Below are positions 1 through 64,000 of a stretch of DNA of 64,000 nucleotides, piece after piece. The DNA comes from an uncultured Gammaproteobacteria bacterium (lineage in GTDB: Bacteria > Patescibacteriota > Patescibacteriia > UBA9934): the NCBI GenBank assembly GCA_964414795.1, contig CAYPWV010000002.1, positions 5,057 through 69,056 on the forward strand, written 5' to 3'. How positions within the stretch are numbered: the first letter of the stretch is position 1; each line of letters opens with the position of its first letter. The notes below the pieces were generated by a model. It searched no databases. It was not told where the DNA came from and was given only the letters and a program-made list of their open reading frames with translations. Made by a program: the position numbers and the translations under genes.

Positions 1-522
1 CAGTCGGCAAAAAGATGGTCTTATCTTGGGCATCCTTATCCGGTTGGTGGACGTTCTTCTGAAGCTGGGCAAATGACGGGATTCCAGATGGATGCTGACG
101 AGTTTGGCTTTATGCAGAGCCTTTCTAATGAAGAAGTGGTTAAGATGAATGCCTCGCATAATGCCAGACTTGTGCTTTTCAATAGTTGTTTTTCTGCTCG
201 TATGGCCGGAGATGTTTTAGAGGCGAACCCGCACATTCAAGCAACGGTAGGCGTTGCGGGGCCTATGCTCATCGCCTTTGCCGATGATTTTAACCGCATA
301 TTCATGCTGTCTATTAAGCTCACAGGAATAGAAAATGCCGAGATGGGATTTCATTTGGCAACTGAGTCTCTCAAGTTGCTTTATAAACATCGCTATCCCG
401 ATTATAGTGAGCGGTTACCGTGGATTGACCAGATAGATCAGCTGCGTTTCTGTCGGAGAGAAAAAGATCCGCTTCCGCCTTTTCTTGGAGGGCCTTGGCG
501 TCAGAAATCTATTCTCCAATAA
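1..522 (+). CDS. C-terminal fragment of a caspase/CHAT-like peptidase (tentative); the ORF runs off the 5' edge of the window
   Basis: Frame is open from base 1 with no upstream stop. 'LVLFNSCFSARMAG' resembles the catalytic-Cys region of CHAT/caspase-like domains. Assignment from motif only. Confidence 0.3.
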   Translation, partial: QSAKRWSYLGHPYPVGGRSSEAGQMTGFQMDADEFGFMQSLSNEEVVKMNASHNARLVLFNSCFSARMAGDVLEANPHIQATVGVAGPMLIAFADDFNRIFMLSIKLTGIENAEMGFHLATESLKLLYKHRYPDYSERLPWIDQIDQLRFCRREKDPLPPFLGGPWRQKSILQ

Positions 523-1330
523 TAACAGGAACTTTGAGTGCGTCGTCATTCTCAGGAAGTCCGGAAGGGTTATCTTTTTGCAAAACGAGCATTCCTGCAT
601 CGCCAATGATTTGCGGATCTGCGGTAAATGTGATTATTGCTTCAAAGGGAACGAAATTGCTTGTCATCCAATCGCTTTGGGCTTGCGCAATACCTTGTCC
701 GAGCATGTTTCCGTGAGCATCAAGAAGGTAAATAGGGAAGCTTGCTTCAAAAAACCAAGAACCACGTGCTTTTCCGGTGATGAGCAGGGGACTGTTGACT
801 GTAGTATTGGTTAGTGGTGAATTGAGGATAATCTTATCCGCATATTCATCGGTAACTTCAGACCAGATCACCTGTTTCATACCGGGTATCTGGAGAATAT
901 TCACTTCGACTTGCGGTTTGCAGCTGCACATACTCACAGACATACCCGCCCAAGCATCTATAGGAGAAATAATAACGATGCCGTCTTTTTCCGTAAACGT
1001 TGTTTGGCTCATAACCGTATGGCACATGCCTGTAGTTGAGGCATCAATTGTTGCGCGAATGATTTCTTCGGTACTTGGATTTGATTTTGCGATAATGCCG
1101 GTATTTTGTACGGTCAGCGATGCGCGATAGCCGGTGCTATTCATATTTTCTCCGTTACAGTACGCCGTTGTTTCTGACGGTGAGGTAAGATAGGTGAATG
1201 TGTATTCTTGTGAATTAGGTGCTGGGACGATAGGGGCTTTTGTTGCGTCATAAAGAGACGCTCCGTACAAACAACCCCCAAGAACAACAAAAAGCGCAAG
1301 TGCGATAAGGATATTTTTCTTCATATCCAT
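509..1330 (-). CDS. secreted or membrane-anchored hypothetical protein (273 aa)
   Basis: N-terminal 'MKKNILIALALFVVLGGC' signal/anchor. Ser/Thr-rich mature part. Long ORF. Confidence 0.5.
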   Translation of the reverse strand: MDMKKNILIALALFVVLGGCLYGASLYDATKAPIVPAPNSQEYTFTYLTSPSETTAYCNGENMNSTGYRASLTVQNTGIIAKSNPSTEEIIRATIDASTTGMCHTVMSQTTFTEKDGIVIISPIDAWAGMSVSMCSCKPQVEVNILQIPGMKQVIWSEVTDEYADKIILNSPLTNTTVNSPLLITGKARGSWFFEASFPIYLLDAHGNMLGQGIAQAQSDWMTSNFVPFEAIITFTADPQIIGDAGMLVLQKDNPSGLPENDDALKVPVIIGE

Positions 1331-1605
1331 TATCGTACTCTCTTTTGAGAAAAGAATGCTATATTTTTCTGCTGTCGTAAGCCCAGTGGAGAACAGCTTG
1401 TCTTTGCGCAGGACGACACATGAAGTCTTTCGCCTGACAATTCTTTCTGATTTGTGTTATGTGTCTGGCAATAGCTTTCCATCGTTTTATTTGCCGTTCA
1501 TCTTCGGTGCCGAGTCGCCTTCCCACATAGTAGCGGCAGTACCACTGGAACCAACAACCGTGTAACCCTTTTGAAAAGTGTCATGTACGGTGATGGTCTT
1601 TTTTC

Positions 1606-2094
1606 TCATACGTTTAATATCCAAATCGAATAATTGAGATATGCGGCAAAGCTGACCCACAGAATATAGGGTACCAGGAGCCATGCGGCGAGTTTGGAGA
1701 CTTTTGCAAAAGTGACGATGGTTGCCGCAATTGCAAGCCAGAGGAACACGATTTCCACAAGCGCACCACGAGGACTTTGTAAGCCGAAGAAGATAATTGA
1801 CCAAAGAGTGTTGAATACGAGTTGCATTCCAAATAAAGCGAGCCCAATCTTGATTGTTTTCTTTTTATCCTCCGAAGCTTTAGCGTAGGAAGACCAGATC
1901 AAAAATGCGGCAATGCCCATAAGTGCAAACAGTGTCGTCCAGACCGGTCCGAACACCCACGCCGGAGGATTGATGGCTGGTTTTGTAATTCCCGCATACC
2001 ATCCTGTAACGGAGGGCGTTGTAAACACCGAACCGATTATTCCGGCAAGTTCTGAAATGGCAATAGCGATGATGAGCTTAAAAATATTTTTCAT
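1606..2094 (-). CDS. tspO: TspO/MBR family tryptophan-rich sensory protein
   Basis: 'GWYAGITKPAINPPAWVFGPVWTTLFALMGIAAFLIW' and multiple TM/Trp motifs typical of TspO. Start chosen at the internal Met (MKNIFK); the ORF extends to 2133. Confidence 0.7.
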   Translation of the reverse strand: MKNIFKLIIAIAISELAGIIGSVFTTPSVTGWYAGITKPAINPPAWVFGPVWTTLFALMGIAAFLIWSSYAKASEDKKKTIKIGLALFGMQLVFNTLWSIIFFGLQSPRGALVEIVFLWLAIAATIVTFAKVSKLAAWLLVPYILWVSFAAYLNYSIWILNV

Positions 2095-2120
2095 GTGCAT
2101 TGAAGATGTTGATGCATCTA

Positions 2121-3878
2121 TTATAGCGGCCAATCGACGGGGAGTGTGCCGGTGAAGGGATAATCACCAAAAAGAACGTCTGTGATACCACCGCCTTCGC
2201 TTCCCGGTAGCCAAGCAGCGACAACGGCATCCCACGAATTAATGTATGGACGGATATCGAGCGGTCGTCCAGAAACAATAATAACAACAATTTTCTTGCT
2301 GATTGCCTGTACGTTTTGAATTGCTTGTAGATCTTCTGCGGAGAGTTCAGGGTGTGCATTGTCGCCAACGCCTTCGGCATAGGGCGCTTCGCCAACGATG
2401 ACGATGCCAATATCAGCACGTTCGTTGCGCACAGAAAAAAGTGCCGTTTCGCTGTACTCAATGACGGTGTTGTCACTGACGGCATCTTTAATTCCGTTAA
2501 GAATGGTCGTGCCGGGGATCCAGTTTCCGTCGATACCTTGCCATTCTATGGTCCATCCGCCAGATTGACGTCCAAGATTATTCGCTGACGACCCGGCGAT
2601 GACAATATGTGACAAGTTTTTGCTGAGAGGAAGTGTATTTGCGTCTTTTAAAAGGACTATCGACTTTTGTACAGCCTCGCGCGCAACGGTGCGATGGTTG
2701 GAAGAACCAATGGTGAGCAGCTCCTCGTTTTCGACAGGTTCAGTATCAAAGAGTCCGGTTGAGAACTTTGCACGAAGGATTCGTCGCGTTGCATCGTCCA
2801 ATCGCTCGTGCGAGATCGCGCCCGAATCAAGCGCACGTTCCATAGATGTTGTGAATGTTTGATAGTCGAAAGGAAGCATAACCATATCTACTCCAGCGTT
2901 GATAGCGGTAACGACGGCAAGATATGCATCGCTCGATATTTCGTTCACGCCATTCCAATCAGAAACGACGAAACCCGTAAATCCCAGTTCGTTCTTGAGG
3001 ACGTCTGTTAAAAGGTAATGATTCGCTGAAAGCTCAATACCATTCCATGAAACGTGACCAACCATGACACTTTTCACGCCAGCGTCAATTACTGCGGCAA
3101 ATGGGGGGAGATGCACTGCTCGCATGGTTGCTTCGTCAAGAAAAGTCGTGCCCTGATCAATGTGGAAATCTGGATTTGTGGAAGTTCCCCAAGTCATCGC
3201 ACCTGTCCCAAGATAATGCTTGGCAGTTCCCATAACAGCTTTTGACTGGAGACCCGTTAAATACGCAACGCTCAGTTCACTGACTGCGGCAGAGTTTGAA
3301 CCAAATGTTTCATAGGTTCGACCCCAACGAGTATCGTCAACAACATCAACGTTTGGTGAAAAGCTCCAATTCACACCGGTGGCCGAAATTTCCTGTGCAG
3401 TGATCTCACCGATGCGACGAACGAGATCCGGGTCATGAGTTGCTCCCAGCCCTAACGCATGAGGAAATATTGTCGCGCTAAGGACGTTGGTATGGCCGTG
3501 CACTGCATCAACGCCGTACAGGAGAGGGATTCCTAGTCGACTTTTTTGTGCGGCATGTTGAAAATCGTTGACCATGGTGAGCCATCCCTCTGGGGTATTT
3601 TGATCCGGATTGCCTCCACCTCCACTCAAAAGCGCACCAATTCCATATTTGGCAATGTCTGATGTATCTTTAATGCTATTTTTTTCAACCAACGCAAGTT
3701 GACCAATTTTTTCATTCGTCGTCATGCGACCAAGGAGATCTTCAACGCGTACATCAATAGAGAGCGATGCATCGCGGTAAGGAGCGTGAAGAAGTCGCGA
3801 GGCATTTTTCGCAGAAAAGAACAGCCCCGTTGCAACGGCTATAACAAACACTATGGGCAATATGTATGGACGCAACAC
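2121..3878 (-). CDS. glycoside hydrolase family 3 (beta-glucosidase / beta-N-acetylhexosaminidase-like)
   Basis: 'GFTGFVVSDWNGV', the 'GIPLLYGVDAVHGH' N-terminal GH3 domain, and a C-terminal GH3 domain. N-terminal TM anchor. Confidence 0.8.
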   Translation of the reverse strand: MLRPYILPIVFVIAVATGLFFSAKNASRLLHAPYRDASLSIDVRVEDLLGRMTTNEKIGQLALVEKNSIKDTSDIAKYGIGALLSGGGGNPDQNTPEGWLTMVNDFQHAAQKSRLGIPLLYGVDAVHGHTNVLSATIFPHALGLGATHDPDLVRRIGEITAQEISATGVNWSFSPNVDVVDDTRWGRTYETFGSNSAAVSELSVAYLTGLQSKAVMGTAKHYLGTGAMTWGTSTNPDFHIDQGTTFLDEATMRAVHLPPFAAVIDAGVKSVMVGHVSWNGIELSANHYLLTDVLKNELGFTGFVVSDWNGVNEISSDAYLAVVTAINAGVDMVMLPFDYQTFTTSMERALDSGAISHERLDDATRRILRAKFSTGLFDTEPVENEELLTIGSSNHRTVAREAVQKSIVLLKDANTLPLSKNLSHIVIAGSSANNLGRQSGGWTIEWQGIDGNWIPGTTILNGIKDAVSDNTVIEYSETALFSVRNERADIGIVIVGEAPYAEGVGDNAHPELSAEDLQAIQNVQAISKKIVVIIVSGRPLDIRPYINSWDAVVAAWLPGSEGGGITDVLFGDYPFTGTLPVDWPL

Positions 3879-4040
3879 GATACTATTGAGTTTAGAAAAT
3901 CTTTACCGTGAGCGTATACTCATGTGTTCGTTCTGTATAGTTTGCAACGTGTACGATAGTCATCCAAAAAAAACATAAAACCTATACCATTTCTAATATC
4001 GGTTCCATGTGCCGTGAACCCATAAATTCATTTTGAGGCT

Positions 4041-4112
4041 AAAACAAAACAAAAAAATCTCTCGAGTCTGTTTGCGATCAATTTCATGATCCTGAGCGGA
4101 CTTGAGAGATTT
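4041..4112 (-). terminator. rho-independent terminator-like stem-loop for the minus-strand gene 4303..4953
   Basis: Arms 4056..4069 'aaatctctcgagtc' and 4099..4112 'gacttgagagattt' are inverted, with 1 mismatch. They are flanked by an A-run on the plus strand, i.e. a U-run downstream on the minus transcript. Confidence 0.4.
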
Positions 4113-4302
4113 TGTTTTTATTGGAGTTTATCGATTTCCAAATTTCTTTTTTACAATTTCAATTTTACCTATCGCACTATTCGTTCACATTTTTGTCGAA
4201 TATTAGCGGTGAAATGAATTTATGGGTTCACGGCATGTGGTTCCGAATAGTGAACGGGTTCAGAGCGGTGAATTGGAAAGGGTGGAAGACCGCCTTGCCG
4301 CA

Positions 4303-4953
4303 TCATTTATCAGAAATCAACATTGCAGCGGCAGTATTTTGAAAATCTAAATTTGCAAGATACAAATCCTCCTGAATACCGTTGAGGCCAAAAATATCTC
4401 TGAAACCTTTACAATCAAGACATATACTGATTTCAAAAATGCACAAAGCCGTGGCCTCGGTCATGATTCTATTATTTCTTTGGTCGCCATCATTCAGAAA
4501 CCCAAGCGTTATAGATAAAATATTTGGATGGGCTAGGTTACTCAGCCATTTATAAACTTTTTTAAAAGATTCTTTGTCACCAATCCAAGGTGGCACGCTC
4601 GGTCTTTTATCGGACGTCTTATGATTTCCCCATTTTTGCAAACTCGATTTACCCGAATACGTGGCAAATTGGGTAATCTTGTTTGCTTGATCTGTTGGAT
4701 CTGACAAGAAATAGAAATTCAGTAGCATTTCATGGTTATATCGTTGCAGAAGAGCAAATATTAAAGGATCTTCGAGTGATAATAAAGCGTAAAGATTTGA
4801 TCGAAATCTCCTAAGAAATATTCTGTAAATTTGTTTTACATCTAGGTCATCGGGGATATTGATGGTGGATGATGACCCTTCTTCAATGAGCGTAATATAC
4901 TTATCTAGGTGCGAAATAAAATCTTTTAATATTTTTTGATGATGGATTTCCAT
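4303..4953 (-). CDS. hypothetical protein (216 aa)
   Basis: Long ORF. Contains 'KWLSNLAHPN', loosely reminiscent of HEPN/Abi-type motifs (K instead of R). No confident family. Confidence 0.45.
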   Translation of the reverse strand: MEIHHQKILKDFISHLDKYITLIEEGSSSTINIPDDLDVKQIYRIFLRRFRSNLYALLSLEDPLIFALLQRYNHEMLLNFYFLSDPTDQANKITQFATYSGKSSLQKWGNHKTSDKRPSVPPWIGDKESFKKVYKWLSNLAHPNILSITLGFLNDGDQRNNRIMTEATALCIFEISICLDCKGFRDIFGLNGIQEDLYLANLDFQNTAAAMLISDK

Positions 4954-5016
4954 AGTGGTTAGGACTCATCTTTTTTCTAGCATAAAACAAAACTCGAACC
5001 ATTTTTAGTTTAAGTC

Positions 5017-5250
5017 TTACTTCTTTATCCAAATTTCTTTTTCAATTCCTGATTGAACGATAATACTCTTTAATGTACGAGGCTTGATAGCATGTGTGCC
5101 GTGAAAGGGAACGCACACTTGTCGGAATAAATCGTTTGCATTTCTTACGTAGAAGTAATGACTGCCATGTGTGTGATTGAGAACAAAGTGATGATTTTTA
5201 AGAAAACGTACGACATCTTCAGCAGTCCAATTGAAAATTCCCTTGGTCAT
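5017..5250 (-). CDS. hicA: HicA-like toxin (YcfA/HicA mRNA interferase family)
   Basis: 77 aa. 'GSHYFY...VPFHGTHAIKPRTLKSIIVQSGI' matches the HicA dsRBD-like core (GSH...PxH...IKxGTL..I). Confidence 0.55.
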   Translation of the reverse strand: MTKGIFNWTAEDVVRFLKNHHFVLNHTHGSHYFYVRNANDLFRQVCVPFHGTHAIKPRTLKSIIVQSGIEKEIWIKK

Positions 5251-5253
5251 ACA

Positions 5254-5595
5254 TTACGCAGCAACGAGTGTTTGACGTGCAAGAGCGTTGCAAATATCCA
5301 TCCGACCTGACGCGTATACATTCGTTTGTTTCTTAACGGGTGACGTTTCAAGACTTTCCCACATTTTTTCGTATTCTTTATCAGGTTGTTGATTGAGAAT
5401 ATGAGGACGAGCTTTTATTTTTTGTGCAGATGCCAAATAACCTTGCGTTGCTTCAAAAAGAAGAAGAAGTGCTTCTTCGGGAGTGTCACCAGATTCTACA
5501 ATATTAAACTCCAAACAAACCCCATACCATACATCGTCTTCGCGAAATACAATGTATCGTACGCTTCCCTGATGAAGGGTATTTTTTTGTCGCAT
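5254..5595 (-). CDS. hicB: HicB-like antitoxin (RNase H-like fold; UPF0150)
   Basis: 113 aa immediately upstream, with a 3-nt gap to hicA. 'YIVFREDDVWYGVCLEFNIVESGDTPEEAL' resembles the HicB N-terminal domain. Confidence 0.5.
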   Translation of the reverse strand: MRQKNTLHQGSVRYIVFREDDVWYGVCLEFNIVESGDTPEEALLLLFEATQGYLASAQKIKARPHILNQQPDKEYEKMWESLETSPVKKQTNVYASGRMDICNALARQTLVAA

Positions 5596-5629
5596 ATCAG
5601 TCAGAATACAATGTTCAGATGATTTGGTA

Positions 5630-5932
5630 TTATTTATCCTTAAAATAATACCCGCTTATTACACCGACGAATGGTCCGAGAATTCCTGCGTAAGTAGCGA
5701 GAAAGTTCAACGTATCAATTCTTAATGTTTCAGTTGCGTATAGGTTATAAATTGGTGCACCAATCAAGATTACTCCAATTCCCGTCAAGAAAAACAGAAT
5801 GATGTATTTAGCGATTGTAGCTCTGAATGTAATCCCAAACTTTTCAGGATCGAATGATTCAATCTGGTCATTTGAAACTGAAACATTTCCTCCAAATACA
5901 TCAATCGCTTCCTTTCGTTCGGTATCAAGCAT
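5630..5932 (-). CDS. small membrane protein (100 aa)
   Basis: Two hydrophobic segments. Confidence 0.4.
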   Translation of the reverse strand: MLDTERKEAIDVFGGNVSVSNDQIESFDPEKFGITFRATIAKYIILFFLTGIGVILIGAPIYNLYATETLRIDTLNFLATYAGILGPFVGVISGYYFKDK

Positions 5933-6215
5933 AATGTCCGTGAATCACCCAAACGTCCCCATCTTTTGTCATTGCAAGTTCACGTCCGACATATTCAAAA
6001 ATATCAATCCCACCAAATTCAATCCCGCGACGAAATTTCACGCCTGGTCCAAATTCAATGCCACCAAGTCGTATTCTTGCCTTAGGCTCAAGAGTTCCAT
6101 CAGGGTGTGAATTGAATATTTGGTTGAAGTTAATTCTCAAGTATTCAGGCATATCGATAAAACTATAGTACTCTAAATTTAGGTCGCATTTTTTATGCCT
6201 AGCGTTGCTCCACAA
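5925..6215 (-). CDS. hypothetical protein. The track start appears to be a TTG codon
   Basis: The ORF track gives M at 6215, but the plus-strand triplet is 'caa' (TTG on minus). Confidence 0.3.
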   Translation of the reverse strand: MWSNARHKKCDLNLEYYSFIDMPEYLRINFNQIFNSHPDGTLEPKARIRLGGIEFGPGVKFRRGIEFGGIDIFEYVGRELAMTKDGDVWVIHGHYA

Positions 6216-6395
6216 TTCTCACAGTAAAAGATTTCAATCCAATTCAAATCCATTTGGCTTAAACTTACATCTTTTTGTTTGTAGCCTAAATTAACTCCGT
6301 TGATCACCGCACCGCATTTTCCGCAAATCGGTTCCATATTTCTTAATTAAATCGATCAGCAGCTCACCAATTGCTTGATGCTCTAGTGACCGACC

Positions 6396-7058
6396 GTGTC
6401 TATTTTACGAGACACTGTCGTTCATGGCTCGGCGGGCGGATCTCGAACTCACTTTCCATCAATGATTGAGGGGTCTTTTGAGGGGGTCGAACTGGCACCT
6501 GGGTCTCATCAAGGTGAGACATTTGAGACAGTACAGAGGGGGTCTGTCTCACGCAAAAACAGCGAATCTAAAGGGATTTTAACAAATATGCAAACACGAA
6601 CAGGACACGAACAAAATCGAAGATTTACGGATGAAGAGATCGGGCAATTCGTGAGATTCGGCGAGTTACTCGAGGGCATTCACCGGCGACTTGAGGGATG
6701 GAAAGAACGGCTCAAAACTGAACCTGATGGCTTTCCGATAACCTACGGAATTTACGACTGCAACCTATGTCGCCGATCCATGAGAGATAACGAGGGTTGG
6801 TACGACCGGTATGGTCTCAAGTGTCCGCTATGCCGAAAGGCGGTCGACGAAGGTATCGTCCCGGGATCGGCAGTCCTCGATGATAAGACATGGTTTTCAG
6901 TTACTCAGTTATCGACGAAATACGGATGGCATCACACGACGGTTCAGGCGAAAGCGCGAAGTGGCGAGTTGAAAGCAAGGGTTGTTAGAAATGCTGATGG
7001 CAGACCGTACTTTTATGTATTTCTGAAGGAAGAGAATCCAAGCCTGGATTCTGAGTGA
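6396..7058 (+). CDS. hypothetical protein with a Cys-rich (zinc-finger-like) segment
   Basis: 'CNLCRRS...KCPLCRK' has two CxxC pairs. Its stop abuts the convergent recombinase stop (7056-7061). Confidence 0.45.
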   Translation: MSILRDTVVHGSAGGSRTHFPSMIEGSFEGVELAPGSHQGETFETVQRGSVSRKNSESKGILTNMQTRTGHEQNRRFTDEEIGQFVRFGELLEGIHRRLEGWKERLKTEPDGFPITYGIYDCNLCRRSMRDNEGWYDRYGLKCPLCRKAVDEGIVPGSAVLDDKTWFSVTQLSTKYGWHHTTVQAKARSGELKARVVRNADGRPYFYVFLKEENPSLDSE

Positions 7059-8378
7059 TTACTGGACGACTGATTCCTCTTCCTGTTGCTCGGAAGGCAA
7101 AAGACGAAACTTCTTGTGCGTATAAACGAGGCGGCTCCGCAAATGCCCGAGGAGTTCGCGCTTTTCGGTCTTGGAGCCGTCCATGAGGACGTACTTGGCG
7201 TATGCCCGAATATTCAGCTCGATTTCTTCCGCTTTGAGATCCGTGGGCTTGCCCAGAACGTGATTTAAAAACTTGCCGTATCGGGTGACCTCTTCGTCAA
7301 ATTTATAACGAATGCCAAGCTCGTCTATTTCTGCGGTGTCGATGATACCGACTAGCTCCTTGATCAACTCCTCCTCGCGAATATAGCTATTTTTGCAAAA
7401 TCGATCCCGCCCACGACTGCACCCGTAATAAATGTAATGAGCCATTGTGCCATCACTTAGTTTCTTCACCTTGTCCTCGGCAACAATGCCAGATCCGCAA
7501 AGACCACAGGTAAAAAGACGGACAAAAGAAAACTCCTTCACACTTCGCTTGGTTTGAATACGATGAAGTCGATCCTGAACCTTTTGAAACAACGCCTTCG
7601 TAATGATTGGCTCATGCTTGCCCGTATGCCACTTACCGCTTTTCTTGGGATGCTCAAATCGCCCGTAGTAAAAAGGATTATTCAGCGTTCTTTGAACGCT
7701 ACTGTGGGCGAAAACCTTTCCGTGATGCGAGCGAAACCCGATATCCTTCAGCCACTGGTAAATATTCCTCGTACTCATGCGATTATTAGCCACCTTCTCG
7801 AACATCTGTTTGATGGTAGGTGCTCGACTGGTATCGATGATCACTTCGCACTTTTTATCCGTACGATTTTGGTTGAGGTAGCCAATAGGCGCAGGACCCG
7901 GCCATAATCCAGCCTGGACACGCGAACGGATACCGCGTTTTACGTTTACGCTTCGGTTGTCGTTCTCCAATTTTGCCTGACTGCCAAGAATCATGAGCAG
8001 GAATTTCTCGTTGGGTGAATTCGTAAAACGCTGGTTGAATGTCCGAATATCAATAAGTTTTCCCGCATCCATCAAATCAACAAGCGCACCCAAATCACCA
8101 GCATTGCGGCTTAAGCGATCGGTCGCCCAGGTAAGAATGCCGCCAAACTTGCCGAAACGAACATCATTGATCAGCTCGTTGAAAATCGGTCTGTCTCCCC
8201 GCGACTTTGCGGAACGGCTTTCACGCTTTATCTCCTTGATGCTTAAGCCTTCGCGCTCGGCGAGTTTCTGCATCTCTTTGATTTGGGAATCGATGGAAAG
8301 AGATTGACGCTCCTCCGATTCGCTACTTTTTCGCGCATAGAGACAGTATGCAATTGGCTTTTGCACTTTTTCTTGCAT
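7059..8378 (-). CDS. large serine recombinase (resolvase/invertase catalytic domain + recombinase domain + zinc ribbon)
   Basis: 'YCLYARKSSESEERQSLSIDSQ' catalytic-Ser region. 'GILTWATDRLSRNAGD'. C-terminal 'CGLCGSG...YYGCSRG' Zn ribbon. Start set at the internal ATG (MQEKVQ..., 8376-8378 'cat'). Confidence 0.85.
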   Translation of the reverse strand: MQEKVQKPIAYCLYARKSSESEERQSLSIDSQIKEMQKLAEREGLSIKEIKRESRSAKSRGDRPIFNELINDVRFGKFGGILTWATDRLSRNAGDLGALVDLMDAGKLIDIRTFNQRFTNSPNEKFLLMILGSQAKLENDNRSVNVKRGIRSRVQAGLWPGPAPIGYLNQNRTDKKCEVIIDTSRAPTIKQMFEKVANNRMSTRNIYQWLKDIGFRSHHGKVFAHSSVQRTLNNPFYYGRFEHPKKSGKWHTGKHEPIITKALFQKVQDRLHRIQTKRSVKEFSFVRLFTCGLCGSGIVAEDKVKKLSDGTMAHYIYYGCSRGRDRFCKNSYIREEELIKELVGIIDTAEIDELGIRYKFDEEVTRYGKFLNHVLGKPTDLKAEEIELNIRAYAKYVLMDGSKTEKRELLGHLRSRLVYTHKKFRLLPSEQQEEESVVQ

Positions 8379-8385
8379 ACCGATT

Positions 8386-8712
8386 CTATTTCTTCTTTGG
8401 TTTTGGCGTGGGTAAATTTTTTTCAGTAATGACGACGAGCTTCGAAAGCCACTCACGATTTTCCAGCAAGTCCCCATGTATTTCCATTGATGCCTTTGCT
8501 CCTGGATACGCAAAACCTTCCTTGTAGTCCTCGCCAACAAACTGTTTTCCAGCATCCGTAATCTTAATGAAGAGCGCATCATCGCAGATTAATCCGACAA
8601 CTTTGTGAGATACATACAGGGCGTACTCGCCAAACATTTTCTTGGCTTCGATGGTAGGTAGATCAGCTAACTGATCAAGAATGTAATCCACAGTTGACTG
8701 TTTTGTTGGCAT
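8386..8712 (-). CDS. TfoX N-terminal domain protein
   Basis: 'KKMFGEYALYVSHKVVGLICDDALFIK' matches the TfoX_N consensus (MFGG.glY.dgkmFalv.dd.LylK). Confidence 0.5.
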   Translation of the reverse strand: MPTKQSTVDYILDQLADLPTIEAKKMFGEYALYVSHKVVGLICDDALFIKITDAGKQFVGEDYKEGFAYPGAKASMEIHGDLLENREWLSKLVVITEKNLPTPKPKKK

Positions 8713-8733
8713 ACGGATGAAGAAAAACCAGAA

Positions 8734-9426
8734 CTAACTCACAATATATTCGCGGATGAGTATCTTTGCGTACTCTTCTCCGGAATGAATGATCATTTTT
8801 TTGGCGAATACCAGATGGATAGAATAGATGATTCCAAGAGCAATCGACGTTCGCAAAGCTGACCCATCAGGATAAAGCCATGCAAAAACAATAACGCTTA
8901 CCGCTGATGCGAACAACGAAATAATTGACCCTCCGGCGAGGTTCCTCCAGAAACCATATTCTGCATTGTGCTGACCGATGAGGTGCCCCTTTTTCATTTT
9001 TCCGCAGATGCAGGATACCGCCTCACAAATAGTCTTGCGGGAGTGGACGGAGTCAGATTGTTCGGCTTCAATGCTTGGAATTTGAATATTGAAGTCCGAC
9101 AAGATTTTTCCATGCACCTTTTCTGTGAAATCACTTGTAAAAAAGTCGTTGAGATGCAACAGGAAATTTGTCGTCGGCATGTTCAGTCCATTGTTAAACA
9201 TTCTCTTCTGGTACAGTTCTTTTGATAAATACTTTGCCAGTTGCACGAATAGATACAATAGAACGAGAGGAATCGTAATATCAGAAACGAACTGGAGTCC
9301 GAAGATACTGTCAACAAGATCACCGATCAGTGGTCGCAAAGCGCGAAAATATAGTACAAGGAACGGAATGACACCGAGGATACCTGGGAATATTCGCGCG
9401 ACGAGTGTATATGCATCTGGTTTCAT
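8734..9426 (-). CDS. hypothetical membrane protein
   Basis: Several TM helices. Start placed at MKPDAY; the ORF extends to 9477. Confidence 0.4.
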   Translation of the reverse strand: MKPDAYTLVARIFPGILGVIPFLVLYFRALRPLIGDLVDSIFGLQFVSDITIPLVLLYLFVQLAKYLSKELYQKRMFNNGLNMPTTNFLLHLNDFFTSDFTEKVHGKILSDFNIQIPSIEAEQSDSVHSRKTICEAVSCICGKMKKGHLIGQHNAEYGFWRNLAGGSIISLFASAVSVIVFAWLYPDGSALRTSIALGIIYSIHLVFAKKMIIHSGEEYAKILIREYIVS

Positions 9427-9428
9427 AT

Positions 9429-10490
9429 CTACTCCTCGACGTATTCGTGGAATGGCTCTTCCTGAATTGGGCTCCAATCTGCCCGCGTCGGAGCATCGGC
9501 ACTACTATACCGAATAGCTTTCCCTTTTGTCGTGTAGACTGATGCGCCGATTTTTTTAAGGGCGTTGGTGACTTTCTTTGCAGGATGTTTAGTCGATTCC
9601 TTTGGAGCAGAAACGTAAGCGACCTGCGCTTTAATCCTCTTTAGGAGGCTACTGCTAAGATTTCTCTTGCTTCCGTGATGTGGAACGTCAAGAAAATGCA
9701 GGTCGGTTAATGCGATTCCCGATGTCTCAGCATAATTTGATGCATTATGAAGGGCGGTTTTTCCAGCATCTCCTGTAAACAGCATTTTGTGACCATCTAG
9801 GTTAAAGAGAATCACAGTACTCGTATTGTTCTCAGCGGAAGTCGTATCTTCGTCGTCGTTCAACAGGTCAATATCAAGGCTATCACGGATACTATTTACG
9901 ATATCTTCCGCTGCTTTTCTTATCGCCCCAAGAATACCCAATGCGTCTTTTGGTTGCGGTGTCCCGCGAAAATGCGGCAATAAGGACTGATAGTATTCCA
10001 TCGATGGACCCAGTACGTGAATCATTCCATTCATCCCACTAACGCCTTGAAACGGCTCAACTACCGTGATGTTTTTCCCTTTGGCGAGCGATTCGAGATC
10101 GCTTGCATGTTGGAGAGATTTTTCCAATTTCTCTTCAAGACCAGACGCGGTGATTCTGCCATTAACAAAAAGGCTCTTGATATCTTCGGCGTGTTCCCAG
10201 GGTTTATGCATCACAAGAGTTCCGACTCGCATCTGCTCCAAGACCACGCACAGTCCTGAGGCATGATCTGCATCTGGATGTGTAGAGATTACAAAGTCAA
10301 CAAAGTCTGTTCCTCCGTAATAGAGCTTGATGTGTTCAACCAAGGCGGTGCCAGAGTCCTTAGTCCCACCATCAATCACAATTACGGTCTGCTCTTCACG
10401 CGAACCCGCAAGGTTTCCAAAACGCAATGCGATCGCATCTCCGCCCCTTTCACCTTCTCCCACTGGGAGATAGTCAATTTCGTAAGCCAT
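9429..10490 (-). CDS. MBL-fold metallo-hydrolase (ComEC/Rec2-related beta-lactamase fold)
   Basis: 'ISTHPDADHASGL' (H-x-D-x-DH metal site). 'LDVPHHGS' downstream His motif. Confidence 0.65.
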   Translation of the reverse strand: MAYEIDYLPVGEGERGGDAIALRFGNLAGSREEQTVIVIDGGTKDSGTALVEHIKLYYGGTDFVDFVISTHPDADHASGLCVVLEQMRVGTLVMHKPWEHAEDIKSLFVNGRITASGLEEKLEKSLQHASDLESLAKGKNITVVEPFQGVSGMNGMIHVLGPSMEYYQSLLPHFRGTPQPKDALGILGAIRKAAEDIVNSIRDSLDIDLLNDDEDTTSAENNTSTVILFNLDGHKMLFTGDAGKTALHNASNYAETSGIALTDLHFLDVPHHGSKRNLSSSLLKRIKAQVAYVSAPKESTKHPAKKVTNALKKIGASVYTTKGKAIRYSSADAPTRADWSPIQEEPFHEYVEE

Positions 10491-10497
10491 ATGAACT

Positions 10498-11148
10498 TTA
10501 CTTTTTTAATTTTGGATCTTTCATCACCTCCACAACCACACCACTGATTCGGAACGTGTCTTTTTCGTCCTCGTGAATGTAAATCGGCGAATACGATTTT
10601 TCCTTCGAATCTGAGGCGAGGATGATCTGCTCGTTTTCCTCGTCCTTAACCAGACGTTTGATGTTTGCAACGTCACCGATGACTGATAACACGTACTTAC
10701 CGCTTGGCGGATCAGTTTGTCCGGAATCGACAATTGCAAAGTCGCCATCGTCAATCGTTTTACCGTTAAGCGATGCATCATTCATTGAGTTTCCACTCAC
10801 GCGCACCGCGAATACCTTGCCGCGGGTCTTGGGAAGAAGTGACTTTGATACATGCAGATACCCCTGAAGGGTTTCATCTGCAAAAATGGTCGCTGGACCA
10901 GCGTTTGCGCTACCAAAAATAGGAATGAGCAGAAGCCCGTCCACTGTTTTCCTAGAAACATCAATTTTTTTAACGATCTTTCGGTCAAAGCTCGCCTTCA
11001 AAAGACCTGCCGAAACAAGCTTCTCGAAGTGGTGCTTCACCTGCTGTGGATGAGGCTGACCGATAAGCTCGCCGATCTTCCGCAAACTTAAACTTCCGAG
11101 GTCGTGTTTCTTTGCCAGCTCCAAGATTTTTTGTTGAATTTCATGCAT
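10498..11148 (-). CDS. LexA/phage-CI-like repressor (HTH + peptidase S24)
   Basis: N-terminal HTH ('LSLRKIGELIGQ...'). S24 'GNSMND' Ser motif. Downstream 'IKRL' Lys. Confidence 0.75.
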   Translation of the reverse strand: MHEIQQKILELAKKHDLGSLSLRKIGELIGQPHPQQVKHHFEKLVSAGLLKASFDRKIVKKIDVSRKTVDGLLLIPIFGSANAGPATIFADETLQGYLHVSKSLLPKTRGKVFAVRVSGNSMNDASLNGKTIDDGDFAIVDSGQTDPPSGKYVLSVIGDVANIKRLVKDEENEQIILASDSKEKSYSPIYIHEDEKDTFRISGVVVEVMKDPKLKK

Positions 11149-11261
11149 ATTTCAAAATAATGATACAGGATAGTACATAATAGTCAAGTGGATAATTTGA
11201 CAGACTTGACACTCATAAACGTCCTCGATAAAATACCTTCATAATTCATTAAACTAATGGT

Positions 11262-11480
11262 ATGGATATCGGGCAAGAACAAATTCAAACATCATGCCCG
11301 GGGTGCGAGGCTCCAATCTCCCTCTCCATCAATGACGTGAGGGAGGAAAAATCAGTGGTCTGTCCGGGGTGCGGGAAAGACGTTGCGCTCAAGAAAGACC
11401 AATCGGTCGATAAGGTCATTGACGACGTGAACGCGTCCGTTGAGGACTTGCTCGGAACGATTCGCAGGTTCGGTAAGTAA
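11262..11480 (+). CDS. small zinc-ribbon protein (72 aa)
   Basis: 'CPGCEAP...CPGCGK' has two CxxC pairs. Confidence 0.4.
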   Translation: MDIGQEQIQTSCPGCEAPISLSINDVREEKSVVCPGCGKDVALKKDQSVDKVIDDVNASVEDLLGTIRRFGK

Positions 11481-11723
11481 AGACAGGATACGGTTACGCG
11501 TTCTTTAAAAATCCAATTACTCCTACGTTTGTGGTGGTACACCGTTATTGCTAAGGAGAACACTGAAACGCCACATAAAATAAACAGTTAGACAAACAAA
11601 CGTAGCCAAAGTGCGAGGGAAAGCTCCTACTCTTACCAAAGTTATAGGCATTAGGTCGAGTACATAAAAACTTATCAGTCTTAGTTTTTTTGTATTTAAC
11701 TTAATGCCCATTCGTTCCATATA

Positions 11724-11757
11724 AAAATCCTAACCTGATCGGTTGGGATTTTTTTCA
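11724..11757 (+). terminator. rho-independent terminator-like hairpin
   Basis: 'aaaaatcctaacc-tgatc-ggttgggattttttt': 9-bp stem including one G:U, followed by a T7 run. Confidence 0.4.
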
Positions 11758-11783
11758 TTCCCTTATTATTCACGCTTCGTTAT

Positions 11784-13067
11784 ATGTCAGAAATATCCAA
11801 AGGTTCAATAAAAGTGGAGTACGTCGCTACAGACGCACTCACCACGCCAGGCTTCAATCCGAGAAAACACGATGAGATCGCGGAAGAAAAACTCAAAGAG
11901 AGCATTAGACGATTTGGCATGCTTGACCCCCTGATTGTGAATTCCGCACCAAAGCGGAAGAACATTGTGATAGGAGGAAATTTCCGCCTATCAGTCGCTA
12001 AATCACTCGGCTTTACTCAAGTGCCCGTCGTCTACGTCAACATTCCGAATCTTGAAAAAGAGAAGGAGCTCAACGTCAGGTTAAATAGAAATACTGGCGA
12101 GTGGAATTGGGATCTCCTCAAGGAGTTTAACATGGATATGCTCATCGAAGTAGGGTTCGACGAAACTGACCTCAGCCACATTTGGGATGACACACTCTCC
12201 GTCGAGGAAGACGACTTCGATTCCGCAAAAGTCGCGGCGGCGATCAAAAAGCCAAAGACGAAATCAGGTGAGAAGTTTCAGCTCGGAAATCACGTTCTCC
12301 TCTGTGGCGATTCCACGGATCCGAAAGTGGTCGCGGATGTCATGGGCAAACATAGGATAGACATGCTTTACGCAGATAGTCCCTACAATATTTCGCTGGA
12401 TTACTCAAAAGGCATTTCAACGAATGGCAAGTACGGTGGCAATGTCGATGACAGCAAATCTCCAGCGGAATATCGCGCATTCTTGAAGTCATGTATCGAA
12501 AACGCGAAAGCGGTTGCCAAGCCCGACGCGCACTTCTTCATGTGGTGCGACCAGTCGTACATAGGACTTCTTCAGTCGCTTTACGAAGAGCTGAGCGTGA
12601 AGAACAGACGCGTGTGTTTATGGGTGAAGAACAATTTCAACATGACACCCCAGATCGCGTTCAACAAGGGCTACGAGCCAGTGGTATATGGAACGATTGG
12701 CTCGCCATATCTCTGCGACAAGGTGATGAACCTCACCGAGATTCTCAACCGCGATATCCAGCCCGGTAATCGTACCATCGACGACATCATTGATGTGTTC
12801 GATTTGTGGCTCGCCAAGCGTCTCAACGCTCAGGATTACACCACGCCAACCGAGAAGCCCGTATCACTTCACGAGAAGCCGCTTAGACGCTGTACGAAGC
12901 CCGGAGACATCGTCCTCGATCTCTTTGGAGGATCGGGTAGCACGATGGCTGCCTGCGAGCAGATGAAGCGAAAGTCATTCACCATTGAAAAAGATCCAGT
13001 GTTCTGTGACGTAATCATCCAACGATATGAAAAACTCACCAACCAAAAAGCAAAGCGCATCAATTAA
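11784..13067 (+). CDS. ParB-like nuclease domain fused to a beta-class DNA (N6-adenine/N4-cytosine) methyltransferase
   Basis: N-terminal ParB/Srx-like ('LDPLIVNSAP...GGNFRL'). Methyltransferase motif IV 'DSPYN'. Motifs 'TPTEKP' and 'FGGSGST' (motif I). Order IV then I indicates beta class. Confidence 0.8.
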   Translation: MSEISKGSIKVEYVATDALTTPGFNPRKHDEIAEEKLKESIRRFGMLDPLIVNSAPKRKNIVIGGNFRLSVAKSLGFTQVPVVYVNIPNLEKEKELNVRLNRNTGEWNWDLLKEFNMDMLIEVGFDETDLSHIWDDTLSVEEDDFDSAKVAAAIKKPKTKSGEKFQLGNHVLLCGDSTDPKVVADVMGKHRIDMLYADSPYNISLDYSKGISTNGKYGGNVDDSKSPAEYRAFLKSCIENAKAVAKPDAHFFMWCDQSYIGLLQSLYEELSVKNRRVCLWVKNNFNMTPQIAFNKGYEPVVYGTIGSPYLCDKVMNLTEILNRDIQPGNRTIDDIIDVFDLWLAKRLNAQDYTTPTEKPVSLHEKPLRRCTKPGDIVLDLFGGSGSTMAACEQMKRKSFTIEKDPVFCDVIIQRYEKLTNQKAKRIN

Positions 13068-13833
13068 TCTCGGGGACATTTTTGTCCTGGGGAATCATCG
13101 CCTCGTATACGGGGACTCACGAGATGTGAAACTCGTAGATAAGCTATTCGGAAAGGATCGTGCTAGCCTCATGCTTCTAGATCCGCCTTATGGAGTAGCC
13201 TACGTGGAAAGCAAAAGCGGATTTAAACAGAAGCTCGGGAAAGAAAAGATCATCGCGAACGATCACTCGCAATCCGACGAAGAATATCGGCAATTCACCA
13301 AAGATTGGTTGGAGCCGATAAGGCATCATCTCGCTCCAAAGAATACCTACTACATCTTCAACTCGGACAAGATGATCTTTGCCATGCGCGAAGGCATCCT
13401 CGACGCGGGATTCAAGTTCACTCAACTCCTCATATGGGCGAAGTCACACGCAGTCATTGGTCGCATGGACTACCTCCCTCAGCACGAGTTGATCGCCTAT
13501 GGTTGGTACGGCACGCACAAGTTCATGAAGTCCAAGGACAAGACAATCCTCATTTATCCGAAGCCCTCAAACTCGAAGGCACACCCGACCATGAAACCTA
13601 TCGGATTGTTGCGGCGGCTCATCATGAACAGCTCGAGTATCCATGAAGTCGTCTACGATGGGTTCCTCGGAAGCGGATCAACACTCATAGCTTGCGAAGA
13701 TACACGACGGCGATGTTATGGAGTGGAAATTGAACCAGAATACATTGCAACGATTATCAAACGGTTCGAGGAAAAAACAGGGATCAAAGCAAAGTTGATA
13801 GAAAACGCATATGAAAAAACAAGTACCAAGTAA
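13027..13833 (+). CDS. DNA methyltransferase (beta-class N6A/N4C; DPPY family)
   Basis: 'LLDPPYGV', 'HPTMKP', 'FLGSGST'. Overlaps the upstream methyltransferase by 41 nt. Confidence 0.8.
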   Translation: MKNSPTKKQSASINLGDIFVLGNHRLVYGDSRDVKLVDKLFGKDRASLMLLDPPYGVAYVESKSGFKQKLGKEKIIANDHSQSDEEYRQFTKDWLEPIRHHLAPKNTYYIFNSDKMIFAMREGILDAGFKFTQLLIWAKSHAVIGRMDYLPQHELIAYGWYGTHKFMKSKDKTILIYPKPSNSKAHPTMKPIGLLRRLIMNSSSIHEVVYDGFLGSGSTLIACEDTRRRCYGVEIEPEYIATIIKRFEEKTGIKAKLIENAYEKTSTK

Positions 13834-14260
13834 GGTCATTGAACGCCAGGATGACAAGAAAAGTGAGATGATCGAACAGTTGAAGCGAACGCCGATCGTG
13901 CAAGTTGCGTGCGAAAAGGTCGGGATCGGTCGCGCAACATATTACCGCTGGCTCAAAGACGATGACGACTTTCACGTTCAATCGCAACAGGCAATCATCG
14001 AAGGCAATTCACTCGTGAGCGACATGGCAGAAAGTCACATGATCAGCATGATTCGAAACGGCAACCTCGGCGCTATTACGTTTTGGCTCAAACATCGTCA
14101 CCGTGCTTACGGAACGCGCGTTGATCTGAACGCCAGCGTTCGCGTCGATCGTCCGCTTACACAAGAAGAGGAAGAAGCGATCGGTCGCGCGCTCACCCTC
14201 GGAAACGTCATTTCGAGCGAAATCACTCCCTATGAAAACGGAAACGGAGAATCTGAATGA
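13811..14260 (+). CDS. phage terminase small subunit-like protein (HTH)
   Basis: 'VACEKVGIGRATYYRWLKDDD' HTH. Position immediately upstream of and overlapping the terminase large subunit gene. Confidence 0.5.
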   Translation: MKKQVPSKVIERQDDKKSEMIEQLKRTPIVQVACEKVGIGRATYYRWLKDDDDFHVQSQQAIIEGNSLVSDMAESHMISMIRNGNLGAITFWLKHRHRAYGTRVDLNASVRVDRPLTQEEEEAIGRALTLGNVISSEITPYENGNGESE

Positions 14261-15683
14261 GCTGATGGAGCGGGTGCAGAAAGACAGAAGGTTCCGAACG
14301 GGACTGACTGGAAAGAGTCATTTCTGGTTCTTCCACGTCTACTTCTCGGAATACATTACTTGCGAGACTGCGCCGTTTCAAAAAGAACTCCTCAATCTGA
14401 CCGAGCAAAACTACGCAATGCTCGTTGTTTTGGCGTTTCGTGGCTCAGCAAAGTCCACGATCTGCACGATGTCGCTCGCCCTGTGGTCGATCCTTGGGAT
14501 ACCACAAAAGAAGTTCGTGCTGATTGTCTGCCAAACACAGGCACAAGCGCGTTTCCACTTGCAAAACCTTCGGCGTGAAATGGAGGGTAACGCCTTGTTG
14601 CGGGATGACCTCGGACCATTCGCGGAACACGACGAAGAGTGGAATTCTGGATCGCTCGTGATACCAAAGTTTGGCGCGAGGATTACTGCCGTATCGCTCG
14701 AGCAAAGCGTGCGTGGATTACGTCATGGGGCACATCGTCCTGATCTCATCATCTGTGATGATATCGAGGACTTAGCATCCGTAAAGACACGCGAGTCACG
14801 TCAGAAAACCTATCAATGGTTTACACGTGATCTCATTCCTGTTGGCGACACGAAGACAAATATCGTCGTCGTTGGAAACCTACTCCACGAAGATTCGCTC
14901 ATAAGCCGAATTAAGGAAGAAATTGAGAAAGGAGAACGAACGGGAAAAGTTGTCGAGTATCCGTTGCTTGACGAGGCAGGAAAGCCGTTATGGCCTGGGA
15001 AATATAAAACGAAGGAGGACATCGAGGAACTCAGGAAAAAGATCGTTGATGAAGTTGCGTGGTCGATGGAATATCTGCTCAAGATCGTGTCCGACGTTGA
15101 ACGAGTCGTCCAGTTGGATTGGATACAGAGATATCCCGATGAACTGTTGCATCTGCCACGATACGCGGAACCGCTAACCATGATCATCGGAGTGGATCTC
15201 GCTATTTCGGAGAAGGATACTGCGGATTACACAGCGATTGTTCCCGTGGTCGTGACGGGGAGCGGTGTGGATACGCAAGTGTATGTCATGCCGCACATTA
15301 CGAACAAACGAATGCCATTTGCCGTTCAAGTGGATACGATCGTTTTTCTCTATCGCCAAATGATGGGGAGATATAGCGTCACGGTTGTCGTTGAAGACGT
15401 CGGCTATCAACGTGCGCTCATTCAAACACTTGAGGAGCGGGGCTGTAGGGTAACGGCATTCAAAGTCGGAAACGTCGACAAACGATCTCGTCTCACGATG
15501 GTTTCACCGAGGATTCGTGATGGAAATATTCTCTTTCCGATTACCGGCGTTGATGCACTGATTTCGCAGATCACGGGATTCGGCGTTGAAAAGCATGACG
15601 ATCTGATGGACGCGTTCGTCATGGCGGCAAGCTATTGTTTCGACAAAGTATCAAATAGGTCGAGCGTCAGGTTGAGAAAGTGA
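14232..15683 (+). CDS. phage terminase large subunit (ATPase + RNase H-like nuclease)
   Basis: Walker A 'FRGSAKST'. Walker B 'DLIICDDIED'. C-terminal nuclease region 'IIGVDLAISEKDTADYTAIV'. Confidence 0.8.
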   Translation: MKTETENLNELMERVQKDRRFRTGLTGKSHFWFFHVYFSEYITCETAPFQKELLNLTEQNYAMLVVLAFRGSAKSTICTMSLALWSILGIPQKKFVLIVCQTQAQARFHLQNLRREMEGNALLRDDLGPFAEHDEEWNSGSLVIPKFGARITAVSLEQSVRGLRHGAHRPDLIICDDIEDLASVKTRESRQKTYQWFTRDLIPVGDTKTNIVVVGNLLHEDSLISRIKEEIEKGERTGKVVEYPLLDEAGKPLWPGKYKTKEDIEELRKKIVDEVAWSMEYLLKIVSDVERVVQLDWIQRYPDELLHLPRYAEPLTMIIGVDLAISEKDTADYTAIVPVVVTGSGVDTQVYVMPHITNKRMPFAVQVDTIVFLYRQMMGRYSVTVVVEDVGYQRALIQTLEERGCRVTAFKVGNVDKRSRLTMVSPRIRDGNILFPITGVDALISQITGFGVEKHDDLMDAFVMAASYCFDKVSNRSSVRLRK

Positions 15684-16199
15684 TGGCTGGGGTCGCGTGT
15701 CCTCAAAGTCCCACTGGAGGATCAGAAAGTTTTCAGGAGTCAGTCCGTACTTCAAACATGCTTCGAGCCAAGTGATCTGTGATCCTCTCACAGAATCGCG
15801 CTTTTTGCGTTTCGATTCTACGAACAGGAGTTTATCGTTCCTCCATGCAATTACGTCCCAACAGCCTTTGTACGAGTTGTTATTCAGCTTCGCAATGCCA
15901 GCCAACGTGTCCGTAATCCATCGTTCCTGAATCGGCACGTTTACCTGATCTTTATATGGCGCATCTTTCCACTGCGTGAGATAAATCGGTTCTTTATTTC
16001 CTCGTCCGTACACCTCAACCCATCGCGTTTCATAGTCGTCTCGTTTCATGGTTTCCGCGATAGCCAGCTCGGCGAACATCGGCTTGCCGTCGATATCAAT
16101 CAAACCCTTATTCCCGAACGTGTGGTTGATTGGCGCACCAGACCACCGTCGAAAAAGCATGTCACGTTCTGGAATGGGTACTGAGCCGAGGATAGGCAT
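15651..16199 (-). CDS. PD-(D/E)xK nuclease, VRR-NUC-like
   Basis: 'CWDVIAWRNDKLLFVESKRKKRDSVRGSQITWLEA' follows the D...E-x-K...Q pattern of VRR-NUC. Confidence 0.5.
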   Translation of the reverse strand: MPILGSVPIPERDMLFRRWSGAPINHTFGNKGLIDIDGKPMFAELAIAETMKRDDYETRWVEVYGRGNKEPIYLTQWKDAPYKDQVNVPIQERWITDTLAGIAKLNNNSYKGCWDVIAWRNDKLLFVESKRKKRDSVRGSQITWLEACLKYGLTPENFLILQWDFEDTRPQPSLSQPDARPI

Positions 16200-16221
16200 A
16201 TGATGCGATGCTGTTCATCGA

Positions 16222-16755
16222 TCAATCCTCTGAGGGATACTGCCGTGTTATCTCTGTACCGTCCGTGTAATGGACACGGATCACCTTTGCTTTTGTTACC
16301 TTCGTTGCTCCGCTGAAAGCAGTAAGGTTCCAATACATCGGCTCCGAGTCTCCCGGCGCGATCACGTCCTGTGATCTTACGAGGAGAGAGTTATCATTCG
16401 GGTCACCCCATTCGCCAGCAGGTTCGTCAAAGTTATTGTAAAAGCTCGCCGTAATTTCGATACCGTCCATGGTCTTTTCTGAAGTGTTCTTCACCACCAT
16501 GTGAAGCTCGGGAATGCCGATGGAATTATTTTCAATGCTCGCGGATACGATGAAGGAATCAAGGAGAGCATTCGTCGCCAACTTCTCAGCCTCGATCACT
16601 GCTTTCTGTTCCGCGGTGAGTTCGGGTGCCTTTGGAGTGATGATGGCGAGGAAACCAAGTGACCCGACAAGAAAAATTGATAAGCCAATCACGAACTTCT
16701 TCATCCAACTCATGGGTTGTTTCTTCATCACCGAGGTATTTGTCGTTTGCGACAT
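16222..16755 (-). CDS. membrane-anchored or secreted hypothetical protein (177 aa)
   Basis: N-terminal TM 'FVIGLSIFLVGSLGFLAII'. Confidence 0.45.
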   Translation of the reverse strand: MSQTTNTSVMKKQPMSWMKKFVIGLSIFLVGSLGFLAIITPKAPELTAEQKAVIEAEKLATNALLDSFIVSASIENNSIGIPELHMVVKNTSEKTMDGIEITASFYNNFDEPAGEWGDPNDNSLLVRSQDVIAPGDSEPMYWNLTAFSGATKVTKAKVIRVHYTDGTEITRQYPSED

Positions 16756-17073
16756 ACGCGGGTGGTTAGGGATTAGAACCCCGCGATGTCGCTAAAAACA
16801 AAAGCGACACCCGGTGGTGTCTAGCCCCAATCTCCGTACGGATCGTACGAAAATTGTTTTAACCGGATGCCGCTCACTGCGTGCGATCCGATAAGCAAAA
16901 TTTGCCCCTGTAAGGAGATTGAAGCTAGACCATGAAAGTATAGCTTACAAATCGCCTAAAGTGAAGTCCGAGTTACCAACTGCTCAACCCCTTCCTTACC
17001 CTTGTACTTATTGGGCTTTTCAAGGGTTTTTAGGACTAGACAGTCCCAACCCTTGTGGCATTACTTGTCGTGT

Positions 17074-17535
17074 ATGAAAAACGAACTCGAACTGAAAATA
17101 GACCTCGACGTGATCGATTTACCCGTCATGGCAGAGGGAGAATATGACGAAATCGCAAAGGTACTCGACGTGCCAACCGAAGCAGTTGTGACGGCTGCAC
17201 TATTTCGTTGCAACGGCGGATTCCTCGCATTTATTACGTCAGCGAATCGTCGTCTAAACTATGCGGCAATATTCGGCAAAACAAAGTTACAGTGGTGCAC
17301 GGTGCCGAATAGCGAGGAGATGTGCGAACTCGGCTCGATTGATCGAACAAATCCATTTTTCCTCGCTTCAAATCAGCGTGTACAGATGATTATCGACGCA
17401 AAACTTCTTGATCAGAAAAACATCGTTGTTCTCCTTGGGGATCACCGAGCGATAAAAACGACCCTGAATCACTTCATGGTCGGAACGATGCCGAAAGTGC
17501 AAGGAGGAATTTCACTTCCGAAAAAGTTCGAGTAA
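17074..17535 (+). CDS. YbaK/ProX-like aminoacyl-tRNA deacylase domain protein (tentative)
   Basis: Pattern 'CNGG...AFITSAN', 'GSIDRTNPFFL', 'MIIDAKLL', 'VVLLGDHRAIKTTL' parallels the YbaK blocks (GGISPLG, TIIDA, VSGGKRG). Start at the internal ATG 17074. Confidence 0.45.
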   Translation: MKNELELKIDLDVIDLPVMAEGEYDEIAKVLDVPTEAVVTAALFRCNGGFLAFITSANRRLNYAAIFGKTKLQWCTVPNSEEMCELGSIDRTNPFFLASNQRVQMIIDAKLLDQKNIVVLLGDHRAIKTTLNHFMVGTMPKVQGGISLPKKFE

Positions 17536-17544
17536 GCATTGACG

Positions 17545-18372
17545 CTATGATCCTATTAACTCCAACAAAGCCGACCGATTGATCTCCCAGTCGCTTTTGT
17601 CGTGACTGGATATCTCGACGGTAATTGCCGGTTTTCCCGTTGTGTTCGTGAACCATTGCGTGGCAGTGCCTGAATAGTTCCAATCATTATAAATCGTATA
17701 GCCGGTCTTGTTGGCATACCAGTCTCCGAGGGCTACGGACTCGGCGTTCGCCTCGGGGGAAATCACGCCGCCTTGCGAGTGGAAGGCGAGCATCATATCT
17801 GGCGCGCATTCCTGAACTACCTCGCGCAACGCACGTGCTTCGGCTTCTGAAAACGGTTCCGTTCCGGCAAAGGTTTCTTCGTCTGGATACGTTGTCCAAC
17901 CTTGCGTTTCAAAGTTACGGTTCAGATTTACACCGTTTGCGTTCGTACGATACAAATCTTCCATGTATCCATCGGGATTAAGGAGTGGAATAATCACAAC
18001 CTTCTTCTCAAAAGAAAGAATACTCGGCTGGGCAGCTATTTCATCGGCAAATGTTCGCAACATGTCCACCGCGCCTTTTTCATTGCCATGAATCCCAGCA
18101 AAGAAGAGAAGACAACTGCCCCCGCTTCCAAATTGATAGGCATCGATGGCACGTCCATTCTCCGAATAGCGGATGATTCGTTTTGTGGCAATCTCCTCCG
18201 CGAGCGCAGGTTCCGTGACGACCGTCTCGATCTGTTTGGTGGTGAGTGTTTGTTGTGGCTGAGGGGTATCGGTCGCTGGAATAGCACGAAACAAAACCAA
18301 GACAAGTATTGGAATCGGCACGATAAGAACTAGAAGCAAACGATGTCGGTTCATACCTCGTGGTGAGCGCAT
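17545..18372 (-). CDS. M14-family zinc carboxypeptidase-like protein
   Basis: 'HGNEKG' (HxxE zinc site), 'NPDG', 'NRNF' motifs. N-terminal TM. Confidence 0.7.
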   Translation of the reverse strand: MRSPRGMNRHRLLLVLIVPIPILVLVLFRAIPATDTPQPQQTLTTKQIETVVTEPALAEEIATKRIIRYSENGRAIDAYQFGSGGSCLLFFAGIHGNEKGAVDMLRTFADEIAAQPSILSFEKKVVIIPLLNPDGYMEDLYRTNANGVNLNRNFETQGWTTYPDEETFAGTEPFSEAEARALREVVQECAPDMMLAFHSQGGVISPEANAESVALGDWYANKTGYTIYNDWNYSGTATQWFTNTTGKPAITVEISSHDKSDWEINRSALLELIGS

Positions 18373-18962
18373 TCCTCTTTTGACTCTCGAAGAACATCAA
18401 TCGCGCTCTTCAGTACATAGCACCCAATAGCAAGCGCGATGATGATATCTGGCCACTTTGACGACGTTGCCATGACGAACAAACCACCGACGAGAACTCC
18501 CGTGTTGGCAAGAAGGTCGTTCCGCGAACAAATCCACGCCGAGCGGATATTGATCCCGCCCTTCTTATAACGCGACAGCATCGCGAAGCATAGCGCGTTC
18601 ACTGCCAGAGCAAGCAAACCGATCCCTGTCATAACTGAACCCTGAACGTCAATCGGGCTAAAGATTTTCCCGATGGCCTCGCCAATGACCACGAGTGCCA
18701 GGATTGCCATGATGATACCCTTCGCCATGGACACGCGTCCTTCCCACAACTCGGTTTTATAGAGCGACCAAATGCTCAGACCGTACACGAGAGCGTCTCC
18801 AAGCATATCGAGCGAGTCCGCAAGGATGGCGCTCGAGTGAGCGGCAAGTCCGGCATAGACTTCGACAAAAAACATGACGCTATTCAAAAAAAGGACGATC
18901 CAGAGCATCGACTTCTGTTGCGTGATATTTTCTTTGGGTGGGATTGAGCAGCAATCAGACAT
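18351..18962 (-). CDS. cation diffusion facilitator (CDF) transporter, membrane domain only
   Basis: 'HSSAILADSLDMLGDALVYGLS' CDF signature. 203 aa without the cytoplasmic C-terminal domain. Confidence 0.65.
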   Translation of the reverse strand: MSDCCSIPPKENITQQKSMLWIVLFLNSVMFFVEVYAGLAAHSSAILADSLDMLGDALVYGLSIWSLYKTELWEGRVSMAKGIIMAILALVVIGEAIGKIFSPIDVQGSVMTGIGLLALAVNALCFAMLSRYKKGGINIRSAWICSRNDLLANTGVLVGGLFVMATSSKWPDIIIALAIGCYVLKSAIDVLRESKEECAHHEV

Positions 18963-18965
18963 AGG

Positions 18966-19499
18966 CTACGTTGGTTTTACGTTCACGGTGGGCTTGTTGG
19001 AAACTTTGAGGGTAAGAAAGGTTGCAAGCGCCCCAAGGAACATGCCAGCAATAACGTCCGTCAAGAAATGCATTCCGAGGTAGAGGCGTGTGAAGGCAAT
19101 AATGAGCGGAATGGTCAGCAAAGTAATAACCATCGTCCTCCGAACCATCTGATTCCTGATTCTCGTCGCGAACAAATAGGCTACCATGCCAAAGAAGTAG
19201 GCAGAGAGAGCTGAATGCGCGCTAGGGAAAGAGAAGAGACTGTCCTCGACGATGCCGCCCGTAGGTCTTGGGCGTTGAACAAATTCCTTTAGGGCGTAGA
19301 CGATCGAGAGCAGCAACACATAGCCTGCTCCAAAACAGAGTGCTGTCCGAATCCGTTTCTGAAACAACAATACGAAACATGCCGCCAGAACAGCAGCGAG
19401 GAGAATCCACCATTCGCCCAAAAACGTGATCCACTTAGCCGCTACAGTTGCGGCAGGAAAACGCATCTGCGCGATTGCGTCGACGATTGCTTGTTCCAT
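18966..19499 (-). CDS. PAP2-superfamily phosphatase (undecaprenyl-diphosphatase-like)
   Basis: 'KEFVQRPRP', 'PSAHS', 'TRLYLGMHFLTDV' are the three PAP2 motifs. Confidence 0.75.
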   Translation of the reverse strand: MEQAIVDAIAQMRFPAATVAAKWITFLGEWWILLAAVLAACFVLLFQKRIRTALCFGAGYVLLLSIVYALKEFVQRPRPTGGIVEDSLFSFPSAHSALSAYFFGMVAYLFATRIRNQMVRRTMVITLLTIPLIIAFTRLYLGMHFLTDVIAGMFLGALATFLTLKVSNKPTVNVKPT

Positions 19500-19510
19500 G
19501 AAAACAGTTA

Positions 19511-20434
19511 CTAAATCTTCACATCGGAATCGGTCGCGCAGACCATGCCGTGGCAGGTCTCGCCCTCGCGCTCCATTTCAATAGTGATGTGGTTGATGCC
19601 GCTCACCTTCACGAGATCCAAGATGCAGCATTTCTGCTTAAACATCTCCTCGGCAGTAGTTTCCTTAGATAGCATCACGTGAGACGTGAAGACGCTGTAA
19701 TCTCCGTCCAAAGACCAGACGTGCGTATCATGGACACGGAGCACGCCCGGCACGTTCGCGATGCGCTTCTCAATCTCGCCAAGGTCAATCGAGGATGGAA
19801 CCTCTTGGAGAAAAGTGAGAACCGTCTCCTTGAGGTTTTTGAGCACGTTGCGCAGGACGTAGAGCGTGATGAGGATGGAAAGAATCGGATCAATAACGTG
19901 GAGATCGTAGAAGGCGATGAAGACACCGGCGATAAGTACCGCGATCCATCCAAGCATGTCTTCCATGAGGTGCCAGGTGGTGACGCGTTCGTTGAGCGTT
20001 TTCCCAGCCCTCAGCTTCAAGACTGCCAAGCCGTTCATGGCGATTCCCACGACCGCGAGAACGATCATGCCGGGCGCGTTGGAGTGCTCAGGAGAGAGCA
20101 GGCGAGGCACCGCTTGCGTCAGGATGAACATGGAGCCAACCAACAGCACTATGCTGTTCACGAAGGCGGCTAAGAGAGAAAACCTCTTGTACCCGTAGGA
20201 GAACTTGTTTGTTCGCCCACGCTCGGAAACTTTTGAGAAGTACCAAGAAAGCCCGAGGGAGAAGGTGTCACCAAGGTCGTGGAGCGCGTCCGCAAGAATC
20301 GCCGTGCTATTCGTCCAAAGCCCACCAATCAGCTCAATGATGGTGAAGACAAAGTTGAGAAGGAACGCCACCCTGACACGCAACGTGCTTGCCCCCGTGG
20401 TGGAATGATGTGCAGAGTGGTTATCATTTTTCAT
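19511..20434 (-). CDS. czcD: CDF family metal cation efflux transporter (CzcD-like)
   Basis: 'NSTAILADALHDLGDTFSLG' signature. Six TM segments. C-terminal cytoplasmic domain with His/Cys ('ETCHGMVC'). Confidence 0.8.
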   Translation of the reverse strand: MKNDNHSAHHSTTGASTLRVRVAFLLNFVFTIIELIGGLWTNSTAILADALHDLGDTFSLGLSWYFSKVSERGRTNKFSYGYKRFSLLAAFVNSIVLLVGSMFILTQAVPRLLSPEHSNAPGMIVLAVVGIAMNGLAVLKLRAGKTLNERVTTWHLMEDMLGWIAVLIAGVFIAFYDLHVIDPILSILITLYVLRNVLKNLKETVLTFLQEVPSSIDLGEIEKRIANVPGVLRVHDTHVWSLDGDYSVFTSHVMLSKETTAEEMFKQKCCILDLVKVSGINHITIEMEREGETCHGMVCATDSDVKI

Positions 20435-20445
20435 ACACGCACTTG

Positions 20446-21096
20446 TTATTTTGCCTGTTCAGCGAGTAAGCCGTCGATAAGAGCCTTGAGTGTATTGTAC
20501 GTCGGGAACTCCTCTACCGCCACGCCGTTTAGAAAGACGCTCGGCGTCGAGTTGACCCCTGCGGCAATGCCGTCCTGGCGGTCACGCTTGATTTTGTCTT
20601 CGTATGCGGAACTATTGATGGTGGCGGTGAACTTTTCCATATCAAGCCCAAGCCCTTCTGCGTAGGAAAGGAACAGTTCGGTCTGCGGCGTTTTCTTCTC
20701 GCCCCATTCAGACTGACGCTCAAATAGAATATCGAGCATCTCCCAATACTTACCCTGTTCTCCTGCGGCTTCGAGTGTCTTCGCGGCAAGCTCGGAGTTT
20801 CCGTGCAGGGGGAAGTAGCGAACCACGTAGGTAATCTGACCCGAGTAGTCCTCCAAGATTTGTTTGATCTGCGGATGCGCCGCGCGGCACGCCTCACACT
20901 CAGGGTCGAAAAATTCGACAAGCGTGATGGAGGCGTTTGGTACTTCCTGTTTCCAGCTATCTTCCCGCACAAGCGTCTCGTAAGCAATCGGTTCAGTCGA
21001 CTGGGTTTGGTTCGTCGTAGCCACGGCGATGCCGACAAAAATAAGAACAGTGGCAAGACCGATGCCGATCAGGACTTTTGCGTCATCGCTAAGCAT
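20446..21096 (-). CDS. DsbA-like thioredoxin-fold thiol:disulfide oxidoreductase
   Basis: N-terminal TM. 'FFDPECEACRAAHP' CxxC active site. Confidence 0.75.
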   Translation of the reverse strand: MLSDDAKVLIGIGLATVLIFVGIAVATTNQTQSTEPIAYETLVREDSWKQEVPNASITLVEFFDPECEACRAAHPQIKQILEDYSGQITYVVRYFPLHGNSELAAKTLEAAGEQGKYWEMLDILFERQSEWGEKKTPQTELFLSYAEGLGLDMEKFTATINSSAYEDKIKRDRQDGIAAGVNSTPSVFLNGVAVEEFPTYNTLKALIDGLLAEQAK

Positions 21097-21520
21097 ACTT
21101 TTTTATGAGACGGGTGTGAGTAATGAGAATAAGGGTAATGACGCTGAATGCCACAAGCGAAAGGAGCGGGATCGTAATGAAGCCGAACCATTCAAAGAAC
21201 TTTGTCGTGCAAGAAATGCCGAGGGTGCAGGGCGCAACGCTTTCCGGCAGAATCTTCCAATACAGGAGGTTGTGGTACACGGCGACGGCGAGGCCAGCGA
21301 GCGAAAGAGGCAGGGCGTACAGAGCGACCGCCTTGTCCTTGCGAAGAATACCGACGGCAAGGATTGTGACGAGCGGATACAGTGCGATGCGCTGGTACCA
21401 GCACAATACGCACGGCGGAAGATTCATGACTTCGCTAAAGTACAGGCTTCCCGCCATCCCAACGAACGCTTGCGCCCATGCTGCATGCGGAAGGTAGTCG
21501 ATCCATCGTTTTACGTTCAT
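21089..21520 (-). CDS. dsbB: disulfide bond formation protein B (DsbB/BdbC family)
   Basis: 'PPCVLCWYQRIALYP' and second Cys pair 'CTLGISC'. Four TM segments. Confidence 0.7.
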   Translation of the reverse strand: MNVKRWIDYLPHAAWAQAFVGMAGSLYFSEVMNLPPCVLCWYQRIALYPLVTILAVGILRKDKAVALYALPLSLAGLAVAVYHNLLYWKILPESVAPCTLGISCTTKFFEWFGFITIPLLSLVAFSVITLILITHTRLIKKYA

Positions 21521-21531
21521 AGACGAACGGA

Positions 21532-22197
21532 TTAATAATTAACGTAGGTCGTGATGTTCGCCTTGGCTCGCAATTCGGCGATAAGCTTTTGCGCCTCTTC
21601 GCTGAATTTACTATCCGCAATCTGGAGTTTTATTTGTTCTTTCATGGCATCCGGATTTTCTTCCGGAAGTGGAATGCCGCTCTCTGTGATGTATTGCTCC
21701 AACTCTTCATCTGTAACCGTCAGTTTTTCAGCAAGCAACTTTTTCATGGTCAACTGCGTGACAATGCTCTTGCGAAGGCTCTCCTCGGTAAAGCCCCGCT
21801 CAGCGAGTGCCGCCTCGAACGTTCCACCCGCGTCGGTCACGCTCGCCTTGATGCTATCCAGTTCATCCGTAATCTCTTGCGCAGAAACGGTAACGTCTTT
21901 CGCGAGAGCCTCGTTTGCAATGAGCCGTTCAACGATGAGCGCGTCAAGAACGTTCTTGCCGCCTTGGCGTTCAAGTTCCTGCACCACGCGAATCCTACTA
22001 ATCGGGCTTCCATCTACCGTGGCGGCAATAAAGACGCTCTTGAAGTAAAACAGTGTTGCAAGCGGGAGAACGATCACTGCTGCGATGACAATCATCTTTT
22101 TCTGTCGCGGTGTAAGGCGCTTTGATACTTGGACTTCAGGGACCTTCGGTACGTCAGTACTTTCAGGTAAAGGTTCTTGTGATATAGGTTCTTCCAT
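21532..22197 (-). CDS. SurA N-terminal-domain-like periplasmic chaperone (no PPIase domain)
   Basis: TM anchor, then 'ATVDGSPISRIRVVQELERQGG...LDALIVERLIANEA', typical of the SurA_N/PrsA N-terminal region. Confidence 0.5.
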   Translation of the reverse strand: MEEPISQEPLPESTDVPKVPEVQVSKRLTPRQKKMIVIAAVIVLPLATLFYFKSVFIAATVDGSPISRIRVVQELERQGGKNVLDALIVERLIANEALAKDVTVSAQEITDELDSIKASVTDAGGTFEAALAERGFTEESLRKSIVTQLTMKKLLAEKLTVTDEELEQYITESGIPLPEENPDAMKEQIKLQIADSKFSEEAQKLIAELRAKANITTYVNY

Positions 22198-22214
22198 AGT
22201 CAGAAACAGTTTGG

Positions 22215-22763
22215 TTATTTTTTACATGGTTTGGATGTCGCGTCGACGCTACACGCCCTGCATCCCTCGGTGATCGTTTTTGATGCAATCACGAGGGCGA
22301 TGACAACGACGAGGATCGAAACAAGGGTGATTTGCCATCGGTTGTTGAGGACGAACAGTACGCCGCCCGTTCCGAGGAATCCCAGGAATCCCGTCACGCA
22401 TGCCCCGCACGATGCTGTAGAGAGCACGGAGGCAAAGGTGGCGGAAAGCCCTCCGATGCCGCCGGTGATGACGGTACCCACGCCTGAACGCGCCCGAACC
22501 CTCCGCAAGTGGAAGAGATGCCACTGCATGAGGAGAAGGAGCGCGTTCAGGACGGAAAGGATGCCAAACATCGCGAAGTCGAGCCGCGTCATGATGCTCA
22601 GCTGGAACGGCAAATCGTTGCCGGGAATCAGCTTGACCGGAATCCAAACGAAGAGCCAGAACGTCGCAACGGTCACGACGATAAAGGCGACTCGTCGTGA
22701 TCCCGTTGCAAGCGTCTCTTTCGTGGCTTGTATAAACCTGTTTAAGGATTCCTGGGGGCGCAT
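22215..22763 (-). CDS. membrane protein with two CxxC motifs (possible thiol-disulfide oxidoreductase)
   Basis: 'TASCGACVTGF' in a TM segment and C-terminal 'EGCRACS'. Confidence 0.4.
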   Translation of the reverse strand: MRPQESLNRFIQATKETLATGSRRVAFIVVTVATFWLFVWIPVKLIPGNDLPFQLSIMTRLDFAMFGILSVLNALLLLMQWHLFHLRRVRARSGVGTVITGGIGGLSATFASVLSTASCGACVTGFLGFLGTGGVLFVLNNRWQITLVSILVVVIALVIASKTITEGCRACSVDATSKPCKK

Positions 22764-22764
22764 A

Positions 22765-23538
22765 CTACTTCGCTAACGCCGCATCAAGGAGAGTTTTGAT
22801 TTGTGCGAACGGAAGTGCGCCAGAAACAAGCTCAGCGTCTCCATTCGTATCAATAATGAACGAGCCCGGAGTTCCGGTAACACCCGCCGCCGCTCCACCA
22901 GCCGTATCGTCCTTCACGTGTTGAGCGTACTTTCCGCTATCAAGACATTCCTTGAACTTCGTGCCGTTCAAGCCGAGCTCCTCCGCGAGTGGGACAAGAT
23001 CAGTAAGGGCGAAGCCGGTTCCACCTGCCTCTCCACGCTCAAAAATGGCATCATGGTACTGCCAGAACGCATCATTGCCGCCAAGCTCGTTGGCGCATTC
23101 CGATGCCTCGGCTTCTTTTTGCGCATTGGCGTGGAATGAAAGCGGATAGTGACGGTAGACGACGCGAACGTCTCCGTCGTACTCCTCAAGGATCTGATCG
23201 ACCGTGGGTGCGAACTTCTTGCAGAACGGACATTCGAAGTCCGAGTATTCCACAAAGGTCACAGGCGCGTTTTTGTCACCACGAATATGGTCTGCGTCCG
23301 TGACTTCAGGAACCTCGCCCGTCGGTGCCTTGGTTTTGACGGTTGGAGCCGCTGCCGATGGTTGAGCATTCGCGACCGCGACCGTTCCCGTATCCGTTGT
23401 CTTTGCGAACAAGTTGTTGCCGCTCAAAAGACCAAAACTCGTGAGAAGCGAGATAAGCGCAACTCCTGAGACGAGCCCAAAGATAAAGCTCGTTTTGGAC
23501 GGCATACCGTCGAAGAATCCTTTTGTATCATTTTCCAT
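22765..23538 (-). CDS. DsbA-like thioredoxin-fold oxidoreductase
   Basis: 'EYSDFECPFCKKFAP' CxxC. N-terminal TM. Confidence 0.75.
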   Translation of the reverse strand: MENDTKGFFDGMPSKTSFIFGLVSGVALISLLTSFGLLSGNNLFAKTTDTGTVAVANAQPSAAAPTVKTKAPTGEVPEVTDADHIRGDKNAPVTFVEYSDFECPFCKKFAPTVDQILEEYDGDVRVVYRHYPLSFHANAQKEAEASECANELGGNDAFWQYHDAIFERGEAGGTGFALTDLVPLAEELGLNGTKFKECLDSGKYAQHVKDDTAGGAAAGVTGTPGSFIIDTNGDAELVSGALPFAQIKTLLDAALAK

Positions 23539-23579
23539 AGCAAAAATAAGATGAATAAATCCTCACGGACTTATCTTTG

Positions 23580-24002
23580 CTACGCGTCGCGCATCGGGCT
23601 GAAGTACGGTAAATAGCCTCCGTTCCAAGCGAACGGCCATGATTTTGCCCAAAGCCACCCCAGTTCTTTGTTCCGCTGTTTGATCGTGACGAGGGAAACG
23701 ACAAGGATGACGGAGAAGGCGATTGGCGTCTGTGGAGCCAAGGCGATGTCCGGAAGGGAAAATTCGGAGATTCTTGAGATGGTAGTTTGAGAGAAGATCG
23801 ACTGATGGCTATCGTTGAAGCTCCCAATTGAGTGATCTGTGCAGCACTCTGTATTCATCCCCACTATTTCCATGTGGTTCGAAGAGCCAAGCGGATGGCA
23901 GGTCACCATGAACATGAGCAGTGTGACGCAGAAAAACAGCGCCATGGTGAGATGACGGCTGAATTTCTGCCAGATTTTTCTGCTCAATTGTTCAAGATAC
24001 AT
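23580..24002 (-). CDS. hypothetical membrane protein
   Basis: ORF with TM helices only. Confidence 0.3.
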   Translation of the reverse strand: MYLEQLSRKIWQKFSRHLTMALFFCVTLLMFMVTCHPLGSSNHMEIVGMNTECCTDHSIGSFNDSHQSIFSQTTISRISEFSLPDIALAPQTPIAFSVILVVSLVTIKQRNKELGWLWAKSWPFAWNGGYLPYFSPMRDA

Positions 24003-24058
24003 GCGGGTATTGTAAGGGATTCCTGCCTTAGCTACAAACGTCTCTCCCTCGGATCTTT

Positions 24059-24460
24059 TTACTCGGCGTTGATCTCGAATTTGTACATTCCCATCGAACA
24101 GGTTCCCTGAAGCGTTCCTACCGCCAATGTCCCAATATTTACGTCTGTAGTCCCCGTTGATGGCAGATTCTTGCTGATACCAAGATCCGGAATGCGCACG
24201 GAGGAAGAACAGTCATATGCGCCATTTGTGGCAAATCGTAGAACGGTAGGTACACCAGCTTTAACGGTGCTCGCCTGTGGTGAGTAGCCGCCTTTGACGT
24301 TTATCGCAACAATCTGCTGTCCTGCCACCGTGCTCACGTTCGAACTCGCGTTGGCTGTGACAGCGGTCTGCGACTGTCCGCCTCCACGGAACAAGAGAAA
24401 TGCACCAAGAACGAGTGCACCGACGATGAGGAGTGTCTTTGTGTTGGAATTCATATGCAT
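24059..24460 (-). CDS. small secreted protein, possible cupredoxin-like or metal-binding fold
   Basis: Signal/anchor 'LLIVGALVLGAFLLF'. 'GTCSMGMYKFEI' C/M-containing C-terminus. Confidence 0.35.
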   Translation of the reverse strand: MHMNSNTKTLLIVGALVLGAFLLFRGGGQSQTAVTANASSNVSTVAGQQIVAINVKGGYSPQASTVKAGVPTVLRFATNGAYDCSSSVRIPDLGISKNLPSTGTTDVNIGTLAVGTLQGTCSMGMYKFEINAE

Positions 24461-24469
24461 TTGATGAGA

Positions 24470-25489
24470 TTAAAAGTTGAAGATGGGAGCGATGTACCCA
24501 GCGGCAACGAGTGCCGTGAGTATGTTGAACACGGCGAACGCGATGACGATCAGCCCGGCGGTCTTAAAGAACACGCCCTTGTTGCGGCTCTTCTCAGCGC
24601 TGAACGAGCTGAAGCTGATGAGCGCGAGCACCGGGAACGTCCCGAGCGCAAACGCGAGCATCGTGAATCCTCCCGTGAGGAAACTTCCCGTCGAAAGCGC
24701 GTACAGCTGCATGGACTGGGTGAACCCGCATGGCAGGAAGAACGTCGCAATGCCGACAAGAACTGGCGTGAGCGTGTGGTTGAGCTTGGAGACTCCGAGC
24801 GCGTACTTTGAGAGAAACTTCGGCATCGACGGCTGGAGCTTTTTCGTCCAATCGAACACGTCGAGAAGGTTCAATCCGAGTATGAGCATCACGAGCCCAA
24901 GGACAAGACCGAGCACGAGCGATCCGAAGCCGCTCAAACGAAAGACGGAGCCAAGCACTCCAATAACGCCACCCAGCAGAAAGAACGAAACAATGCGCCC
25001 TGCATGAAACATGATCTGCGGCCTCACCTTGTCTCCTTCCTTAGCAAACGTCGCAGACATAGAGAGCACTAGCCCACCAACGACTGCCATACAGGTGGAT
25101 ACGGAAGCGACCAATCCAACAACGAACGCTGTAACATAAGATGGCTTGCCTCCGCCAATCAGGTTCACGACTCCTGCTTTCTGCAAAAGGAAAAAGACGA
25201 TAATGAACGCGAGCGCGATGGGAACGGCATTCCTGAATTCTCCCCAGTGCTTTGTTTTTTTCTGCTTTTCAACCGACAACGCGTAGCCATGCTTGGCGAG
25301 TACGAGTGTGAGGTCGGCGGCGATTGTTGACGCGTCTTTTCCCTCAAAGTCGCCCGTCACTTCAACGCACTCTGCTTCAAGACTTGTCTTGGCGCGTGAT
25401 ACGTACGGAACATCTTGTAATTCGCTCTCCGTCATGAGGACGCAGGCACGGCAGTGCATGCCTGTCACATGGAAGGTATATTTTTCCAT
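24470..25489 (-). CDS. HMA (heavy-metal-associated) domain fused to a polytopic membrane domain (CcdA/DsbD- or TauE-like)
   Basis: N-terminal 'GMHCRACV' (GMxCxxC). Membrane part with conserved Cys ('VSTCMAV', 'FFLPCGFT'). Confidence 0.6.
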   Translation of the reverse strand: MEKYTFHVTGMHCRACVLMTESELQDVPYVSRAKTSLEAECVEVTGDFEGKDASTIAADLTLVLAKHGYALSVEKQKKTKHWGEFRNAVPIALAFIIVFFLLQKAGVVNLIGGGKPSYVTAFVVGLVASVSTCMAVVGGLVLSMSATFAKEGDKVRPQIMFHAGRIVSFFLLGGVIGVLGSVFRLSGFGSLVLGLVLGLVMLILGLNLLDVFDWTKKLQPSMPKFLSKYALGVSKLNHTLTPVLVGIATFFLPCGFTQSMQLYALSTGSFLTGGFTMLAFALGTFPVLALISFSSFSAEKSRNKGVFFKTAGLIVIAFAVFNILTALVAAGYIAPIFNF

Positions 25490-25493
25490 ATGC

Positions 25494-27785
25494 TTAGAGC
25501 GACTTCGTTTTCAGTCGAAGCGAATTGCCAACAACGGATACGCTCGAGAACGCCATCGCGAGTCCGGCGAAGACGGGGTTGAGGAGCCAGCCGAAGAATG
25601 GGAAGAACAGTCCTGCTGCCAATGGAATGCCGATGACATTGTACGCGAACGCCCAGAAGAGATTTTGCTTGATGCCGCGCATCGTCATTTTGGAAAGCGT
25701 GATTGCTTTGACGAGTTTGGAGATATCGCCGTGAAGCAAGGTGATGCCAGCGGATTCAATCGCGACATCTGTTCCCGTGGCCATCGCGATACCAACGTCT
25801 GCTCGTGCAAGCGCAGGAGCATCGTTCACGCCGTCCCCGGCCATCGCAACAACGTTTCCTTTTGATTGCAGTTCTTTGATCTTGGCGAGCTTGCCCTCAG
25901 GCAAGACTTCCGCAACAACTTCATCGACTCCGATCTGTTTGCCGATGAATGCGGCGGTGTTCTTATTGTCACCAGTGAGCATGACGACTTTTACGCCGAG
26001 TTTGTGCAGACGAGACACCGCTTCTTTCGCCTCAGGCTTTATCGCATCCGCAACCATCACAATGCCGATGACTTTTTCTTTGGTTGCGAGAATAACCGGA
26101 GTTTTACCTTCGAGTGTTTCCTTTTCCAAGGAGGACACATCGAACGATAACTTCAACGCCGTAACGAGCTTGGTATTTCCGGCGTAGTATTCGATTCCGT
26201 TTACAGTCCCTTTCAATCCTTGTCCCTTGATCGCTTCGAAGTTTTCTACGGGCGACAGGGTCAGTTTCTGCTTCTCGGCGTGGCTCGTAATTGCATGAGC
26301 GATGGGATGCTCAGACTTCTTTTCAAGCGATGCGAGAATGCTCACGAGTTCCTTTTCGTGAAGATCGGATAATGCACGAATAGAAACAAGTTCCGGTTTG
26401 CCGTTGGTGAGCGTTCCTGTCTTGTCGACAACAACCGTGTTCACTTTGTAGAGCTTCTCAAGCGTTGCCGCATCCTTCACGAGGATTCCTTCCTTGGCTC
26501 CCTTTCCAACACCTACGATAATCGCGGTCGGCGTGGCAAGTCCAAGCGCGCATGGGCAAGCGATAACAAGGACTCCAACGAACGAAACCAAACCGTTCGA
26601 CAATGCTTGCGAGAAGTCCATGTACTGACTTCCTACGATGAGCCAGGCAGCGAGCGTAAGGAATGCGATAACCAGAACAATTGGCACGAAGACGGATGAG
26701 ATTTTGTCCGCGAGTGCCTGAATGGGCGCACGGCTTCCTTGCGCTTCCTCGACCATCTTGATGATTCGCGCGAGCATTGTTTCCGAACCAACCTTGGTCG
26801 CCTTGAACGTAAACGAACCGTTCGTGTTCATCGTTCCCGAAACAACCGTATCGCCGACATCTTTCTTGATCGGCATCGGTTCGCCAGTCACCAGCGACTC
26901 ATCAACGTACGATGAACCTTCCGTGAGTACGCCGTCCACGGCAATACGACTTGCGGGCTTTACGATAATAAGTTCGCCGAGAACGACTTCGCTTGCGGGG
27001 ATCTCGACCTCCTCGCCGTCACGAATAACGAGCGCGGTCTTTGCCTGAAGATTGAGTAGTTTCTCTATTGCATCGCCGGTTTTGAGCTTGGATCGGGCTT
27101 CAAGGTATTTTCCAAGCGTAATAAACGCAACGACGACGATCGTTACGTCGTAATAGGTGTGCTCGACATTGAGGAACGGTGCGAGCGTTTCCGTAAAGGC
27201 GGTAATGACGAAGCTGTACAAAAACGCTGCGAGCGTACCAATGCCGATGAGCGTGTCCATGTTTGCCTTGCCGTAACGAAGGAATCGGTACAAGCCGAGA
27301 AGATACGGCTTGCCGACGACGAACAAGGTATACGTCGCCATGAGCGGAAGGAGGTGGTGAAAGAACTCACTCCACACGTACGGCATATCCGCAATCACGG
27401 AAAACTGAGCGAGAATGTCCCAGCCCATGATGAAAATGCTGACGATGGTCATGGGAATGACCGAAAGCACCTTGGTCTTCATGTCGGCAATCTCCGCAAG
27501 CTTCTCCTTTTTCGTCTGACTAATGCCAAGGTGAGCGGCATGCTCGCTCGGACTCATGTGCATGGACTCCGCCGTCAGAATGACAAGGGTATAGCCGAGC
27601 GGTTCGATTGTCTTTGAGAGTTGTTCGGGGTTGGTCTTAGCTGGATCGAAGGCGATCTTCGCCGCCTCGGTGCCGTAGTTCACTTCCGCCGAACTTACCC
27701 CGGCAGTTTTCTTGAGCGTCTTTTCAATGATGCCCGCGCAGGAGGCGCAGTGCATCCCTTTTATTTTATATGTGGTGGCATCCAT
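25494..27785 (-). CDS. copA: copper-translocating P1B-type ATPase
   Basis: 'GMHCASCAG' HMA domain. 'CPC' in 'IACPCALGLATP'. 'DKTGTLT'. 'GDGVNDAPAL'. Start set at MDATTYKIKG (27783-27785). Confidence 0.9.
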   Translation of the reverse strand: MDATTYKIKGMHCASCAGIIEKTLKKTAGVSSAEVNYGTEAAKIAFDPAKTNPEQLSKTIEPLGYTLVILTAESMHMSPSEHAAHLGISQTKKEKLAEIADMKTKVLSVIPMTIVSIFIMGWDILAQFSVIADMPYVWSEFFHHLLPLMATYTLFVVGKPYLLGLYRFLRYGKANMDTLIGIGTLAAFLYSFVITAFTETLAPFLNVEHTYYDVTIVVVAFITLGKYLEARSKLKTGDAIEKLLNLQAKTALVIRDGEEVEIPASEVVLGELIIVKPASRIAVDGVLTEGSSYVDESLVTGEPMPIKKDVGDTVVSGTMNTNGSFTFKATKVGSETMLARIIKMVEEAQGSRAPIQALADKISSVFVPIVLVIAFLTLAAWLIVGSQYMDFSQALSNGLVSFVGVLVIACPCALGLATPTAIIVGVGKGAKEGILVKDAATLEKLYKVNTVVVDKTGTLTNGKPELVSIRALSDLHEKELVSILASLEKKSEHPIAHAITSHAEKQKLTLSPVENFEAIKGQGLKGTVNGIEYYAGNTKLVTALKLSFDVSSLEKETLEGKTPVILATKEKVIGIVMVADAIKPEAKEAVSRLHKLGVKVVMLTGDNKNTAAFIGKQIGVDEVVAEVLPEGKLAKIKELQSKGNVVAMAGDGVNDAPALARADVGIAMATGTDVAIESAGITLLHGDISKLVKAITLSKMTMRGIKQNLFWAFAYNVIGIPLAAGLFFPFFGWLLNPVFAGLAMAFSSVSVVGNSLRLKTKSL

Positions 27786-27848
27786 ACCATTTTGGGTAAA
27801 ATTAAAACCAAGCAATATTCGCAATACTCAGCGAATGGAAGCCTGGTT

Positions 27849-28238
27849 TTAATCCCGCAAAATGACGGTGGACAGGTTTTGTTGGAGGAGCAGTTTTCCT
27901 ATACCCTCACGCCAACGTCGAAGCGATGGGTTGAAAGTTGAGAGAGGGCTTGGTGACCATTCAGAAACAAGAACGGCAACAACGGCTATAAGTACGATAA
28001 ACGCAAACGGTAAGGGCGTCACCACGGCTGTGGCTGTTGAAGTGGCGGACAAGCAGTGTTCCAGACATTCCGCCCCAGACGTTTCCATGCCTCCCGCATC
28101 GTGACAGGTTGCACTTATGCATGTGTCCGCGCCCATCAACATGCCCCCGCCGTGCATTCCAAAAATCGCCATTCCAGCCAGTGTGGTGAAAGAGAAAAGG
28201 ATGGAAGCAAGGAGAAATGAGAGAAAGGCACGTTTCAT
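27849..28238 (-). CDS. small Met/His/Cys-rich membrane-anchored protein (putative metal-binding)
   Basis: 'GMHGGGMLMGADTCISATCHDAGGMETSGAECLEHC'. Confidence 0.45.
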   Translation of the reverse strand: MKRAFLSFLLASILFSFTTLAGMAIFGMHGGGMLMGADTCISATCHDAGGMETSGAECLEHCLSATSTATAVVTPLPFAFIVLIAVVAVLVSEWSPSPLSTFNPSLRRWREGIGKLLLQQNLSTVILRD

Positions 28239-28282
28239 AGCATGAGTATACCTCGCTCTGATTCAGAGGAAAAGAGGGTTAT

Positions 28283-29749
28283 TTAGCCTATTGCTTCAGT
28301 AAACTTCCGATAGATCGCAATCATAGCGTAAGTATCGAGTCCACAGTACGCGAGCATGTCCTTTTTGAGCTGTTCCTTTGCTTCTAGCGAGATCGTCGGA
28401 TCGGTAAGGGTTGCCCAGCTTGCAGATGCTGTGCCACCCTCGTGGATGGCGAGATTGTTATATGAAAGTTCGGGACACATGACTGGCAATACCTTCTTGA
28501 TCGATGCACTTCCACCGAATCTTGAATCAACGTAATGACCTTTCTTCACAATCATCATGAGGTCGTACATGCGGTCGTTGATACTCGCCATGAAGTCCGT
28601 GAACTCGGGCAAGTATTCGCCGATCTCGGCGTTGCGTGATGCCTCAAAACGAGCGTTCCAGACGATAACGCTTCCTGTATCTCCGATGTGATTTTTGAGG
28701 GAGGCGGCAACACCTTGAGCAGGATCGATCATCTCCTCGGTAATATATTCGTAATGCTCGGGTTCTGCATTTGGTTCGCGCACAACATGAACAGAATACT
28801 GAAACACCATTTGCTGATAGGGACGGTAGCTATCAAAAATCGGTACCGCAGGAAAGAACGTTTCGTAATCCAAAAAGTAGAGTGGGTGCTGAAGGCTATC
28901 GAGTTCGGACTTAATCGTTTCTTTATCGACGGAAAGTGTTGGTTCGACTTTTACTCCCGGAAGTTTGATATTCGGCAATTCAGCCATGACATCGGCAGGG
29001 ATCTGCTCGGGCTTCAAAAGCCCTCGTTCAAGGAATGCGACGAGCTTTTCCTTGGAAAGCGAGGTCGCGATCGAATAGATGTGATCGTTATTCAACTCCG
29101 AGAAATAACACGACAGGAATTCGCATTCGGCAGGATTTGTGCAAGAAGAAACGTGCGTGAGACTTGGTGCCTTGTCCCACTCGACCACTGCAAGAGCACG
29201 AGGGATCTCCTTCTTCACCATCGGCATGACCGTTTCTACTTCGTGCGTAATGTCTTTGATGGCAAAAAGCTCGCGAGGATCAATCTCACCACGCCTGACG
29301 TATTGATTGTTGACGTGAACAAGAAACGTTTGCGCGACCCGTATTCCGGACTCCTCAAGACAGATGCGTTGAAACGCCACGTCGATGACGTGCTCCTCTT
29401 TAACGTCCGTCGAGCTTTTTACTTCGTAGATATTCCACGAACCATCGACATTCTTTGTGAGAATGTCGGAGCGGCAGGAAATCTTGCTCGTCATGAACGT
29501 TGGTTGGAGCAATGCCGTCGCCCCAGTTGCAATGGCTTTTTTAGTATTGATCGCCGCAGGCATTCCGAATCCATCAACGTTCACCGCATCGGGAAACAAC
29601 TTCTGTGCCCAACGGTCGACAACATTTCCCTCATCGAAAATTCGCTGAAGTGCGGGATCGGTCGGGGGAAATAAATCTGGTCGCTGCTTTGCAAGCCAAA
29701 GCTCACACGTGCAGCGAAGGAATTGCATGAAGTTGGACTTGGAGAGCAT
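28283..29749 (-). CDS. RecB/Cas4-like PD-(D/E)xK nuclease with C-terminal DUF2779-like (RNase H-like) domain
   Basis: N-terminal 'LSKSNFMQFLRCTCELWL' (RecB-family start). 'YEVKSS...QRI'. C-terminal 'YFLDYETF' DxE and 'CGLDTYAM'. Confidence 0.55.
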   Translation of the reverse strand: MLSKSNFMQFLRCTCELWLAKQRPDLFPPTDPALQRIFDEGNVVDRWAQKLFPDAVNVDGFGMPAAINTKKAIATGATALLQPTFMTSKISCRSDILTKNVDGSWNIYEVKSSTDVKEEHVIDVAFQRICLEESGIRVAQTFLVHVNNQYVRRGEIDPRELFAIKDITHEVETVMPMVKKEIPRALAVVEWDKAPSLTHVSSCTNPAECEFLSCYFSELNNDHIYSIATSLSKEKLVAFLERGLLKPEQIPADVMAELPNIKLPGVKVEPTLSVDKETIKSELDSLQHPLYFLDYETFFPAVPIFDSYRPYQQMVFQYSVHVVREPNAEPEHYEYITEEMIDPAQGVAASLKNHIGDTGSVIVWNARFEASRNAEIGEYLPEFTDFMASINDRMYDLMMIVKKGHYVDSRFGGSASIKKVLPVMCPELSYNNLAIHEGGTASASWATLTDPTISLEAKEQLKKDMLAYCGLDTYAMIAIYRKFTEAIG

Positions 29750-29754
29750 AGGCG

Positions 29755-31899
29755 TTATTCTGTTTCTTTCAGTATGGAAGCAACAAGGGCTTTATATTCT
29801 TCAGGAATGACGTAATTGTCTTTCGGCGCGCCTGGGCGTACGTCAGCAGAAAAGCGCACGATTTGCCTGAGGTGGTCATTCTCTTTTTTGGTAAGGAACT
29901 GGGAAATATTGCTCATAAGATGACCAGTGCGTGTCTGCGTATCTCCAAGACCAGCGGCAAATAGCGCATCACGCAGTGCCTCGCGCTCCATTGGCTCGGT
30001 TTCTTTTACGAGTACCGAAAGGAGGGTGCGGAAATAGCCATTCACCTTTCCGTCTTCCTGCAATGTCGTATGCAGACGTTCGCGCAATTCGTTATCCTCA
30101 TACGCGCCGACCGCATACGAGAGGCTCGGGTGGTCGAAGCTCTCCTTGCGAGCCGTGAGCCGCGATTGAACGTCATCAAGATTGATTTTCCAAGCATGAA
30201 GAAGTGCGCGAAGCATTTCTTCGGTGCGTGTTTGAATGACTTCCGGTGTCCATGCTTCGTACCGCTTGAGATCGGTCGTCATGGCAAAGGCGGAAGTTCC
30301 GTCATTCAAAGTTTGACCGGTATAGATTGCGATCTTTTCCGCGAATGGTTTATTGGAAGCGGATTGATTTTTTGAGGTGTTTTTCTCCTCGGTACTCCCA
30401 ATAAGAAGCGTGAGGTTTCCAAGAGTATTCACGAGTTCGTGCTGTTCCGTGGAACTAAAACGCTTCTCCCATTCCGGCGAAGTCATTGTTTGCGGAAGAA
30501 TATGTTCGATCTGTACGGTCTTGTCGAAATGAATCTCGCGAGCCATCGACGCGTCAGTAAGCGCATATTCAAATTTTGCGAGCGCATAGCGGCACCAGCT
30601 TGCGTTGTAGCAATCGCCGCGAAGATTGGTAACTGCTCGCTCAATAGCCTGAAAGCGATCGAGGTACTGTTCGCAAACGACCGCGATACTTTCCACGGAT
30701 TTTTTCTGGAGAATGTATTCGCGAATAATGAGCATGGCGGGGTCGCGCAAAATCGTTGAGGCATCTCCGGCAACGCGAGACAGCGCGAACAAACGCTCAA
30801 TATGGAACGTCAGCGATTCGAGGGACGGCTTGTCGTATCCCATGCGGACGGCCGCAATGAGAATCGCTTGCCAATATCGATTTCCGCCGTGTTTTAAAAG
30901 ACGAATATTGTTCCGCGCCGACGGCGCGAGCGTATCAAAAACAGAGCCTTGCGTGAGCGACGTATACGCGTCAACGGTCTTGAGCCAATCGTGCAGAAAT
31001 TCGATAGCATCGAGCTTGGCGTCGAGAATGAGATTGGTAATCTCCTTGAAAAGATCGCGCTTCGTGCGCTGTCCCGTCACCGCCTCGCGGTGGAGTATGA
31101 GCGACTCGTCCATGTCGAGTTCCGCATCCTCGGCGCGTTGCCACAAAGAAAGAAACGTTCCCGACTCTCTTTGGAAAAGCGTTTGTACGCGTACCTCGTC
31201 CGCCTCACGTCCCTTCAATTCCTGAAAAAGCGCGTTGAGAAGATAGTTCTTTAGCAGATCCTTCGCGGCAAGTTCCTGCCCGCGATAGTTGATACGTTCA
31301 AAAATGGTGTAGGCGGCGTTCAAGTCGGCAGTGACGATAAGAACGACCGAGACGCGATCAAGAACATAGGAGAGCAGATCAGAGAGGCTTCCTGCGTCTG
31401 CGACGAACGCGGCAAGACGATCACGGAATAACGTCCGCGCAATTGAAAACGATTCTGGTAGGCGTTCGAGATCTTGGGAGACTTCAGGATTCTCCTTCAG
31501 GAAGGCGTGCTCGTAGGCGGTTCGATCCTGCTGTCGCGTTACGAGCGTCGGCAGGCTTCCGCGATGAAGAAGCGTCGATTGAATTTCTGTCGCGACCACG
31601 TTCCCATCCTTTGCGAGCAGATCTCGCATGACCGAGAGAAAAATGCTGGTCGTTGTAAATCGTTGCTGACCGTCAACGATATCGAACTCGCGACCTTTGT
31701 CCTTCTCAATCAAAATGAATGAGCCAAGGAAATATTCCGCGTGTTGGCGACGATACGCATCGAGAACGTCGTCGATATATTCCTCTATCTCTTTCTTGCC
31801 CCAAGAATACGGACGCTGATAGTCCGGAATCACGTAGGTATGTTGTTGGTTGCGAAACAATTCGCCGAGCGTTCGTTGTTCAAGATTCGTTATCTTCAT
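29755..31899 (-). CDS. GmrSD/BrxU-like DUF262 + DUF1524 (His-Me finger) modification-dependent nuclease
   Basis: 'YVIPDYQRPYSW' and 'DIVDGQQRFTT' (DUF262/ParB-like NTPase). C-terminal 'VQIEHILPQ' (DUF1524 HNH-like). Confidence 0.8.
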   Translation of the reverse strand: MKITNLEQRTLGELFRNQQHTYVIPDYQRPYSWGKKEIEEYIDDVLDAYRRQHAEYFLGSFILIEKDKGREFDIVDGQQRFTTTSIFLSVMRDLLAKDGNVVATEIQSTLLHRGSLPTLVTRQQDRTAYEHAFLKENPEVSQDLERLPESFSIARTLFRDRLAAFVADAGSLSDLLSYVLDRVSVVLIVTADLNAAYTIFERINYRGQELAAKDLLKNYLLNALFQELKGREADEVRVQTLFQRESGTFLSLWQRAEDAELDMDESLILHREAVTGQRTKRDLFKEITNLILDAKLDAIEFLHDWLKTVDAYTSLTQGSVFDTLAPSARNNIRLLKHGGNRYWQAILIAAVRMGYDKPSLESLTFHIERLFALSRVAGDASTILRDPAMLIIREYILQKKSVESIAVVCEQYLDRFQAIERAVTNLRGDCYNASWCRYALAKFEYALTDASMAREIHFDKTVQIEHILPQTMTSPEWEKRFSSTEQHELVNTLGNLTLLIGSTEEKNTSKNQSASNKPFAEKIAIYTGQTLNDGTSAFAMTTDLKRYEAWTPEVIQTRTEEMLRALLHAWKINLDDVQSRLTARKESFDHPSLSYAVGAYEDNELRERLHTTLQEDGKVNGYFRTLLSVLVKETEPMEREALRDALFAAGLGDTQTRTGHLMSNISQFLTKKENDHLRQIVRFSADVRPGAPKDNYVIPEEYKALVASILKETE

Positions 31900-34800
31900 A
31901 TTTGCAAAGGCGTAGCTGACTGTCCCGAACCCTCTATAATCCGTTTTTCTTTATCCGTGATTCCGTAAAGATTGAATATCTTTTCATTGATTTCATTCTC
32001 TAAGCCATGTGCCACATCAGAGCTTCCATGATCTTTTCTCAAATCAGTAAGCCGATCAACTAATGAGATCAATTCGGACTCATCTTTGTCATTAGGAACT
32101 ACAACTGGAAGAATTTCAATTTTATATTTCTTCCATCGGTTCGTCCCCATTCCAGAAGTAGTGGAAATTTGCTCAAAATACCATTTACCCAAAGCCGAAT
32201 TGAGAACTGCTACTAAGAATTTAAGATGTTCGCCGGTGAGAATAAAGAGGGTTGCTTCAGCAAAATACCCTTGATCGTCGAAAGCAAATTTTGGCTCATC
32301 GGAAAGCTCCCCCCAAATTATTTTTGGACGAACAAAATCATCGTAGTAATCGCACGAACGCAATTCCCACCAGTATTTTCCCTGATCCTCACGGTCGTAT
32401 AACCCCTTTCCCTTTGCTTTAACCGTAGCACCAATATGTTGCAAATAGCTATAAATAGAGGGGTGCTGCGTCTTGAAAAATTCTTCGGGATTCATATCTC
32501 CTCGGTGTAAATCAGTCCATCCAGATGGAATGACAAACATCCACTCATCACCGAACTCATAAAAGAACTTTTGAACGTTTCTTCCTCTCAATATAGGTTT
32601 AATCAATTCTGCAGATTGAGGATTTTCTCTAACTATTTCTTCACGTACAGTTCCGCCAAAAATAAATGCCTGATTATATCCTGTTTTAATGCCGAAGTTT
32701 ATTCTTATTCCAAGTTCTTTTACTGGCTTGCCGATGTCATCTATTTTTTGTTTGAGATTTTGTGAATCTTCGTTGCCGACAAGCCATCCGTTCTGCTCAT
32801 CAAGCTTCTCAATGTTGACTGAGTTTTTTTCTACGAAATTTGCTAGCGATGTTCGTTCGTGTTGCTCACTTGTTAGCACGGCACCTGTTAGTTTCCCTTG
32901 CCATGAACCCTTGCGAGCAAAAAAGATGCAGGCTTCGACAGTGGCCGCTTCAAAAACTTGTGCATTCTCGATGTTAATTAGAATAAATGGGTCGGCTTTT
33001 GTAACCAGGAATTTACGCAATGATTTTCCGTAAAGAGTTCTTAGCCATGAATTTGAAGTGATATAAGAAATGATTCCACCCTTGGAAAGAAGATTGGCAC
33101 CACGTTCATAAAAAAGACAGTATAGATCCCCTCGTTTCTCATACGTTGAGTAAACGCTTGCATAACTTGCACGCTGTACCTCAGATATCTTCATTTTTTG
33201 AAGCTGGACGTAGGGCGGATTACCAATAACCACTCCAAATCCATTTTCAATTCCAAACATTATTTGTGGATCAAAAAATGTAGCCGTATTTTCAGCATTA
33301 AATGGCTGATAGGTTTTTAGTTGCTTTTCTCTATCCGAAGAGAACATTCCGTCCATTCCGTTTTTTCCTTTAACGAGGGTTTCAAATTTTTCCCGTAATT
33401 CCTGCTTTCGGGAATGCTTTCTTGCTCGGAAATATTCGTCACGAATTTCTATGAGCTGATCTTCTTTGAGTGTGTCGTAAAGTCCTTCAGCATGGTCAAG
33501 TGGCATCAATGAATTCGCGCAGACGAACTTGAAATCAAGGTTTGGCAATGGCTCAATACGACCATCTGATACATCCTCATCAACGATGATTGAAAGCCAA
33601 GCACGAAGACGGGCGATCTCTACCGCCATCGGCTCAATATCAACGCCAAAAATGTTATTTTTGATAATCGTTAGTTTTTTCTTGTAGGGATCATAATCGC
33701 TTTCCAAGCGATCGTATGTTTCCAGGAGAAGCTGGAGCATGCCCATTGGAAAAGCACCCGATCCACAAGCTGGGTCGAGCACCGTAAGCTCTTCTAGAGC
33801 TTCGAGAATGTCGTGCTTATACGGTTTAAGGTCTCCCCGATAATTCCGTTGCTGATCCCGGAACTCATGTGGTTTTTTATCAAGTAACTTTGCAAGTTGT
33901 TCGTCACGATCCGTCGTTTCAGGAATCCTAGATCGGAGATATTCTCGTAAACTCTCCTTACACATGTAATCAACGATCTCCCGGGGGGTGTAGAATGCAC
34001 CCTTCGCCTTGCGAGCCTGTTCTCCGGTTTCTTCGATCTGTTCCGCGAGCAAATTTTCAAAAATACGACCCAACATTTCAGGATCAATTGCTACCTGCTG
34101 AAACGTACTTGAGGACTCATCGGTCGTAAAGTTATAGCGGCGAAGAAATTCGTAGAGACGATCAAAATAATCTGCCGGAAAAGAAACGCGGACATCACCC
34201 TCATGGTCGCCAGTTTTTGCCTCGAACAAACCTCCGTTGAGAAATGGAGTTTTTATATCCAGTCCACTGATACGTTCGTCAACTGGTGTGTTAAGAATTC
34301 TGAAAAATAATGTTTCGAGTTTTGTGCGATAATGTTCAGATGCGGCTAAACCATTTGTTTGAAAGTAATTAACTTCTGTATTTAGAATTCCTTTTTTATC
34401 AATGAACCAACAGAAGATGATGCGACCAATAAGACGGTTTACGAATAAAGCCGCCGAATGATCATCAAACAGGTCTTTTGATTTTGAAAGGAGATGTTGT
34501 TTGAGCTCTGTAAAGAATGAGCTGATCGTCTTGTAAAAGACTTTATTTATTGCCTCAAAGTTAAAGCTATCCCAAAGTATTTGATGGAGTTGCGCTTTGT
34601 TCGAAAAATTAAAAGGCTGAGTCCATTTTGAAAAAATCTCGGAAGCAGTTGGAGAAAGACGGTCGCGCAACTCGATAACACGTAAAGCATGTTCTTTGCT
34701 TAAGACAACGAAAACCCGATCAGCTTTTTCTGGAATGACGAAATCTATACCAACATTTTCTGATGCAAGCCAGGGCGCATCTTCGAAGTTAGGTGTAATC

Positions 34801-35132
34801 GCTGTCACCCAATGAATGACGGATTTATTCGTGTTCTGTACCCAGTAAGTTTTAAAGTCGAGTTTTCGATCATTTCCCTTAGCCACTTCGTAGACTGCCC
34901 GTCGGTCAGCATAACCATCGGCGGGCATGAACCAGTGACCATTCGAGCGAATTTTTCCCGCTGAATCGCTAAATAACCTCCAGCCGTCAGGTTCGCCCGA
35001 AACACCAAGAAGAGCGATGACAGCGTTAATCACCGCCTGCGTTCCTTGGAAGGAATGATTTGCAGCAAGCGAGTGTAGGGCATTATCGATCTGCCGAAGT
35101 AGCTGATTGGGGTTATTCGTTTGTTCTGGCAT
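31896..35132 (-). CDS. MmeI/PglX-like (type IIG/IIL-like) gamma-class N6-adenine DNA methyltransferase, 1078 aa
   Basis: 'FLNGGLFE' motif. 'GAFYTPREIVDYM' (motif X). 'LDPACGSGAFP' (motif I). 'GNPPYVQ' (motif IV). Long C-terminal TRD-like region. ATGA overlap with the downstream gene. Confidence 0.8.
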   Translation of the reverse strand: MPEQTNNPNQLLRQIDNALHSLAANHSFQGTQAVINAVIALLGVSGEPDGWRLFSDSAGKIRSNGHWFMPADGYADRRAVYEVAKGNDRKLDFKTYWVQNTNKSVIHWVTAITPNFEDAPWLASENVGIDFVIPEKADRVFVVLSKEHALRVIELRDRLSPTASEIFSKWTQPFNFSNKAQLHQILWDSFNFEAINKVFYKTISSFFTELKQHLLSKSKDLFDDHSAALFVNRLIGRIIFCWFIDKKGILNTEVNYFQTNGLAASEHYRTKLETLFFRILNTPVDERISGLDIKTPFLNGGLFEAKTGDHEGDVRVSFPADYFDRLYEFLRRYNFTTDESSSTFQQVAIDPEMLGRIFENLLAEQIEETGEQARKAKGAFYTPREIVDYMCKESLREYLRSRIPETTDRDEQLAKLLDKKPHEFRDQQRNYRGDLKPYKHDILEALEELTVLDPACGSGAFPMGMLQLLLETYDRLESDYDPYKKKLTIIKNNIFGVDIEPMAVEIARLRAWLSIIVDEDVSDGRIEPLPNLDFKFVCANSLMPLDHAEGLYDTLKEDQLIEIRDEYFRARKHSRKQELREKFETLVKGKNGMDGMFSSDREKQLKTYQPFNAENTATFFDPQIMFGIENGFGVVIGNPPYVQLQKMKISEVQRASYASVYSTYEKRGDLYCLFYERGANLLSKGGIISYITSNSWLRTLYGKSLRKFLVTKADPFILINIENAQVFEAATVEACIFFARKGSWQGKLTGAVLTSEQHERTSLANFVEKNSVNIEKLDEQNGWLVGNEDSQNLKQKIDDIGKPVKELGIRINFGIKTGYNQAFIFGGTVREEIVRENPQSAELIKPILRGRNVQKFFYEFGDEWMFVIPSGWTDLHRGDMNPEEFFKTQHPSIYSYLQHIGATVKAKGKGLYDREDQGKYWWELRSCDYYDDFVRPKIIWGELSDEPKFAFDDQGYFAEATLFILTGEHLKFLVAVLNSALGKWYFEQISTTSGMGTNRWKKYKIEILPVVVPNDKDESELISLVDRLTDLRKDHGSSDVAHGLENEINEKIFNLYGITDKEKRIIEGSGQSATPLQI

Positions 35133-38100
35133 ACATCAGAAGCGGTTCCGCCCCGTTAGGCCGCTCAACACGGTCAATATTACGTTGAAGTGTTCGGGCA
35201 ATATCAAGAATCGTTTGAACGTCTTGTAGGACCGAACCATTTTCATTCTTTGTTTTTACAATACGACGCACACACTTTTTCATATCTTCACGAGCAAGGA
35301 CATTCTTCGTACCAAATGCCATTCGTACAACATCAAGATCGTCTTGCGAAAAATGAAGTTCGTACATGATCCGAAGAACGTCTCCTTGTTGTCCAACAGG
35401 AGCGATGACCACTTCGTCATCATGATAAGCCTCTGCGGCTTCCTTCGCGCGGGCTAAGAGATTAACCCGATCAGCACTGATGTGATCAGCTTGACGTTCA
35501 TTGCTCCGTTGAATTGTTGAACGAAGCCATTCAAGAGCCTGTAGTTGAGGCACGTGGTGCATTTCGCGTCCATCTCTATTCATGGCTACAAAAGCATAGC
35601 CAAGGGTAACTTCAGAAGAGCTTTGAAGAGAAACGAGTGAGAGGATATCGGGGCGTTCGTCACCGCGAGATGTCGCGGTCGGCATCACCCCCCATTTCCT
35701 TTTTGGAATATTGTATATTTCCGCCTTCTGTTCTGGTGTGTGATTTGGATCGTGATGGAATCTCTTCAAGTCTGAAACAAACTCATCTTCGGCGAGCAAG
35801 AAATCAGCTTCGCCCTCAGCATTTTGAATCGCTTCCATGCGCGCCTCGACATCACTACTGTAAACGTCCTTCCAAGAATCAACGAACTCTATCGGATTCG
35901 CTTTTTCATCGAGCACTGGAGTGTCCGTACCGATAGTGTTACGAATGAGATCGATCTTTCGTTCAAGGCGTGCGACCAAACGCAGATATTCGTCCAATTG
36001 TCCCTCTGGAGAAATGTTATAAATGTAGACATCCTTGAATGATGTTCCAAGACGATTCACTCGACCGTTTCTCTGGATCATACGAACGGGATTCCAGTGA
36101 AGGTCATAGTTCACAAGAATGCCGCAGTCTTGAAGATTCTGTCCTTCTGACAAGATATCGGTCGAAAAAAGATAGGATAATTCTTTTTCTCCATCCTTCA
36201 GTGCGTGTTGTTTGGAGACAGGAGAGAATCGACCCGCAAGCGATTCTGCATCCTCTCGATTATTTGAAGATAAAAATGCAGCGTTATCTTTATTTACGAC
36301 ATTCGTACGCGTTTCAACCACTTCACGCAGATAATTAATCGTGTCAGCGTAATAGGAGAAAATAAGGACTTTTTTACCAGCTGGTTGACGCTTTGCAAGA
36401 TCCTCAATGAGACCAATAAAAGTCTTGAGTTTTGAGTCGTCTTCGTGAAGGACGACTAATTGCTGACGAAGCAAATCAATTAACTCACGTTCCTTTGCAA
36501 CGTCGGCTTTGAGCGCATTGACTACGTAATTATTTTCATCGATTGTGTCGTGAATGAATTCCTCAGGCATTTCAACTTCTTCCGCATCTTTATCCTCAAC
36601 GTCACCAAGGATTTCGTCGATTTCATCAATGTTCGTTAACGTAATAATTTTCCCTTGGCGTAACCCACGCTCAAAGATCTCGAGCTTGTGATCGTAAGTC
36701 TCCAGCGATGAATGAATTGCGCTGACCGAAGATTCGAGACGTTTCAGGAACATCGTACGGAGAATGCCGTAGATACTAAGCTGAGAGAACAAACTGTTTC
36801 GTTCATCGCTCGAAAGCTTCATTTCCTTAATTTCTTCGCGGGTCTTTCCGTAAAATTTTGTTTGATACATCTGCCAACGGTAGGGCAAGAAACCGAGCAG
36901 AAGGATCGTACGATAAATTAAGGCGATGGGAGAAGTAACATCCGCTGTCTCACCTGAGGATTGCGCGTTACTTATCTGATCGATCGGATGTGTGAGCCGC
37001 TGAGTGGCATCAACGATATCGCTAATCGTCAAAGAGTACAGCGAGTCTAGATCGACCGAATCAGTGGTGATGTCTCGAATTCTTTTTGCAACCTCTTCGT
37101 TAAACCGGTATGTACGAACATCTGGAACGACTTTGGGGAATGTTTGTAGAACACCCTGATCATCTACAAGTCCACCGTATTCCTTCTCAATCCCTTGGCG
37201 TGTTCGACGGACAACGAACTCACGGAGGATCGGAGACATGGTTGCTCGAACATACCCGAAATCAATCGACTTTCCTTCCTCGGCATCTCGTTTAATTGAG
37301 CGTGCAAGATTTTCTACTGCCTGATTGAAGTCAACGATTGTGGTCTGCTTGTTCTTTTTATCTGGCACGGCAAAGCGTAGAAGACCTGCTTCTCCTCGGC
37401 ACGCAAGCAAGATTTGGTTGGTGATATCGGAGAGCTGGTTGTTAATTGGTGTGGCAGTCAAAAGCAAGACATGAGCTTTTGGATTCGCGCCAATCCATTC
37501 AGTGATTTGCTTGAAGCGTTTTCCGGAACGACTTTTAAGGTTATGCGATTCATCAATCACGAATAATCCAACGGCAGCAATTGAATCAAGACCTTGTCTG
37601 CGCTCAATCTCGCGAGGATTTTGCAACGTGATAGGCGTAGAGCCATCCATCCTTTGGGTCGCCATTTGTTTCTCCCATTGCACGGTAAGAGATTTCGGAC
37701 AAATAATCTCAACACGCAAGCCGGATTCTTTATACTGCTTAATGACCTCAATCGCCGTGATAGTTTTTCCTAATCCTACCGAGTCAGCTAGCATTGCAAC
37801 CTTATGCTTCCGTAACCGACGCATGAGGCCGTGAACGTTTTTCATTTGAAAATCGTGCAGGGTAAATGTTCCACGGGTGGTTTCCTTCAAATCTTCGTCT
37901 TCCAACTCCTCTTTATAAATTTCGTACAAAGTTTTGATGTACATCTCATATGGCGTAAAAAGCATGTCGCCATGTGAAGATTGGGAAATAATCGCGGTAA
38001 ACGATTGATCCCACGGAAGAGACTTATTCCAAAATTGGTCAAACCATGCGAGGTGACCGACCTCCTGATCTTCGACGCGTGGAGTGTAAGTAACGATACG

Positions 38101-38583
38101 ATGATCGGCTTCGAGTGCGTTGAGTTCGGTATTGGCGGTCAAGCCGTTCTTCGTGAAGTTAGATGAGCCAATAATGCCCACCGCTTCAGGGGATTCGTAG
38201 TTTCCAAAAATATAACACTTCGCGTGGAAGAATTCTTCTTTATAAACCCTAACTTCAAGTACGCCTTTTGCGATTAAATCTTTGATTGTAACGACGGACT
38301 CTCTAAAAGTTTCATTGTGTTCAAGACGTTCCAAGTCTGAGAAAAAATCCTTATCGGGAAAGTCGACCTCGGGTTTTTTTAATTGGTATCGGGGAATGAG
38401 AGGTTCGCGACCAATAAGCAAACGGATTTTCTTGCAGTCCTTTAGTTGGGGTAAAACAAGCGTTGTACCGGGGAGATCCCAATAGCCAGTAGCGATCGAG
38501 ATTTCTTCGTGTTTAGTGGCAAGCTCCTGAAATGCAGCAAGAAGTGACTGTCGGTGATTATCGATGATTCGAGAAGTTGCCAT
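35113..38583 (-). CDS. phospholipase-D-family nuclease domain fused to an SNF2-family helicase (~1156 aa)
   Basis: N-terminal HKD 'HAKCYIFG...GSSNFTKNG'. Helicase 'FVIDESHNLK', 'LLLTATPINN', 'NPVRMIQRNGRVNRLG'. Start at the internal ATG 38581-38583 (MATSRII); the ORF extends to 38634. Confidence 0.8.
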   Translation of the reverse strand: MATSRIIDNHRQSLLAAFQELATKHEEISIATGYWDLPGTTLVLPQLKDCKKIRLLIGREPLIPRYQLKKPEVDFPDKDFFSDLERLEHNETFRESVVTIKDLIAKGVLEVRVYKEEFFHAKCYIFGNYESPEAVGIIGSSNFTKNGLTANTELNALEADHRIVTYTPRVEDQEVGHLAWFDQFWNKSLPWDQSFTAIISQSSHGDMLFTPYEMYIKTLYEIYKEELEDEDLKETTRGTFTLHDFQMKNVHGLMRRLRKHKVAMLADSVGLGKTITAIEVIKQYKESGLRVEIICPKSLTVQWEKQMATQRMDGSTPITLQNPREIERRQGLDSIAAVGLFVIDESHNLKSRSGKRFKQITEWIGANPKAHVLLLTATPINNQLSDITNQILLACRGEAGLLRFAVPDKKNKQTTIVDFNQAVENLARSIKRDAEEGKSIDFGYVRATMSPILREFVVRRTRQGIEKEYGGLVDDQGVLQTFPKVVPDVRTYRFNEEVAKRIRDITTDSVDLDSLYSLTISDIVDATQRLTHPIDQISNAQSSGETADVTSPIALIYRTILLLGFLPYRWQMYQTKFYGKTREEIKEMKLSSDERNSLFSQLSIYGILRTMFLKRLESSVSAIHSSLETYDHKLEIFERGLRQGKIITLTNIDEIDEILGDVEDKDAEEVEMPEEFIHDTIDENNYVVNALKADVAKERELIDLLRQQLVVLHEDDSKLKTFIGLIEDLAKRQPAGKKVLIFSYYADTINYLREVVETRTNVVNKDNAAFLSSNNREDAESLAGRFSPVSKQHALKDGEKELSYLFSTDILSEGQNLQDCGILVNYDLHWNPVRMIQRNGRVNRLGTSFKDVYIYNISPEGQLDEYLRLVARLERKIDLIRNTIGTDTPVLDEKANPIEFVDSWKDVYSSDVEARMEAIQNAEGEADFLLAEDEFVSDLKRFHHDPNHTPEQKAEIYNIPKRKWGVMPTATSRGDERPDILSLVSLQSSSEVTLGYAFVAMNRDGREMHHVPQLQALEWLRSTIQRSNERQADHISADRVNLLARAKEAAEAYHDDEVVIAPVGQQGDVLRIMYELHFSQDDLDVVRMAFGTKNVLAREDMKKCVRRIVKTKNENGSVLQDVQTILDIARTLQRNIDRVERPNGAEPLLMYARTNE

Positions 38584-38707
38584 AGGAAAAATATTCCCTC
38601 GAATTTTATCAGAAAATGACCACAGGAGCAACATAATTGTTCATGCCCAGGAAAGTAGAATAATCTGACCTAATACTAGCAAATATTGGCGTTTTTTAAT
38701 CAATTAG

Positions 38708-38728
38708 TTACCTACAGCTTACCTACAG
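38708..38728. repeat. tandem direct repeat 'ttacctacag' x2 upstream of the recombinase gene
   Basis: 38708..38717 and 38719..38728 are identical 10-mers separated by 1 nt, about 60 nt upstream of the ATG. Confidence 0.5.
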
Positions 38729-38790
38729 GTCGTGACTAGGCACCCGGGACAGACGCGGTAGTGTGTGGGTATTAGGAGTAACCAAATCTT

Positions 38791-40122
38791 ATGTACGGAC
38801 AAAATACGAATAACGAAACGCAGGCTATACCAATCCGCTACTGCCTTTATGCAAGAAAATCGTCCGAGGACGATGAACGGCAAGCCTTATCGATTGAGAG
38901 TCAGGTTAAAGAGGTTATGGAATTAGCAGTGAGAGATGGATTGAGCGTTATAGAAGTTCGTCGAGAAAGTCACTCCGCAAAAAGCTCTGGGTCACGCCCA
39001 GAGTTTAATCGTTTAATAGGAGACATTCGTGAAAAGAAATTCGATGGAATCCTCACATGGGCAGCAGATCGTATCAGTCGTAACGCTGGTGATCTTGGTA
39101 CGGTCGTCGACTTGATGGATCAAGGCTTGCTTAAAGAAATCAGAACGCATGGACCCCGATTCACCAACTCACCAAGTGACAAGTTCATGCTCATGATGAT
39201 GTGCGGTCAAGCAAAGCTGGAAAACGATAACAAAGGCGTAAACGTGAAGCGAGGCTTCCGAGCGAAAGTAGAGATGGGCTACAGACCGAATATGTCACCG
39301 CTCGGCTATCTCCATGACAAATATGCAGAAAAGGGTGCCCGTAGAATTTTCATGGATCCCGAGCGTGGACCGATGGTTAAAGAGATCTTCCATAAGGTTG
39401 CATACGAAGGTTGGACGGGACGCAATATCCAGAACTATATGAAAGAAAAAAACTTCACCACGCGCAAAGGAAAAAATGTTTCGCTGAGTATGATCTATCG
39501 CATGATGGATAACCCTTTCTACACGGGTCGATACGAATTTCCGCAGAAGAGCGGTCAGTGGTATCAGGGAAAACATGAGCCGTTAATAACAAAAGATGTG
39601 TTCGAGCGGGTTCAGGAAGTCATGAAAGTAACAGGAACACGGGTACCGCCAGGAACACACGAATTCGGATTCACACGAATGTTTAAATGTGGAAACTGTA
39701 ATTCAGGAATCAGTGCTGAGGAAAAGAAGAAGCGTTTGAAGGACGGCACGATAAAGCGATACGTTTACTACGGATGCATGAAACGCTGGGTGACCGGCTG
39801 TAAGGAGCCGTACATTCGAGAAGAAGAGCTATTGAGCCAGCTTTGTAAAATCATTGAGAGCGTCGACATCGATGAACTCGCCGCTGTCGCGCGGATTAAA
39901 GAGGAAATAGATCGACTAACCAAGATGATCTCGAGTCTCGGTGGTCACATTGCAACCGCAAAAGTTGCCGAAATCATGCCAGACATCGACGTATATGCAT
40001 GTGCAAAATACATCCTTAAAGAAGGGACAAAAGAGGAAAAACGAGATTTACTGGGACACGTTCGAACTGAGCTAACAATCACTGGAGGAACTATCACCAA
40101 TCGTGCTAAGAGAAAGAAATGA
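38791..40122 (+). CDS. large serine recombinase, paralogous to 7059..8378
   Basis: 'YCLYARKSSEDDERQALSIESQ', 'GILTWAADRISRNAGD', 'CGNCNSG...YYGCMKR' Zn ribbon. Roughly half of residues identical to the first recombinase by eye. Confidence 0.85.
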   Translation: MYGQNTNNETQAIPIRYCLYARKSSEDDERQALSIESQVKEVMELAVRDGLSVIEVRRESHSAKSSGSRPEFNRLIGDIREKKFDGILTWAADRISRNAGDLGTVVDLMDQGLLKEIRTHGPRFTNSPSDKFMLMMMCGQAKLENDNKGVNVKRGFRAKVEMGYRPNMSPLGYLHDKYAEKGARRIFMDPERGPMVKEIFHKVAYEGWTGRNIQNYMKEKNFTTRKGKNVSLSMIYRMMDNPFYTGRYEFPQKSGQWYQGKHEPLITKDVFERVQEVMKVTGTRVPPGTHEFGFTRMFKCGNCNSGISAEEKKKRLKDGTIKRYVYYGCMKRWVTGCKEPYIREEELLSQLCKIIESVDIDELAAVARIKEEIDRLTKMISSLGGHIATAKVAEIMPDIDVYACAKYILKEGTKEEKRDLLGHVRTELTITGGTITNRAKRKK

Positions 40123-41205
40123 CCGTTGATGGAGATGCATCATGGCTCTAGGCGTAATGTTCCCAAGTACAAAACCAAATAGATGATCTGGTGAAATAAT
40201 TCTGTGCGGGAACCAAAAACTTTCTGGATCTTCGCAGGTAAGGCAAATGCTACCCGATCTTGAAACGTTAATTCTCAACTTTCCGTTCAAAAGTTTGTAA
40301 TCTACGTTATCGAAAGCGCCTCCACTTTTTACGGTGCTACCAGGATTTAGACCTGCTTTTTCTACAGACCAGTGAACCAACGAATCGACATTTATGGGTT
40401 TGTTAAGCACAAACTGAATTGAAAAGTATTGCCTACCGAAGCAAGTTAGGATCGAATTTAAATCCACTTTGCACGCTGGCTTATAGCGAATGCTGGTGAT
40501 GAAACTTTTGCACTTAACTCCGTTTTGCTGAGAATTTGGTTGACCCTTAGGTGATGTGTGCGTATCCACCGAAATCTGCGGTGCAGTGATCTTAGAAACG
40601 AATTCTTCTCTTTTCTCAACTATCTTTTTATCGTCAAAGCCGCTCTTTTTCAAGGCATCAACAACCAGATTGTTCAAATTAGCCAAAAAAGCTTTGGATG
40701 TTTGTAAAACTTCGTCCTCCATTTTATCTTCCGTGGGAATGTAGTCTCTGAATTCAATAATGGTTTCTTTTATCGCTGTACTAGTTCCTATACGCCAAAG
40801 GTATATGTCATCTGTAATCTCACCAGCAATACCAATCAGCAATTGCTGTTGAGTCGGGGTAATATCTCTGTTGTGTGCTAGCGCGTTGCGGAAATTTTCC
40901 GCTACAGAGAGATACTGCATCGTCTTTTCCCACTCTTTGAAAACTTCTTCAAATAAAGCCTTATGTTTTGCGAGAAGAGTTTTTAGATGCGAGAACTCGG
41001 AGTATGCCAATGGCAGATCATAAATAGCAACATCTCCTCTGGTTGATCTGTCGGATTTAGCTTTTTCTTGCAAAGCTCTATAGCCAGACCATTCCTCAAC
41101 CAGTCCAACATCTTTATTGTCAGTCCAAGAAACGCCAAACTTATCTGATAAAACATCGTGGATCAGATTCCGCAGTTCGTTTTCTATCATTTTAATTGGA
41201 TCCAT
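40072..41205 (-). CDS. HEPN-like domain protein (N-terminal Rx4H motif) with a C-terminal domain of unknown function, 377 aa
   Basis: 'ENFRNALAHNRDITP' (R-x4-H, Swt1/Abi-type HEPN signature). Confidence 0.5.
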   Translation of the reverse strand: MDPIKMIENELRNLIHDVLSDKFGVSWTDNKDVGLVEEWSGYRALQEKAKSDRSTRGDVAIYDLPLAYSEFSHLKTLLAKHKALFEEVFKEWEKTMQYLSVAENFRNALAHNRDITPTQQQLLIGIAGEITDDIYLWRIGTSTAIKETIIEFRDYIPTEDKMEDEVLQTSKAFLANLNNLVVDALKKSGFDDKKIVEKREEFVSKITAPQISVDTHTSPKGQPNSQQNGVKCKSFITSIRYKPACKVDLNSILTCFGRQYFSIQFVLNKPINVDSLVHWSVEKAGLNPGSTVKSGGAFDNVDYKLLNGKLRINVSRSGSICLTCEDPESFWFPHRIISPDHLFGFVLGNITPRAMMHLHQRSFLSLSTIGDSSSSDC

Positions 41206-41206
41206 A

Positions 41207-42775
41207 TTACTTTCCTATATCGACATTACCTTTTAAAAGGTTGCTGAAAAAGGCATTGTAAACACGATCAAGAAAATCTACTTTGTAGATATCTGTCTTT
41301 CCAGATACCTGATCGAGTATGGATTGAACAATGCTTTGATTCTTATTCTTTGAATGCTGGCAAATGAGCTCGAATTCCCAACAGCCAAAAACATAGAAAT
41401 CATTGGATGATTCCGTCATTCTTTCTTTCAGTTTTTCACGAGCGTACCTGTTAATCGAGAACATTTCATCTAAAAATACGATCAAGTTAACCACCTTCTG
41501 ACCCTTGTAAGGTATACCTTGGACTTTATCTTCTCGAAGATGTTTCTCCTTTTTTACGAGCTTATCCAATTCCTGCCCCAAATCATTCAATAGATTATCG
41601 ATGCCTGGCCCATTTTCTTGTTGGATACCTGCCTTGGAGTAGTTATCTATTTTCCGTTTCTTACATTCAATTTGAACAATAAATTCATCCGATATCAAAA
41701 GCCAGTCAGCACTCTTCCATAAATCCTTTCCCACACTATAAGTCGTTTCAGAGATGATTTTTGAGGATGATAGAGATTCGATCCCATAGTCTTTAATAAG
41801 TGCCCCGATGTAATCTTCAAAAACACTGCCGATGTCTCGATAGAGAATGGATTTATTTTCCTCATCAAGCCTATCAAGTAAAACGTAATATAGCCCTTCA
41901 AAGACTCCGAATAGGAAGTCTGCTTGGGATGGAATAATGTACTGTTCGTTTTTCTTTTCCAATTCCGTACGGATTACCGGGAATCGTCTGAGCGCATTAA
42001 ACTCGTATTTCTTTAACAATGAGTCAGTAAGTTCGTACTTCTTACTTTCATCCTGAAATTGTTTCTGCGTGACCGCAAATATGCCGAATAACTTCAGTAT
42101 ATTATTTTCCGTTAATAGCGGTTTTAACTGCTCAATGGAAGTATTTGTATAGCTATCCATTAAAAATGAATCCGCAAAACCTTCGCCAGCTCGGGGGCAG
42201 TAATTTGCGTATATACACGTACCTATCTTCATGGCATCGAAAAGCCCCATTCCTAAAGCGAGATTCAACTTTTCCCCTAAAATAGGATTTTTTTCAAAAA
42301 CTTTTGTAAAAATCCAATGATATCTTCCGATGATGCCGGAATAATGCCTGAGGTAATGCCATTGATGATAGGTTGACCTCAAAATCCAAAGCCACCCATC
42401 CTCTTTTAATGTTTCGCCTTTCAACTTTTGGATTCCATCCTCAAGATTTCCATACGAATAGATAAATTGAGTTAAGTCGAAGTCGTTAAATTGACGATCT
42501 TGCTTTTGGCAATTTAGAAGTATCCGCTTGGCAGCAAAAGCCAGAAAGTCCCTTGTGAGCATTCCGGTACGCAGTTTTACCTTTTCCGAAGAATAGAATT
42601 CAAATTCAAGATTGACATTCACCCAAACTTGATTGCCCATGAGGGCTCCGAGCTTTTGTAGCGACATCAGGGAGCCTACCAGATCAAAGTTTTTACTCAT
42701 TGCATCGAGGTCGTCAACGCTAAAATTTCTTGAGAATGAGATATCGGATGAGGTTTGAATCTTTATGTCTGACAT
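41207..42775 (-). CDS. hypothetical 522-aa protein with a possible PD-(D/E)xK nuclease motif
   Basis: 'SADWLLISDEFIVQIECKKRK' (D...E-x-K). No other recognisable family. Confidence 0.45.
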   Translation of the reverse strand: MSDIKIQTSSDISFSRNFSVDDLDAMSKNFDLVGSLMSLQKLGALMGNQVWVNVNLEFEFYSSEKVKLRTGMLTRDFLAFAAKRILLNCQKQDRQFNDFDLTQFIYSYGNLEDGIQKLKGETLKEDGWLWILRSTYHQWHYLRHYSGIIGRYHWIFTKVFEKNPILGEKLNLALGMGLFDAMKIGTCIYANYCPRAGEGFADSFLMDSYTNTSIEQLKPLLTENNILKLFGIFAVTQKQFQDESKKYELTDSLLKKYEFNALRRFPVIRTELEKKNEQYIIPSQADFLFGVFEGLYYVLLDRLDEENKSILYRDIGSVFEDYIGALIKDYGIESLSSSKIISETTYSVGKDLWKSADWLLISDEFIVQIECKKRKIDNYSKAGIQQENGPGIDNLLNDLGQELDKLVKKEKHLREDKVQGIPYKGQKVVNLIVFLDEMFSINRYAREKLKERMTESSNDFYVFGCWEFELICQHSKNKNQSIVQSILDQVSGKTDIYKVDFLDRVYNAFFSNLLKGNVDIGK

Positions 42776-42801
42776 AATTTATGTAATTTCCATCAGAAAA
42801 A

Positions 42802-43386
42802 TTATGCCAAATCAATATACTTCGAAATGAACCTTTGCTTCGCTCCCAGCAACAGTGCGTCCGTTGTCAAAATTTTGTCGTACTTGTAAATCTTTCCTCC
42901 ACTTTTGAATGCCTTCAAATAGTGATCGAGATAAATCTGGGGATTTAAAAGGGTTACTTCACCTTCCTTTCTCCAACCCTGTTTCATCGTAAAGTCATAA
43001 GAGAACTCATGACCTGCGGCATTTAGCCAACGGTGAGCCAAAACATTGCGCCATTCATGAATCTCGGTCGCAATCGAAGAAAACGTTGTGTCATGTGTAT
43101 CGCCATCGACAAAGTTCTCCAAAAATAAGCGATACCCCTGCGAGCCTTGTTTATCAAAAAACCCAAAGGCAATAGTTAAGGCAACAGAATGTACCCCTAA
43201 AATCATCAGAGCAGTTTGTGGATTTTTCGGATTAGCAAAAGTTGCTCCAATCTCATTGTTGAAATAATTGTGGATTGAGTTAATTAAGGTCTCTATAATT
43301 TCAACGGGGGCGCCATCTTCAAATCGCTTCAATCGCCTTTCTTTGGTTTCACCGAGGTGGGCATTATTTTTCATATCCGAACACAT
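42802..43386 (-). CDS. HEPN-like domain protein (194 aa)
   Basis: 'EIHEWRNVLAHRWLN' carries the same RN-x-LAH pattern as the 40072..41205 product. Confidence 0.45.
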   Translation of the reverse strand: MCSDMKNNAHLGETKERRLKRFEDGAPVEIIETLINSIHNYFNNEIGATFANPKNPQTALMILGVHSVALTIAFGFFDKQGSQGYRLFLENFVDGDTHDTTFSSIATEIHEWRNVLAHRWLNAAGHEFSYDFTMKQGWRKEGEVTLLNPQIYLDHYLKAFKSGGKIYKYDKILTTDALLLGAKQRFISKYIDLA

Positions 43387-43639
43387 CGTATCAAATTTGC
43401 GCTAATTCTGTGCTGGTAGGGGTTAGAGCCTATGCCTGGGGATCGAACCATCAACTTCATTCGGGAATATACTCAAAACAGTGCTTTCGTCCGGTTCCTC
43501 GTCCCAGCCCTATCATAAGCGTACACCTGGGTATCGAACTTTTTACCGAACCAGATAAACCAAGCGGGTAACAAAAAACCGCTACTTTCGTAGTGGTTTT
43601 TTGACTGAACGCATGTGGGACACCACACACGTTCACTCA

Positions 43640-43714
43640 TGGCTCCGGGGGAGGGGATCGAACCCTCGACCTGAGGATTAACAGTCCTTCGCTCTGCCGC
43701 TGAGCTACCCCGGA
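43640..43714 (-). tRNA. tRNA-Asn (anticodon GTT)
   Basis: Minus-strand sequence folds as a cloverleaf. Acceptor TCCGGGG/CCCCGGA (7 bp). D-arm GCTC..GAGC. Anticodon loop CTGTTAA. T-arm GAGGG-TTCGATC-CCCTC. Discriminator G and encoded CCA. Confidence 0.8.
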
Positions 43715-44231
43715 AGGGTCTTGTGTTTATACATTTACGGGGAAAGCTCCCTAGAAATATATTTCGGCATGTATTGTAACCGGGCCTAGGATAACAAATG
43801 TTGCATCGTGACGCAAGATAAAAATCGGGATAAAAAATTTCCCCCATAACTCCATTGCGGAGCGACGGGGGAAATTCTTATTTTGCAGCTGCAGTTTCAA
43901 GTTTGCGCATGCGGATTGCCTTGGCCTTGCGGCGCTTTGCAAATCCGTCTACACGTTCGATGGCAAAAGCAGCATTTTTGCCTTTGCGAGAGAGATGATG
44001 GCGGGAGGGCATAGGTGAGAGTTATCAAGTAATGAAGAGGTGAAGTTTGAAGTGGACTGGTGAGGCTAGAAGGCTGGGTAAAAGTTTATACCTAGCCCGC
44101 CTAGCCCAACTAGCCTTCTCGTTAATTTCGAAAAAATACTACCCTTTCTTACCATTCTGGTCAAATATTTGCCAAATTTTATGGGGAAAAGTCCTTGACG
44201 AATCAAAAAAACTCCGCCAAAACTGAGACAT

Positions 44232-45725
44232 ATGCATATTGCGGTTTCAAAAGGGCGTCTTTCTCAAAGCGGTGCGGAAGTATTGGTGGTACCGGTATTT
44301 TTTGGAAAAGGGCTCGCAAGCATCCCGGTTCTTGCTGCGGAATCGTTGCGCAGAGCAGAGCGTTTGGCAAAGATGCAGGAGTTTACGGGCAAGGCGGGGC
44401 AAGTGCTCGCACTCCCGGCTCCCGAGGGGCACGGTGCCGATACATTGTTGTGTATTGGTGTAGGCGAAAAACGTTCTGTAGGATTTTTAGATGCGGTGCG
44501 TGATATGGGAGGAACGGCCGTGCAAGTTGCACGCAAAATGGGATTGCGAACTATTGCCGTAGATTTTTCTGCAAAAGAATTAACTGCTGATGCCGTAGAA
44601 TCGTGCGTCACCGGTTTGATGCTTGCAAACTATGCGTTTGATGCCTACAAAAAACAAAACAGTGCAAAGTGTGTTGCAGAGGTAGATCTTTTGCTTGCTG
44701 ATAGCCGCATGACGCTTGCACTCCGTAAAGTGGTTGATCGCACGCTTGCGGTTATGGCGGGCGTGCACATTGCGCGCGATCTGGTAAACATCCCTGCGCA
44801 CGACATGACGCCCCAGCGCTTGGCGGAGGCGGCGCAAGAAATTGCAAAAGAATCCGGAGGAACCATTAAAGTGAAGGTGCTCGAACGTGCAGAGTGCGAA
44901 AAGTTTGGCATGGGTGCATATCTCGCCGTTGCACAGGGCGCCGATCGTGAACCAAAGTTCATCACACTTTCCTATACCTCACCTCGTGCGGCAAAGAAAA
45001 CGGTTGCTGTAGTAGGGAAGGGTGTTACGTTTGATTCGGGCGGCCTTTCGCTTAAGCCCGCAGACGGCATGATGACTATGAAGTGCGACATGGCAGGTGC
45101 TGCCGCAGTTATTGGTTTGTTTGCGATTTTGGGAAAGCTGCGTCCTCGTGTGCATATTAAAGGATACATTGCGGCAACAGAAAACATGCCGTCCGGCAAA
45201 GCTATTCGGCCAGGAGATATTGTGCGTTCGATGTCAGGAAAAACGATTGAAATTTTAAACACTGATGCCGAAGGTCGTTTAACGCTTGCCGATGCGATGA
45301 CGTACGCTTTGCGCGATAAACCGGATGCGATGGTTGATGTAGCGACGCTTACCGGCGCGTGCATGGTGGCGCTGGGTGAGGAAATTGCGGGATTGATGAG
45401 CAATGATCGAGTGCTTGCAAAAGAACTCTTGCGCAGTGCAAAAGATGCGAGCGAAAAATTGTGGGAGATGCCGCTTGAAGAACGCTATAAAGAATTGGTG
45501 CACAGCGATGTTGCAGATTTGCGCAATATCCCAACGTCGCGATACGGGGGAGCGCTTACGGCGGGATTGTTCTTGCAAGAATTTGTAGGAGAAATGCCTT
45601 GGGCGCATTTAGATATTGCAGGTCCTGCATTTGCCGAAAAGCCCATGGGCGTCTGTTTGCAAAAAGGCGCAACCGGCTACGGCGTGCGGACCTTGTGGAA
45701 ATGGGTAGAAGGAATGGGGAAGTAG
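44232..45725 (+). CDS. pepA: leucyl aminopeptidase (M17 family)
   Basis: 'NTDAEGRLTLADA' M17 signature. 'VGKGVTFDSGG'. Confidence 0.85.
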   Translation: MHIAVSKGRLSQSGAEVLVVPVFFGKGLASIPVLAAESLRRAERLAKMQEFTGKAGQVLALPAPEGHGADTLLCIGVGEKRSVGFLDAVRDMGGTAVQVARKMGLRTIAVDFSAKELTADAVESCVTGLMLANYAFDAYKKQNSAKCVAEVDLLLADSRMTLALRKVVDRTLAVMAGVHIARDLVNIPAHDMTPQRLAEAAQEIAKESGGTIKVKVLERAECEKFGMGAYLAVAQGADREPKFITLSYTSPRAAKKTVAVVGKGVTFDSGGLSLKPADGMMTMKCDMAGAAAVIGLFAILGKLRPRVHIKGYIAATENMPSGKAIRPGDIVRSMSGKTIEILNTDAEGRLTLADAMTYALRDKPDAMVDVATLTGACMVALGEEIAGLMSNDRVLAKELLRSAKDASEKLWEMPLEERYKELVHSDVADLRNIPTSRYGGALTAGLFLQEFVGEMPWAHLDIAGPAFAEKPMGVCLQKGATGYGVRTLWKWVEGMGK

Positions 45726-45843
45726 TGGTAGAGTAGTTGGAAAGATCCTGACGATAGGAAGGATCCATCGAACCAGTTTGTCACATTACTTCCCATTCAT
45801 TCTCTAGATCCTTCGCCGAGCTCAGGATCTTGTGATCTAAACT

Positions 45844-47109
45844 ATGACTCTTCAAAGAAAAAAATACCTCATCGTCGCTCTTGTCGCCCTTCTTCTCGGT
45901 GCGTTTTTTTACGCAGGGAAACAACTTCTTGCTGCTCGAGAGCTAGATCGGCTTAATGCGGCGCGTATTGATGGTGGATGGTACGCAGAGCCTTTTTCTT
46001 TTGAAGGAAAATCGTATCTCGTTCCTCCGAACGAAATCCACAGCTCGGGCATTGTCGAGGGTGATATTCCCGCACTTACCCATCCAAAAACCGTGAGTAT
46101 TGATGAAGCTGATGAAGTTATTGCGGATGACCTTGGCGGTATTGCGGTTGAAATAAATGGTGAGCATCGTTTTTATCCTGTGCAAATCATGAACTGGCAC
46201 GAGGTGGTTCACGACACGCTCGGCGGAAAATCCATTTTGGTGTACTACGGTCCGCTTACGGGTGCTGCGGCAGTGTACGAGCTTCCTACCGATGACATGC
46301 GTTTTGTGGTAAGTGGACAAGAATATAATAATGACGTTTTTTTAAAACAAGAAGGAACCGATACGCTCTGGTCAGGTATTCTTGGAAAACCTGTGGTAAG
46401 TACAAATGAAGACGCATTTTTCGGTTCTCTCGCTCTTCTTCCATCCGCTTTTATGACGTGGGGAGAATGGAAGATGGAGCGGATGGTGTCATCACTATAT
46501 CCAACGCCTGGTTCTGTTCTTTCAATCGACACTGGTTACGTTCGCGATTACACGCGTCATCCTTACGGCAATTACGAAAATTCTCCTGGCGTGTATTTCC
46601 CCGTTAATCATTCAACAATTCCTGTTCGTGCAAAAGAGCCTGCATATCTTGTGCAGCTTCCCGAAGGCGATGCGGTGTTTATTAATACCGTTTCTTTGCT
46701 TGACTCCACGCCAAGCGTACAAGTGGGAGATGCGTGTGCAGTAGGGCTCAGAGTACATGCAGCAACATATACGCAAATATTCAACTGCACGTTGAATGGT
46801 CAAATGCTTACATTATCGCGCAAAGATGCAAATACGTTTACTGATGCGGAAACGGGATCGTTGTGGATGGCTGACGGATTGGCATTTGAGGGAGTGCTTG
46901 CAGGTTCTCAACTCGAAGCTCTTCCTGCAGTTCGCTTGTACACCTTTGCCGCGGATGCACTTTCCCCCAAAGCAACACTCATGGGTTCAGAATTTATTTT
47001 TGACGAAAAGAAATCCGCAAACGAAACGACGATTGATCCTTCAACAGGTACATCCATAGAAGGTGAAAATACCAGCGGTGCAACGATTGAAGTTTTGCCA
47101 AATGAATAG
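45844..47109 (+). CDS. DUF3179 domain membrane-anchored protein
   Basis: 'FYPVQIMNWHEVVHDTLGGKSILVYYGPLTG' matches the DUF3179 core. N-terminal TM. Confidence 0.55.
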   Translation: MTLQRKKYLIVALVALLLGAFFYAGKQLLAARELDRLNAARIDGGWYAEPFSFEGKSYLVPPNEIHSSGIVEGDIPALTHPKTVSIDEADEVIADDLGGIAVEINGEHRFYPVQIMNWHEVVHDTLGGKSILVYYGPLTGAAAVYELPTDDMRFVVSGQEYNNDVFLKQEGTDTLWSGILGKPVVSTNEDAFFGSLALLPSAFMTWGEWKMERMVSSLYPTPGSVLSIDTGYVRDYTRHPYGNYENSPGVYFPVNHSTIPVRAKEPAYLVQLPEGDAVFINTVSLLDSTPSVQVGDACAVGLRVHAATYTQIFNCTLNGQMLTLSRKDANTFTDAETGSLWMADGLAFEGVLAGSQLEALPAVRLYTFAADALSPKATLMGSEFIFDEKKSANETTIDPSTGTSIEGENTSGATIEVLPNE

Positions 47110-47773
47110 TGTGCTGTACATCGTTGCAACACCTATTGGCAATCGTGGTGACATCACGGAGCGAGCGAAAGAAACGCTCGCTTCTGTTGATGTGGTGCTG
47201 TGCGAAGATACACGGGTAACGGCAAAGCTCTGCAGCATGCTCGCCATTACGCCTACGCTGCACACCTTTCACGAACATACCGACGATTACAAGCGCAGTC
47301 TCATTGTCGCCGATCTTGTCGCCGGAAAAAACATGGCGCTGGTAACGGATGCGGGAACGCCGGGCATTTCCGATCCAGGAGGTATGCTTGTTGCAGATGC
47401 ACTTGCCGCAGGCGTGCAAGTAATTCCTATTCCGGGAGTTTCCGCAGTTGCTACAGCGCTTTCAGTATGTGGTTTTCCTACGGCACGTTTTACCTTTGTA
47501 GGATTTCCTCCGCAAAAAAAAGGACGCGAAACATTTTTTAAAGAATTAGGCGACATCGCACACATCATCGTGCTCTACGAAGCAACGCATCGCATTGAAA
47601 AAGCAATCGAATCACTTGCTGCGCTCGATCGAAAGCTCTGCGTGTGTCGCGAACTTACCAAGCTCCACGAAACCATCTACCGCGGCACTGCATCAGAAAT
47701 TCTTGCGCAGTTTGCAAAAACAAGTACCAAAGGAGAGTTTGTTATTGTTGTTGCGCCCAAAACGAGAATGTAA
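47102..47773 (+). CDS. rsmI: 16S rRNA (cytidine1402-2'-O)-methyltransferase
   Basis: 'LYIVATPIGNRGDIT', 'DAGTPGISDPG', 'IPGVSA' tetrapyrrole-methylase-fold RsmI motifs. Start at the internal ATG 47102. Confidence 0.85.
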   Translation: MNSVLYIVATPIGNRGDITERAKETLASVDVVLCEDTRVTAKLCSMLAITPTLHTFHEHTDDYKRSLIVADLVAGKNMALVTDAGTPGISDPGGMLVADALAAGVQVIPIPGVSAVATALSVCGFPTARFTFVGFPPQKKGRETFFKELGDIAHIIVLYEATHRIEKAIESLAALDRKLCVCRELTKLHETIYRGTASEILAQFAKTSTKGEFVIVVAPKTRM

Positions 47774-47807
47774 ACTTTGATGTCACAAATTGTGATACCC
47801 AGAACAT

Positions 47808-48329
47808 ATGAAGAAAAAAATACAAAAGAAAATTTTCATAAAAAAGAGCGAGAAGTCACCCGTTCTTTTTGAAGTTATAGAGAAGAAGATTCTAATTTTG
47901 CGAGGTAAGAAAATCATGATCGATCGAGATCTTGCGGAACTATATGGGGTCTCTACAAAGTCTCTAAATCAAGCGGTAAAAAGAAATATCGATCGTTTTC
48001 CTGATGATTTCATGTTTCAATTCCAAAAAGAAGAAACGAATTGGTGGAAGTCACAATTTGTGACTTCCAAATCAGTTCAAAGAGGAGTTCGCAAGATGCC
48101 TCTAGCCTTCACCGAACAGGGGATCGCAATGCTCTCCAGCGTTCTTCGCAGTAAACGTGCGGTTGCGGTCAATGTGCAATTCATGCGTACCTTCATTCGC
48201 CTATGTGAGTATATGCGTGACAATGTCGATATTATTGTTTTTGACGCAATTAAGAAGATTATTCAGTATGATGTTGATGACAAGAAACGCGTCATCGGTT
48301 TCACGACAGATAACAAGAAGCGAGTATGA
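47808..48329 (+). CDS. ORF6N-domain protein (phage antirepressor-like KilA-N relative)
   Basis: 'ILILRGKKIMIDRDLAELYGVSTKSLNQAVKRNIDRFPDDFMFQ' is the ORF6N consensus. Confidence 0.6.
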   Translation: MKKKIQKKIFIKKSEKSPVLFEVIEKKILILRGKKIMIDRDLAELYGVSTKSLNQAVKRNIDRFPDDFMFQFQKEETNWWKSQFVTSKSVQRGVRKMPLAFTEQGIAMLSSVLRSKRAVAVNVQFMRTFIRLCEYMRDNVDIIVFDAIKKIIQYDVDDKKRVIGFTTDNKKRV

Positions 48330-48727
48330 GCATGAAAAACATTCTTCAAAGCATATGTGAAAAGTTTTTCACATTTTGGAAACACCTTTCTCTCTTTACA
48401 AAATCTTTCCTACTTTCTAGTTGCATGACGTGCATCTTTTTCTTATTGCTCATTTTGCCTTTCACGCGTCCAGATCCTCTTGATCTTTCGCAGAGTCTTC
48501 ATCCTGTTTTTGCGGAGTGGTTCACCATGCTTTGGATTGTACCCGTAGCAGTCATCGGACTTTTCTTTATGAGCATAGGCTTTTATCCCGGGAATGAAGA
48601 TACCGGTGTATGGGGCGGAGTCTTCTCTATTGCCTTGTTCAACACCCTTTTATGGGCCTGTATTTTCTGGATCATTGCTCGAATGATAAGACTGCTCAAG
48701 AAGAACATTTCTTTGTTGAAGAAATAA
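48326..48727 (+). CDS. hypothetical membrane protein (133 aa)
   Basis: Three or four TM helices. ATGA overlap with the upstream gene. Confidence 0.4.
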   Translation: MSMKNILQSICEKFFTFWKHLSLFTKSFLLSSCMTCIFFLLLILPFTRPDPLDLSQSLHPVFAEWFTMLWIVPVAVIGLFFMSIGFYPGNEDTGVWGGVFSIALFNTLLWACIFWIIARMIRLLKKNISLLKK

Positions 48728-48734
48728 GATTCTT

Positions 48735-48962
48735 TTGTTATCTTACATCTATATGCAATGCACGGCGGTGTATCAAAAACAAGGGAAATGGTACTTGGGA
48801 TGGATCGAAGAAGTTCCAGGGGTGAATACTCAAGGAAAAACTTTAAAAGAAGTAAAGGAAAATTTAAAAGAAGCCCTTGAGCTTTTTTTAGATGTTCATC
48901 GCACAATGATCGAAAAGGAACGTCCTCGTGGCAGGGTGGTACGGGAAAAAATAATGGTTTAA
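48735..48962 (+). CDS. hicB: HicB-family antitoxin (UPF0150-like)
   Basis: 'YQKQGKWYLGWIEEVPGVNTQGKTLKEVKENLKEALELFL'. Confidence 0.6.
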   Translation: MLSYIYMQCTAVYQKQGKWYLGWIEEVPGVNTQGKTLKEVKENLKEALELFLDVHRTMIEKERPRGRVVREKIMV

Positions 48963-48965
48963 CAT

Positions 48966-49151
48966 GTGAAGCGTGAGGAGCTTCTTAAAATTCTTCGAAA
49001 ACATGGCTGTATATTCCTCCGTGAAGGTGGCAATCACAGTGTATTTTTAAATCCGGTAACCGACCGTATATCTACAGTTCCGAGACATAAAGAAATAAAC
49101 GATTTTCTTGCTAAGAAAATTTGCAAAGATCTTGGAATTTCTTTCTCATAA
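48966..49151 (+). CDS. hicA: HicA-family toxin
   Basis: 'LLKILRKHGCIFLREGGNHSVFLNPVTDRISTVPRHKEI...KKICKDLGI'. Confidence 0.65.
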   Translation: MKREELLKILRKHGCIFLREGGNHSVFLNPVTDRISTVPRHKEINDFLAKKICKDLGISFS

Positions 49152-49185
49152 ACTTCCCAACTTCATAACTTCCTATCTTCACCCT

Positions 49186-50685
49186 ATGACTCGCTATATC
49201 ACCGCATCTATCCCGTACGTAAATTCAACACCGCACATTGGCTATGCGGTTGAGCTTTTTCAAGTTGATGCGCTTCTTCGCTACTATAAGTCTCGTGGCG
49301 AAACGGTGCGCGGTCAATTTGGAAGCGATGATAATAGCCTGAAGAATGTTCGCGCAGCACGTGAAGCAGGAGAAGATATAGAAACATTTGTTGCGCGCCA
49401 TGCAGAAGAATTTCGCAAACTCAGCGACACGCTCAACCTCGACGAATCTTTTTGTCACTTCATTCGCACGCGTGACGATCTCCACATGCGCGGTGCGCAA
49501 AAGCTGTGGAGCATGTTCAAGCCCGAAGATATCGATAGGCGATCGTATGAAGGTTTGTATTGCGTAGGATGTGAGGCGTTTTATGCGCAAGAAGATTTGC
49601 TCGAAGGAAATCTTTGCCCAACGCACAAAAAGCCCGTTGAAGTGATTAAAGAAGAAAATTACTTTTTCAAACTCTCTAACTATCAAGCATTTTTTGAGGA
49701 GTTGCTCACCAAAGGTAAGGCAATGTGGAATGGGAAAGAGCATGTCATGGCGATCGTTCCCGAAGAACGCAGAAACGAAATGTTGGCGTTTGCAAAAAAG
49801 CTCGAAGATTTTAGTATTTCTCGCTCGGTGCAGCGCGCAGAAAATTGGGGCGTGCCCGTTCCGGGGGATGATAGTCAGGTGATGTATGTATGGGTTGATG
49901 CATTGTCGAACTACATCACGGCGCTGGGTTTTGCAGATGATGCGCAAGCCTTTGCTGATTTTTGGATCAATGCTGATGTTCGCACCCACGTTATTGGCAA
50001 AGACATCGTTCGTTTTCATGCCATTTATTGGCCTGCGTTTTTGCTCTCGGCAAGTCTTCCGCTTCCTACCGAAATTTTTGTACATGGATTTTTTACGGTG
50101 GAAGGCGAGAAAATGAGCAAGTCCATCGGCAACGTTATTCATCCGCGAGAGATTATTGATCTCTATGGTGTTGATGCAACGCGATATTTGCTTCTTCGCG
50201 ATTTGCCGCTAGTGGGCGATGGCGATGTTGCAAAAGATCGCCTTGAAGAACGATATAACGAACTTGCAAACGGTCTCGGTAACCTCGTTGGCCGCGTTGC
50301 CGCAATGGCGAATAAGTATTTTGAGGGTGTGTTGGATATTGCAAATGTAGCGTCTGTAGCGGCGGGTTTCAAACCCGCCGATAATCTCCACGAAGCGATC
50401 GAATCCCGCGACTTCAAAAAATATCTTGAAATCGTCCAAGGCTTGATCGATCAAGCAAACGCAAAAATTCAAATCGAAGAACCCTTCAAAACCGCAAAAA
50501 CCGATCTTGTTGCATGTAAAAAGACATTGTCAGAACTTGCGGCTATGATTTGTTTTATCGTCCACGCACTTAATCCCATCATGCCCAATATCAGTAAAGA
50601 AATTTTAGCGCGGTATATTGGAGAAAAAATTATTCATGGAGCACCTTTGTTTCCGAAAAAGGAAGATGCAAGTGAAACGATTTAA
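49186..50685 (+). CDS. metG: methionyl-tRNA synthetase (short, ~499 aa form)
   Basis: 'PYVNSTPHIGYA' (HIGH) and 'KMSKSIGN' (KMSKS). Start at the internal ATG 49186. Confidence 0.85.
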   Translation: MTRYITASIPYVNSTPHIGYAVELFQVDALLRYYKSRGETVRGQFGSDDNSLKNVRAAREAGEDIETFVARHAEEFRKLSDTLNLDESFCHFIRTRDDLHMRGAQKLWSMFKPEDIDRRSYEGLYCVGCEAFYAQEDLLEGNLCPTHKKPVEVIKEENYFFKLSNYQAFFEELLTKGKAMWNGKEHVMAIVPEERRNEMLAFAKKLEDFSISRSVQRAENWGVPVPGDDSQVMYVWVDALSNYITALGFADDAQAFADFWINADVRTHVIGKDIVRFHAIYWPAFLLSASLPLPTEIFVHGFFTVEGEKMSKSIGNVIHPREIIDLYGVDATRYLLLRDLPLVGDGDVAKDRLEERYNELANGLGNLVGRVAAMANKYFEGVLDIANVASVAAGFKPADNLHEAIESRDFKKYLEIVQGLIDQANAKIQIEEPFKTAKTDLVACKKTLSELAAMICFIVHALNPIMPNISKEILARYIGEKIIHGAPLFPKKEDASETI

Positions 50686-50790
50686 CTCATAAGACTCTGA
50701 GCAACGGCGAAGGATTAAAGAAACCCATTTGTCACATACCCTCCTTATTCATTTACTGGACCCTTCCTAACGTCAGGGTCTCGTACTTCT

Positions 50791-51264
50791 ATGCAGCCCT
50801 ACGTCATCGACATCATCTTCGCACTCGTTACCTGCGTATTCCTCATCACCGGATGGCGACGAGGATTTGTGCGTATGGCGGGTGGGTTGGTGAGTTTGGT
50901 GATTAGTATTGGGTGTGGGGTGTGGGGGGTAGGGTGGATCGAAGATACGTTGGGGATTCCGCTTTCCGCATCGTTCATCGGTTTGTTGTTTGCATTTTTG
51001 GTTATTGCCGTCATTGTGAGTGCGCTCGTGAATCTTGTCGTCACACTGCTCGATCTTGCACGTCGGCTTATTACGATGATTCCTGGCTTTGGACTTTTGC
51101 ATCGTTTGGCTGGTTCTGCTGTGGGAGTTCTTGAAGCCGGTGTGTGCATCCTCGGCGTAAGTTATGTTGCGATGTACATTCTTGCAGCCGGCGATATGCG
51201 TACACTGTTGCTTTCTTCTCAAGTTGTCGCCTACGGAGTACAGATCTTGTCTGTTATCGAATAA
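50791..51264 (+). CDS. cvpA: CvpA-family membrane protein
   Basis: Four-TM 157-aa protein with N-terminal 'IDIIFALV...ITGWRRGFV', typical of CvpA. Confidence 0.55.
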   Translation: MQPYVIDIIFALVTCVFLITGWRRGFVRMAGGLVSLVISIGCGVWGVGWIEDTLGIPLSASFIGLLFAFLVIAVIVSALVNLVVTLLDLARRLITMIPGFGLLHRLAGSAVGVLEAGVCILGVSYVAMYILAAGDMRTLLLSSQVVAYGVQILSVIE

Positions 51265-51365
51265 GACTATTAGTCATCCCGGGCTTGACCCGGGATCCAT
51301 CGCATCAAGAAAAAATAATTAAAAACGATGGATGCCGGATCGGTGTCCGGCATGACGAAAATGCT

Positions 51366-52217
51366 ATGCACCTCTTCGACTCCCACACTCACATCCACTT
51401 TCCTGCATTCGGCGACGACGTTGCACGCATTATGGAACAAGCGCAGCAAAAAGAGCTGGGCATGCTTACTGTGGGGACACTTGCGCCAACAAATGCGGCA
51501 GCGGTTGCATTTGCGGAGAAATACGACAACGTCTGGGCTGCGGTTGGCATTCATCCCTCGCACGTTCATCCGCTTGCGTTTCATGACGAGCACGAGCTTG
51601 CCGTAGGTGAAACACATCAAGGTATCGTGCAAGTTGATGGCGCTATCGACCTTTCCGATCTTCAGCAATATCTCACTCATCCAAAGGTAGTGGCGATTGG
51701 AGAATTTGGTTTGGATTTTTATCGATTGCCGGAAGATGTTGAGGCGGCAGAAAAAATAAAAGACGAACAGCGTCGTGCCGCAGCAGCGCATCTCGCACTT
51801 TGTTCGTTGCATCACAAACCTGCGGTAATCCATTGTCGTGATGCACATGCAGAGATGCAAGAGCTTATTGCTGATGAAATCGCCAAAGGAGGCCTTGCAC
51901 GCCGCGGCGTCATTCATTGTTTTACGGGCACACTTGAGGATGCGATGTGCTACATCGATCTTGGATTTTTTATTTCTTTTTCTGGCATTGTAACGTTTGC
52001 AAAATCATTACAAGAAGTTGCAAAACAAATCCCGCTTGCATCCATGCTCGTTGAAACCGACGCACCCTACCTCGCCCCCGTTCCTCATCGCGGCAAACGC
52101 AACGAACCCGCCTTTGTTGCAGACACCGTCACTTGCATCGCCGCTTTGCGAAATATTTCCTTCGATGAAGTTGCTTCTCAAACGGTCGAAAATGGGAAAG
52201 GTGTTTTTGGATTGTAG
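51366..52217 (+). CDS. tatD: TatD-family metal-dependent hydrolase
   Basis: 'LFDSHTHI' N-terminal His motif. 'AIGEFGLDFY'. 'VIHCRDAH'. 'LVETDAPYL'. Start at the internal ATG 51366. Confidence 0.8.
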   Translation: MHLFDSHTHIHFPAFGDDVARIMEQAQQKELGMLTVGTLAPTNAAAVAFAEKYDNVWAAVGIHPSHVHPLAFHDEHELAVGETHQGIVQVDGAIDLSDLQQYLTHPKVVAIGEFGLDFYRLPEDVEAAEKIKDEQRRAAAAHLALCSLHHKPAVIHCRDAHAEMQELIADEIAKGGLARRGVIHCFTGTLEDAMCYIDLGFFISFSGIVTFAKSLQEVAKQIPLASMLVETDAPYLAPVPHRGKRNEPAFVADTVTCIAALRNISFDEVASQTVENGKGVFGL

Positions 52218-52233
52218 TAAGTTGGGTATTGAT

Positions 52234-52357
52234 GTGTCATCCTGAGGGAGATTTCAAGCCGACCGAAGGAACTTCTTGTAACCACAAACTATCAACTGAT
52301 AACCATTTGTTTTTCCAAAGATCCTTCGGTCGACGTAGCGCTCCCTCAGGATGACAC
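52234..52357. repeat. long hairpin / MITE-like inverted-repeat element
   Basis: Perfect 17-bp terminal inverted repeat: 'gtgtcatcctgagggag' at 52234..52250 versus 'ctccctcaggatgacac' at 52341..52357. Inner inverted pair 'ccgaccgaagga'/'tccttcggtcga'. Confidence 0.6.
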
Positions 52358-52534
52358 ACTCACTTCCCCCATCTGCCGTCTGTCGTCTGCCGTCTTTCGT
52401 CCCTATTCATTTCCCACTAAACCACTAAACTGCCAACCCCGCAAAACTACTTGTTCCTCCACACATTGCACTTTTTGGCTTTTTGTGCTATACTTTATTG
52501 TCTTTTCATCTGGTTCTGACACGTTCAAAGCCAG

Positions 52535-52981
52535 GTGAAGATACCGGATTTCCACCCCCAATCTGCGAGGTCGTTCATGCCCGAAGTCACCCAGTTTTTC
52601 AACGATTTTCAGGCAAACAAGGCGAACAGGGTCTTTTTCGTCGGGCTGTCCCTCCTCATGCTTCTCGCCTCGCTTCTGTGCTTCCAGGCCGGACGCCAGG
52701 AGATCGCCGAAGTGGTGGTCTCGAAGGAGGTGGCGAACCTGCAGCTCCAAGAGCTGCTGCGGGAAAAAAACCAGGATCTCCGGCATGCCCGCCGGATCAT
52801 CGCCGGCCAACGGCAGGTCATCAACTCCCAGGGCCTCTCGCTCTGGGCGGCGAGCGTCATCCTCGAGGTCAACCAGGCTCGACTCGGAGACCTGGAGGTT
52901 CGTCACGGCGACGACCTCCGGCTCATCGACGAGCAGGCGGGGGTGATCAGCACCCTCGACCGGGCGTGCCGGGCGCAGTGA
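52535..52981 (+). CDS. hypothetical protein encoded in a markedly GC-rich segment (possible start at MPEVTQ, 52577)
   Basis: ORF in a locally GC-rich stretch. One TM helix plus a coiled-coil-like region. Own terminator-like hairpin at about 53000. The other frames here (52483..53067 +, 52403..52906 -) look like GC-driven artefacts. Confidence 0.4.
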   Translation: MKIPDFHPQSARSFMPEVTQFFNDFQANKANRVFFVGLSLLMLLASLLCFQAGRQEIAEVVVSKEVANLQLQELLREKNQDLRHARRIIAGQRQVINSQGLSLWAASVILEVNQARLGDLEVRHGDDLRLIDEQAGVISTLDRACRAQ

Positions 52982-53127
52982 CGGTTCTGAGCCTTTGGGC
53001 TCCGTGTGGCGGCTTCATCGTGGAGCCGTCTTTGTCTTTTTATAGAGAGTTGTATGTTTTAGCATGAAGCGAACGTAATCGTTCTGCTTCATGCTTTGAC
53101 CGTCTTTAGTGATTTCGGATACATTTC

Positions 53128-53709
53128 TTGCAAAGTATGAACATCCTTTCCATCTCAGACAACCAACTCGTCACCCTCATCAAAAACGGAGGTGTGGGTG
53201 TTTTGCCAACGGATACCGTGTATGGTTTGGTATGTGATGCAGCAAATCCAGCTGCAGTTGCAAAATTATATGCATTGAAACATCGGGAGCAAAAGCCTGG
53301 TACAACCATCGCTGCAGATGCGGATCAGATTATTTCTTTGGGTATTGCAAAAGATGCCGTGCAATCCGTCGAGCGATTTTGGCCAGGAGTGAGTATTGAG
53401 CTTTTGTGGGGAGAGCAAGGAATGTATCTCCATCAAGGAACAGGTCGATCGGCCTTTCGTGTAGTTGCCGACGAGAGTCTCAGACAATTTTTGCAAAAAA
53501 CAGGACCACTCCTTACGTCAAGCGCAAATCTTCCTGGTCAGCCGCCTGTAAATACGCTTGATGAAGCGCATACGTATTTTGGCGATTCGGTGGATTTTTA
53601 TGTGGATGGTGGCAATCTTTCCGGTCGACAATCGTCCACGCTTATCCGTGTAGTAGATGGAGTTGTTGAAGTTCTGCGTCAAGGATCGGTGGTTATTTCA
53701 AGAGAATAA
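53128..53709 (+). CDS. tsaC: L-threonylcarbamoyladenylate synthase (YrdC/Sua5 family)
   Basis: 'GVLPTDTVYGLVCDA', 'LLTSSANLPG'. Confidence 0.8.
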   Translation: MQSMNILSISDNQLVTLIKNGGVGVLPTDTVYGLVCDAANPAAVAKLYALKHREQKPGTTIAADADQIISLGIAKDAVQSVERFWPGVSIELLWGEQGMYLHQGTGRSAFRVVADESLRQFLQKTGPLLTSSANLPGQPPVNTLDEAHTYFGDSVDFYVDGGNLSGRQSSTLIRVVDGVVEVLRQGSVVISRE

Positions 53710-53752
53710 TTTTGACCATGATGATACGGTTCGGATATCATGAAATATAAGT

Positions 53753-55681
53753 ATGCTCTCCACAAACGACATTCGACAAAAATATCTTGCCTTTTTTGCA
53801 AAGCACGGGCACGCCGTTGTTGCATCATCTTCTTTGGTTCCCAACAATGATCCAACGACGTTATTTACCGGTTCGGGCATGCAACCCATGATTTCTTATT
53901 TGCTTGGAGAAAAGCATCCTGCAGGAACGCGTATTGTTGATAGTCAAAAGTGTTTTCGTTCGGGAGATATTGAAGAAGTGGGTGATAATCGCCACACCAC
54001 ATTTTTTGAGATGCTCGGCAATTGGTCACTTGGTGATTATTTTAAGCAAGAGCAAATTCCTTGGATGTACGACTTTCTTACCAAGGAAATTGGATTGAAC
54101 CCGGAACATTTATACATCACCGTTTTTGAGGGGAGCCCAGAGATCGGGATCGGGAAGGACGAAGAGGCGGTAGAACTTTGGAAAGCCTGTTTTGCAAAAG
54201 ATAAAATCGAGGCAGCTGCACTTGATGATGCCGAAAAACTTGGTATGCGTCCCGAGCTCAACGGACGAATCTTTTCGTATCCAGAAAAAAAGAATTGGTG
54301 GAGCCGTGCGGGAGTTCCTGCAAATATGCCCGTGGGTGAACCGGGCGGACCAGACACCGAAATGTTTTGGGATTTCGATCCAGACGAATCTAAGAGGTAT
54401 CACGAGAATTCAAACTGGGCAGGAGAAAAGTGTCACGTCAATTGCGATTGCGGTCGATTCATGGAAATCGGCAACAACGTGTTTATGCAGTACGTAAAAA
54501 CAAATACAGGTTTTGTCGAGCTTCCGCAGCGTAATGTAGATTTTGGTGGGGGATTGGAGCGTATTGCCGCAGCAGTCAACGGTGATCCGGATGTGTTTCA
54601 ATTAGATATTTTTAGTGAAGCAAAAGAGAAGATCACTGCTCTCTCAGGTTGTTCGTATCAAGGCGAAAACATGTACGCCTTCCGTGTGATTCTCGACCAC
54701 ATTCGTGCGGCAACGTTCCTTATTGGTGATGGGGTTTTGCCAGGGAATAAGGATCAAGGTTATTTTGTGCGCCGTCTCATTCGTCGTGCGGTGCGATTCG
54801 CAAAAAAGCTTGGCGCTGCGCAGGCAATCGTGCGTGCCGTTGCAGAAACGTACATCGATCAGTACAGCGATGCGTATCCAAGTCTTTTAGAAAAGAAAGA
54901 GGATATTTTGCGTGCACTTGAAGCTGAAGAAGAAAAATTTGCGAAAACTATCGAGCAGGGTCTTAAGGAGGTAGAAAAACTTGTTGGTCTCGGAATCCAA
55001 TACGTTCCCGATGGAGAGCAATTGCCTTATTATAATGAAGTTGATGTTAAGAAGGCATTTGATATCTATCAATCTTTCGGTTTCCCGTTTGAGATGATTC
55101 AAGAAGAGTTAGCAAGACGAAATCTTCGTTTAGATGATTTAAAATTTAAAAAGGAGTTTGACGACTACATGCGAAAACACCAAGACCTCTCGCGTGCAGG
55201 AGCAGAGCAAAAGTTTGCAGGAGGCTTGGCAGATCATTCCGAAGAAACGACGAAGTTGCACACTGCAACGCACTTATTGCATCAGGCACTGCGAACCGTT
55301 CTCGGTGATCACGTTGCACAAAAGGGAAGTAACATTACTGCTGAGCGCTTGCGTTTTGATTTTTCGCATACCGATAAAATGACGCCTGAGCAAATCAAGC
55401 ACGTCGAAGATATCGTGAACGAGCAAATTAAGCTCGATCTTCCCGTGCATTTTGAAATGCTTACGGTCGACGAAGCAAAAGCTCGCGGCGCAATCGGACT
55501 TTTCGGTGACAAATATGCAACGCTCGGCGATAAGATCAAGGTCTATTTCATGGGTGATTACAGTAAGGAAATTTGCGGCGGCCCTCACGTAGAGCATCTT
55601 GGCCAACTCGGCGGCATCAAGATCGCGAAAGAAGAAGCCGTTTCCGCCGGCGTCCGTCGTATTAAGGCGGTGTTGAGATAA
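53753..55681 (+). CDS. alaS: alanyl-tRNA synthetase, short (642 aa) form with catalytic and editing domains
   Basis: 'RQKYLAFFAKHGHAVVASSSLVPNNDPTTLFTGSGM' N-terminus. Editing 'HTATHLLHQALR' and 'CGGPHV'. Confidence 0.85.
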   Translation: MLSTNDIRQKYLAFFAKHGHAVVASSSLVPNNDPTTLFTGSGMQPMISYLLGEKHPAGTRIVDSQKCFRSGDIEEVGDNRHTTFFEMLGNWSLGDYFKQEQIPWMYDFLTKEIGLNPEHLYITVFEGSPEIGIGKDEEAVELWKACFAKDKIEAAALDDAEKLGMRPELNGRIFSYPEKKNWWSRAGVPANMPVGEPGGPDTEMFWDFDPDESKRYHENSNWAGEKCHVNCDCGRFMEIGNNVFMQYVKTNTGFVELPQRNVDFGGGLERIAAAVNGDPDVFQLDIFSEAKEKITALSGCSYQGENMYAFRVILDHIRAATFLIGDGVLPGNKDQGYFVRRLIRRAVRFAKKLGAAQAIVRAVAETYIDQYSDAYPSLLEKKEDILRALEAEEEKFAKTIEQGLKEVEKLVGLGIQYVPDGEQLPYYNEVDVKKAFDIYQSFGFPFEMIQEELARRNLRLDDLKFKKEFDDYMRKHQDLSRAGAEQKFAGGLADHSEETTKLHTATHLLHQALRTVLGDHVAQKGSNITAERLRFDFSHTDKMTPEQIKHVEDIVNEQIKLDLPVHFEMLTVDEAKARGAIGLFGDKYATLGDKIKVYFMGDYSKEICGGPHVEHLGQLGGIKIAKEEAVSAGVRRIKAVLR

Positions 55682-55718
55682 AAGAAAAACCCGGTCGCCG
55701 TCACGCTGACGACGACAC

Positions 55719-57025
55719 GGGTCGCGACCCACTACTGTCCAAAGTCCTTAAAACCTCTTAATATATGAGCAAATACCTAACATTCATATATGCAGGGAGG
55801 GCATATTCATGCAGACGAGATCATTAATTTAGTATCAGATGAACTCTTGGACACGCTCGCTTACGAGACGGGAGTAGATTACTCCGTACAGAAACTCCAC
55901 GGAAAAACACTTTTCAAATTGTTTCTTTTTTCATTACTTCACCAAGGCAATGTATCTCTGCGTGTTCTTGAAGCCATTTTTTCTTCAAAGAAATTTCAAT
56001 CACTATTTGGTATGCAGAATGTTTCCATTAAACATTCGGCTCTTGGCATGCGGTTACAGAGCATGAATCCCTTGTATTTTGAGCGTATCTTCACTTCACT
56101 CCTCGAGCACCCAAAACTTAAAGACGTCTGTTTCGGAAATACAAAGATCCAAACACACAAAATAGACTCAACATTTGTAGGCATTGCAGAAAAGCTCCTC
56201 CGTCATGGTTTACGGAATGGTAAAAGTGAGGATCATCGCCGACATGTAAAATATAGCGTCGCTCTTTCGGGAAGCATTCCTGTACATATTGTGTTATGCA
56301 AAGGTCAGTCGAGTATCAGTGAAGACATTGCATTGCCGCCCGTAGTAAAGAATATTCCGAAGAACAAAGATGGAACGGTCCATGTCGCCATCTTTGACCA
56401 AGGAATTCATAAAAAGCAAACATTCGTTGACCTTTTTCGTGAGAATATCTTTTTTGTTTCTCGTGCAGAAAAGCATCCTTTCATGACGGTTGAATCACTT
56501 TCTCTTGAAGAACAAGAAACAAAAACACTCACCATCCTTTCAGATGAGATCGTAAAATTCTCTTCCAAGAAAACAGAGACGCAACGAAGAACACTTCCTG
56601 AAGAGTTTCGGCTCGTAACAGGAAAAAACAAAAAGACCGGCAAGGTCTTTCATTTTATTACGAATATTCGTTTTCTTTCTGCGACAGAAATAACAGAATT
56701 GTATAAATCTCGTTGGGAAATTGAGACGTTTTTTAAATTCATTAAACAAGAACTCGGATTCACGCACATGGTTTCTCGTACAGAAAATGGTATTCGTTGT
56801 GTCATGTATCTCACGATGATTGCCGCGATTCTTTTAACGCTCTATAGAAAGATGAATAAGATTACTGGATGGAAAGTTGCGAAAATACAATTTTTAGATG
56901 AGCTTGAGTTTAACATTCACAAAGAGTGGCACGAAGAGATTAGTATATTCCTCAAGCGACAACAACCCTTTGCTCAAGCAGATCCGGGGGTATAAGGGGA
57001 CTTTGGACAGTAGTGGTCGCGACCC
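55719..57025. mobile_element. IS4/IS5-superfamily insertion sequence with ~28-bp terminal inverted repeats
   Basis: Left IR 55719..55747 'gggtcgcgacccactactgtccaaagtcc'. Right IR 56998..57025, reverse complement 'gggtcgcgaccactactgtccaaagtcc' (1 indel). Encloses the transposase gene. Confidence 0.75.
55790..56995 (+). CDS. DDE transposase (IS4/IS5 DDE_Tnp_1-type)
   Basis: 'LYKSRWEIETFFKFIKQELGF' (Y-x2-R-W-x-IE-x2-F-K motif). 'VAIFDQG' D residue. Confidence 0.75.
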   Translation: MQGGHIHADEIINLVSDELLDTLAYETGVDYSVQKLHGKTLFKLFLFSLLHQGNVSLRVLEAIFSSKKFQSLFGMQNVSIKHSALGMRLQSMNPLYFERIFTSLLEHPKLKDVCFGNTKIQTHKIDSTFVGIAEKLLRHGLRNGKSEDHRRHVKYSVALSGSIPVHIVLCKGQSSISEDIALPPVVKNIPKNKDGTVHVAIFDQGIHKKQTFVDLFRENIFFVSRAEKHPFMTVESLSLEEQETKTLTILSDEIVKFSSKKTETQRRTLPEEFRLVTGKNKKTGKVFHFITNIRFLSATEITELYKSRWEIETFFKFIKQELGFTHMVSRTENGIRCVMYLTMIAAILLTLYRKMNKITGWKVAKIQFLDELEFNIHKEWHEEISIFLKRQQPFAQADPGV

Positions 57026-57037
57026 TCGCTGTGTTGT

Positions 57038-57265
57038 TCACGGCGAGGGGTAGGGAATTACTCCTCCCAAAATATCACTGAGCATCAGGATATTGGGAAA
57101 ATATGTCATCAGGAGAAAAAAGATGCCTGCGAGAACAATGGCCGCGACGATTCCGTACATCATTAATGTCCACATTGTCACCGCAGAGGTACTTTCTTCT
57201 TCCTCTTCTGAAACTTTATCTTTCAAACGTTCTTTTACCATGCACTGCTCCTTTTGTGAAAGCAA
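57038..57265 (-). CDS. small membrane protein (75 aa), hypothetical
   Basis: Single TM 'IVAAIVLAGIFFLLM'. Confidence 0.3.
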   Translation of the reverse strand: MLSQKEQCMVKERLKDKVSEEEEESTSAVTMWTLMMYGIVAAIVLAGIFFLLMTYFPNILMLSDILGGVIPYPSP

Positions 57266-57432
57266 TGGATTTGTACCATAAATAAGCTTTCTTTTCGAAT
57301 CAAAACGTTATTCTCAAGATAAAGTTAGGTGTTTTGAGGTTTATCCTGTACACTTTTCCTTGACCAAAACTTTATTCTTTCCTATACTTGTTCCGCTTTC
57401 AATTTAATGCTGAAAGCGCTACAGCGCCGCTT

Positions 57433-57648
57433 ATGGCGGAAAAACAATTCTTAGAAATTCGTGGCACGGTTCTCGAATCGCTGCCCGCTGGCGCCTTCCG
57501 CGTCAAATTAGAAAACGACATGGTGGTTATCGCGCATCTTGCCGGTAAACTCCGTCAGTTCCGCATCCGGGTCATGCCGGGTGACGACGTCAAGTGTGAG
57601 ATCAGTCCGTATGATCTCACCAAGGCACGAATCACGTTCCGCTTTTAG
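57433..57648 (+). CDS. infA: translation initiation factor IF-1
   Basis: 'IRGTVLESLPAGAFRVKLENDMVVIAHLAGKLR...ISPYDLTKARITFR'. Start at the internal ATG 57433. Confidence 0.85.
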   Translation: MAEKQFLEIRGTVLESLPAGAFRVKLENDMVVIAHLAGKLRQFRIRVMPGDDVKCEISPYDLTKARITFRF

Positions 57649-57739
57649 CGAAACGGCATCTCGCGCTTTTTACAAAATCATCTTTTGAGAAATCTCGGAT
57701 GATTTTGTGTTAACACTTTAATTCACCTCAGCTTCGCGT

Positions 57740-57853
57740 ATGAAGGTTCGCTCCTCTGTGAAGAAAATTTGCCGCGACTGTCAAGTTATCCGCCGTTTTG
57801 GTCGGGTAATGGTTGTGTGCAAAACCCCGAAGCATAAACAGCGTCAGGGTTAA
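57740..57853 (+). CDS. rpmJ: 50S ribosomal protein L36
   Basis: Manual translation '[37 protein letters not shown]' (37 aa). Not in the ORF track because it is shorter than 60 aa. Confidence 0.8.
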
Positions 57854-57856
57854 TAA

Positions 57857-58249
57857 ATGGCTATGGCTCGTATTGCTGGAGTTTCACTCCCATCTCAAAA
57901 GCGTATCGTCATCGCACTCCAATACGTTTACGGTATTGGTGCGACACGTGCGCAGCAAGTGCTTGCGAAAGCAAAGGTTGGTGAAGATGTTCGGGTAAAA
58001 GATCTTACTGCAGATCAAGAAAATGTCATTCGTACGATTGTAGAAAAAGAATATCGTACCGAAGGTGACTTGCGCCGCGACAATCTTTCCAACATCAAGC
58101 GTTTAAAAGATATCGGTGCATACCGTGGAACGCGCCACATGAAAGGCTTGCCCGCACGTGGTCAGCGCACAAAATCAAATTCACGTACTGTTCGTGGAAA
58201 CGTGCGTAAAACCGCAGGAAGTGGTCGCCGCATGCTTACCAAGACCTAA
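57857..58249 (+). CDS. rpsM: 30S ribosomal protein S13
   Basis: '[26 protein letters not shown]'. Confidence 0.9.
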
Positions 58250-58261
58250 TGCATTGATGCT

Positions 58262-58735
58262 ATGACTGAAGAAGTAAAAAACATCGTTCCTGCAGAAGGT
58301 GGGGAAGCACCTGTGGCAGCTCCTGCAAAAACAGGAAAAAAATCAGATCGTGTGCTTACCGCAAAAGGTAAAAAGCGCACCATTAAGCAAATCCCTCAAG
58401 GATGCGCATACGTGCACGCAAGTTACAACAACACTATCGTTTCTATCACCGATCCTCATGGCAATCTTATTGCTTGGGCATCAGCAGGAAATTGCGGCTT
58501 TAAGGGTCCTAAAAAGGCTACCCCGTACGCAGCAAGTGTTGTAGTAAAAAAAGCTGCAGAAAAAGCAGCGGTGTACGGTTTAAAAGATATTCAAGTGTAC
58601 GTAACGGGTATCGGAAACGGCCGCGATGGCGCAATGCGTGCATTAAACGCAAATGGCTTCAACGTTCTTTCTCTTACTGATACCACGCCAGTTGCACATA
58701 ACGGGTGCCGCCCGCGCCGTGCACGTCGCGTGTAA
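58262..58735 (+). CDS. rpsK: 30S ribosomal protein S11
   Basis: 'HASYNNTIVSITDPHGNLIAWASAG...KGPKKATPYAA'. Confidence 0.9.
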   Translation: MTEEVKNIVPAEGGEAPVAAPAKTGKKSDRVLTAKGKKRTIKQIPQGCAYVHASYNNTIVSITDPHGNLIAWASAGNCGFKGPKKATPYAASVVVKKAAEKAAVYGLKDIQVYVTGIGNGRDGAMRALNANGFNVLSLTDTTPVAHNGCRPRRARRV

Positions 58736-58750
58736 CGCAGACATCATTCT

Positions 58751-59371
58751 ATGGGAAAAAATTTACGCCCCCTTGGAAAGCTGAGCCGTCGCGAAAACGT
58801 GCCCCTTTCCACTTCTACGAGCATTTTGAAAGTCATGCAGCGTCGTCCGTATGCACCTGGTGTACACGGAAGTCCAAATGCACGTCCACCCAAAGTTTCG
58901 GTGTACGGACAGCAGTTGCGTGAAAAACAAAAAGCAAAGCGTTTGTACGGCATGATGGAAAAGCAGTTCCGTAATTATTTCACCAAGGCAGCTGCCATGG
59001 AAGGAAATACCGGAGAACAGCTTTCTCGTTTGCTCGAAACGCGTTTGGACAATGTGGTGTTCCGTCTCGGATTTGCAAAAACCCGTCCACAGGCACGCCA
59101 AATGGTAAGTCACTGCATGTTTATGATAAATGGTGAAACGGTAAACATTCCGTCGTATCATGTACGTGTCGGCGACGTTATCGAAATTCGTGCGAACAAG
59201 AACGCGAAAAAAGTCTTTTCCGATCTTGCTGAGCGCATGAAAACACACAAAGTTCCTGGGTGGCTTCATTTGGAGGAAATGAAGGGAAAAATGGTGAGTA
59301 CTCCAGTTGGTGAAGATCTCAAGGAAGCGTTCGATCCTACGTTAATCGTCGAATTCTATTCCATGCGCTAA
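58751..59371 (+). CDS. rpsD: 30S ribosomal protein S4
   Basis: 'LSRLLETRLDNVVFRLGFAKTRPQARQMVSH' (S4 domain). Confidence 0.9.
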   Translation: MGKNLRPLGKLSRRENVPLSTSTSILKVMQRRPYAPGVHGSPNARPPKVSVYGQQLREKQKAKRLYGMMEKQFRNYFTKAAAMEGNTGEQLSRLLETRLDNVVFRLGFAKTRPQARQMVSHCMFMINGETVNIPSYHVRVGDVIEIRANKNAKKVFSDLAERMKTHKVPGWLHLEEMKGKMVSTPVGEDLKEAFDPTLIVEFYSMR

Positions 59372-59398
59372 GCATTGCTTGGCCTAATCTTTATCCGT

Positions 59399-60151
59399 AT
59401 GGAGACCATTTTTCTCCCTTCAAAGATGCACATCGCTCCTGGCGACATGCCCAACACTGCAACGCTTACCATTGAGCCGCTCCATCACGGATACGGCACA
59501 ACCGTAGGAAATGCCTTGCGTCGTGTATTGCTCTCTTCTTTGCCGGGTGCTGCAGTTACTGCAGTAAAAATCAAAGGTGCTCAGCACGAGTTTCAGGCAA
59601 TTACCGGAGTAAAAGAAGATATCCTCGATATCGTTCTTGCGCTCAAGCAGTTGCGTATGAAGGTGCATGCTGATGAGGCGGTAACGCTGAAGCTTGTAAA
59701 GAAAGGTGTAGGACCGGTCACTGCCGCAGACATTGAAAAAAATGCTGATGTAGACATCGCAAATCCTGAACTTGTTCTTGCAAACATCACTGCAGCTGCT
59801 ACCACGCTCGACATGGAAATCACCGTTTCTCGTGGTCGTGGATTCTTGCCAACCGAAGAGCGTGAAAACATCACTTCCGATATCGGTGTGATGGCTATTG
59901 ATGCGCTCTTTAGCCCCGTTCGCCAAGTAAGCTTAAAGGTGGAGAATACGCGTGTTGGCGATATTACCAACTACGATAAGCTCATTATGAACATCGAAAC
60001 CGATGGCACAATTGATCCTTCCGAAGCTTTTGAACAGGCAACAAAAATTCTCATCAATCACTTTACCTGGATGCAAGGTCAATTAAGCAATGCATCGCTT
60101 ACTGAACAAATCATTCGCTCTAAGGAGGAGGGGCAGAAGAGTGACGAATAA
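59399..60151 (+). CDS. rpoA: DNA-directed RNA polymerase alpha subunit, N-terminal domain only (no alpha-CTD)
   Basis: 'TLTIEPLHHGYGTTVGNALRRVLLSSLPGAAVT'. The protein ends right after the NTD. Confidence 0.85.
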   Translation: METIFLPSKMHIAPGDMPNTATLTIEPLHHGYGTTVGNALRRVLLSSLPGAAVTAVKIKGAQHEFQAITGVKEDILDIVLALKQLRMKVHADEAVTLKLVKKGVGPVTAADIEKNADVDIANPELVLANITAAATTLDMEITVSRGRGFLPTEERENITSDIGVMAIDALFSPVRQVSLKVENTRVGDITNYDKLIMNIETDGTIDPSEAFEQATKILINHFTWMQGQLSNASLTEQIIRSKEEGQKSDE

Positions 60152-60153
60152 CT

Positions 60154-60504
60154 ATGCGTCATAATAATAAAAATAAAATCTTGAGTCGCAAGGCTCCGCT
60201 GCGAAAAGCGCTCATCCGCGACCTCGTTACCGCAATGGTAACGCACGAGCGAATTGAAACGCCTCTCGTACGCGCAAAGGTTGCACGTCAACAGCTTGAA
60301 AAGCTTATTACCGTTGCAAAAACCCCTTCGCTCCAGTCGCGTCGCCGCTTGCTTGCATTCTTTACTACCGATCAACCGGTAAAAAAGCTGCTCGAAGTGA
60401 TTGGTCCTCGCTACGCAGAGCGCAAGGGAGGGTATACGCGTATCACCAAAATGGGTCACCGTTTAGGAGATGCTGCAGAAACCGCTATCATTGAATTTGT
60501 GTAA
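60154..60504 (+). CDS. rplQ: 50S ribosomal protein L17
   Basis: 'MRHNNKNKILSRKAPLRKALIRDLV'. Confidence 0.9.
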   Translation: MRHNNKNKILSRKAPLRKALIRDLVTAMVTHERIETPLVRAKVARQQLEKLITVAKTPSLQSRRRLLAFFTTDQPVKKLLEVIGPRYAERKGGYTRITKMGHRLGDAAETAIIEFV

Positions 60505-60507
60505 TAT

Positions 60508-60867
60508 ATGACCAAGACTATTGAACGCAAAACCTATACGGTAGACGCTTCGGATAAAATCCTTGGTCGTATGGCAACGGATATTGCTCGTCACCTTACC
60601 GGTAAAACCAGCACTTCATTTCAGCCGCATCTTGATGTAGGAGACTACGTCACGGTAACCAACGTTGCAGGAATGAAAGTCACCGGAAAGAAGTACGATC
60701 AAAAGATCTACCATCATCACTCCGGTCATCCAGGAGGAATTAAGGCGAAAACCATGCGCCAACTCTGGGAGCAAGATCCCGCACTTGTTCTTCGCGCAGC
60801 CGTTTCTCGTATGCTTCCTAAAAACAAGCACCGCGACACACGCATGCAACGTCTCACTATTTCCTAA
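60508..60867 (+). CDS. rplM: 50S ribosomal protein L13
   Basis: 'KTYTVDASDKILGRMATDIARHLTGK'. Confidence 0.9.
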   Translation: MTKTIERKTYTVDASDKILGRMATDIARHLTGKTSTSFQPHLDVGDYVTVTNVAGMKVTGKKYDQKIYHHHSGHPGGIKAKTMRQLWEQDPALVLRAAVSRMLPKNKHRDTRMQRLTIS

Positions 60868-60872
60868 GGTAT

Positions 60873-61268
60873 ATGGCAGAAACATATTTTCATTCCGTAG
60901 GTCGTAGAAAGACTGCGGTTGCCCAGGTTCGCTTGTCCGCAGGCGGTTCTGGCAAGGTAACGGTAAACGAACGTCCTTTCGAGGAAGTGTTTACCACCGA
61001 AACACTTCGGCTCATGGTTGCACGCCCGCTCAGCGAGTGTGGCAAGCGTGAAGCGGTAGATATTGAGATCAAAACGTCGGGTGGTGGTATGGTTGGGCAA
61101 GCTGATGCTGCTCGCCTTGCAATTGCTCGTGCGCTCCTTAAAATGGATGATGCACTTAAGTCCGCGCTCAAAGGCCCCGGCCTTCTCACGCGTGACCCTC
61201 GCAAGAAGGAACGCAAAAAGCCAGGTAAGCGCGGCGCACGTCGCTCTTCTCAATGGCGAAAGCGTTAG
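60873..61268 (+). CDS. rpsI: 30S ribosomal protein S9
   Basis: 'GGGMVGQADAARLAIARAL...KKPGKRGARRSSQWRKR'. Confidence 0.9.
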   Translation: MAETYFHSVGRRKTAVAQVRLSAGGSGKVTVNERPFEEVFTTETLRLMVARPLSECGKREAVDIEIKTSGGGMVGQADAARLAIARALLKMDDALKSALKGPGLLTRDPRKKERKKPGKRGARRSSQWRKR

Positions 61269-61286
61269 TCAGTCACGTCAATCAAA

Positions 61287-61322
61287 CAAAAAATCCTCGA
61301 TATTGCATCGAGGATTTTTTGT
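61287..61322. terminator. bidirectional rho-independent terminator between convergent rpsI and the minus-strand gene
   Basis: 'aaaaaatcctcgat-attgc-atcgaggatttttt': 8-bp stem, 5-nt loop, A-run and T-run on either side. Confidence 0.6.
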
Positions 61323-63080
61323 TTATCGATCACGTAACTTTGTATATACGTCTTCTACACCGTATTTTTTAGCTACTTCAGAAGGTGACATGCCGTTCTT
61401 GAGATCTACTGTCGCTTTTGCAGCTTGATTAAAGAGGAGAAAATCCTTTGAAGGATCCCACTTTGGATCATTGTTTGCCCTAATGCGCATGGCCTGTGCT
61501 TCGGTTTTTTGTGATTCATTAAGAACAATTGCGGCTAATACTGCCTGCTTTGGAGCGTTTGGTTTTAAACCAAGTGCTTCGAGCATACGGCCCCCACGTA
61601 ACCAAATGGTTTCATCAGGACCAAGAGCATTCTGAAGAAGTGCGGCGGGAACAGTGTCGTGCGTCTTGGTGCTCTCGAGAGAAGCACGATTTACCCCTGT
61701 ATCTCGTGAAGTCTTTCCGGAGACTGTTGCTGTTGAGCTTTTTTCTTGACGAGGAGCACGTTCGTTTACTTGGTGTGCTTGGCGAGGTGCTGGGCTGCTG
61801 TCGTAGCTTGTTGCAGGGGAAGGCGCTTCGTTTCCCCACTTTGCAAGATCGAGAATCTCGTATGCAGAGGTGAGATCAAGTGCTTGTCCAATGTGCATGT
61901 GCTTTGCCGCATCGCCTTCAAGATGATTTGCTCGACGGAGTGCTCGTACCATTTCGAGCGTTAATTCTCCGCTATCATCTGGTACGCCACTTTTTTCAAC
62001 GATCTGATCAATAATTCCCCAGGGAGTATCGCCCGATTGTGCATTGTAGGTCATGGTTCGACTTTCCGCAGGAGATTCTGCCTCGGCTCTTGGTGTGCGT
62101 TCATTGAGTTTGTGTGGTTGTCGGTAGGAGTCGGGAGAAGAGAGTGCTGAGGTAGTTCCTTGTGCTTTTGATTCCGTATCTTTCAGTGAGTCGAAACCAA
62201 GTTTTACCCCAAAGATTCCCGCAACAACCGCAACTCCGGTAAGAATGCTCGTTTTCCAGCGATTCAAAAAACTGGGTTTTTGTGGTGCCGCACTGAGCGC
62301 GGGGTCAAGATCCTTGTCGCTCAGTTCCTCGCTTGTCTTTGCTGGTTTTTTCGTTCTTTTTGGAGCGGGAGCAGCAGATTCGCGCACTACAAAAGATTCT
62401 TGAGGTTTTTGCGCTTCAGGAGTAGCAGGAACTTCTCGCACCCCCTCTTCGGGATCACTGAATTTTGACATTTCAAGAGGAGGGGCTTGTGTCGTAATAT
62501 CAAATGTTTCATCCCTTTCTTCTTTTCTGGTACGACTTTCGCGCGGAATATCATCCAATTCCGTTCCGGCTACTGCTTCTCCCACACCCTCAGCGCCAAT
62601 TTGTGCAAAGTTACGTTGTCTTTCTGATTTTGGTTCTGCACTTTTACCGGCTAGTTCTTCTGCTTTTTTACGTGCGCGAAGAAGGTGGTCTAATTCCGCA
62701 GCTCTTCTCAAGGAGTCCTGCAACTCTTTATCTTTTTGACGTACTTCTTCTATTGGACGACCAGTTCTCTGAGCCTCTGCAAGGTGTTCTGCATGCTTAG
62801 GATCACCGTAAAAGCCAGGTCTGAAGGCTGTTTTTGGTGGTCGATCTGCAACTTTTTCTACTGCAATATTTTCAGGTGCTGGTTGAGGATGCTTATCCGT
62901 GTATCTTCGAGCTCTTGCGCCTGTATCTGTCTTTTTAGGATCACTGCCTACTTCAGCCTCAGCAGCTTCAAGTTCGGCGAGCACATCTTTAAAAAAGAGA
63001 TCTTCTTCTGGCTCTCCATTGGGACCTGTATAGGTATGAAATTCTCTACCAGGACTTTGTAGATCGCGTGATTTTGCCAT
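61323..63080 (-). CDS. low-complexity, membrane-anchored protein with a possible LysM-like segment (585 aa)
   Basis: Long ORF. Pro/Glu/Lys-rich N-terminal half. Single TM 'ILTGVAVVAGIFGV'. 'YNAQSGDTPWGII...HIGQALDL' is LysM-like. Confidence 0.45.
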   Translation of the reverse strand: MAKSRDLQSPGREFHTYTGPNGEPEEDLFFKDVLAELEAAEAEVGSDPKKTDTGARARRYTDKHPQPAPENIAVEKVADRPPKTAFRPGFYGDPKHAEHLAEAQRTGRPIEEVRQKDKELQDSLRRAAELDHLLRARKKAEELAGKSAEPKSERQRNFAQIGAEGVGEAVAGTELDDIPRESRTRKEERDETFDITTQAPPLEMSKFSDPEEGVREVPATPEAQKPQESFVVRESAAPAPKRTKKPAKTSEELSDKDLDPALSAAPQKPSFLNRWKTSILTGVAVVAGIFGVKLGFDSLKDTESKAQGTTSALSSPDSYRQPHKLNERTPRAEAESPAESRTMTYNAQSGDTPWGIIDQIVEKSGVPDDSGELTLEMVRALRRANHLEGDAAKHMHIGQALDLTSAYEILDLAKWGNEAPSPATSYDSSPAPRQAHQVNERAPRQEKSSTATVSGKTSRDTGVNRASLESTKTHDTVPAALLQNALGPDETIWLRGGRMLEALGLKPNAPKQAVLAAIVLNESQKTEAQAMRIRANNDPKWDPSKDFLLFNQAAKATVDLKNGMSPSEVAKKYGVEDVYTKLRDR

Positions 63081-63147
63081 ATGAAATAAGATATTTTCAT
63101 CTAGTATATATGATTGCTGAGCGGGGTGCGGTAAGATATGCTCAGCC

Positions 63148-64000
63148 TATGTCAACTTTAACCAAAAATACCTTTTTGCTTACCATTGCCTCGGTGGGGC
63201 AGAAGGCGATTGCCTTTTTTTACTTTGCGTTTATTGCCAATATTTTGGGGGATGAGAAGCTTTTGGGGGCGTATTTTCTTGCGCTCGTGTTAACGACCAC
63301 CATCGGCGCCCTGGATGATGCGGGCATGACTGCGGTCATTATTCGCGATACCGCAAAGGATGAACAAGGTGCAAAAAAGCTGTTGAAAAACGTTCTTGGA
63401 TGGAAATTGTGCATTATGCCGTTTACGGCAATGCTTGCGTGTATTCTTCCCAGCTTTTTGCATTTTTCTCCTCAGGCGACGGCTTTGGTATATGTTGCCG
63501 TGTTCGTTATGCTTGCAGATACGTTATCGGTAACGTTCTATGGCGTGCTGCGTGGATTGCATACGGTGAAGTTTGAAGCCATGGGCGTGTTTGTGGGGCA
63601 ATCACTTACGGCGATATTTGGTGTGGTGGTGTTGCTGACGCATCATGTTGATTTGCGTTTGCTGGTGGTTGCGCTGTTGTGTGGAAGTGTATGGAATGCC
63701 GTTTTTGCCGCAGTGCACGTTGCGCGAAAATTGGGCAGAGATGCACTTATTCCATCGTTTAGTATGGGAACGCGTCCGCTTCGTTTAGGTGCGATGTTTC
63801 TTTTGGCGACGTTGTTTGTAAAGGTGTATTCGTACATTGATTCGTTTACCATCAAAATGGTGCTGGGGGAGGGAGCGGTTGGTGTGTACAGCATTGCGTA
63901 TAAATTTGCGTATGCGTTTCAATTTTTGCCACTGGCGTTCGTGGGTGCGCTGTATCCGGCGATGAGTGCGCAATTGCATGATAAAGAAGCGCTGAAGAAA
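63148..64000 (+). CDS. MOP-superfamily oligosaccharide flippase (Wzx/MurJ-like), 5' partial that runs off the window end
   Basis: Manual translation from ATG 63148: 'MSTLTKNTFLLTIASVGQKAIAFFYFAFIANILG...' Polytopic. No stop before 64000, so it is absent from the ORF track. Confidence 0.55.

Follow-up and report, generated by a model that had tools for sequence, protein, structure and literature searches.

The interval lying between a large serine recombinase (LSR) gene and a tRNA-Asn gene, within a 64-kb stretch of DNA (hereafter the window), is on balance best interpreted as the variable cargo slot of an LSR-borne integrative defence island of a Patescibacteria (CPR) genome, in which three independent single-gene defence modules, called A, B and C, are stacked. 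That the interval is a variable slot held between two conserved anchors follows from the independent distributions of the three genes, and from the replacement of A and B in the closely related locus L037. The three products would be anti-phage proteins, endowed with RNase and DNase activities and responding to a trigger.

Organization of the locus

Three packed genes on the minus strand had been described in the initial annotation, and ORFs and spacing were found as reported there. The relevant features, in window positions, are the following.

38791..40122, plus strand: large serine recombinase (LSR), 443 aa, conserved anchor at one edge of the cargo slot
40072..41205, minus strand: gene C, 377 aa, putative HEPN N-domain and fast-evolving C-domain
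40873..40890, minus strand: Rx4H motif of C, R-N-A-L-A-H, R106 through H111
41207..42775, minus strand: gene B, 522 aa, GapS1-like
41660..41707, minus strand: codons of the putative catalytic residues D357 ... E370-C-K372 of B, invariant in the family
42802..43374, minus strand: gene A, 190 aa with the start at the second ATG, 43374 (194 aa for the ORF 42802-43386, read from the upstream ATG)
43033..43050, minus strand: Rx4H motif of A, R-N-V-L-A-H, R109 through H114 of the 190-aa protein
43437..43455, no strand assigned: pseudo-tRNA T-arm repeat (TGGGGATCGAACC...), direct repeat of the tRNA T-arm
43572..43603, no strand assigned: hairpin bordered by runs of A and T, in the tRNA-cassette spacer (inverted repeat I16)
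43640..43714, minus strand: tRNA-Asn (GTT), identified by ARAGORN, anchor on the other side

A and B are separated by 26 nt, B and C by 1 nt, and the 3' end of C overlaps by 51 nt the 3' end of the recombinase gene. In family alignments and in the gene calls of Logan assemblies of the window's own genome (L035 and L036) A starts at the second ATG, at 43374, and the protein is therefore most likely 190 rather than 194 aa long. An internal terminator was looked for on the coding strand of the cassette, and none was found; the three genes, arranged head to tail, are probably co-transcribed. The hairpin at 43572-43603, which has 14-nt arms, 93% complementary, and is kept in four aligned loci, looks like a bidirectional terminator. 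The location of the cassette between a serine recombinase and tRNA-Asn was confirmed by domain search and ARAGORN, and the segment is indeed AT-richer than its surroundings, its GC content being 0.38-0.41, versus 0.44-0.46 towards the recombinase and 0.49-0.50 past the tRNA gene. The motifs 'WRNVLAHRW', 'FRNALAHNRD' and 'DWLLISDEFIVQIECKKRK', quoted in the initial annotation, are all present, and each is invariant in its own family. The pattern RN-x-[LIVMA]-A-H occurs exactly twice in the six-frame translation of the 64-kb window, and both occurrences are in the cassette, while mononucleotide shuffles yielded 0.22 occurrences on average, and 2 at most. Additional defence genes in the window encode GmrSD, an MmeI-type methylase and a 1,173-aa SNF2+PLD helicase.

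Resolvase, Recombinase and Zn_ribbon_recom domains were recognized in the recombinase. Among NCBIfam families the enzyme is most similar to CcrB (1e-36, and far under the cut-off). Copies of the enzyme are found in L037 (98% identity), L039 (81%) and L040 (80%), and relatives sharing 50-57% identity occur in L048 and L059, adjoining genes of the A family, and in L005, adjoining a B homologue. The A family repeatedly adjoins large serine recombinases, with varying cargo in between.

Mosaic structure of the cargo

The genes had been regarded as cargo of an integrative element, and close relatives indeed differ in cargo at this site. The nucleotide identity between the window and L037 is 0.9-1.0 in the recombinase, 0.57-0.68 in C and 0.95-0.98 in the flank of the tRNA gene. 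The C protein of L037 is only 58% identical to that of the window, and A plus B find no similarity at all because an unrelated 451-aa gene resides in their place. This gene was considered as a C relative or a member of a known family, and rejected: it has no similarity to C, and no Pfam or PADLOC match. L039 hosts, in the order, the tRNA-flank end, C, a 127-aa ORF and the recombinase, and lacks both A and B.

The flank spanning 43437-43715 is 95% identical in L037, and homology to this locus ends at 43437. At this point starts the pseudo-tRNA T-arm repeat, invariant in the window, L037, L039 and L040. As conservation stops and variable cargo starts there, the repeat may be the remnant of an att site. 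A second copy of the pseudo-T-arm and the far boundary of the element were not found in repeat searches; other short repeats at the cassette boundaries, evaluated as shared att sites, look like chance occurrences. The locus combines LSR domains, atypical composition, a tRNA-adjacent position and differing cargo, the features by which integrative elements are recognized. Literature searches for serine recombinases associated with HEPN defence cargo, and for serine-recombinase islands in Patescibacteria, retrieved nothing.

Gene B

The B protein features a helical N-terminal region (residues ~1-330) followed by a C-terminal PD-(D/E)xK nuclease domain. The PD-(D/E)xK-like motif suspected in the initial annotation is substantiated by invariant residues and by a restriction-endonuclease fold. 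E343, D357, E370 and K372 do not vary among 40 sequences of the B family; in the predicted structure they are carried on the beta-strands of the segment 339-372, within a restriction-endonuclease-like alpha/beta core. D357 is invariant also in an alignment of the distant superfamily, the consensus of which retains DW...IECK.

The GapS1 model of NCBIfam (NF047931) matches B with 34.6 bits (E 9.5e-9) over residues 212-381 only, the curated cut-off being 320. With such a score, and an alignment limited to residues 212-381, B falls in a separate, distant clade. The profile of the B family retrieved 1,253 representative clusters, 563 of which at E<=1e-10, mostly near full length, and 37 of 39 sampled distant members of the superfamily match the GapS1 model (best 5.7e-33). 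Judged from the sequence, B thus belongs, through intermediate sequences, to a GapS1-like superfamily, and the clade in which it resides is mainly made of Patescibacteria metagenome bins. GAPS1 (GMT-island anti-phage system 1) is a published single-protein system, which is activated by a capsid protein and causes dormancy, and in which D313 and K328 are essential (bioRxiv 10.1101/2023.03.28.534373). The claim that no described system has this architecture is consequently only partly right, because B is of the GapS1 kind.

No conserved neighbour of B emerged across 34 B-anchored loci, which indicates a single-gene organization. Genes found close by in the relatives encode Dsr1-like, type II restriction endonuclease and caspase-like proteins, as well as D12 methylases. 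In L001 and L015 the B homologue is preceded by a ~1,170-aa ORF, which is Dsr1-like; the 1,173-aa SNF2+PLD protein of the window was considered as the counterpart of this ORF, and turned out to be unrelated.

B may be sensor and effector at once, within a single chain. If it works like GAPS1, the large N-terminal region would recognize a phage component; nucleic acid would thereupon be cleaved by the PD-(D/E)xK domain (D357, E370, K372), and the infected cell would be arrested.

Gene C

A Swt1-type HEPN had been proposed for C, and profile matches support the proposal. The Pfam HEPN_Swt1 model (PF18731) matches C with 18 bits (E 0.0037), below the gathering threshold of 27.5 bits, and 7 of the 10 members of the C family match the same model, all under the gathering threshold (best E 1.1e-4). 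The PADLOC model PDC-M34B matches residues 4-118 of C at 1e-11. All 10 sequences of the C family share E103, R106, H111 and R113, and at least 90% of them N107. The N-domain of C (~1-130), as far as these profiles can tell, is a Swt1/Abi2-type HEPN. Active bacterial Swt1/Abi2 HEPNs occur in restriction-modification (R-M) contexts (PMC3710099). The C family is small, including only 9 homologue clusters.

C would be an Abi-type latent RNase, with a HEPN active site (R106, H111) presumably formed in a homodimer. The rapidly diverging C-terminal domain is likely the specificity or sensor part. Profile searches of the A, B and C families against the PDB gave no match, and searches of the cassette proteins against PHROGs nothing meaningful.

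Gene A

The A family is unannotated and includes at least 111 clusters. A has no Pfam, PADLOC or NCBIfam family. The residues W108, R109, N110, H114 and W116 of the W-R-N-x3-H-x-W motif are invariant in 51 A-family sequences, and the mean column identity of the same set is 58%. In the AF2 model (pLDDT 91.6) a helix spans residues 98-113, R109 and N110 fall in its end portion, and the loop that follows begins with H114. HEPN proteins carry the motif where core helix 3 ends and the next loop starts (PMC3710099). The modelled A protein has both an Rx4-6H motif, with a polar residue following the R, and a motif placed at a helix end and the start of a loop, and is a probable divergent HEPN fold. 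Motif and helix position thus agree with the HEPN-type assignment made in the initial annotation. Curated HEPN profiles gave only scattered, single, chance-level matches among the 51 A members, and Foldseek found nothing significant with the A model, in which a small beta-sheet and two helices at the C-terminus are additional to the fold of known HEPN RNases.

A and C were judged not to be homologous: hhalign assigns to the pair a probability of 2%, and the motif segment alone aligns. Members of the A family were searched for in viral contigs and plasmids, and none was found. A 197-aa ORF located in L038 upstream of a distant C homologue was discarded as an A relative, as it shows no similarity; it bears the string 'WWRDYNKVKH', a visual hint only. 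A is predicted to be either a further stand-alone RNase module (R109, H114), or a companion of the recombinase element.

Distribution of the three genes

The initial annotation viewed the trio as one system, in which the A and C proteins could heterodimerize to form a composite RNase site, and B would act as sensor or DNase. Tight co-directional packing without internal terminators favors this interpretation, as does the invariance of Rx4H in the families of both outer proteins, the only ORFs of the window hosting the motif. The A-B-C order is moreover preserved in L040, where the three proteins are 84% (A), 78% (B) and 65% (C) identical to those of the window, and nucleotide identity is ~75%. 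The 1-nt and 26-nt gaps and the order retained in L040 are compatible with a functional coupling in this lineage. Outside this lineage, however, the trio is essentially not retained as a unit. The three genes are found together only in L035 and L036, which represent the same genome, and in L040, which represents the same element lineage. Neither A nor C has been identified in any of the 34 B-anchored loci, either by tblastn or by profile HMMs at E<=1. The 14 A-anchored loci (L046-L059) lack B and C, and the 8 C-anchored loci other than L040 (L037-L039 and L041-L045) do not contain the trio. With only six independent contexts sampled for A and about seven for C, A is seen without B or C in five other lineages; for C, at least five lineages have neither A nor B. 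In L037 A and B have been swapped out, while C and a nearly identical recombinase have been retained. Furthermore, A and C belong to different families, the GAPS1 relatives of B function as single proteins, and the HEPN enzymes characterized to date are generally homodimeric (PMC3710099). A single system built on an A/C heterodimer is, all this considered, quite unlikely. Operon-like packing of genes sharing a motif is not, in itself, evidence for a multi-component system.

The tight spacing of the genes would also suit a toxin-antitoxin-like module, in which one HEPN is the toxin, and the neighbour, B or the other HEPN, the antidote. Profile searches detected no MNT or other antitoxin-type domain in A, B or C, and B is a 522-aa nuclease normally found on its own. 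The neighbours of A vary in every context, and so do those of C; neither gene therefore has a constant antidote partner. Such a module appears highly improbable, and three independent stacked modules remain the preferred interpretation.

Gene A and the recombinase

A reading worth considering, somewhat unlikely as it is, holds that A is a companion of the LSR element, be it an addiction/stabilization toxin, a directionality or an accessory factor. A would then mark one end of the element, and B and C would be cargo captured between A and the recombinase. An LSR gene is close to A in five of six independent lineages. In L059 the two genes are directly convergent, with a 16-nt gap; in L057 and L058 the LSR gene is immediately upstream of A; in L048 and L049 a Bsp6I-type R-M system separates the two genes, which are 2.6 kb apart; in L051 the LSR gene is about 6 kb from A. 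An LSR gene is near A also in the window and in L040. The recombinases of L048 and L059 belong to the same family as that of the window, having 50-51% identity and equal length. In these two loci housekeeping genes are found past A, after one small ORF, and in the window A abuts the pseudo-tRNA boundary. The conservation of A (see above) is unusual, and fits, together with the recurrent LSR linkage, better with element maintenance than with a typical, fast-evolving defence gene. Against a companion role, the recombinases of L037 and L039, 98% and 81% identical to that of the window, exist without A, and no recombinase is found within 6 kb of A in L046. The recombinases of L051 (581 aa) and L057 (597 aa) exceed that of the window in length; the L057 enzyme has no BLAST match to the window enzyme (E<=1e-3), and neither locus has a tblastn match. 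The sample, in addition, is small and biased to long contigs. No recombination directionality factor is known to have a HEPN fold.

On a broader scale, the A family and a family of LSRs of ~430 aa may constitute a mobile cargo-slot platform, found in Patescibacteria and other uncultured bacteria, although we deem this unlikely. A would mark one edge of the platform and the LSR the other, and the space between them would take up and exchange defence cassettes; the cargo would be a GapS1-like nuclease, Swt1-HEPN proteins, a Bsp6I-type R-M system, or nothing. According to this hypothesis A would serve the element, through stabilization, directionality or cassette capture, rather than ordinary defence.

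Should the platform exist, it would represent a new kind of serine-recombinase cassette-exchange system. If the slot instead hosts stacked modules, as we favor, little is new in principle: the locus would be a defence island carrying a distant GapS1-type nuclease and Abi-type HEPNs. The analysis nonetheless extends the GapS1-like superfamily into Patescibacteria, a group on the anti-virus repertoire of which the literature searched holds little. It also draws attention to the A family, unannotated and strongly conserved, with its probable HEPN fold and recurrent link to LSRs. Finally, the clean natural replacement of a cassette between a tRNA gene and a recombinase could help to define how defence genes are exchanged by serine-recombinase islands.

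Comparison with known systems

The island resembles SCC elements and their Ccr enzymes in having an LSR with Resolvase, Recombinase and Zn-ribbon domains and an exchangeable cargo, and resembles GMT islands in being rich in defence genes. In contrast to SCC, the recombinase is an equivalog of neither Ccr nor XisF. The island differs from both SCC and GMT in residing in a Patescibacteria host, and in the location of the LSR, mid-island between two variable cargo regions.

B is similar to GAPS1 in size (522 aa, versus a GapS1 profile of 455 positions), in the C-terminal location of the PD-(D/E)xK domain and in the 15-residue D-to-K spacing, D357/K372 corresponding to D313/K328. Like GAPS1, it is normally encoded alone, within defence islands of mobile elements. 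It diverges from curated GapS1 proteins in scoring far under the cut-off and in belonging to a Patescibacteria-rich clade, and its anti-phage role is presumed by analogy.

C matches Abi2/Swt1 HEPN proteins (PF18731) in the first ~120 residues, and keeps the E...R-N-x3-H-x-R signature. As bacterial Swt1/Abi2 HEPNs do, it adjoins R-M and SNF2-helicase genes. The C-terminal domain of ~240 residues, which has no detectable relative, sets C apart from them. PDC-M34 of PADLOC is an unpublished candidate system on which no literature was found, and a PDC-M34A-type partner is absent here.

A shares with YutE/DUF86, HepT of HepT-MntA and AbiV an invariant Rx4H at a helix end, but has no sequence-profile relationship with any of them. 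Unlike HepT of HepT-MntA it is devoid of an MNT partner, and unlike typical Abi proteins it is far more conserved, and linked to serine recombinases.

The cargo slot and its flanks

Genes A, B and C adjoin one another in an AT-rich cassette, with a tRNA-Asn gene on one side and a large serine recombinase (LSR) of 443 aa on the other. A second tightly packed four-gene block (28283-38634, minus strand) resides on the opposite side of the recombinase, and looks like a restriction-modification (R-M) or DISARM-like defence operon. The genes are:

43640-43714, minus strand, tRNA-Asn(GTT)
42802-43386 as first read, minus strand, gene A (ORF call; ATG at 43374 preferred)
41207-42775, minus strand, gene B, 522 aa (ORF call)
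40072-41205, minus strand, gene C, 377 aa (ORF call)
38791-40122, plus strand, LSR with Resolvase, Recombinase and zinc-ribbon domains
35113-38634, minus strand, SNF2+PLD helicase, DrmD-like (PADLOC 'HKD+Snf2', 1e-46)
31896-35132, minus strand, MmeI/Eco57I-type methylase, 1,078 aa, overlapping the helicase gene by 20 nt
29755-31899, minus strand, GmrSD, overlapping the methylase gene by 4 nt
28283-29749, minus strand, DUF2779/Cas4-like protein

The three cassette genes are co-directional and spaced by 26 nt (A-B) and 1 nt (B-C). GC content is 0.38-0.41 in the cassette; it is higher towards the recombinase (0.44-0.46) and reaches about 0.50 past the tRNA. ORFs, gaps, AT-richness and flanking genes are as described in the initial annotation, and the peptide motifs quoted there have been found in A, B and C. 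The first ORF also holds, but its length is most likely 190 aa in place of 194, since homologues and the gene calls in two Logan assemblies of the same genome (L035, L036) begin at ATG 43374. Searched in six frames, the 64-kb window has exactly two matches to RN-x-[LIVMA]-A-H; both fall in the cassette (shuffle mean 0.22).

Comparison with L037, a C-bearing locus, divides the region into four segments. Nucleotide identity is 0.9-1.0 in the recombinase, as far as the stop codon near 40120, and 0.57-0.68 in C; A and B show no similarity, and identity returns to 0.95-0.98 in the tRNA flank, from 43437. The limits of the cassette are thus almost exactly those of a variable cargo slot between two conserved anchors, and the view that it is cargo of an integrative element is supported, as the slot is bounded by LSR and tRNA flank and differs in content between relatives. 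On the tRNA side the slot is bounded by a pseudo-T-arm, TGGGGATCGAACC (43437-43449), a copy of the T-arm in the true tRNA gene that does not vary among the four related loci (window, L037, L039, L040). It belongs to the first of two T-arm-like fragments between tRNA-Asn and A (43437-43455 and 43529-43540), sits exactly where conserved flank turns into variable cargo, and may be what is left of an att site used by the serine-recombinase element. Cargo on the far side of the recombinase varies as well: the helicase, MmeI-type methylase, GmrSD and DUF2779/Cas4-like genes of the window, whose host is a Patescibacteria bacterium, contrast with DUF5655, SNF2 and N6_N4 methylase genes in L037, and with a type I R-M system in L039.

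The 3' ends of C and LSR overlap by 51 nt (40072-40122). Convergent overlaps measure 111 nt in L037 (2774-2884) and 75 nt in L040 (4157-4231). The C tail inside the overlap is serine-rich, poorly conserved, and missing in distant homologues.

Separate distribution of A, B and C

The initial annotation had read the trio as a possible system, in which two HEPN subunits, A and C, could heterodimerise. Homologues of B at 40-67% identity were sampled at 34 loci from genome and metagenome collections. Relatives of A or C occur in 0 of the 34 (tblastn, E<=0.01; family HMMs, E<=1, ORFs of at least 50 aa), and a conserved neighbour of any other kind was likewise found in none; the adjoining genes encode D12 methylases, restriction-like proteins, a Dsr1-like protein and similar products. 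The loci anchored on C or A are as follows:

L040, C 65%: tRNA-Asn, A (84%), B (78%), C, convergent LSR (80%)
L037, C 58%: tRNA flank 95% at the nucleotide level, LSR 98%; an unrelated 451-aa gene in place of A and B
L039, C 56%: contig opening with 51 nt of tRNA 3' end and flank, then C, a 127-aa ORF, LSR (81%); without A and B
More distant C homologues, 37-38%: without recombinase, A or B
L046: A next to a 1,265-aa unknown
L048: A next to a Bsp6I-type restriction enzyme and a LexA-C5 methylase
L051: A next to an S24, TIR-like, caspase-like operon
L057: A next to a 437-aa unknown, in an ICE-like region
L059: nothing between A and LSR

The element of the window recurs in L040, which comes from a diverged relative, and neither B nor C was found in the A-anchored loci. 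Given these distributions, the trio is essentially not conserved elsewhere as a unit, A and C being each found separately; this is an outcome that the initial annotation itself had named as refuting its reading. A, B and C are likely co-transcribed, as suggested by gene spacing and by the finding of no internal terminators within the cassette; co-transcription does not imply a complex. The heterodimer system is very unlikely, since in the loci sampled the trio is not kept together outside the lineage of the window, and A and C are unrelated beyond the motif (hhalign probability 2%).

The most constant neighbour of A is an LSR, present in five of the six independent lineages inspected, a small sample. 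The two genes are directly convergent in L059 (16-nt gap), the LSR is immediately upstream in L057 and L058, and distances are 2.6 kb in L048/L049, 2.7 kb in the window and L040, and about 6 kb in L051. The L048 and L059 recombinases, together with one beside a B homologue in L005, have the same length as that of the window, and are 50-57% identical to it. Intervening cargo differs from lineage to lineage; on the far side of A housekeeping genes start, past one small ORF in L048 and L059. The recurrent LSR and the housekeeping genes beyond A suggest an 'A ... cargo ... LSR' layout. A might accordingly be a factor of the recombinase element, an idea favoured by this linkage. Yet the link is not obligatory, because A is absent beside the 98%- and 81%-identical recombinases of L037 and L039, and no recombinase was found within 6 kb of A in L046; on balance this role is unlikely.

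In L051 (3554-6576; also L052-L055) the A-family gene follows genes for an S24 peptidase, a 123-aa TIR-like protein (ThsB_TIR 5.5e-4, below threshold), a caspase-like protein (Peptidase_C14; PADLOC caspase 1.9e-22) and a 153-aa unknown, possibly an uncharacterised defence operon.

The HEPN-like proteins

Residues 4-118 of C resemble Pfam HEPN_Swt1 below threshold (E 0.0037, 18 bits; threshold 27.5), and the unpublished PADLOC candidate PDC-M34B (1e-11). HEPN_Swt1 is reached by 7 of 10 family members (best 1.1e-4). The HEPN-type motif read in C is family-invariant: E103, R106, H111 and R113 never change, and N107 is kept in at least 90%. The family is tiny (9 clusters). Nothing matched the remaining ~240 residues, and by sequence the C-terminal domain is new.

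The family of A is unannotated; it is large and strongly conserved (111 clusters, 50-72% identity, ~190 aa), and gave no consistent match in the libraries searched. W108, R109, N110, H114 and W116 are invariant. In the AF2 model (pLDDT 91.6) R109 and N110 end helix 98-113, and H114 opens a loop, the location given for Rx4-6H in a HEPN review (PMC3710099). The motif claimed for A is invariant and placed as in HEPN domains; a Foldseek search with the model returned nothing significant. A is probably a divergent HEPN.

The 451-aa gene of L037 (361-1716) encodes a C-terminal 'SRKISDAHLH', an Rx5H-like motif, and 'WWRDYNKVKH' occurs in a 197-aa ORF of L038 (7224-7817), where it lies upstream of a gene distantly homologous to C. 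Neither protein has library matches; both could be further HEPN-like proteins.

The GapS1-like nuclease

B has no Pfam match, and matches the anti-phage family GapS1 of NCBIfam partially (residues 212-381, E 9.5e-9, 34.6 bits where the cut-off is 320). Both the nuclease fold and the catalytic residues are clear: E343, D357, E370 and K372 are invariant among close homologues (67 clusters, mainly Patescibacteria metagenome bins), and the AF2 model has pLDDT 91.7 and pTM 0.90. An exhaustive profile search retrieved 1,253 representative clusters, comparable in length and including 563 at E<=1e-10; when 39 distant members were sampled, 37 matched the GapS1 model (best 5.7e-33). GAPS1, as published, consists of one protein, in which D313 and K328 are essential; it is triggered by the T7 capsid protein and induces dormancy. 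D and K are 15 residues apart in both GAPS1 and B. Sub-cut-off match, profile links and spacing place B within the GapS1-like superfamily, in a clade that is distant from the curated family and lies outside it.

Some B homologues deserve mention. That of L008 (7001-8512; also L007, L028) is conserved full length with six in-frame stop codons, several of which align by eye with glycines of the window protein, which suggests that in this host a stop codon, probably UGA, may be translated as Gly, the reassignment of genetic code 25. In L001 (1880-5404) and L015 (3499-6996) a Dsr1-related ORF of 1,165-1,174 aa (PADLOC 1.1e-41) lies directly upstream, reaching or slightly entering the start of the B homologue in script ORF calls; the two may form a two-gene unit in this clade. 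In L005 (5640-8530; = L025), a Bacillota metagenome bin without A or C, a recombinase 50% identical to that of the window lies 47 nt upstream on the same strand, a further case of this recombinase family carrying a B-type nuclease.

Relation to known systems

The best-supported reading, and a fairly probable one, is that the cargo slot holds a stack of three independent defence modules; a toxin-antitoxin nature of the cassette is highly improbable. By analogy with GAPS1, from which trigger and target are extrapolated, B would combine sensor and nuclease in one protein. C, on the evidence of its motif and profile similarity, would be an HEPN RNase of the Abi type whose specificity domain evolves fast. 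A, by its motif and the placement of this in the predicted structure, may either be one more RNase module or serve the element as a companion. That a mobile defence island holds genes of HEPN and restriction-endonuclease fold will not surprise the specialist; more deserving of a follow-up are the linkage of the A family to serine recombinases and the clean replacement of one cassette by another. A, B and C are each of a known kind, and none falls in a curated family. Active bacterial Swt1/Abi2 HEPNs are embedded in R-M and helicase operons (PMC3710099), a setting which fits the surroundings of C in the window.

Follow-up and report, generated by a model that had tools for sequence, protein, structure and literature searches.

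The tatD–tsaC interval of a Patescibacteria-related contig: a probable composite of a dispersed palindromic repeat, a GC-rich orphan gene and local hairpins

The analyzed DNA is a stretch of 64,000 nucleotides (64 kb), which is referred to here as the window. Between its genes tatD and tsaC lies an interval that is probably a lineage-specific composite of separable parts and not one inserted unit; we assign this reading a probability of about 0.6. The interval contains a palindromic element, short tandem repeats, a GC-rich gene and additional hairpins, and it seems to reflect mostly ordinary biology of the "junk plus orphan gene" kind rather than one foreign insertion. The assumption of a single acquired unit fails because the parts occur separately in relatives. 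The related locus L082 contains the gene without the palindrome, L097 contains half a palindrome and a different gene set, and L089 contains the palindrome in two other spacers.

Organization of the interval

The closest genome to the window is a Patescibacteria MAG. The order metG-cvpA-tatD-slot-tsaC-alaS, in which the slot is the interval studied here, is kept in the loci L002, L089, L096, L097, L099, L100 and L101. In L101, which is more distantly related, only 2 nt separate tatD from tsaC (TAG-gt-ATG). In the window's clade the gap measures 0.3-0.9 kb and in every case opens with one and the same promoter, after which come a gene for a small membrane protein and a terminator. The preliminary description of this DNA had suggested a horizontally acquired insertion. 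The whole interval is indeed extra when compared with L101, a single outgroup by which insertion in the window's clade is weighed against deletion in L101, but it does not hold together as one unit. The following features are distinguished.

51273..51356, no strand: a further palindromic element, not related to the one after tatD, in the cvpA-tatD spacer (inverted repeat, fold)
51366..52217, plus strand: tatD, TatD-family hydrolase (Pfam PF01026, E = 8e-72)
52233..52358, no strand: 126-nt palindromic repeat element (inverted repeats, fold, family alignment)
52359..52465, plus strand: G-poor, pyrimidine-rich spacer, A22 C45 G10 T30 (composition, alignment)
52403..52906, minus strand: antisense ORF of 167 aa, the choice of the gene caller on the Logan contig L001
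52466..52494, plus strand: promoter of the GC-rich gene, TTGCAC, 17 nt, extended -10 TGcTATACT (read from the sequence)
52503..52541, plus strand: leader stem-loop near the inferred 5′ end of the transcript (alignment, folds)
52577..52981, plus strand: GC-rich orphan gene, 134 aa (codon-position GC, single homologue, predicted structure)
52989..53040, plus strand: 3′ end of the GC-rich gene, small hairpin and intrinsic terminator (fold, terminator scan)
53061..53095, plus strand: stem-loop of 15 pairs, loop TAAT, a single T bulge; terminator on its 5′ side, tsaC -35 box on its 3′ side (fold)
53096..53125, plus strand: tsaC promoter-like site, TTGACC, 18 nt, TACATT (promoter scan)
53137..53709, plus strand: tsaC, Sua5/YciO/YrdC family (Pfam PF01300, E = 1e-38)

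An assembly artefact or chimera was considered for the GC-rich segment and was ruled out because two other contigs show the same arrangement as the window. The Logan contig L001 (SRR16481186), which may share reads with the window, is 100% identical over 52329-53995, and L082 (SRR8893622) originates from a different sequencing run.

The palindromic element downstream of tatD

The stop codon of tatD (TAG, 52215-52217) is followed by an in-frame TAA, and 15 nt separate it from the start of the palindrome. A 124-nt element with 17-bp terminal repeats had been described at this site. The element is real, and its extent is slightly larger: the outer arms, 52233-52250 and 52341-52358, form a perfect inverted repeat of 18 nt and enclose 126 nt in total. 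The inner inverted pair, given earlier as 11/12 bp, is also present and is likewise longer, with arms of 15 positions (52260-52274 and 52318-52332), 14 of which are complementary. The RNA of the element folds with -62.4 kcal/mol on the plus strand and -71.4 kcal/mol on the minus strand (z about -9.7), and none of 200 shuffled sequences folded as well. Each arm is itself an imperfect palindrome that folds alone via ATCCT..GG / CC..AGGAT with -7 to -12 kcal/mol through weak, interrupted stems. The element thus has the build of a REPIN, in which inverted REP-like arms around a spacer form one long hairpin, and the terminal inverted repeats and small non-coding size of a MITE. It also creates two short spurious ORFs, 52229-52354 on the plus strand and 52237-52359 on the minus strand.

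The palindrome was found once in the 64-kb window. A search in other DNA, performed with both 14-nt arms as the query and with the inner arms left out, revealed 13 further copies in metagenome contigs. The termini of this family are conserved (TGTCATCCTGAGGGAG ... GACCGAAGGATC) and its centre is variable. The inner GACCGAAGGATC arms are also present in 11 of the 13 loci that were matched by the 14-nt arms alone. Two full copies in opposite orientation flank cvpA in the syntenic relative L089, where they lie together with degenerate arms within 5.5 kb. No target-site duplication was detected around the 15 copies examined; the palindrome is merely extended by T...A. Two copies on high-GC contigs are intergenic, and their neighbours are housekeeping or signalling genes, not transposases. 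No full-length insertion sequence with the family ends was seen in the loci examined (pattern span up to 600 nt), a canonical family member gave no BLAST match among 72,556 plasmids, and the two-arm pattern had no match in a scan of viral contigs. A full-text literature search with the arm sequences returned only unrelated primers.

These observations bear out the MITE-like character proposed in the preliminary description. The palindrome is a copy of a dispersed, non-autonomous repeat family. Since it lacks target-site duplications, a match in Rfam and a U-tract, it looks REPIN/MITE-like. Spread of this kind would involve recognition of the hairpin DNA by a tyrosine/HUH-type transposase. The palindrome may in addition serve as the 3′-end stem-loop of the tatD transcript, since the ordinary tatD terminator of the relatives is missing here. 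The plus strand continues with CACTCACTTCCCCC after the palindrome, and a GC-rich stem running directly into a U-tract, as in an intrinsic terminator, is not present; the terminator scan made no call at this position. As there is no U-tract, the terminator role can only be proposed.

Alternatively, the hairpin might be an immobile functional structure of this locus at the RNA or DNA level, for example a terminator or attenuator of tatD or a cruciform bound by protein. The high stability of the hairpin, its position 15 nt past the stop codon, the site of a terminator in relatives, its single copy in 64 kb and the related half element at the same site, the tatD stop, in L097 would all agree with such a structure. 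However, L089 carries the family in two spacers other than tatD-tsaC, with copies that are 94% identical, and the remaining copies are distributed over unrelated contigs of 36-73% GC and have unrelated centres. The palindrome is absent from the L082, L096, L100, L099 and L002 loci, and L096 and L100 have an ordinary terminator in its place. No Rfam family covers the palindrome: at gathering thresholds, the only Rfam match in the 64-kb window is a tRNA at 43643, and 16 related loci gave no match. A permissive E-value scan of 51200-53200 yielded only miRNA-precursor look-alikes, which are far below threshold and meaningless. Together with the lack of a U-tract, these data make a fixed structure unlikely, and a copy of a dispersed repeat family is the preferred reading. 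A regulatory RNA, which had also been considered earlier, is accordingly not supported for the palindrome, given the lack of an Rfam match, its absence in the closest relatives and its variable centre.

A second palindrome, unrelated to the first and beyond the coordinates of the preliminary description, is located at 51273..51356, so that palindromes bracket tatD on its upstream and downstream sides. Its arms, GTCATCCCGGGCTTGACCCGGGATCCATCG and CGATGGATGCCGGATCGGTGTCCGGCATGAC, surround a 23-nt AT-rich spacer, and each of them forms a clean hairpin on its own (about -14.5 kcal/mol). The whole element folds with -41.3 kcal/mol (z = -6.4). No further copies of it were found in any locus examined.

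The GC-rich orphan gene

The segment of about 500 bp that had been noted as GC-richer than its flanks has the highest GC content of the window. In 200-nt segments the GC content rises from 0.45 to 0.685 (52800-52999) and falls back to 0.445. In 300-nt segments the 64-kb maximum of 0.67 is located at 52676, about 4 sd above the mean of 0.468 (sd 0.051). The 148-aa ORF described earlier is present at 52535-52981. Its more plausible start is the ATG at 52577, with GAGG at 52567-52570 as the ribosome-binding site, and the product is most likely a protein of 134 aa. The GC contents at the three codon positions of the gene are 0.70-0.71, 0.32-0.35 and 0.81-0.84, which corresponds to a strong codon periodicity; GC3 reaches 0.84 compared to 0.50 +/- 0.10 in the long ORFs of the window.

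The product of the gene shows a short N-terminus, a transmembrane helix at about residues 19-36 and a long helix thereafter. AlphaFold2 predicts one helix over residues 2-133 (pLDDT 81). Among about 1.84 billion representatives, the only homologue is P0001, the orthologue encoded at the same locus in L082. The two proteins have lengths of 134 and 136 aa and share 54% identity (BLASTP; phmmer E = 2.7e-29), with the conserved C-terminal end RHGDDLRxIDxQxGVISTLDRACRAQ. In P0001, lysines are clustered ahead of the transmembrane helix. A word-indexed search with the window protein returned nothing, and a two-sequence profile returned only P0001. Pfam, PADLOC and PHROGs contain no family for the 134-aa protein, for P0001 or for the slot proteins of the relatives. 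The sole Pfam listing at E <= 1 is Reticulon, which stays sub-threshold (12.6 bits, cut-off 31.8). No relative of the protein was detected in a viral scan.

The ribosome-binding site, the ATG and the stop codon are kept between the window and L082, and the two genes differ by an in-frame indel of 2 codons. The hydrophobicity of the transmembrane segment is retained although its sequence has changed. The dS value for the GC-rich ORF is 0.58, compared to 0.65 for tatD, and the dN/dS values are 0.62 and 0.12, respectively. A dN/dS below 1 for the GC-rich gene is only marginally significant by a rough estimate. The differences from L082 are distributed nearly uniformly over the codon positions (32/30/36), and the antisense frame is open and almost equally conserved (52% aa identity against 54% for the plus frame), which implies that selection at the protein level is weak.

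The segment has the deviant composition of a recent genomic islet. Absence from close relatives and a divergence out of step with the flanks, which are also expected of such an islet, were not observed: an orthologue exists in L082 and its dS is in step. The gene is not a recent arrival because its dS relative to L082 (0.58) matches that of tatD (0.65). This comparison shows that it has been inherited vertically since the split of the window and L082 lineages while evolving fast. A newly acquired foreign gene, as suggested in the preliminary description, is therefore not upheld; the promoter of the gene is orthologous in relatives, and no donor-like homologue, donor lineage or mobility gene was found in the databases searched. 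The GC-rich composition is most simply explained as the residue of an old foreign origin. With regard to topology, we infer a cytoplasmic N-terminus, one transmembrane helix and a long, probably coiled-coil helix outside the cell, and the product may be an accessory envelope or surface protein.

The minus-strand ORF of 167 aa was the choice of the gene caller on L001. The GC-rich segment could accordingly represent a minus-strand gene, or else a structured non-coding RNA, instead of the plus-strand gene. The even distribution of substitutions over the codon positions, the antisense frame that is open in both lineages and the fold of the L082 version (z = -8.2 against shuffles) point in this direction. 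But the three-base periodicity with GC3 > GC1 > GC2 exists in the plus frame only, where a conserved promoter, the GAGG-ATG pair and an intrinsic terminator also follow each other in the right order, and the transmembrane hydrophobicity persists despite the sequence change. The minus-strand ORF crosses the promoter and lacks conserved ends; it is judged to be a by-product of the high GC3 of the plus strand. The z value of L082 originates largely from runs of Lys codons that pair with runs of Phe codons, the window's own RNA reaches only z = -1.8, and Rfam gives nothing, so that a structured RNA is unsupported. The chances of either assignment are very slim, and we regard the plus-strand 134-aa gene as the most likely one.

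The compositional data also bear on a single horizontally acquired cassette, in which everything from the palindrome and the repeats to the GC-rich gene and the hairpins would have arrived together, flanked by MITEs. The GC jump, the largest in the window, the elevated GC3, the absence of the interval in L101 and the orphan status of the gene would fit such an event. Against it, the parts occur independently in relatives, and L082 and L097 already weaken it; the promoter of the gene is common to relatives with other slot genes, and the dS of the gene equals that of the flanks. At the other border of the interval there is neither another copy of the palindrome nor a direct repeat, an integrase or a tRNA, and no donor homologue or viral relative was found. 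A single cassette is very unlikely on these grounds, and the composite of separable parts is retained.

Promoter, spacer and hairpins of the slot

The slot promoter at 52466..52494 is orthologous in seven relatives, including L082, L002, L096, L097, L099 and L100; in all seven it follows the pattern TTGCRYTTTTT-N4-TTTTYNRCTAT. Its architecture occurs once in 64 kb, with 0 occurrences expected by chance. The consensus promoter scan missed it because the -35 box matches at only 3/6 positions. The slot gene differs between the subgroups while the promoter is shared. The possibility that the window/L082 protein and the 2-TM protein of L096, L097, L099 and L100 represent one diverged gene was rejected (hhalign probability 2%). 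Downstream of the promoter, the block 52486-52548, which contains the leader stem-loop, is about 100% identical to L082. The leader hairpin is formed in both sequences, with z values of only -1.8 (window) and -2.0 (L082).

The G-poor spacer upstream of the promoter contains the short tandem repeats that had been placed at about 52358-52430. Tandem Repeats Finder confirms units of 7 nt (TCTGCCG, 3.4-4.3 copies, 52372-52401, alternatively a 14-nt unit with 2.1 copies) and 8 nt (CCACTAAA, 2.1 copies, 52414-52430). The module ATCTGCCGTCT...TCTGCCGT was found again upstream of tatD in L002 (score 34, shuffle maximum 28). The tandem repeats are part of a G-poor module of the spacer, and relatives have this module ahead of genes as well.

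The 3′ end of the GC-rich gene is formed by a small hairpin, GAGCCTTTGGGCTC, at 52989-53002 and by an intrinsic terminator with a stem at 53008-53030 that is followed by TTTGTCTTTT; a terminator-like hairpin had been correctly recognized near 53000. The last hairpin of the interval, previously described as a 16-bp stem at about 53070..53105, is also real and is located at 53061-53095 with 15 pairs. It folds with -24.5 kcal/mol (z = -6.9). L082 contains this hairpin and a second copy 90 nt upstream, which differs at 9 positions, keeps all 15 pairs and includes 4 compensatory changes. The block 53005-53141 has 1 mismatch to L082, compared to about 70-90% identity in the flanking coding DNA. A covariance model found the copy of this locus and the two in L082, and no other in the window or in 11 related loci; a dispersed repeat was rejected for this element. 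The stem-loop is thus shown to be a locally conserved, co-varying hairpin. It may insulate the tsaC promoter from upstream transcription, or it may be a binding site. A regulatory RNA role, unsupported for the palindrome, is possible for this hairpin and for the leader hairpin, both of which lie in non-coding blocks with about 100% conservation. The ATG of tsaC is located 12 nt past its promoter-like site and is not preceded by a Shine-Dalgarno sequence.

Recent recombination between lineages, rather than function, could also account for the near-identity of the non-coding blocks on the flanks. In an extension of this idea, the slot would be a recombination-driven cassette locus in which conserved flanks anchor the swapping of divergent surface-protein alleles between lineages. 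Relative to L082, the leader is about 100% identical, the centre 55-60% and the stretch that begins at the gene's 3′ end and runs up to the start of tsaC 97-100%. L096, L097 and L100 are mosaic as well, with ends of 84-94% identity and a centre of 27-31% at the aa level (58% between L096 and L097), and one shared promoter serves a different gene in each subgroup. However, each group is represented by only two to three sequences, the centre has the same dS as the genes on either side, as expected from plain fast divergence, and no recombinase or silent donor copies were seen in the window. We consider a cassette locus quite unlikely and prefer fast vertical divergence of the slot gene.

Significance

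Patescibacteria genomes are small and are usually thought to be repeat-poor. Here, a conserved housekeeping cluster has been repeatedly invaded by different palindromic elements, and one promoter-equipped slot contains a different small membrane protein gene in each sublineage. Should the slot proteins be exposed to the host cell or to phages, this locus would offer a handle on the surface variation of episymbionts. The findings are also relevant for annotation: palindromes produce false ORFs and false gene ends, and for the GC-rich gene the gene caller settled on the wrong strand. In relatives, elements of this kind also add false C-termini and stop codons to real genes, namely to tatD in L097 and to tsaC in L002.

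The repeat family spans very different genomes, so that a census against HUH and tyrosine transposases could identify its mover. A tentative proposal, possible but doubtful, is that the TGTCATCCTGAGGGAG...GACCGAAGGATC palindromes constitute a cross-phylum family of non-autonomous hairpin elements, present in contigs of 36-73% GC and in streamlined Patescibacteria, with a widespread, unlinked enzyme, and, separately, that fast-evolving GC-rich surface-protein genes could be exchanged between episymbiont lineages at the slot. The conserved 15-nt ends and the 12-nt subterminal arms would then be the recognition sites of the enzyme, and the family, which would be one outside Rfam, would represent a sequence not previously described.

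Comparison with known systems

REPINs are paired REP sequences that are mobilised by RAYT tyrosine transposases (Bertels & Rainey 2011, PMC3116915; PMC3337134). The palindrome resembles them in its inverted arms and spacer, which form a long hairpin, in the imperfect palindromes of its arms, in its intergenic, non-coding location, in the lack of a target-site duplication and in the occurrence of single (half) arms. REPIN-RAYT systems are presented in a preprint (bioRxiv 10.1101/2022.05.22.493013) as mostly lineage-bound and vertically inherited, whereas the palindrome family shows the same ends across contigs of 36-73% GC. The copy number differs as well, with 1 copy in 64 kb compared to the tens to hundreds usual for REPINs, and no transposase or RAYT is linked to the palindrome family. 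Classical REPs carry a GTAG-type tag at their termini, whereas the termini of this family read TGTCATCC.

Bacterial MITEs such as Correia/NEMIS, ERIC and RUP have a size of about 100-130 nt and terminal inverted repeats and are located between co-directional genes. The palindrome shares the size, the terminal inverted repeats and the site between co-directional genes, and like these elements it is likely to be co-transcribed as a stabilising or processing mRNA hairpin. It differs from them in the lack of a target-site duplication in 15 copies, in that a parent insertion sequence with the same ends was not found in the loci examined, and in its centre, which is not kept between copies in different genomes.

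The 134-aa protein resembles FtsB/FtsL/DivIC and phage i-spanins in architecture only, that is, in its length of about 130 aa, short N-terminus, single transmembrane helix and long helix. It differs from them in having no Pfam or PHROGs match, including none to PF04977/PF04999 (FtsB/FtsL/DivIC) in Pfam at E <= 0.1, and only two known members; its gene evolves fast and has no phage context. It is not considered a core part of the divisome because it is fast-evolving and because sister lineages have unrelated small membrane proteins in its place. Among the hairpins of the slot, the one at 53061-53095 differs from intrinsic terminators in its short, interrupted T-run (TTTGACCGTCTTT), while the stem at 53008-53030 with its T-run fits this class, as do the tatD terminators of L096, L097 and L100.

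Structure and distribution of the palindrome

All the features that a preliminary description listed for the interval between tatD and tsaC are present in the sequence. They are arranged as follows.

Features of the tatD–tsaC interval
52215–52217: tatD stop codon
52233–52358: inverted-repeat element of 126 nt (the palindrome)
52372–52401: tandem repeat, 7-nt unit TCTGCCG, 3.4–4.3 copies
52414–52430: tandem repeat, 8-nt unit CCACTAAA, 2.1 copies
52466–52494: promoter, TTGCAC-17-TGcTATACT
52577–52981, plus strand: GC-rich gene, 134 aa (longer form, ORF148, 52535–52981)
53008–53030: terminator-like stem with T-run
53061–53095: hairpin
53096–53125: tsaC promoter-like site, TTGACC-18-TACATT

The inverted repeat after tatD is real, and its outer arms (52233–52250 and 52341–52358) match perfectly over 18 nt, not the 17 first described. 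The inner arms (52260–52274 and 52318–52332) match at 14 of 15 positions. The RNA folds at −62 kcal/mol from the plus strand and −71 kcal/mol from the minus strand (z about −9.7), and each arm is able to fold alone. Two mirror-image ORFs of 40–41 aa containing CHPEG also arise from the palindrome. The Logan contig L001 (SRR16481186), identical to the window over 52329–53995, starts inside the palindrome, a typical spot for assembler breaks.

A metagenome scan matched 13 loci; its query specified nothing but the pair of 14-nt outer arms and the distance between them. The inner arms GACCGAAGGATC and GATCCTTCGGTC, absent from the query, are present in 11 of these. Their centres are unrelated, and the segment from outer to inner arm carries complementary changes, for example CGCAGC/GCTGCG, CGAAGC/GCTTCG and CCCTAGC/GCTAGGG. 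The GC content of the family loci ranges from 0.365 to 0.73. The copies are not flanked by a direct duplication; their flanks usually extend the palindrome by T...A. Two high-GC contigs have the element in intergenic DNA, in one case next to an HD-domain gene and in the other next to yceD-plsX, with no adjoining transposase.

Among the syntenic relatives, L089, which also belongs to the Patescibacteria, carries one copy in the metG–cvpA spacer and another, inverted with respect to the first and 94% identical to it, in the cvpA–tatD spacer, together with degenerate right arms. L097 has a left half-palindrome (outer and inner arm) exactly at the tatD stop, with the stop codon inside the arm. The position of the palindrome is taken by an ordinary terminator hairpin in L096 and L100 and by a short GTCATCC hairpin only in L082, a contig from run SRR8893622. 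The 64-kb window contains a single copy. No Rfam family, no plasmid match for the family and no match to the arm sequences in the literature were found. The palindrome behaves as a dispersed, non-autonomous palindromic repeat.

Other repeats in the cluster and the window

A second two-hairpin palindrome is located at 51273–51356 in the cvpA–tatD spacer of the window. Its two inverted arms, each a clean 8–9-bp hairpin, surround an AT-rich spacer. Apart from the GTCATCC start, it shares no sequence relationship with the 52233–52358 element, and no further copies were found. The cvpA–tatD spacer of L097 (1650–1760) holds a different long palindrome, GTAAGGGCGTAGCATTTCA ... TGAAATGCTACGCCC, plus ACGTCAC repeats. 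These unlike palindromes imply that the spacers of the cluster collect such elements. Direct repeats (AAGAAGTCCCCGACGTTAGGCATTGCCCTGAGG..CCGAAGGGAGGGG) lie 3′ of tatD in L089 (1–290), where the contig ends inside one; they are yet another repeat type in the tatD–tsaC slot.

GTCAT-type palindromic arms also overlap the 3′ ends of real genes, supplying the last residues and the stop.

GTCAT-type arms at gene ends
L002, 4760–4800: 3′ end of tsaC, ...SSFRA-stop
L097, 2720–2735: 3′ end of tatD, ...SDLSF-stop

Elsewhere in the window, a MITE-like element of about 248 nt (3999–4246) lies in intergenic DNA of low GC content that separates two genes of the minus strand. It ends in inverted repeats that match almost perfectly over about 35 nt (TCGGTTCCATGTGCCGTGAACCCATAAATTCATTT and its complement) and enclose a second palindrome (4048–4119) that looks like a bidirectional terminator. 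The perfect 18-bp hairpin at 61284–61324 (AAACAAAAAATCCTCGAT / ATCGAGGATTTTTTGTTT) has a 5-nt loop and is flanked on either side by A/T runs; it probably terminates transcription in both directions.

The GC-rich gene and its homologue

The reported jump in composition was borne out by the sliding-window analysis. GC rises from about 0.45 to 0.685 across the segment and comes back down; with 300-nt windows, no value in the 64 kb exceeds the 0.67 reached at 52676, which lies about 4 sd over the mean (0.468). GC is also raised over a broad region at 19500–25500 (0.53–0.58, 500-nt windows), reaching 0.60–0.61 near 22226–22401 (300-nt windows); the long ORFs there have a GC3 of 0.67–0.71, exceeding that of every other large gene in the window.

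Three long ORFs overlap in the GC-rich segment. ORF148, on the plus strand, is the sole one patterned like a real gene from a GC-rich background (GC1/2/3 of 0.70/0.32/0.81), and the 167-aa ORF on the minus strand mirrors it codon for codon. The ATG at 52577, with GAGG 6 nt upstream, is the likely start. The promoter, GAGG, ATG and terminator are all in the right polarity, and the ORF does have its own terminator-like hairpin, as had been noticed.

When all 1.84 billion representatives were scanned with HMMER, one homologue emerged, P0001 (E = 2.7e-29); word-indexed protein searches added none. P0001 is encoded at the same tatD–tsaC location on L082, a 1.4-kb contig. The two genes have the ribosome-binding site, ATG and stop in common and differ by an in-frame two-codon indel. 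The transmembrane helix is hydrophobic in both proteins though its sequence has changed, and the C-terminal GVISTLDRACRAQ is identical. Between the window and L082, dS is 0.58 for the gene and 0.65 for the adjoining tatD end, which indicates that the gene has diverged in step with its flanks. The corresponding dN/dS values are 0.62 for the gene and 0.12 for tatD. The three codon positions differ almost equally often (32/30/36), and no stop interrupts the antisense frame, which implies weak protein-level constraint. We consider it quite probable (roughly 0.75–0.8) that the segment codes for the plus-strand protein.

AlphaFold2 predicts one continuous helix (residues 2–133, pLDDT 81). Lysines precede the transmembrane helix in P0001, suggesting a cytoplasmic N-terminus and a long helix outside the cell. 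Searches of Pfam, PADLOC and PHROGs gave no match, and no viral relatives were found. The mRNA in the window is not unusually structured (z = −1.8). The RNA of the orthologue (L082, 513–923) folds far better than shuffles (z = −8.2), much of it through a run of Lys codons that pairs with one of Phe codons and through a 13-bp stem not conserved in the window.

The tatD–tsaC slot in related genomes

Relatives were collected by a TatD search, by TsaC homologues followed by exact-protein look-ups, and from one metagenome hit, L089. The best genome match of the window TatD is L002, a Patescibacteria MAG (83% amino-acid identity); where measured, the TatD proteins of the relatives are 75–83% identical to it. 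The order metG-cvpA-tatD-slot-tsaC-alaS is kept in L002, L089, L096, L097, L099, L100 and L101. In L101 (TsaC 66% identical) the four genes abut, with 2 nt between tatD and tsaC (TAG-gt-ATG); the gap is 0.3–0.9 kb in all closer relatives.

One promoter architecture, TTGCRY-T-run-N4-TTTTYNRCTATnnT, is common to all these gaps; it was read in the window, L082, L002, L096, L097, L099 and L100. It occurs once in the 64 kb of the window with 0 expected by chance, and the promoters are therefore regarded as orthologous, as opposed to matching a generic consensus. In the slot, similarity ends right after the −10 box, and the downstream content varies.

Content of the slot
Window and L082: 134/136-aa protein, one transmembrane helix plus long helix
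L096 (2868–3400) and L097 (2868–3423): Cys-rich ORF of about 119 aa plus two-TM ORF of 64–71 aa
L100 (1672–2368): two-TM ORF as in L096/L097; upstream ORF weakly similar
L099: two-TM ORF of 74 aa
L002: one-TM mini-ORF of 31 aa

No homology between the window/L082 protein and the two-TM group was detectable (hhalign probability 2%). In L096, L097 and L100, too, the slot genes have a high GC content (0.60–0.71, 100-nt windows). A GC-rich region precedes their conserved two-TM ORF, which has a GC3 of 0.75–0.82. Little codon periodicity is seen in the first part, and conservation is a mosaic, with ends 84–94% identical and a weakly conserved centre.

The tsaC–alaS spacer, only 43 nt in the window, contains another GC-rich ORF (0.58–0.675) in L002 (4930–5480), broken by two N gaps; its start is AT-rich and of the signal-anchor type (MKKKIFKILSLLLSLALSW...), and it has coiled-coil repeats of LLEE type and a stretch of prolines. 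In L101 it contains a proline-rich 64-aa ORF (GC 0.65).

Upstream of the promoter, Tandem Repeats Finder confirmed the short tandem repeats described earlier, which are embedded in a G-poor stretch (A22 C45 G10 T30). The core of this spacer, ATCTGCCGTCT...TCTGCCGT, recurs upstream of tatD in L002 (alignment score 34 versus a maximum of 28 in 300 shuffles); beyond this recurrence there is no evidence of a function for the repeats or the spacer.

Conserved non-coding blocks

The block 52486–52548, which covers the −10 box and the beginning of the leader, is about 100% identical to L082 and forms a 5′ stem-loop in both. The block 53005–53141 has one mismatch, besides a 35-nt insertion in L082. 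Elsewhere identity is 70–95% at the tatD 3′ end, down to 70–80% in tsaC and 55–60% in the middle of the gene. The near-identity of the blocks could alternatively stem from recent recombination between the lineages.

The hairpin noticed upstream of tsaC is real, with its location corrected to 53061–53095 and its stem to 15 pairs with one bulge around a TAAT loop (−24.5 kcal/mol, z = −6.9). L082 has this hairpin twice, the 35-nt insertion being the additional copy, in which 9 positions differ and all 15 pairs are kept, 4 via compensatory changes; slid controls reach only 33–47% pairing. With a covariance model, neither the window nor any of 11 related loci yielded a further copy. The 3′ end of the hairpin adjoins the −35 box of the tsaC promoter-like site, and we infer an insulating, backup-terminator or operator role. 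TTGACC-18-TAyCAT promoter-like sites lie about 12 nt before the ATG of tsaC (53096–53140) and alaS (53712–53755). A Shine-Dalgarno sequence is lacking in tsaC, alaS and tatD, and GAGG is present in the GC-rich gene, which suggests that the housekeeping genes are expressed almost without leaders.

Origin of the interval and comparison with known elements

The preliminary description proposed one foreign insertion, which is borne out only in part. The interval does contain extra DNA compared with the deeper relative, and the palindrome is a repeat element, but the histories of the parts are separate. The GC-rich gene has long been in place, and the promoter in front of it is ancestral. Its composition would fit an ancient transfer from a GC-rich donor followed by partial amelioration, but no donor was found. 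Two points are of modest interest, the wide spread of the palindrome family and a slot that comes with a promoter and varies in content; none of the features of the interval departs from known kinds. For the palindrome, a REPIN is a better fit than a DDE-type MITE, because target duplications are absent and the arms are self-palindromic.
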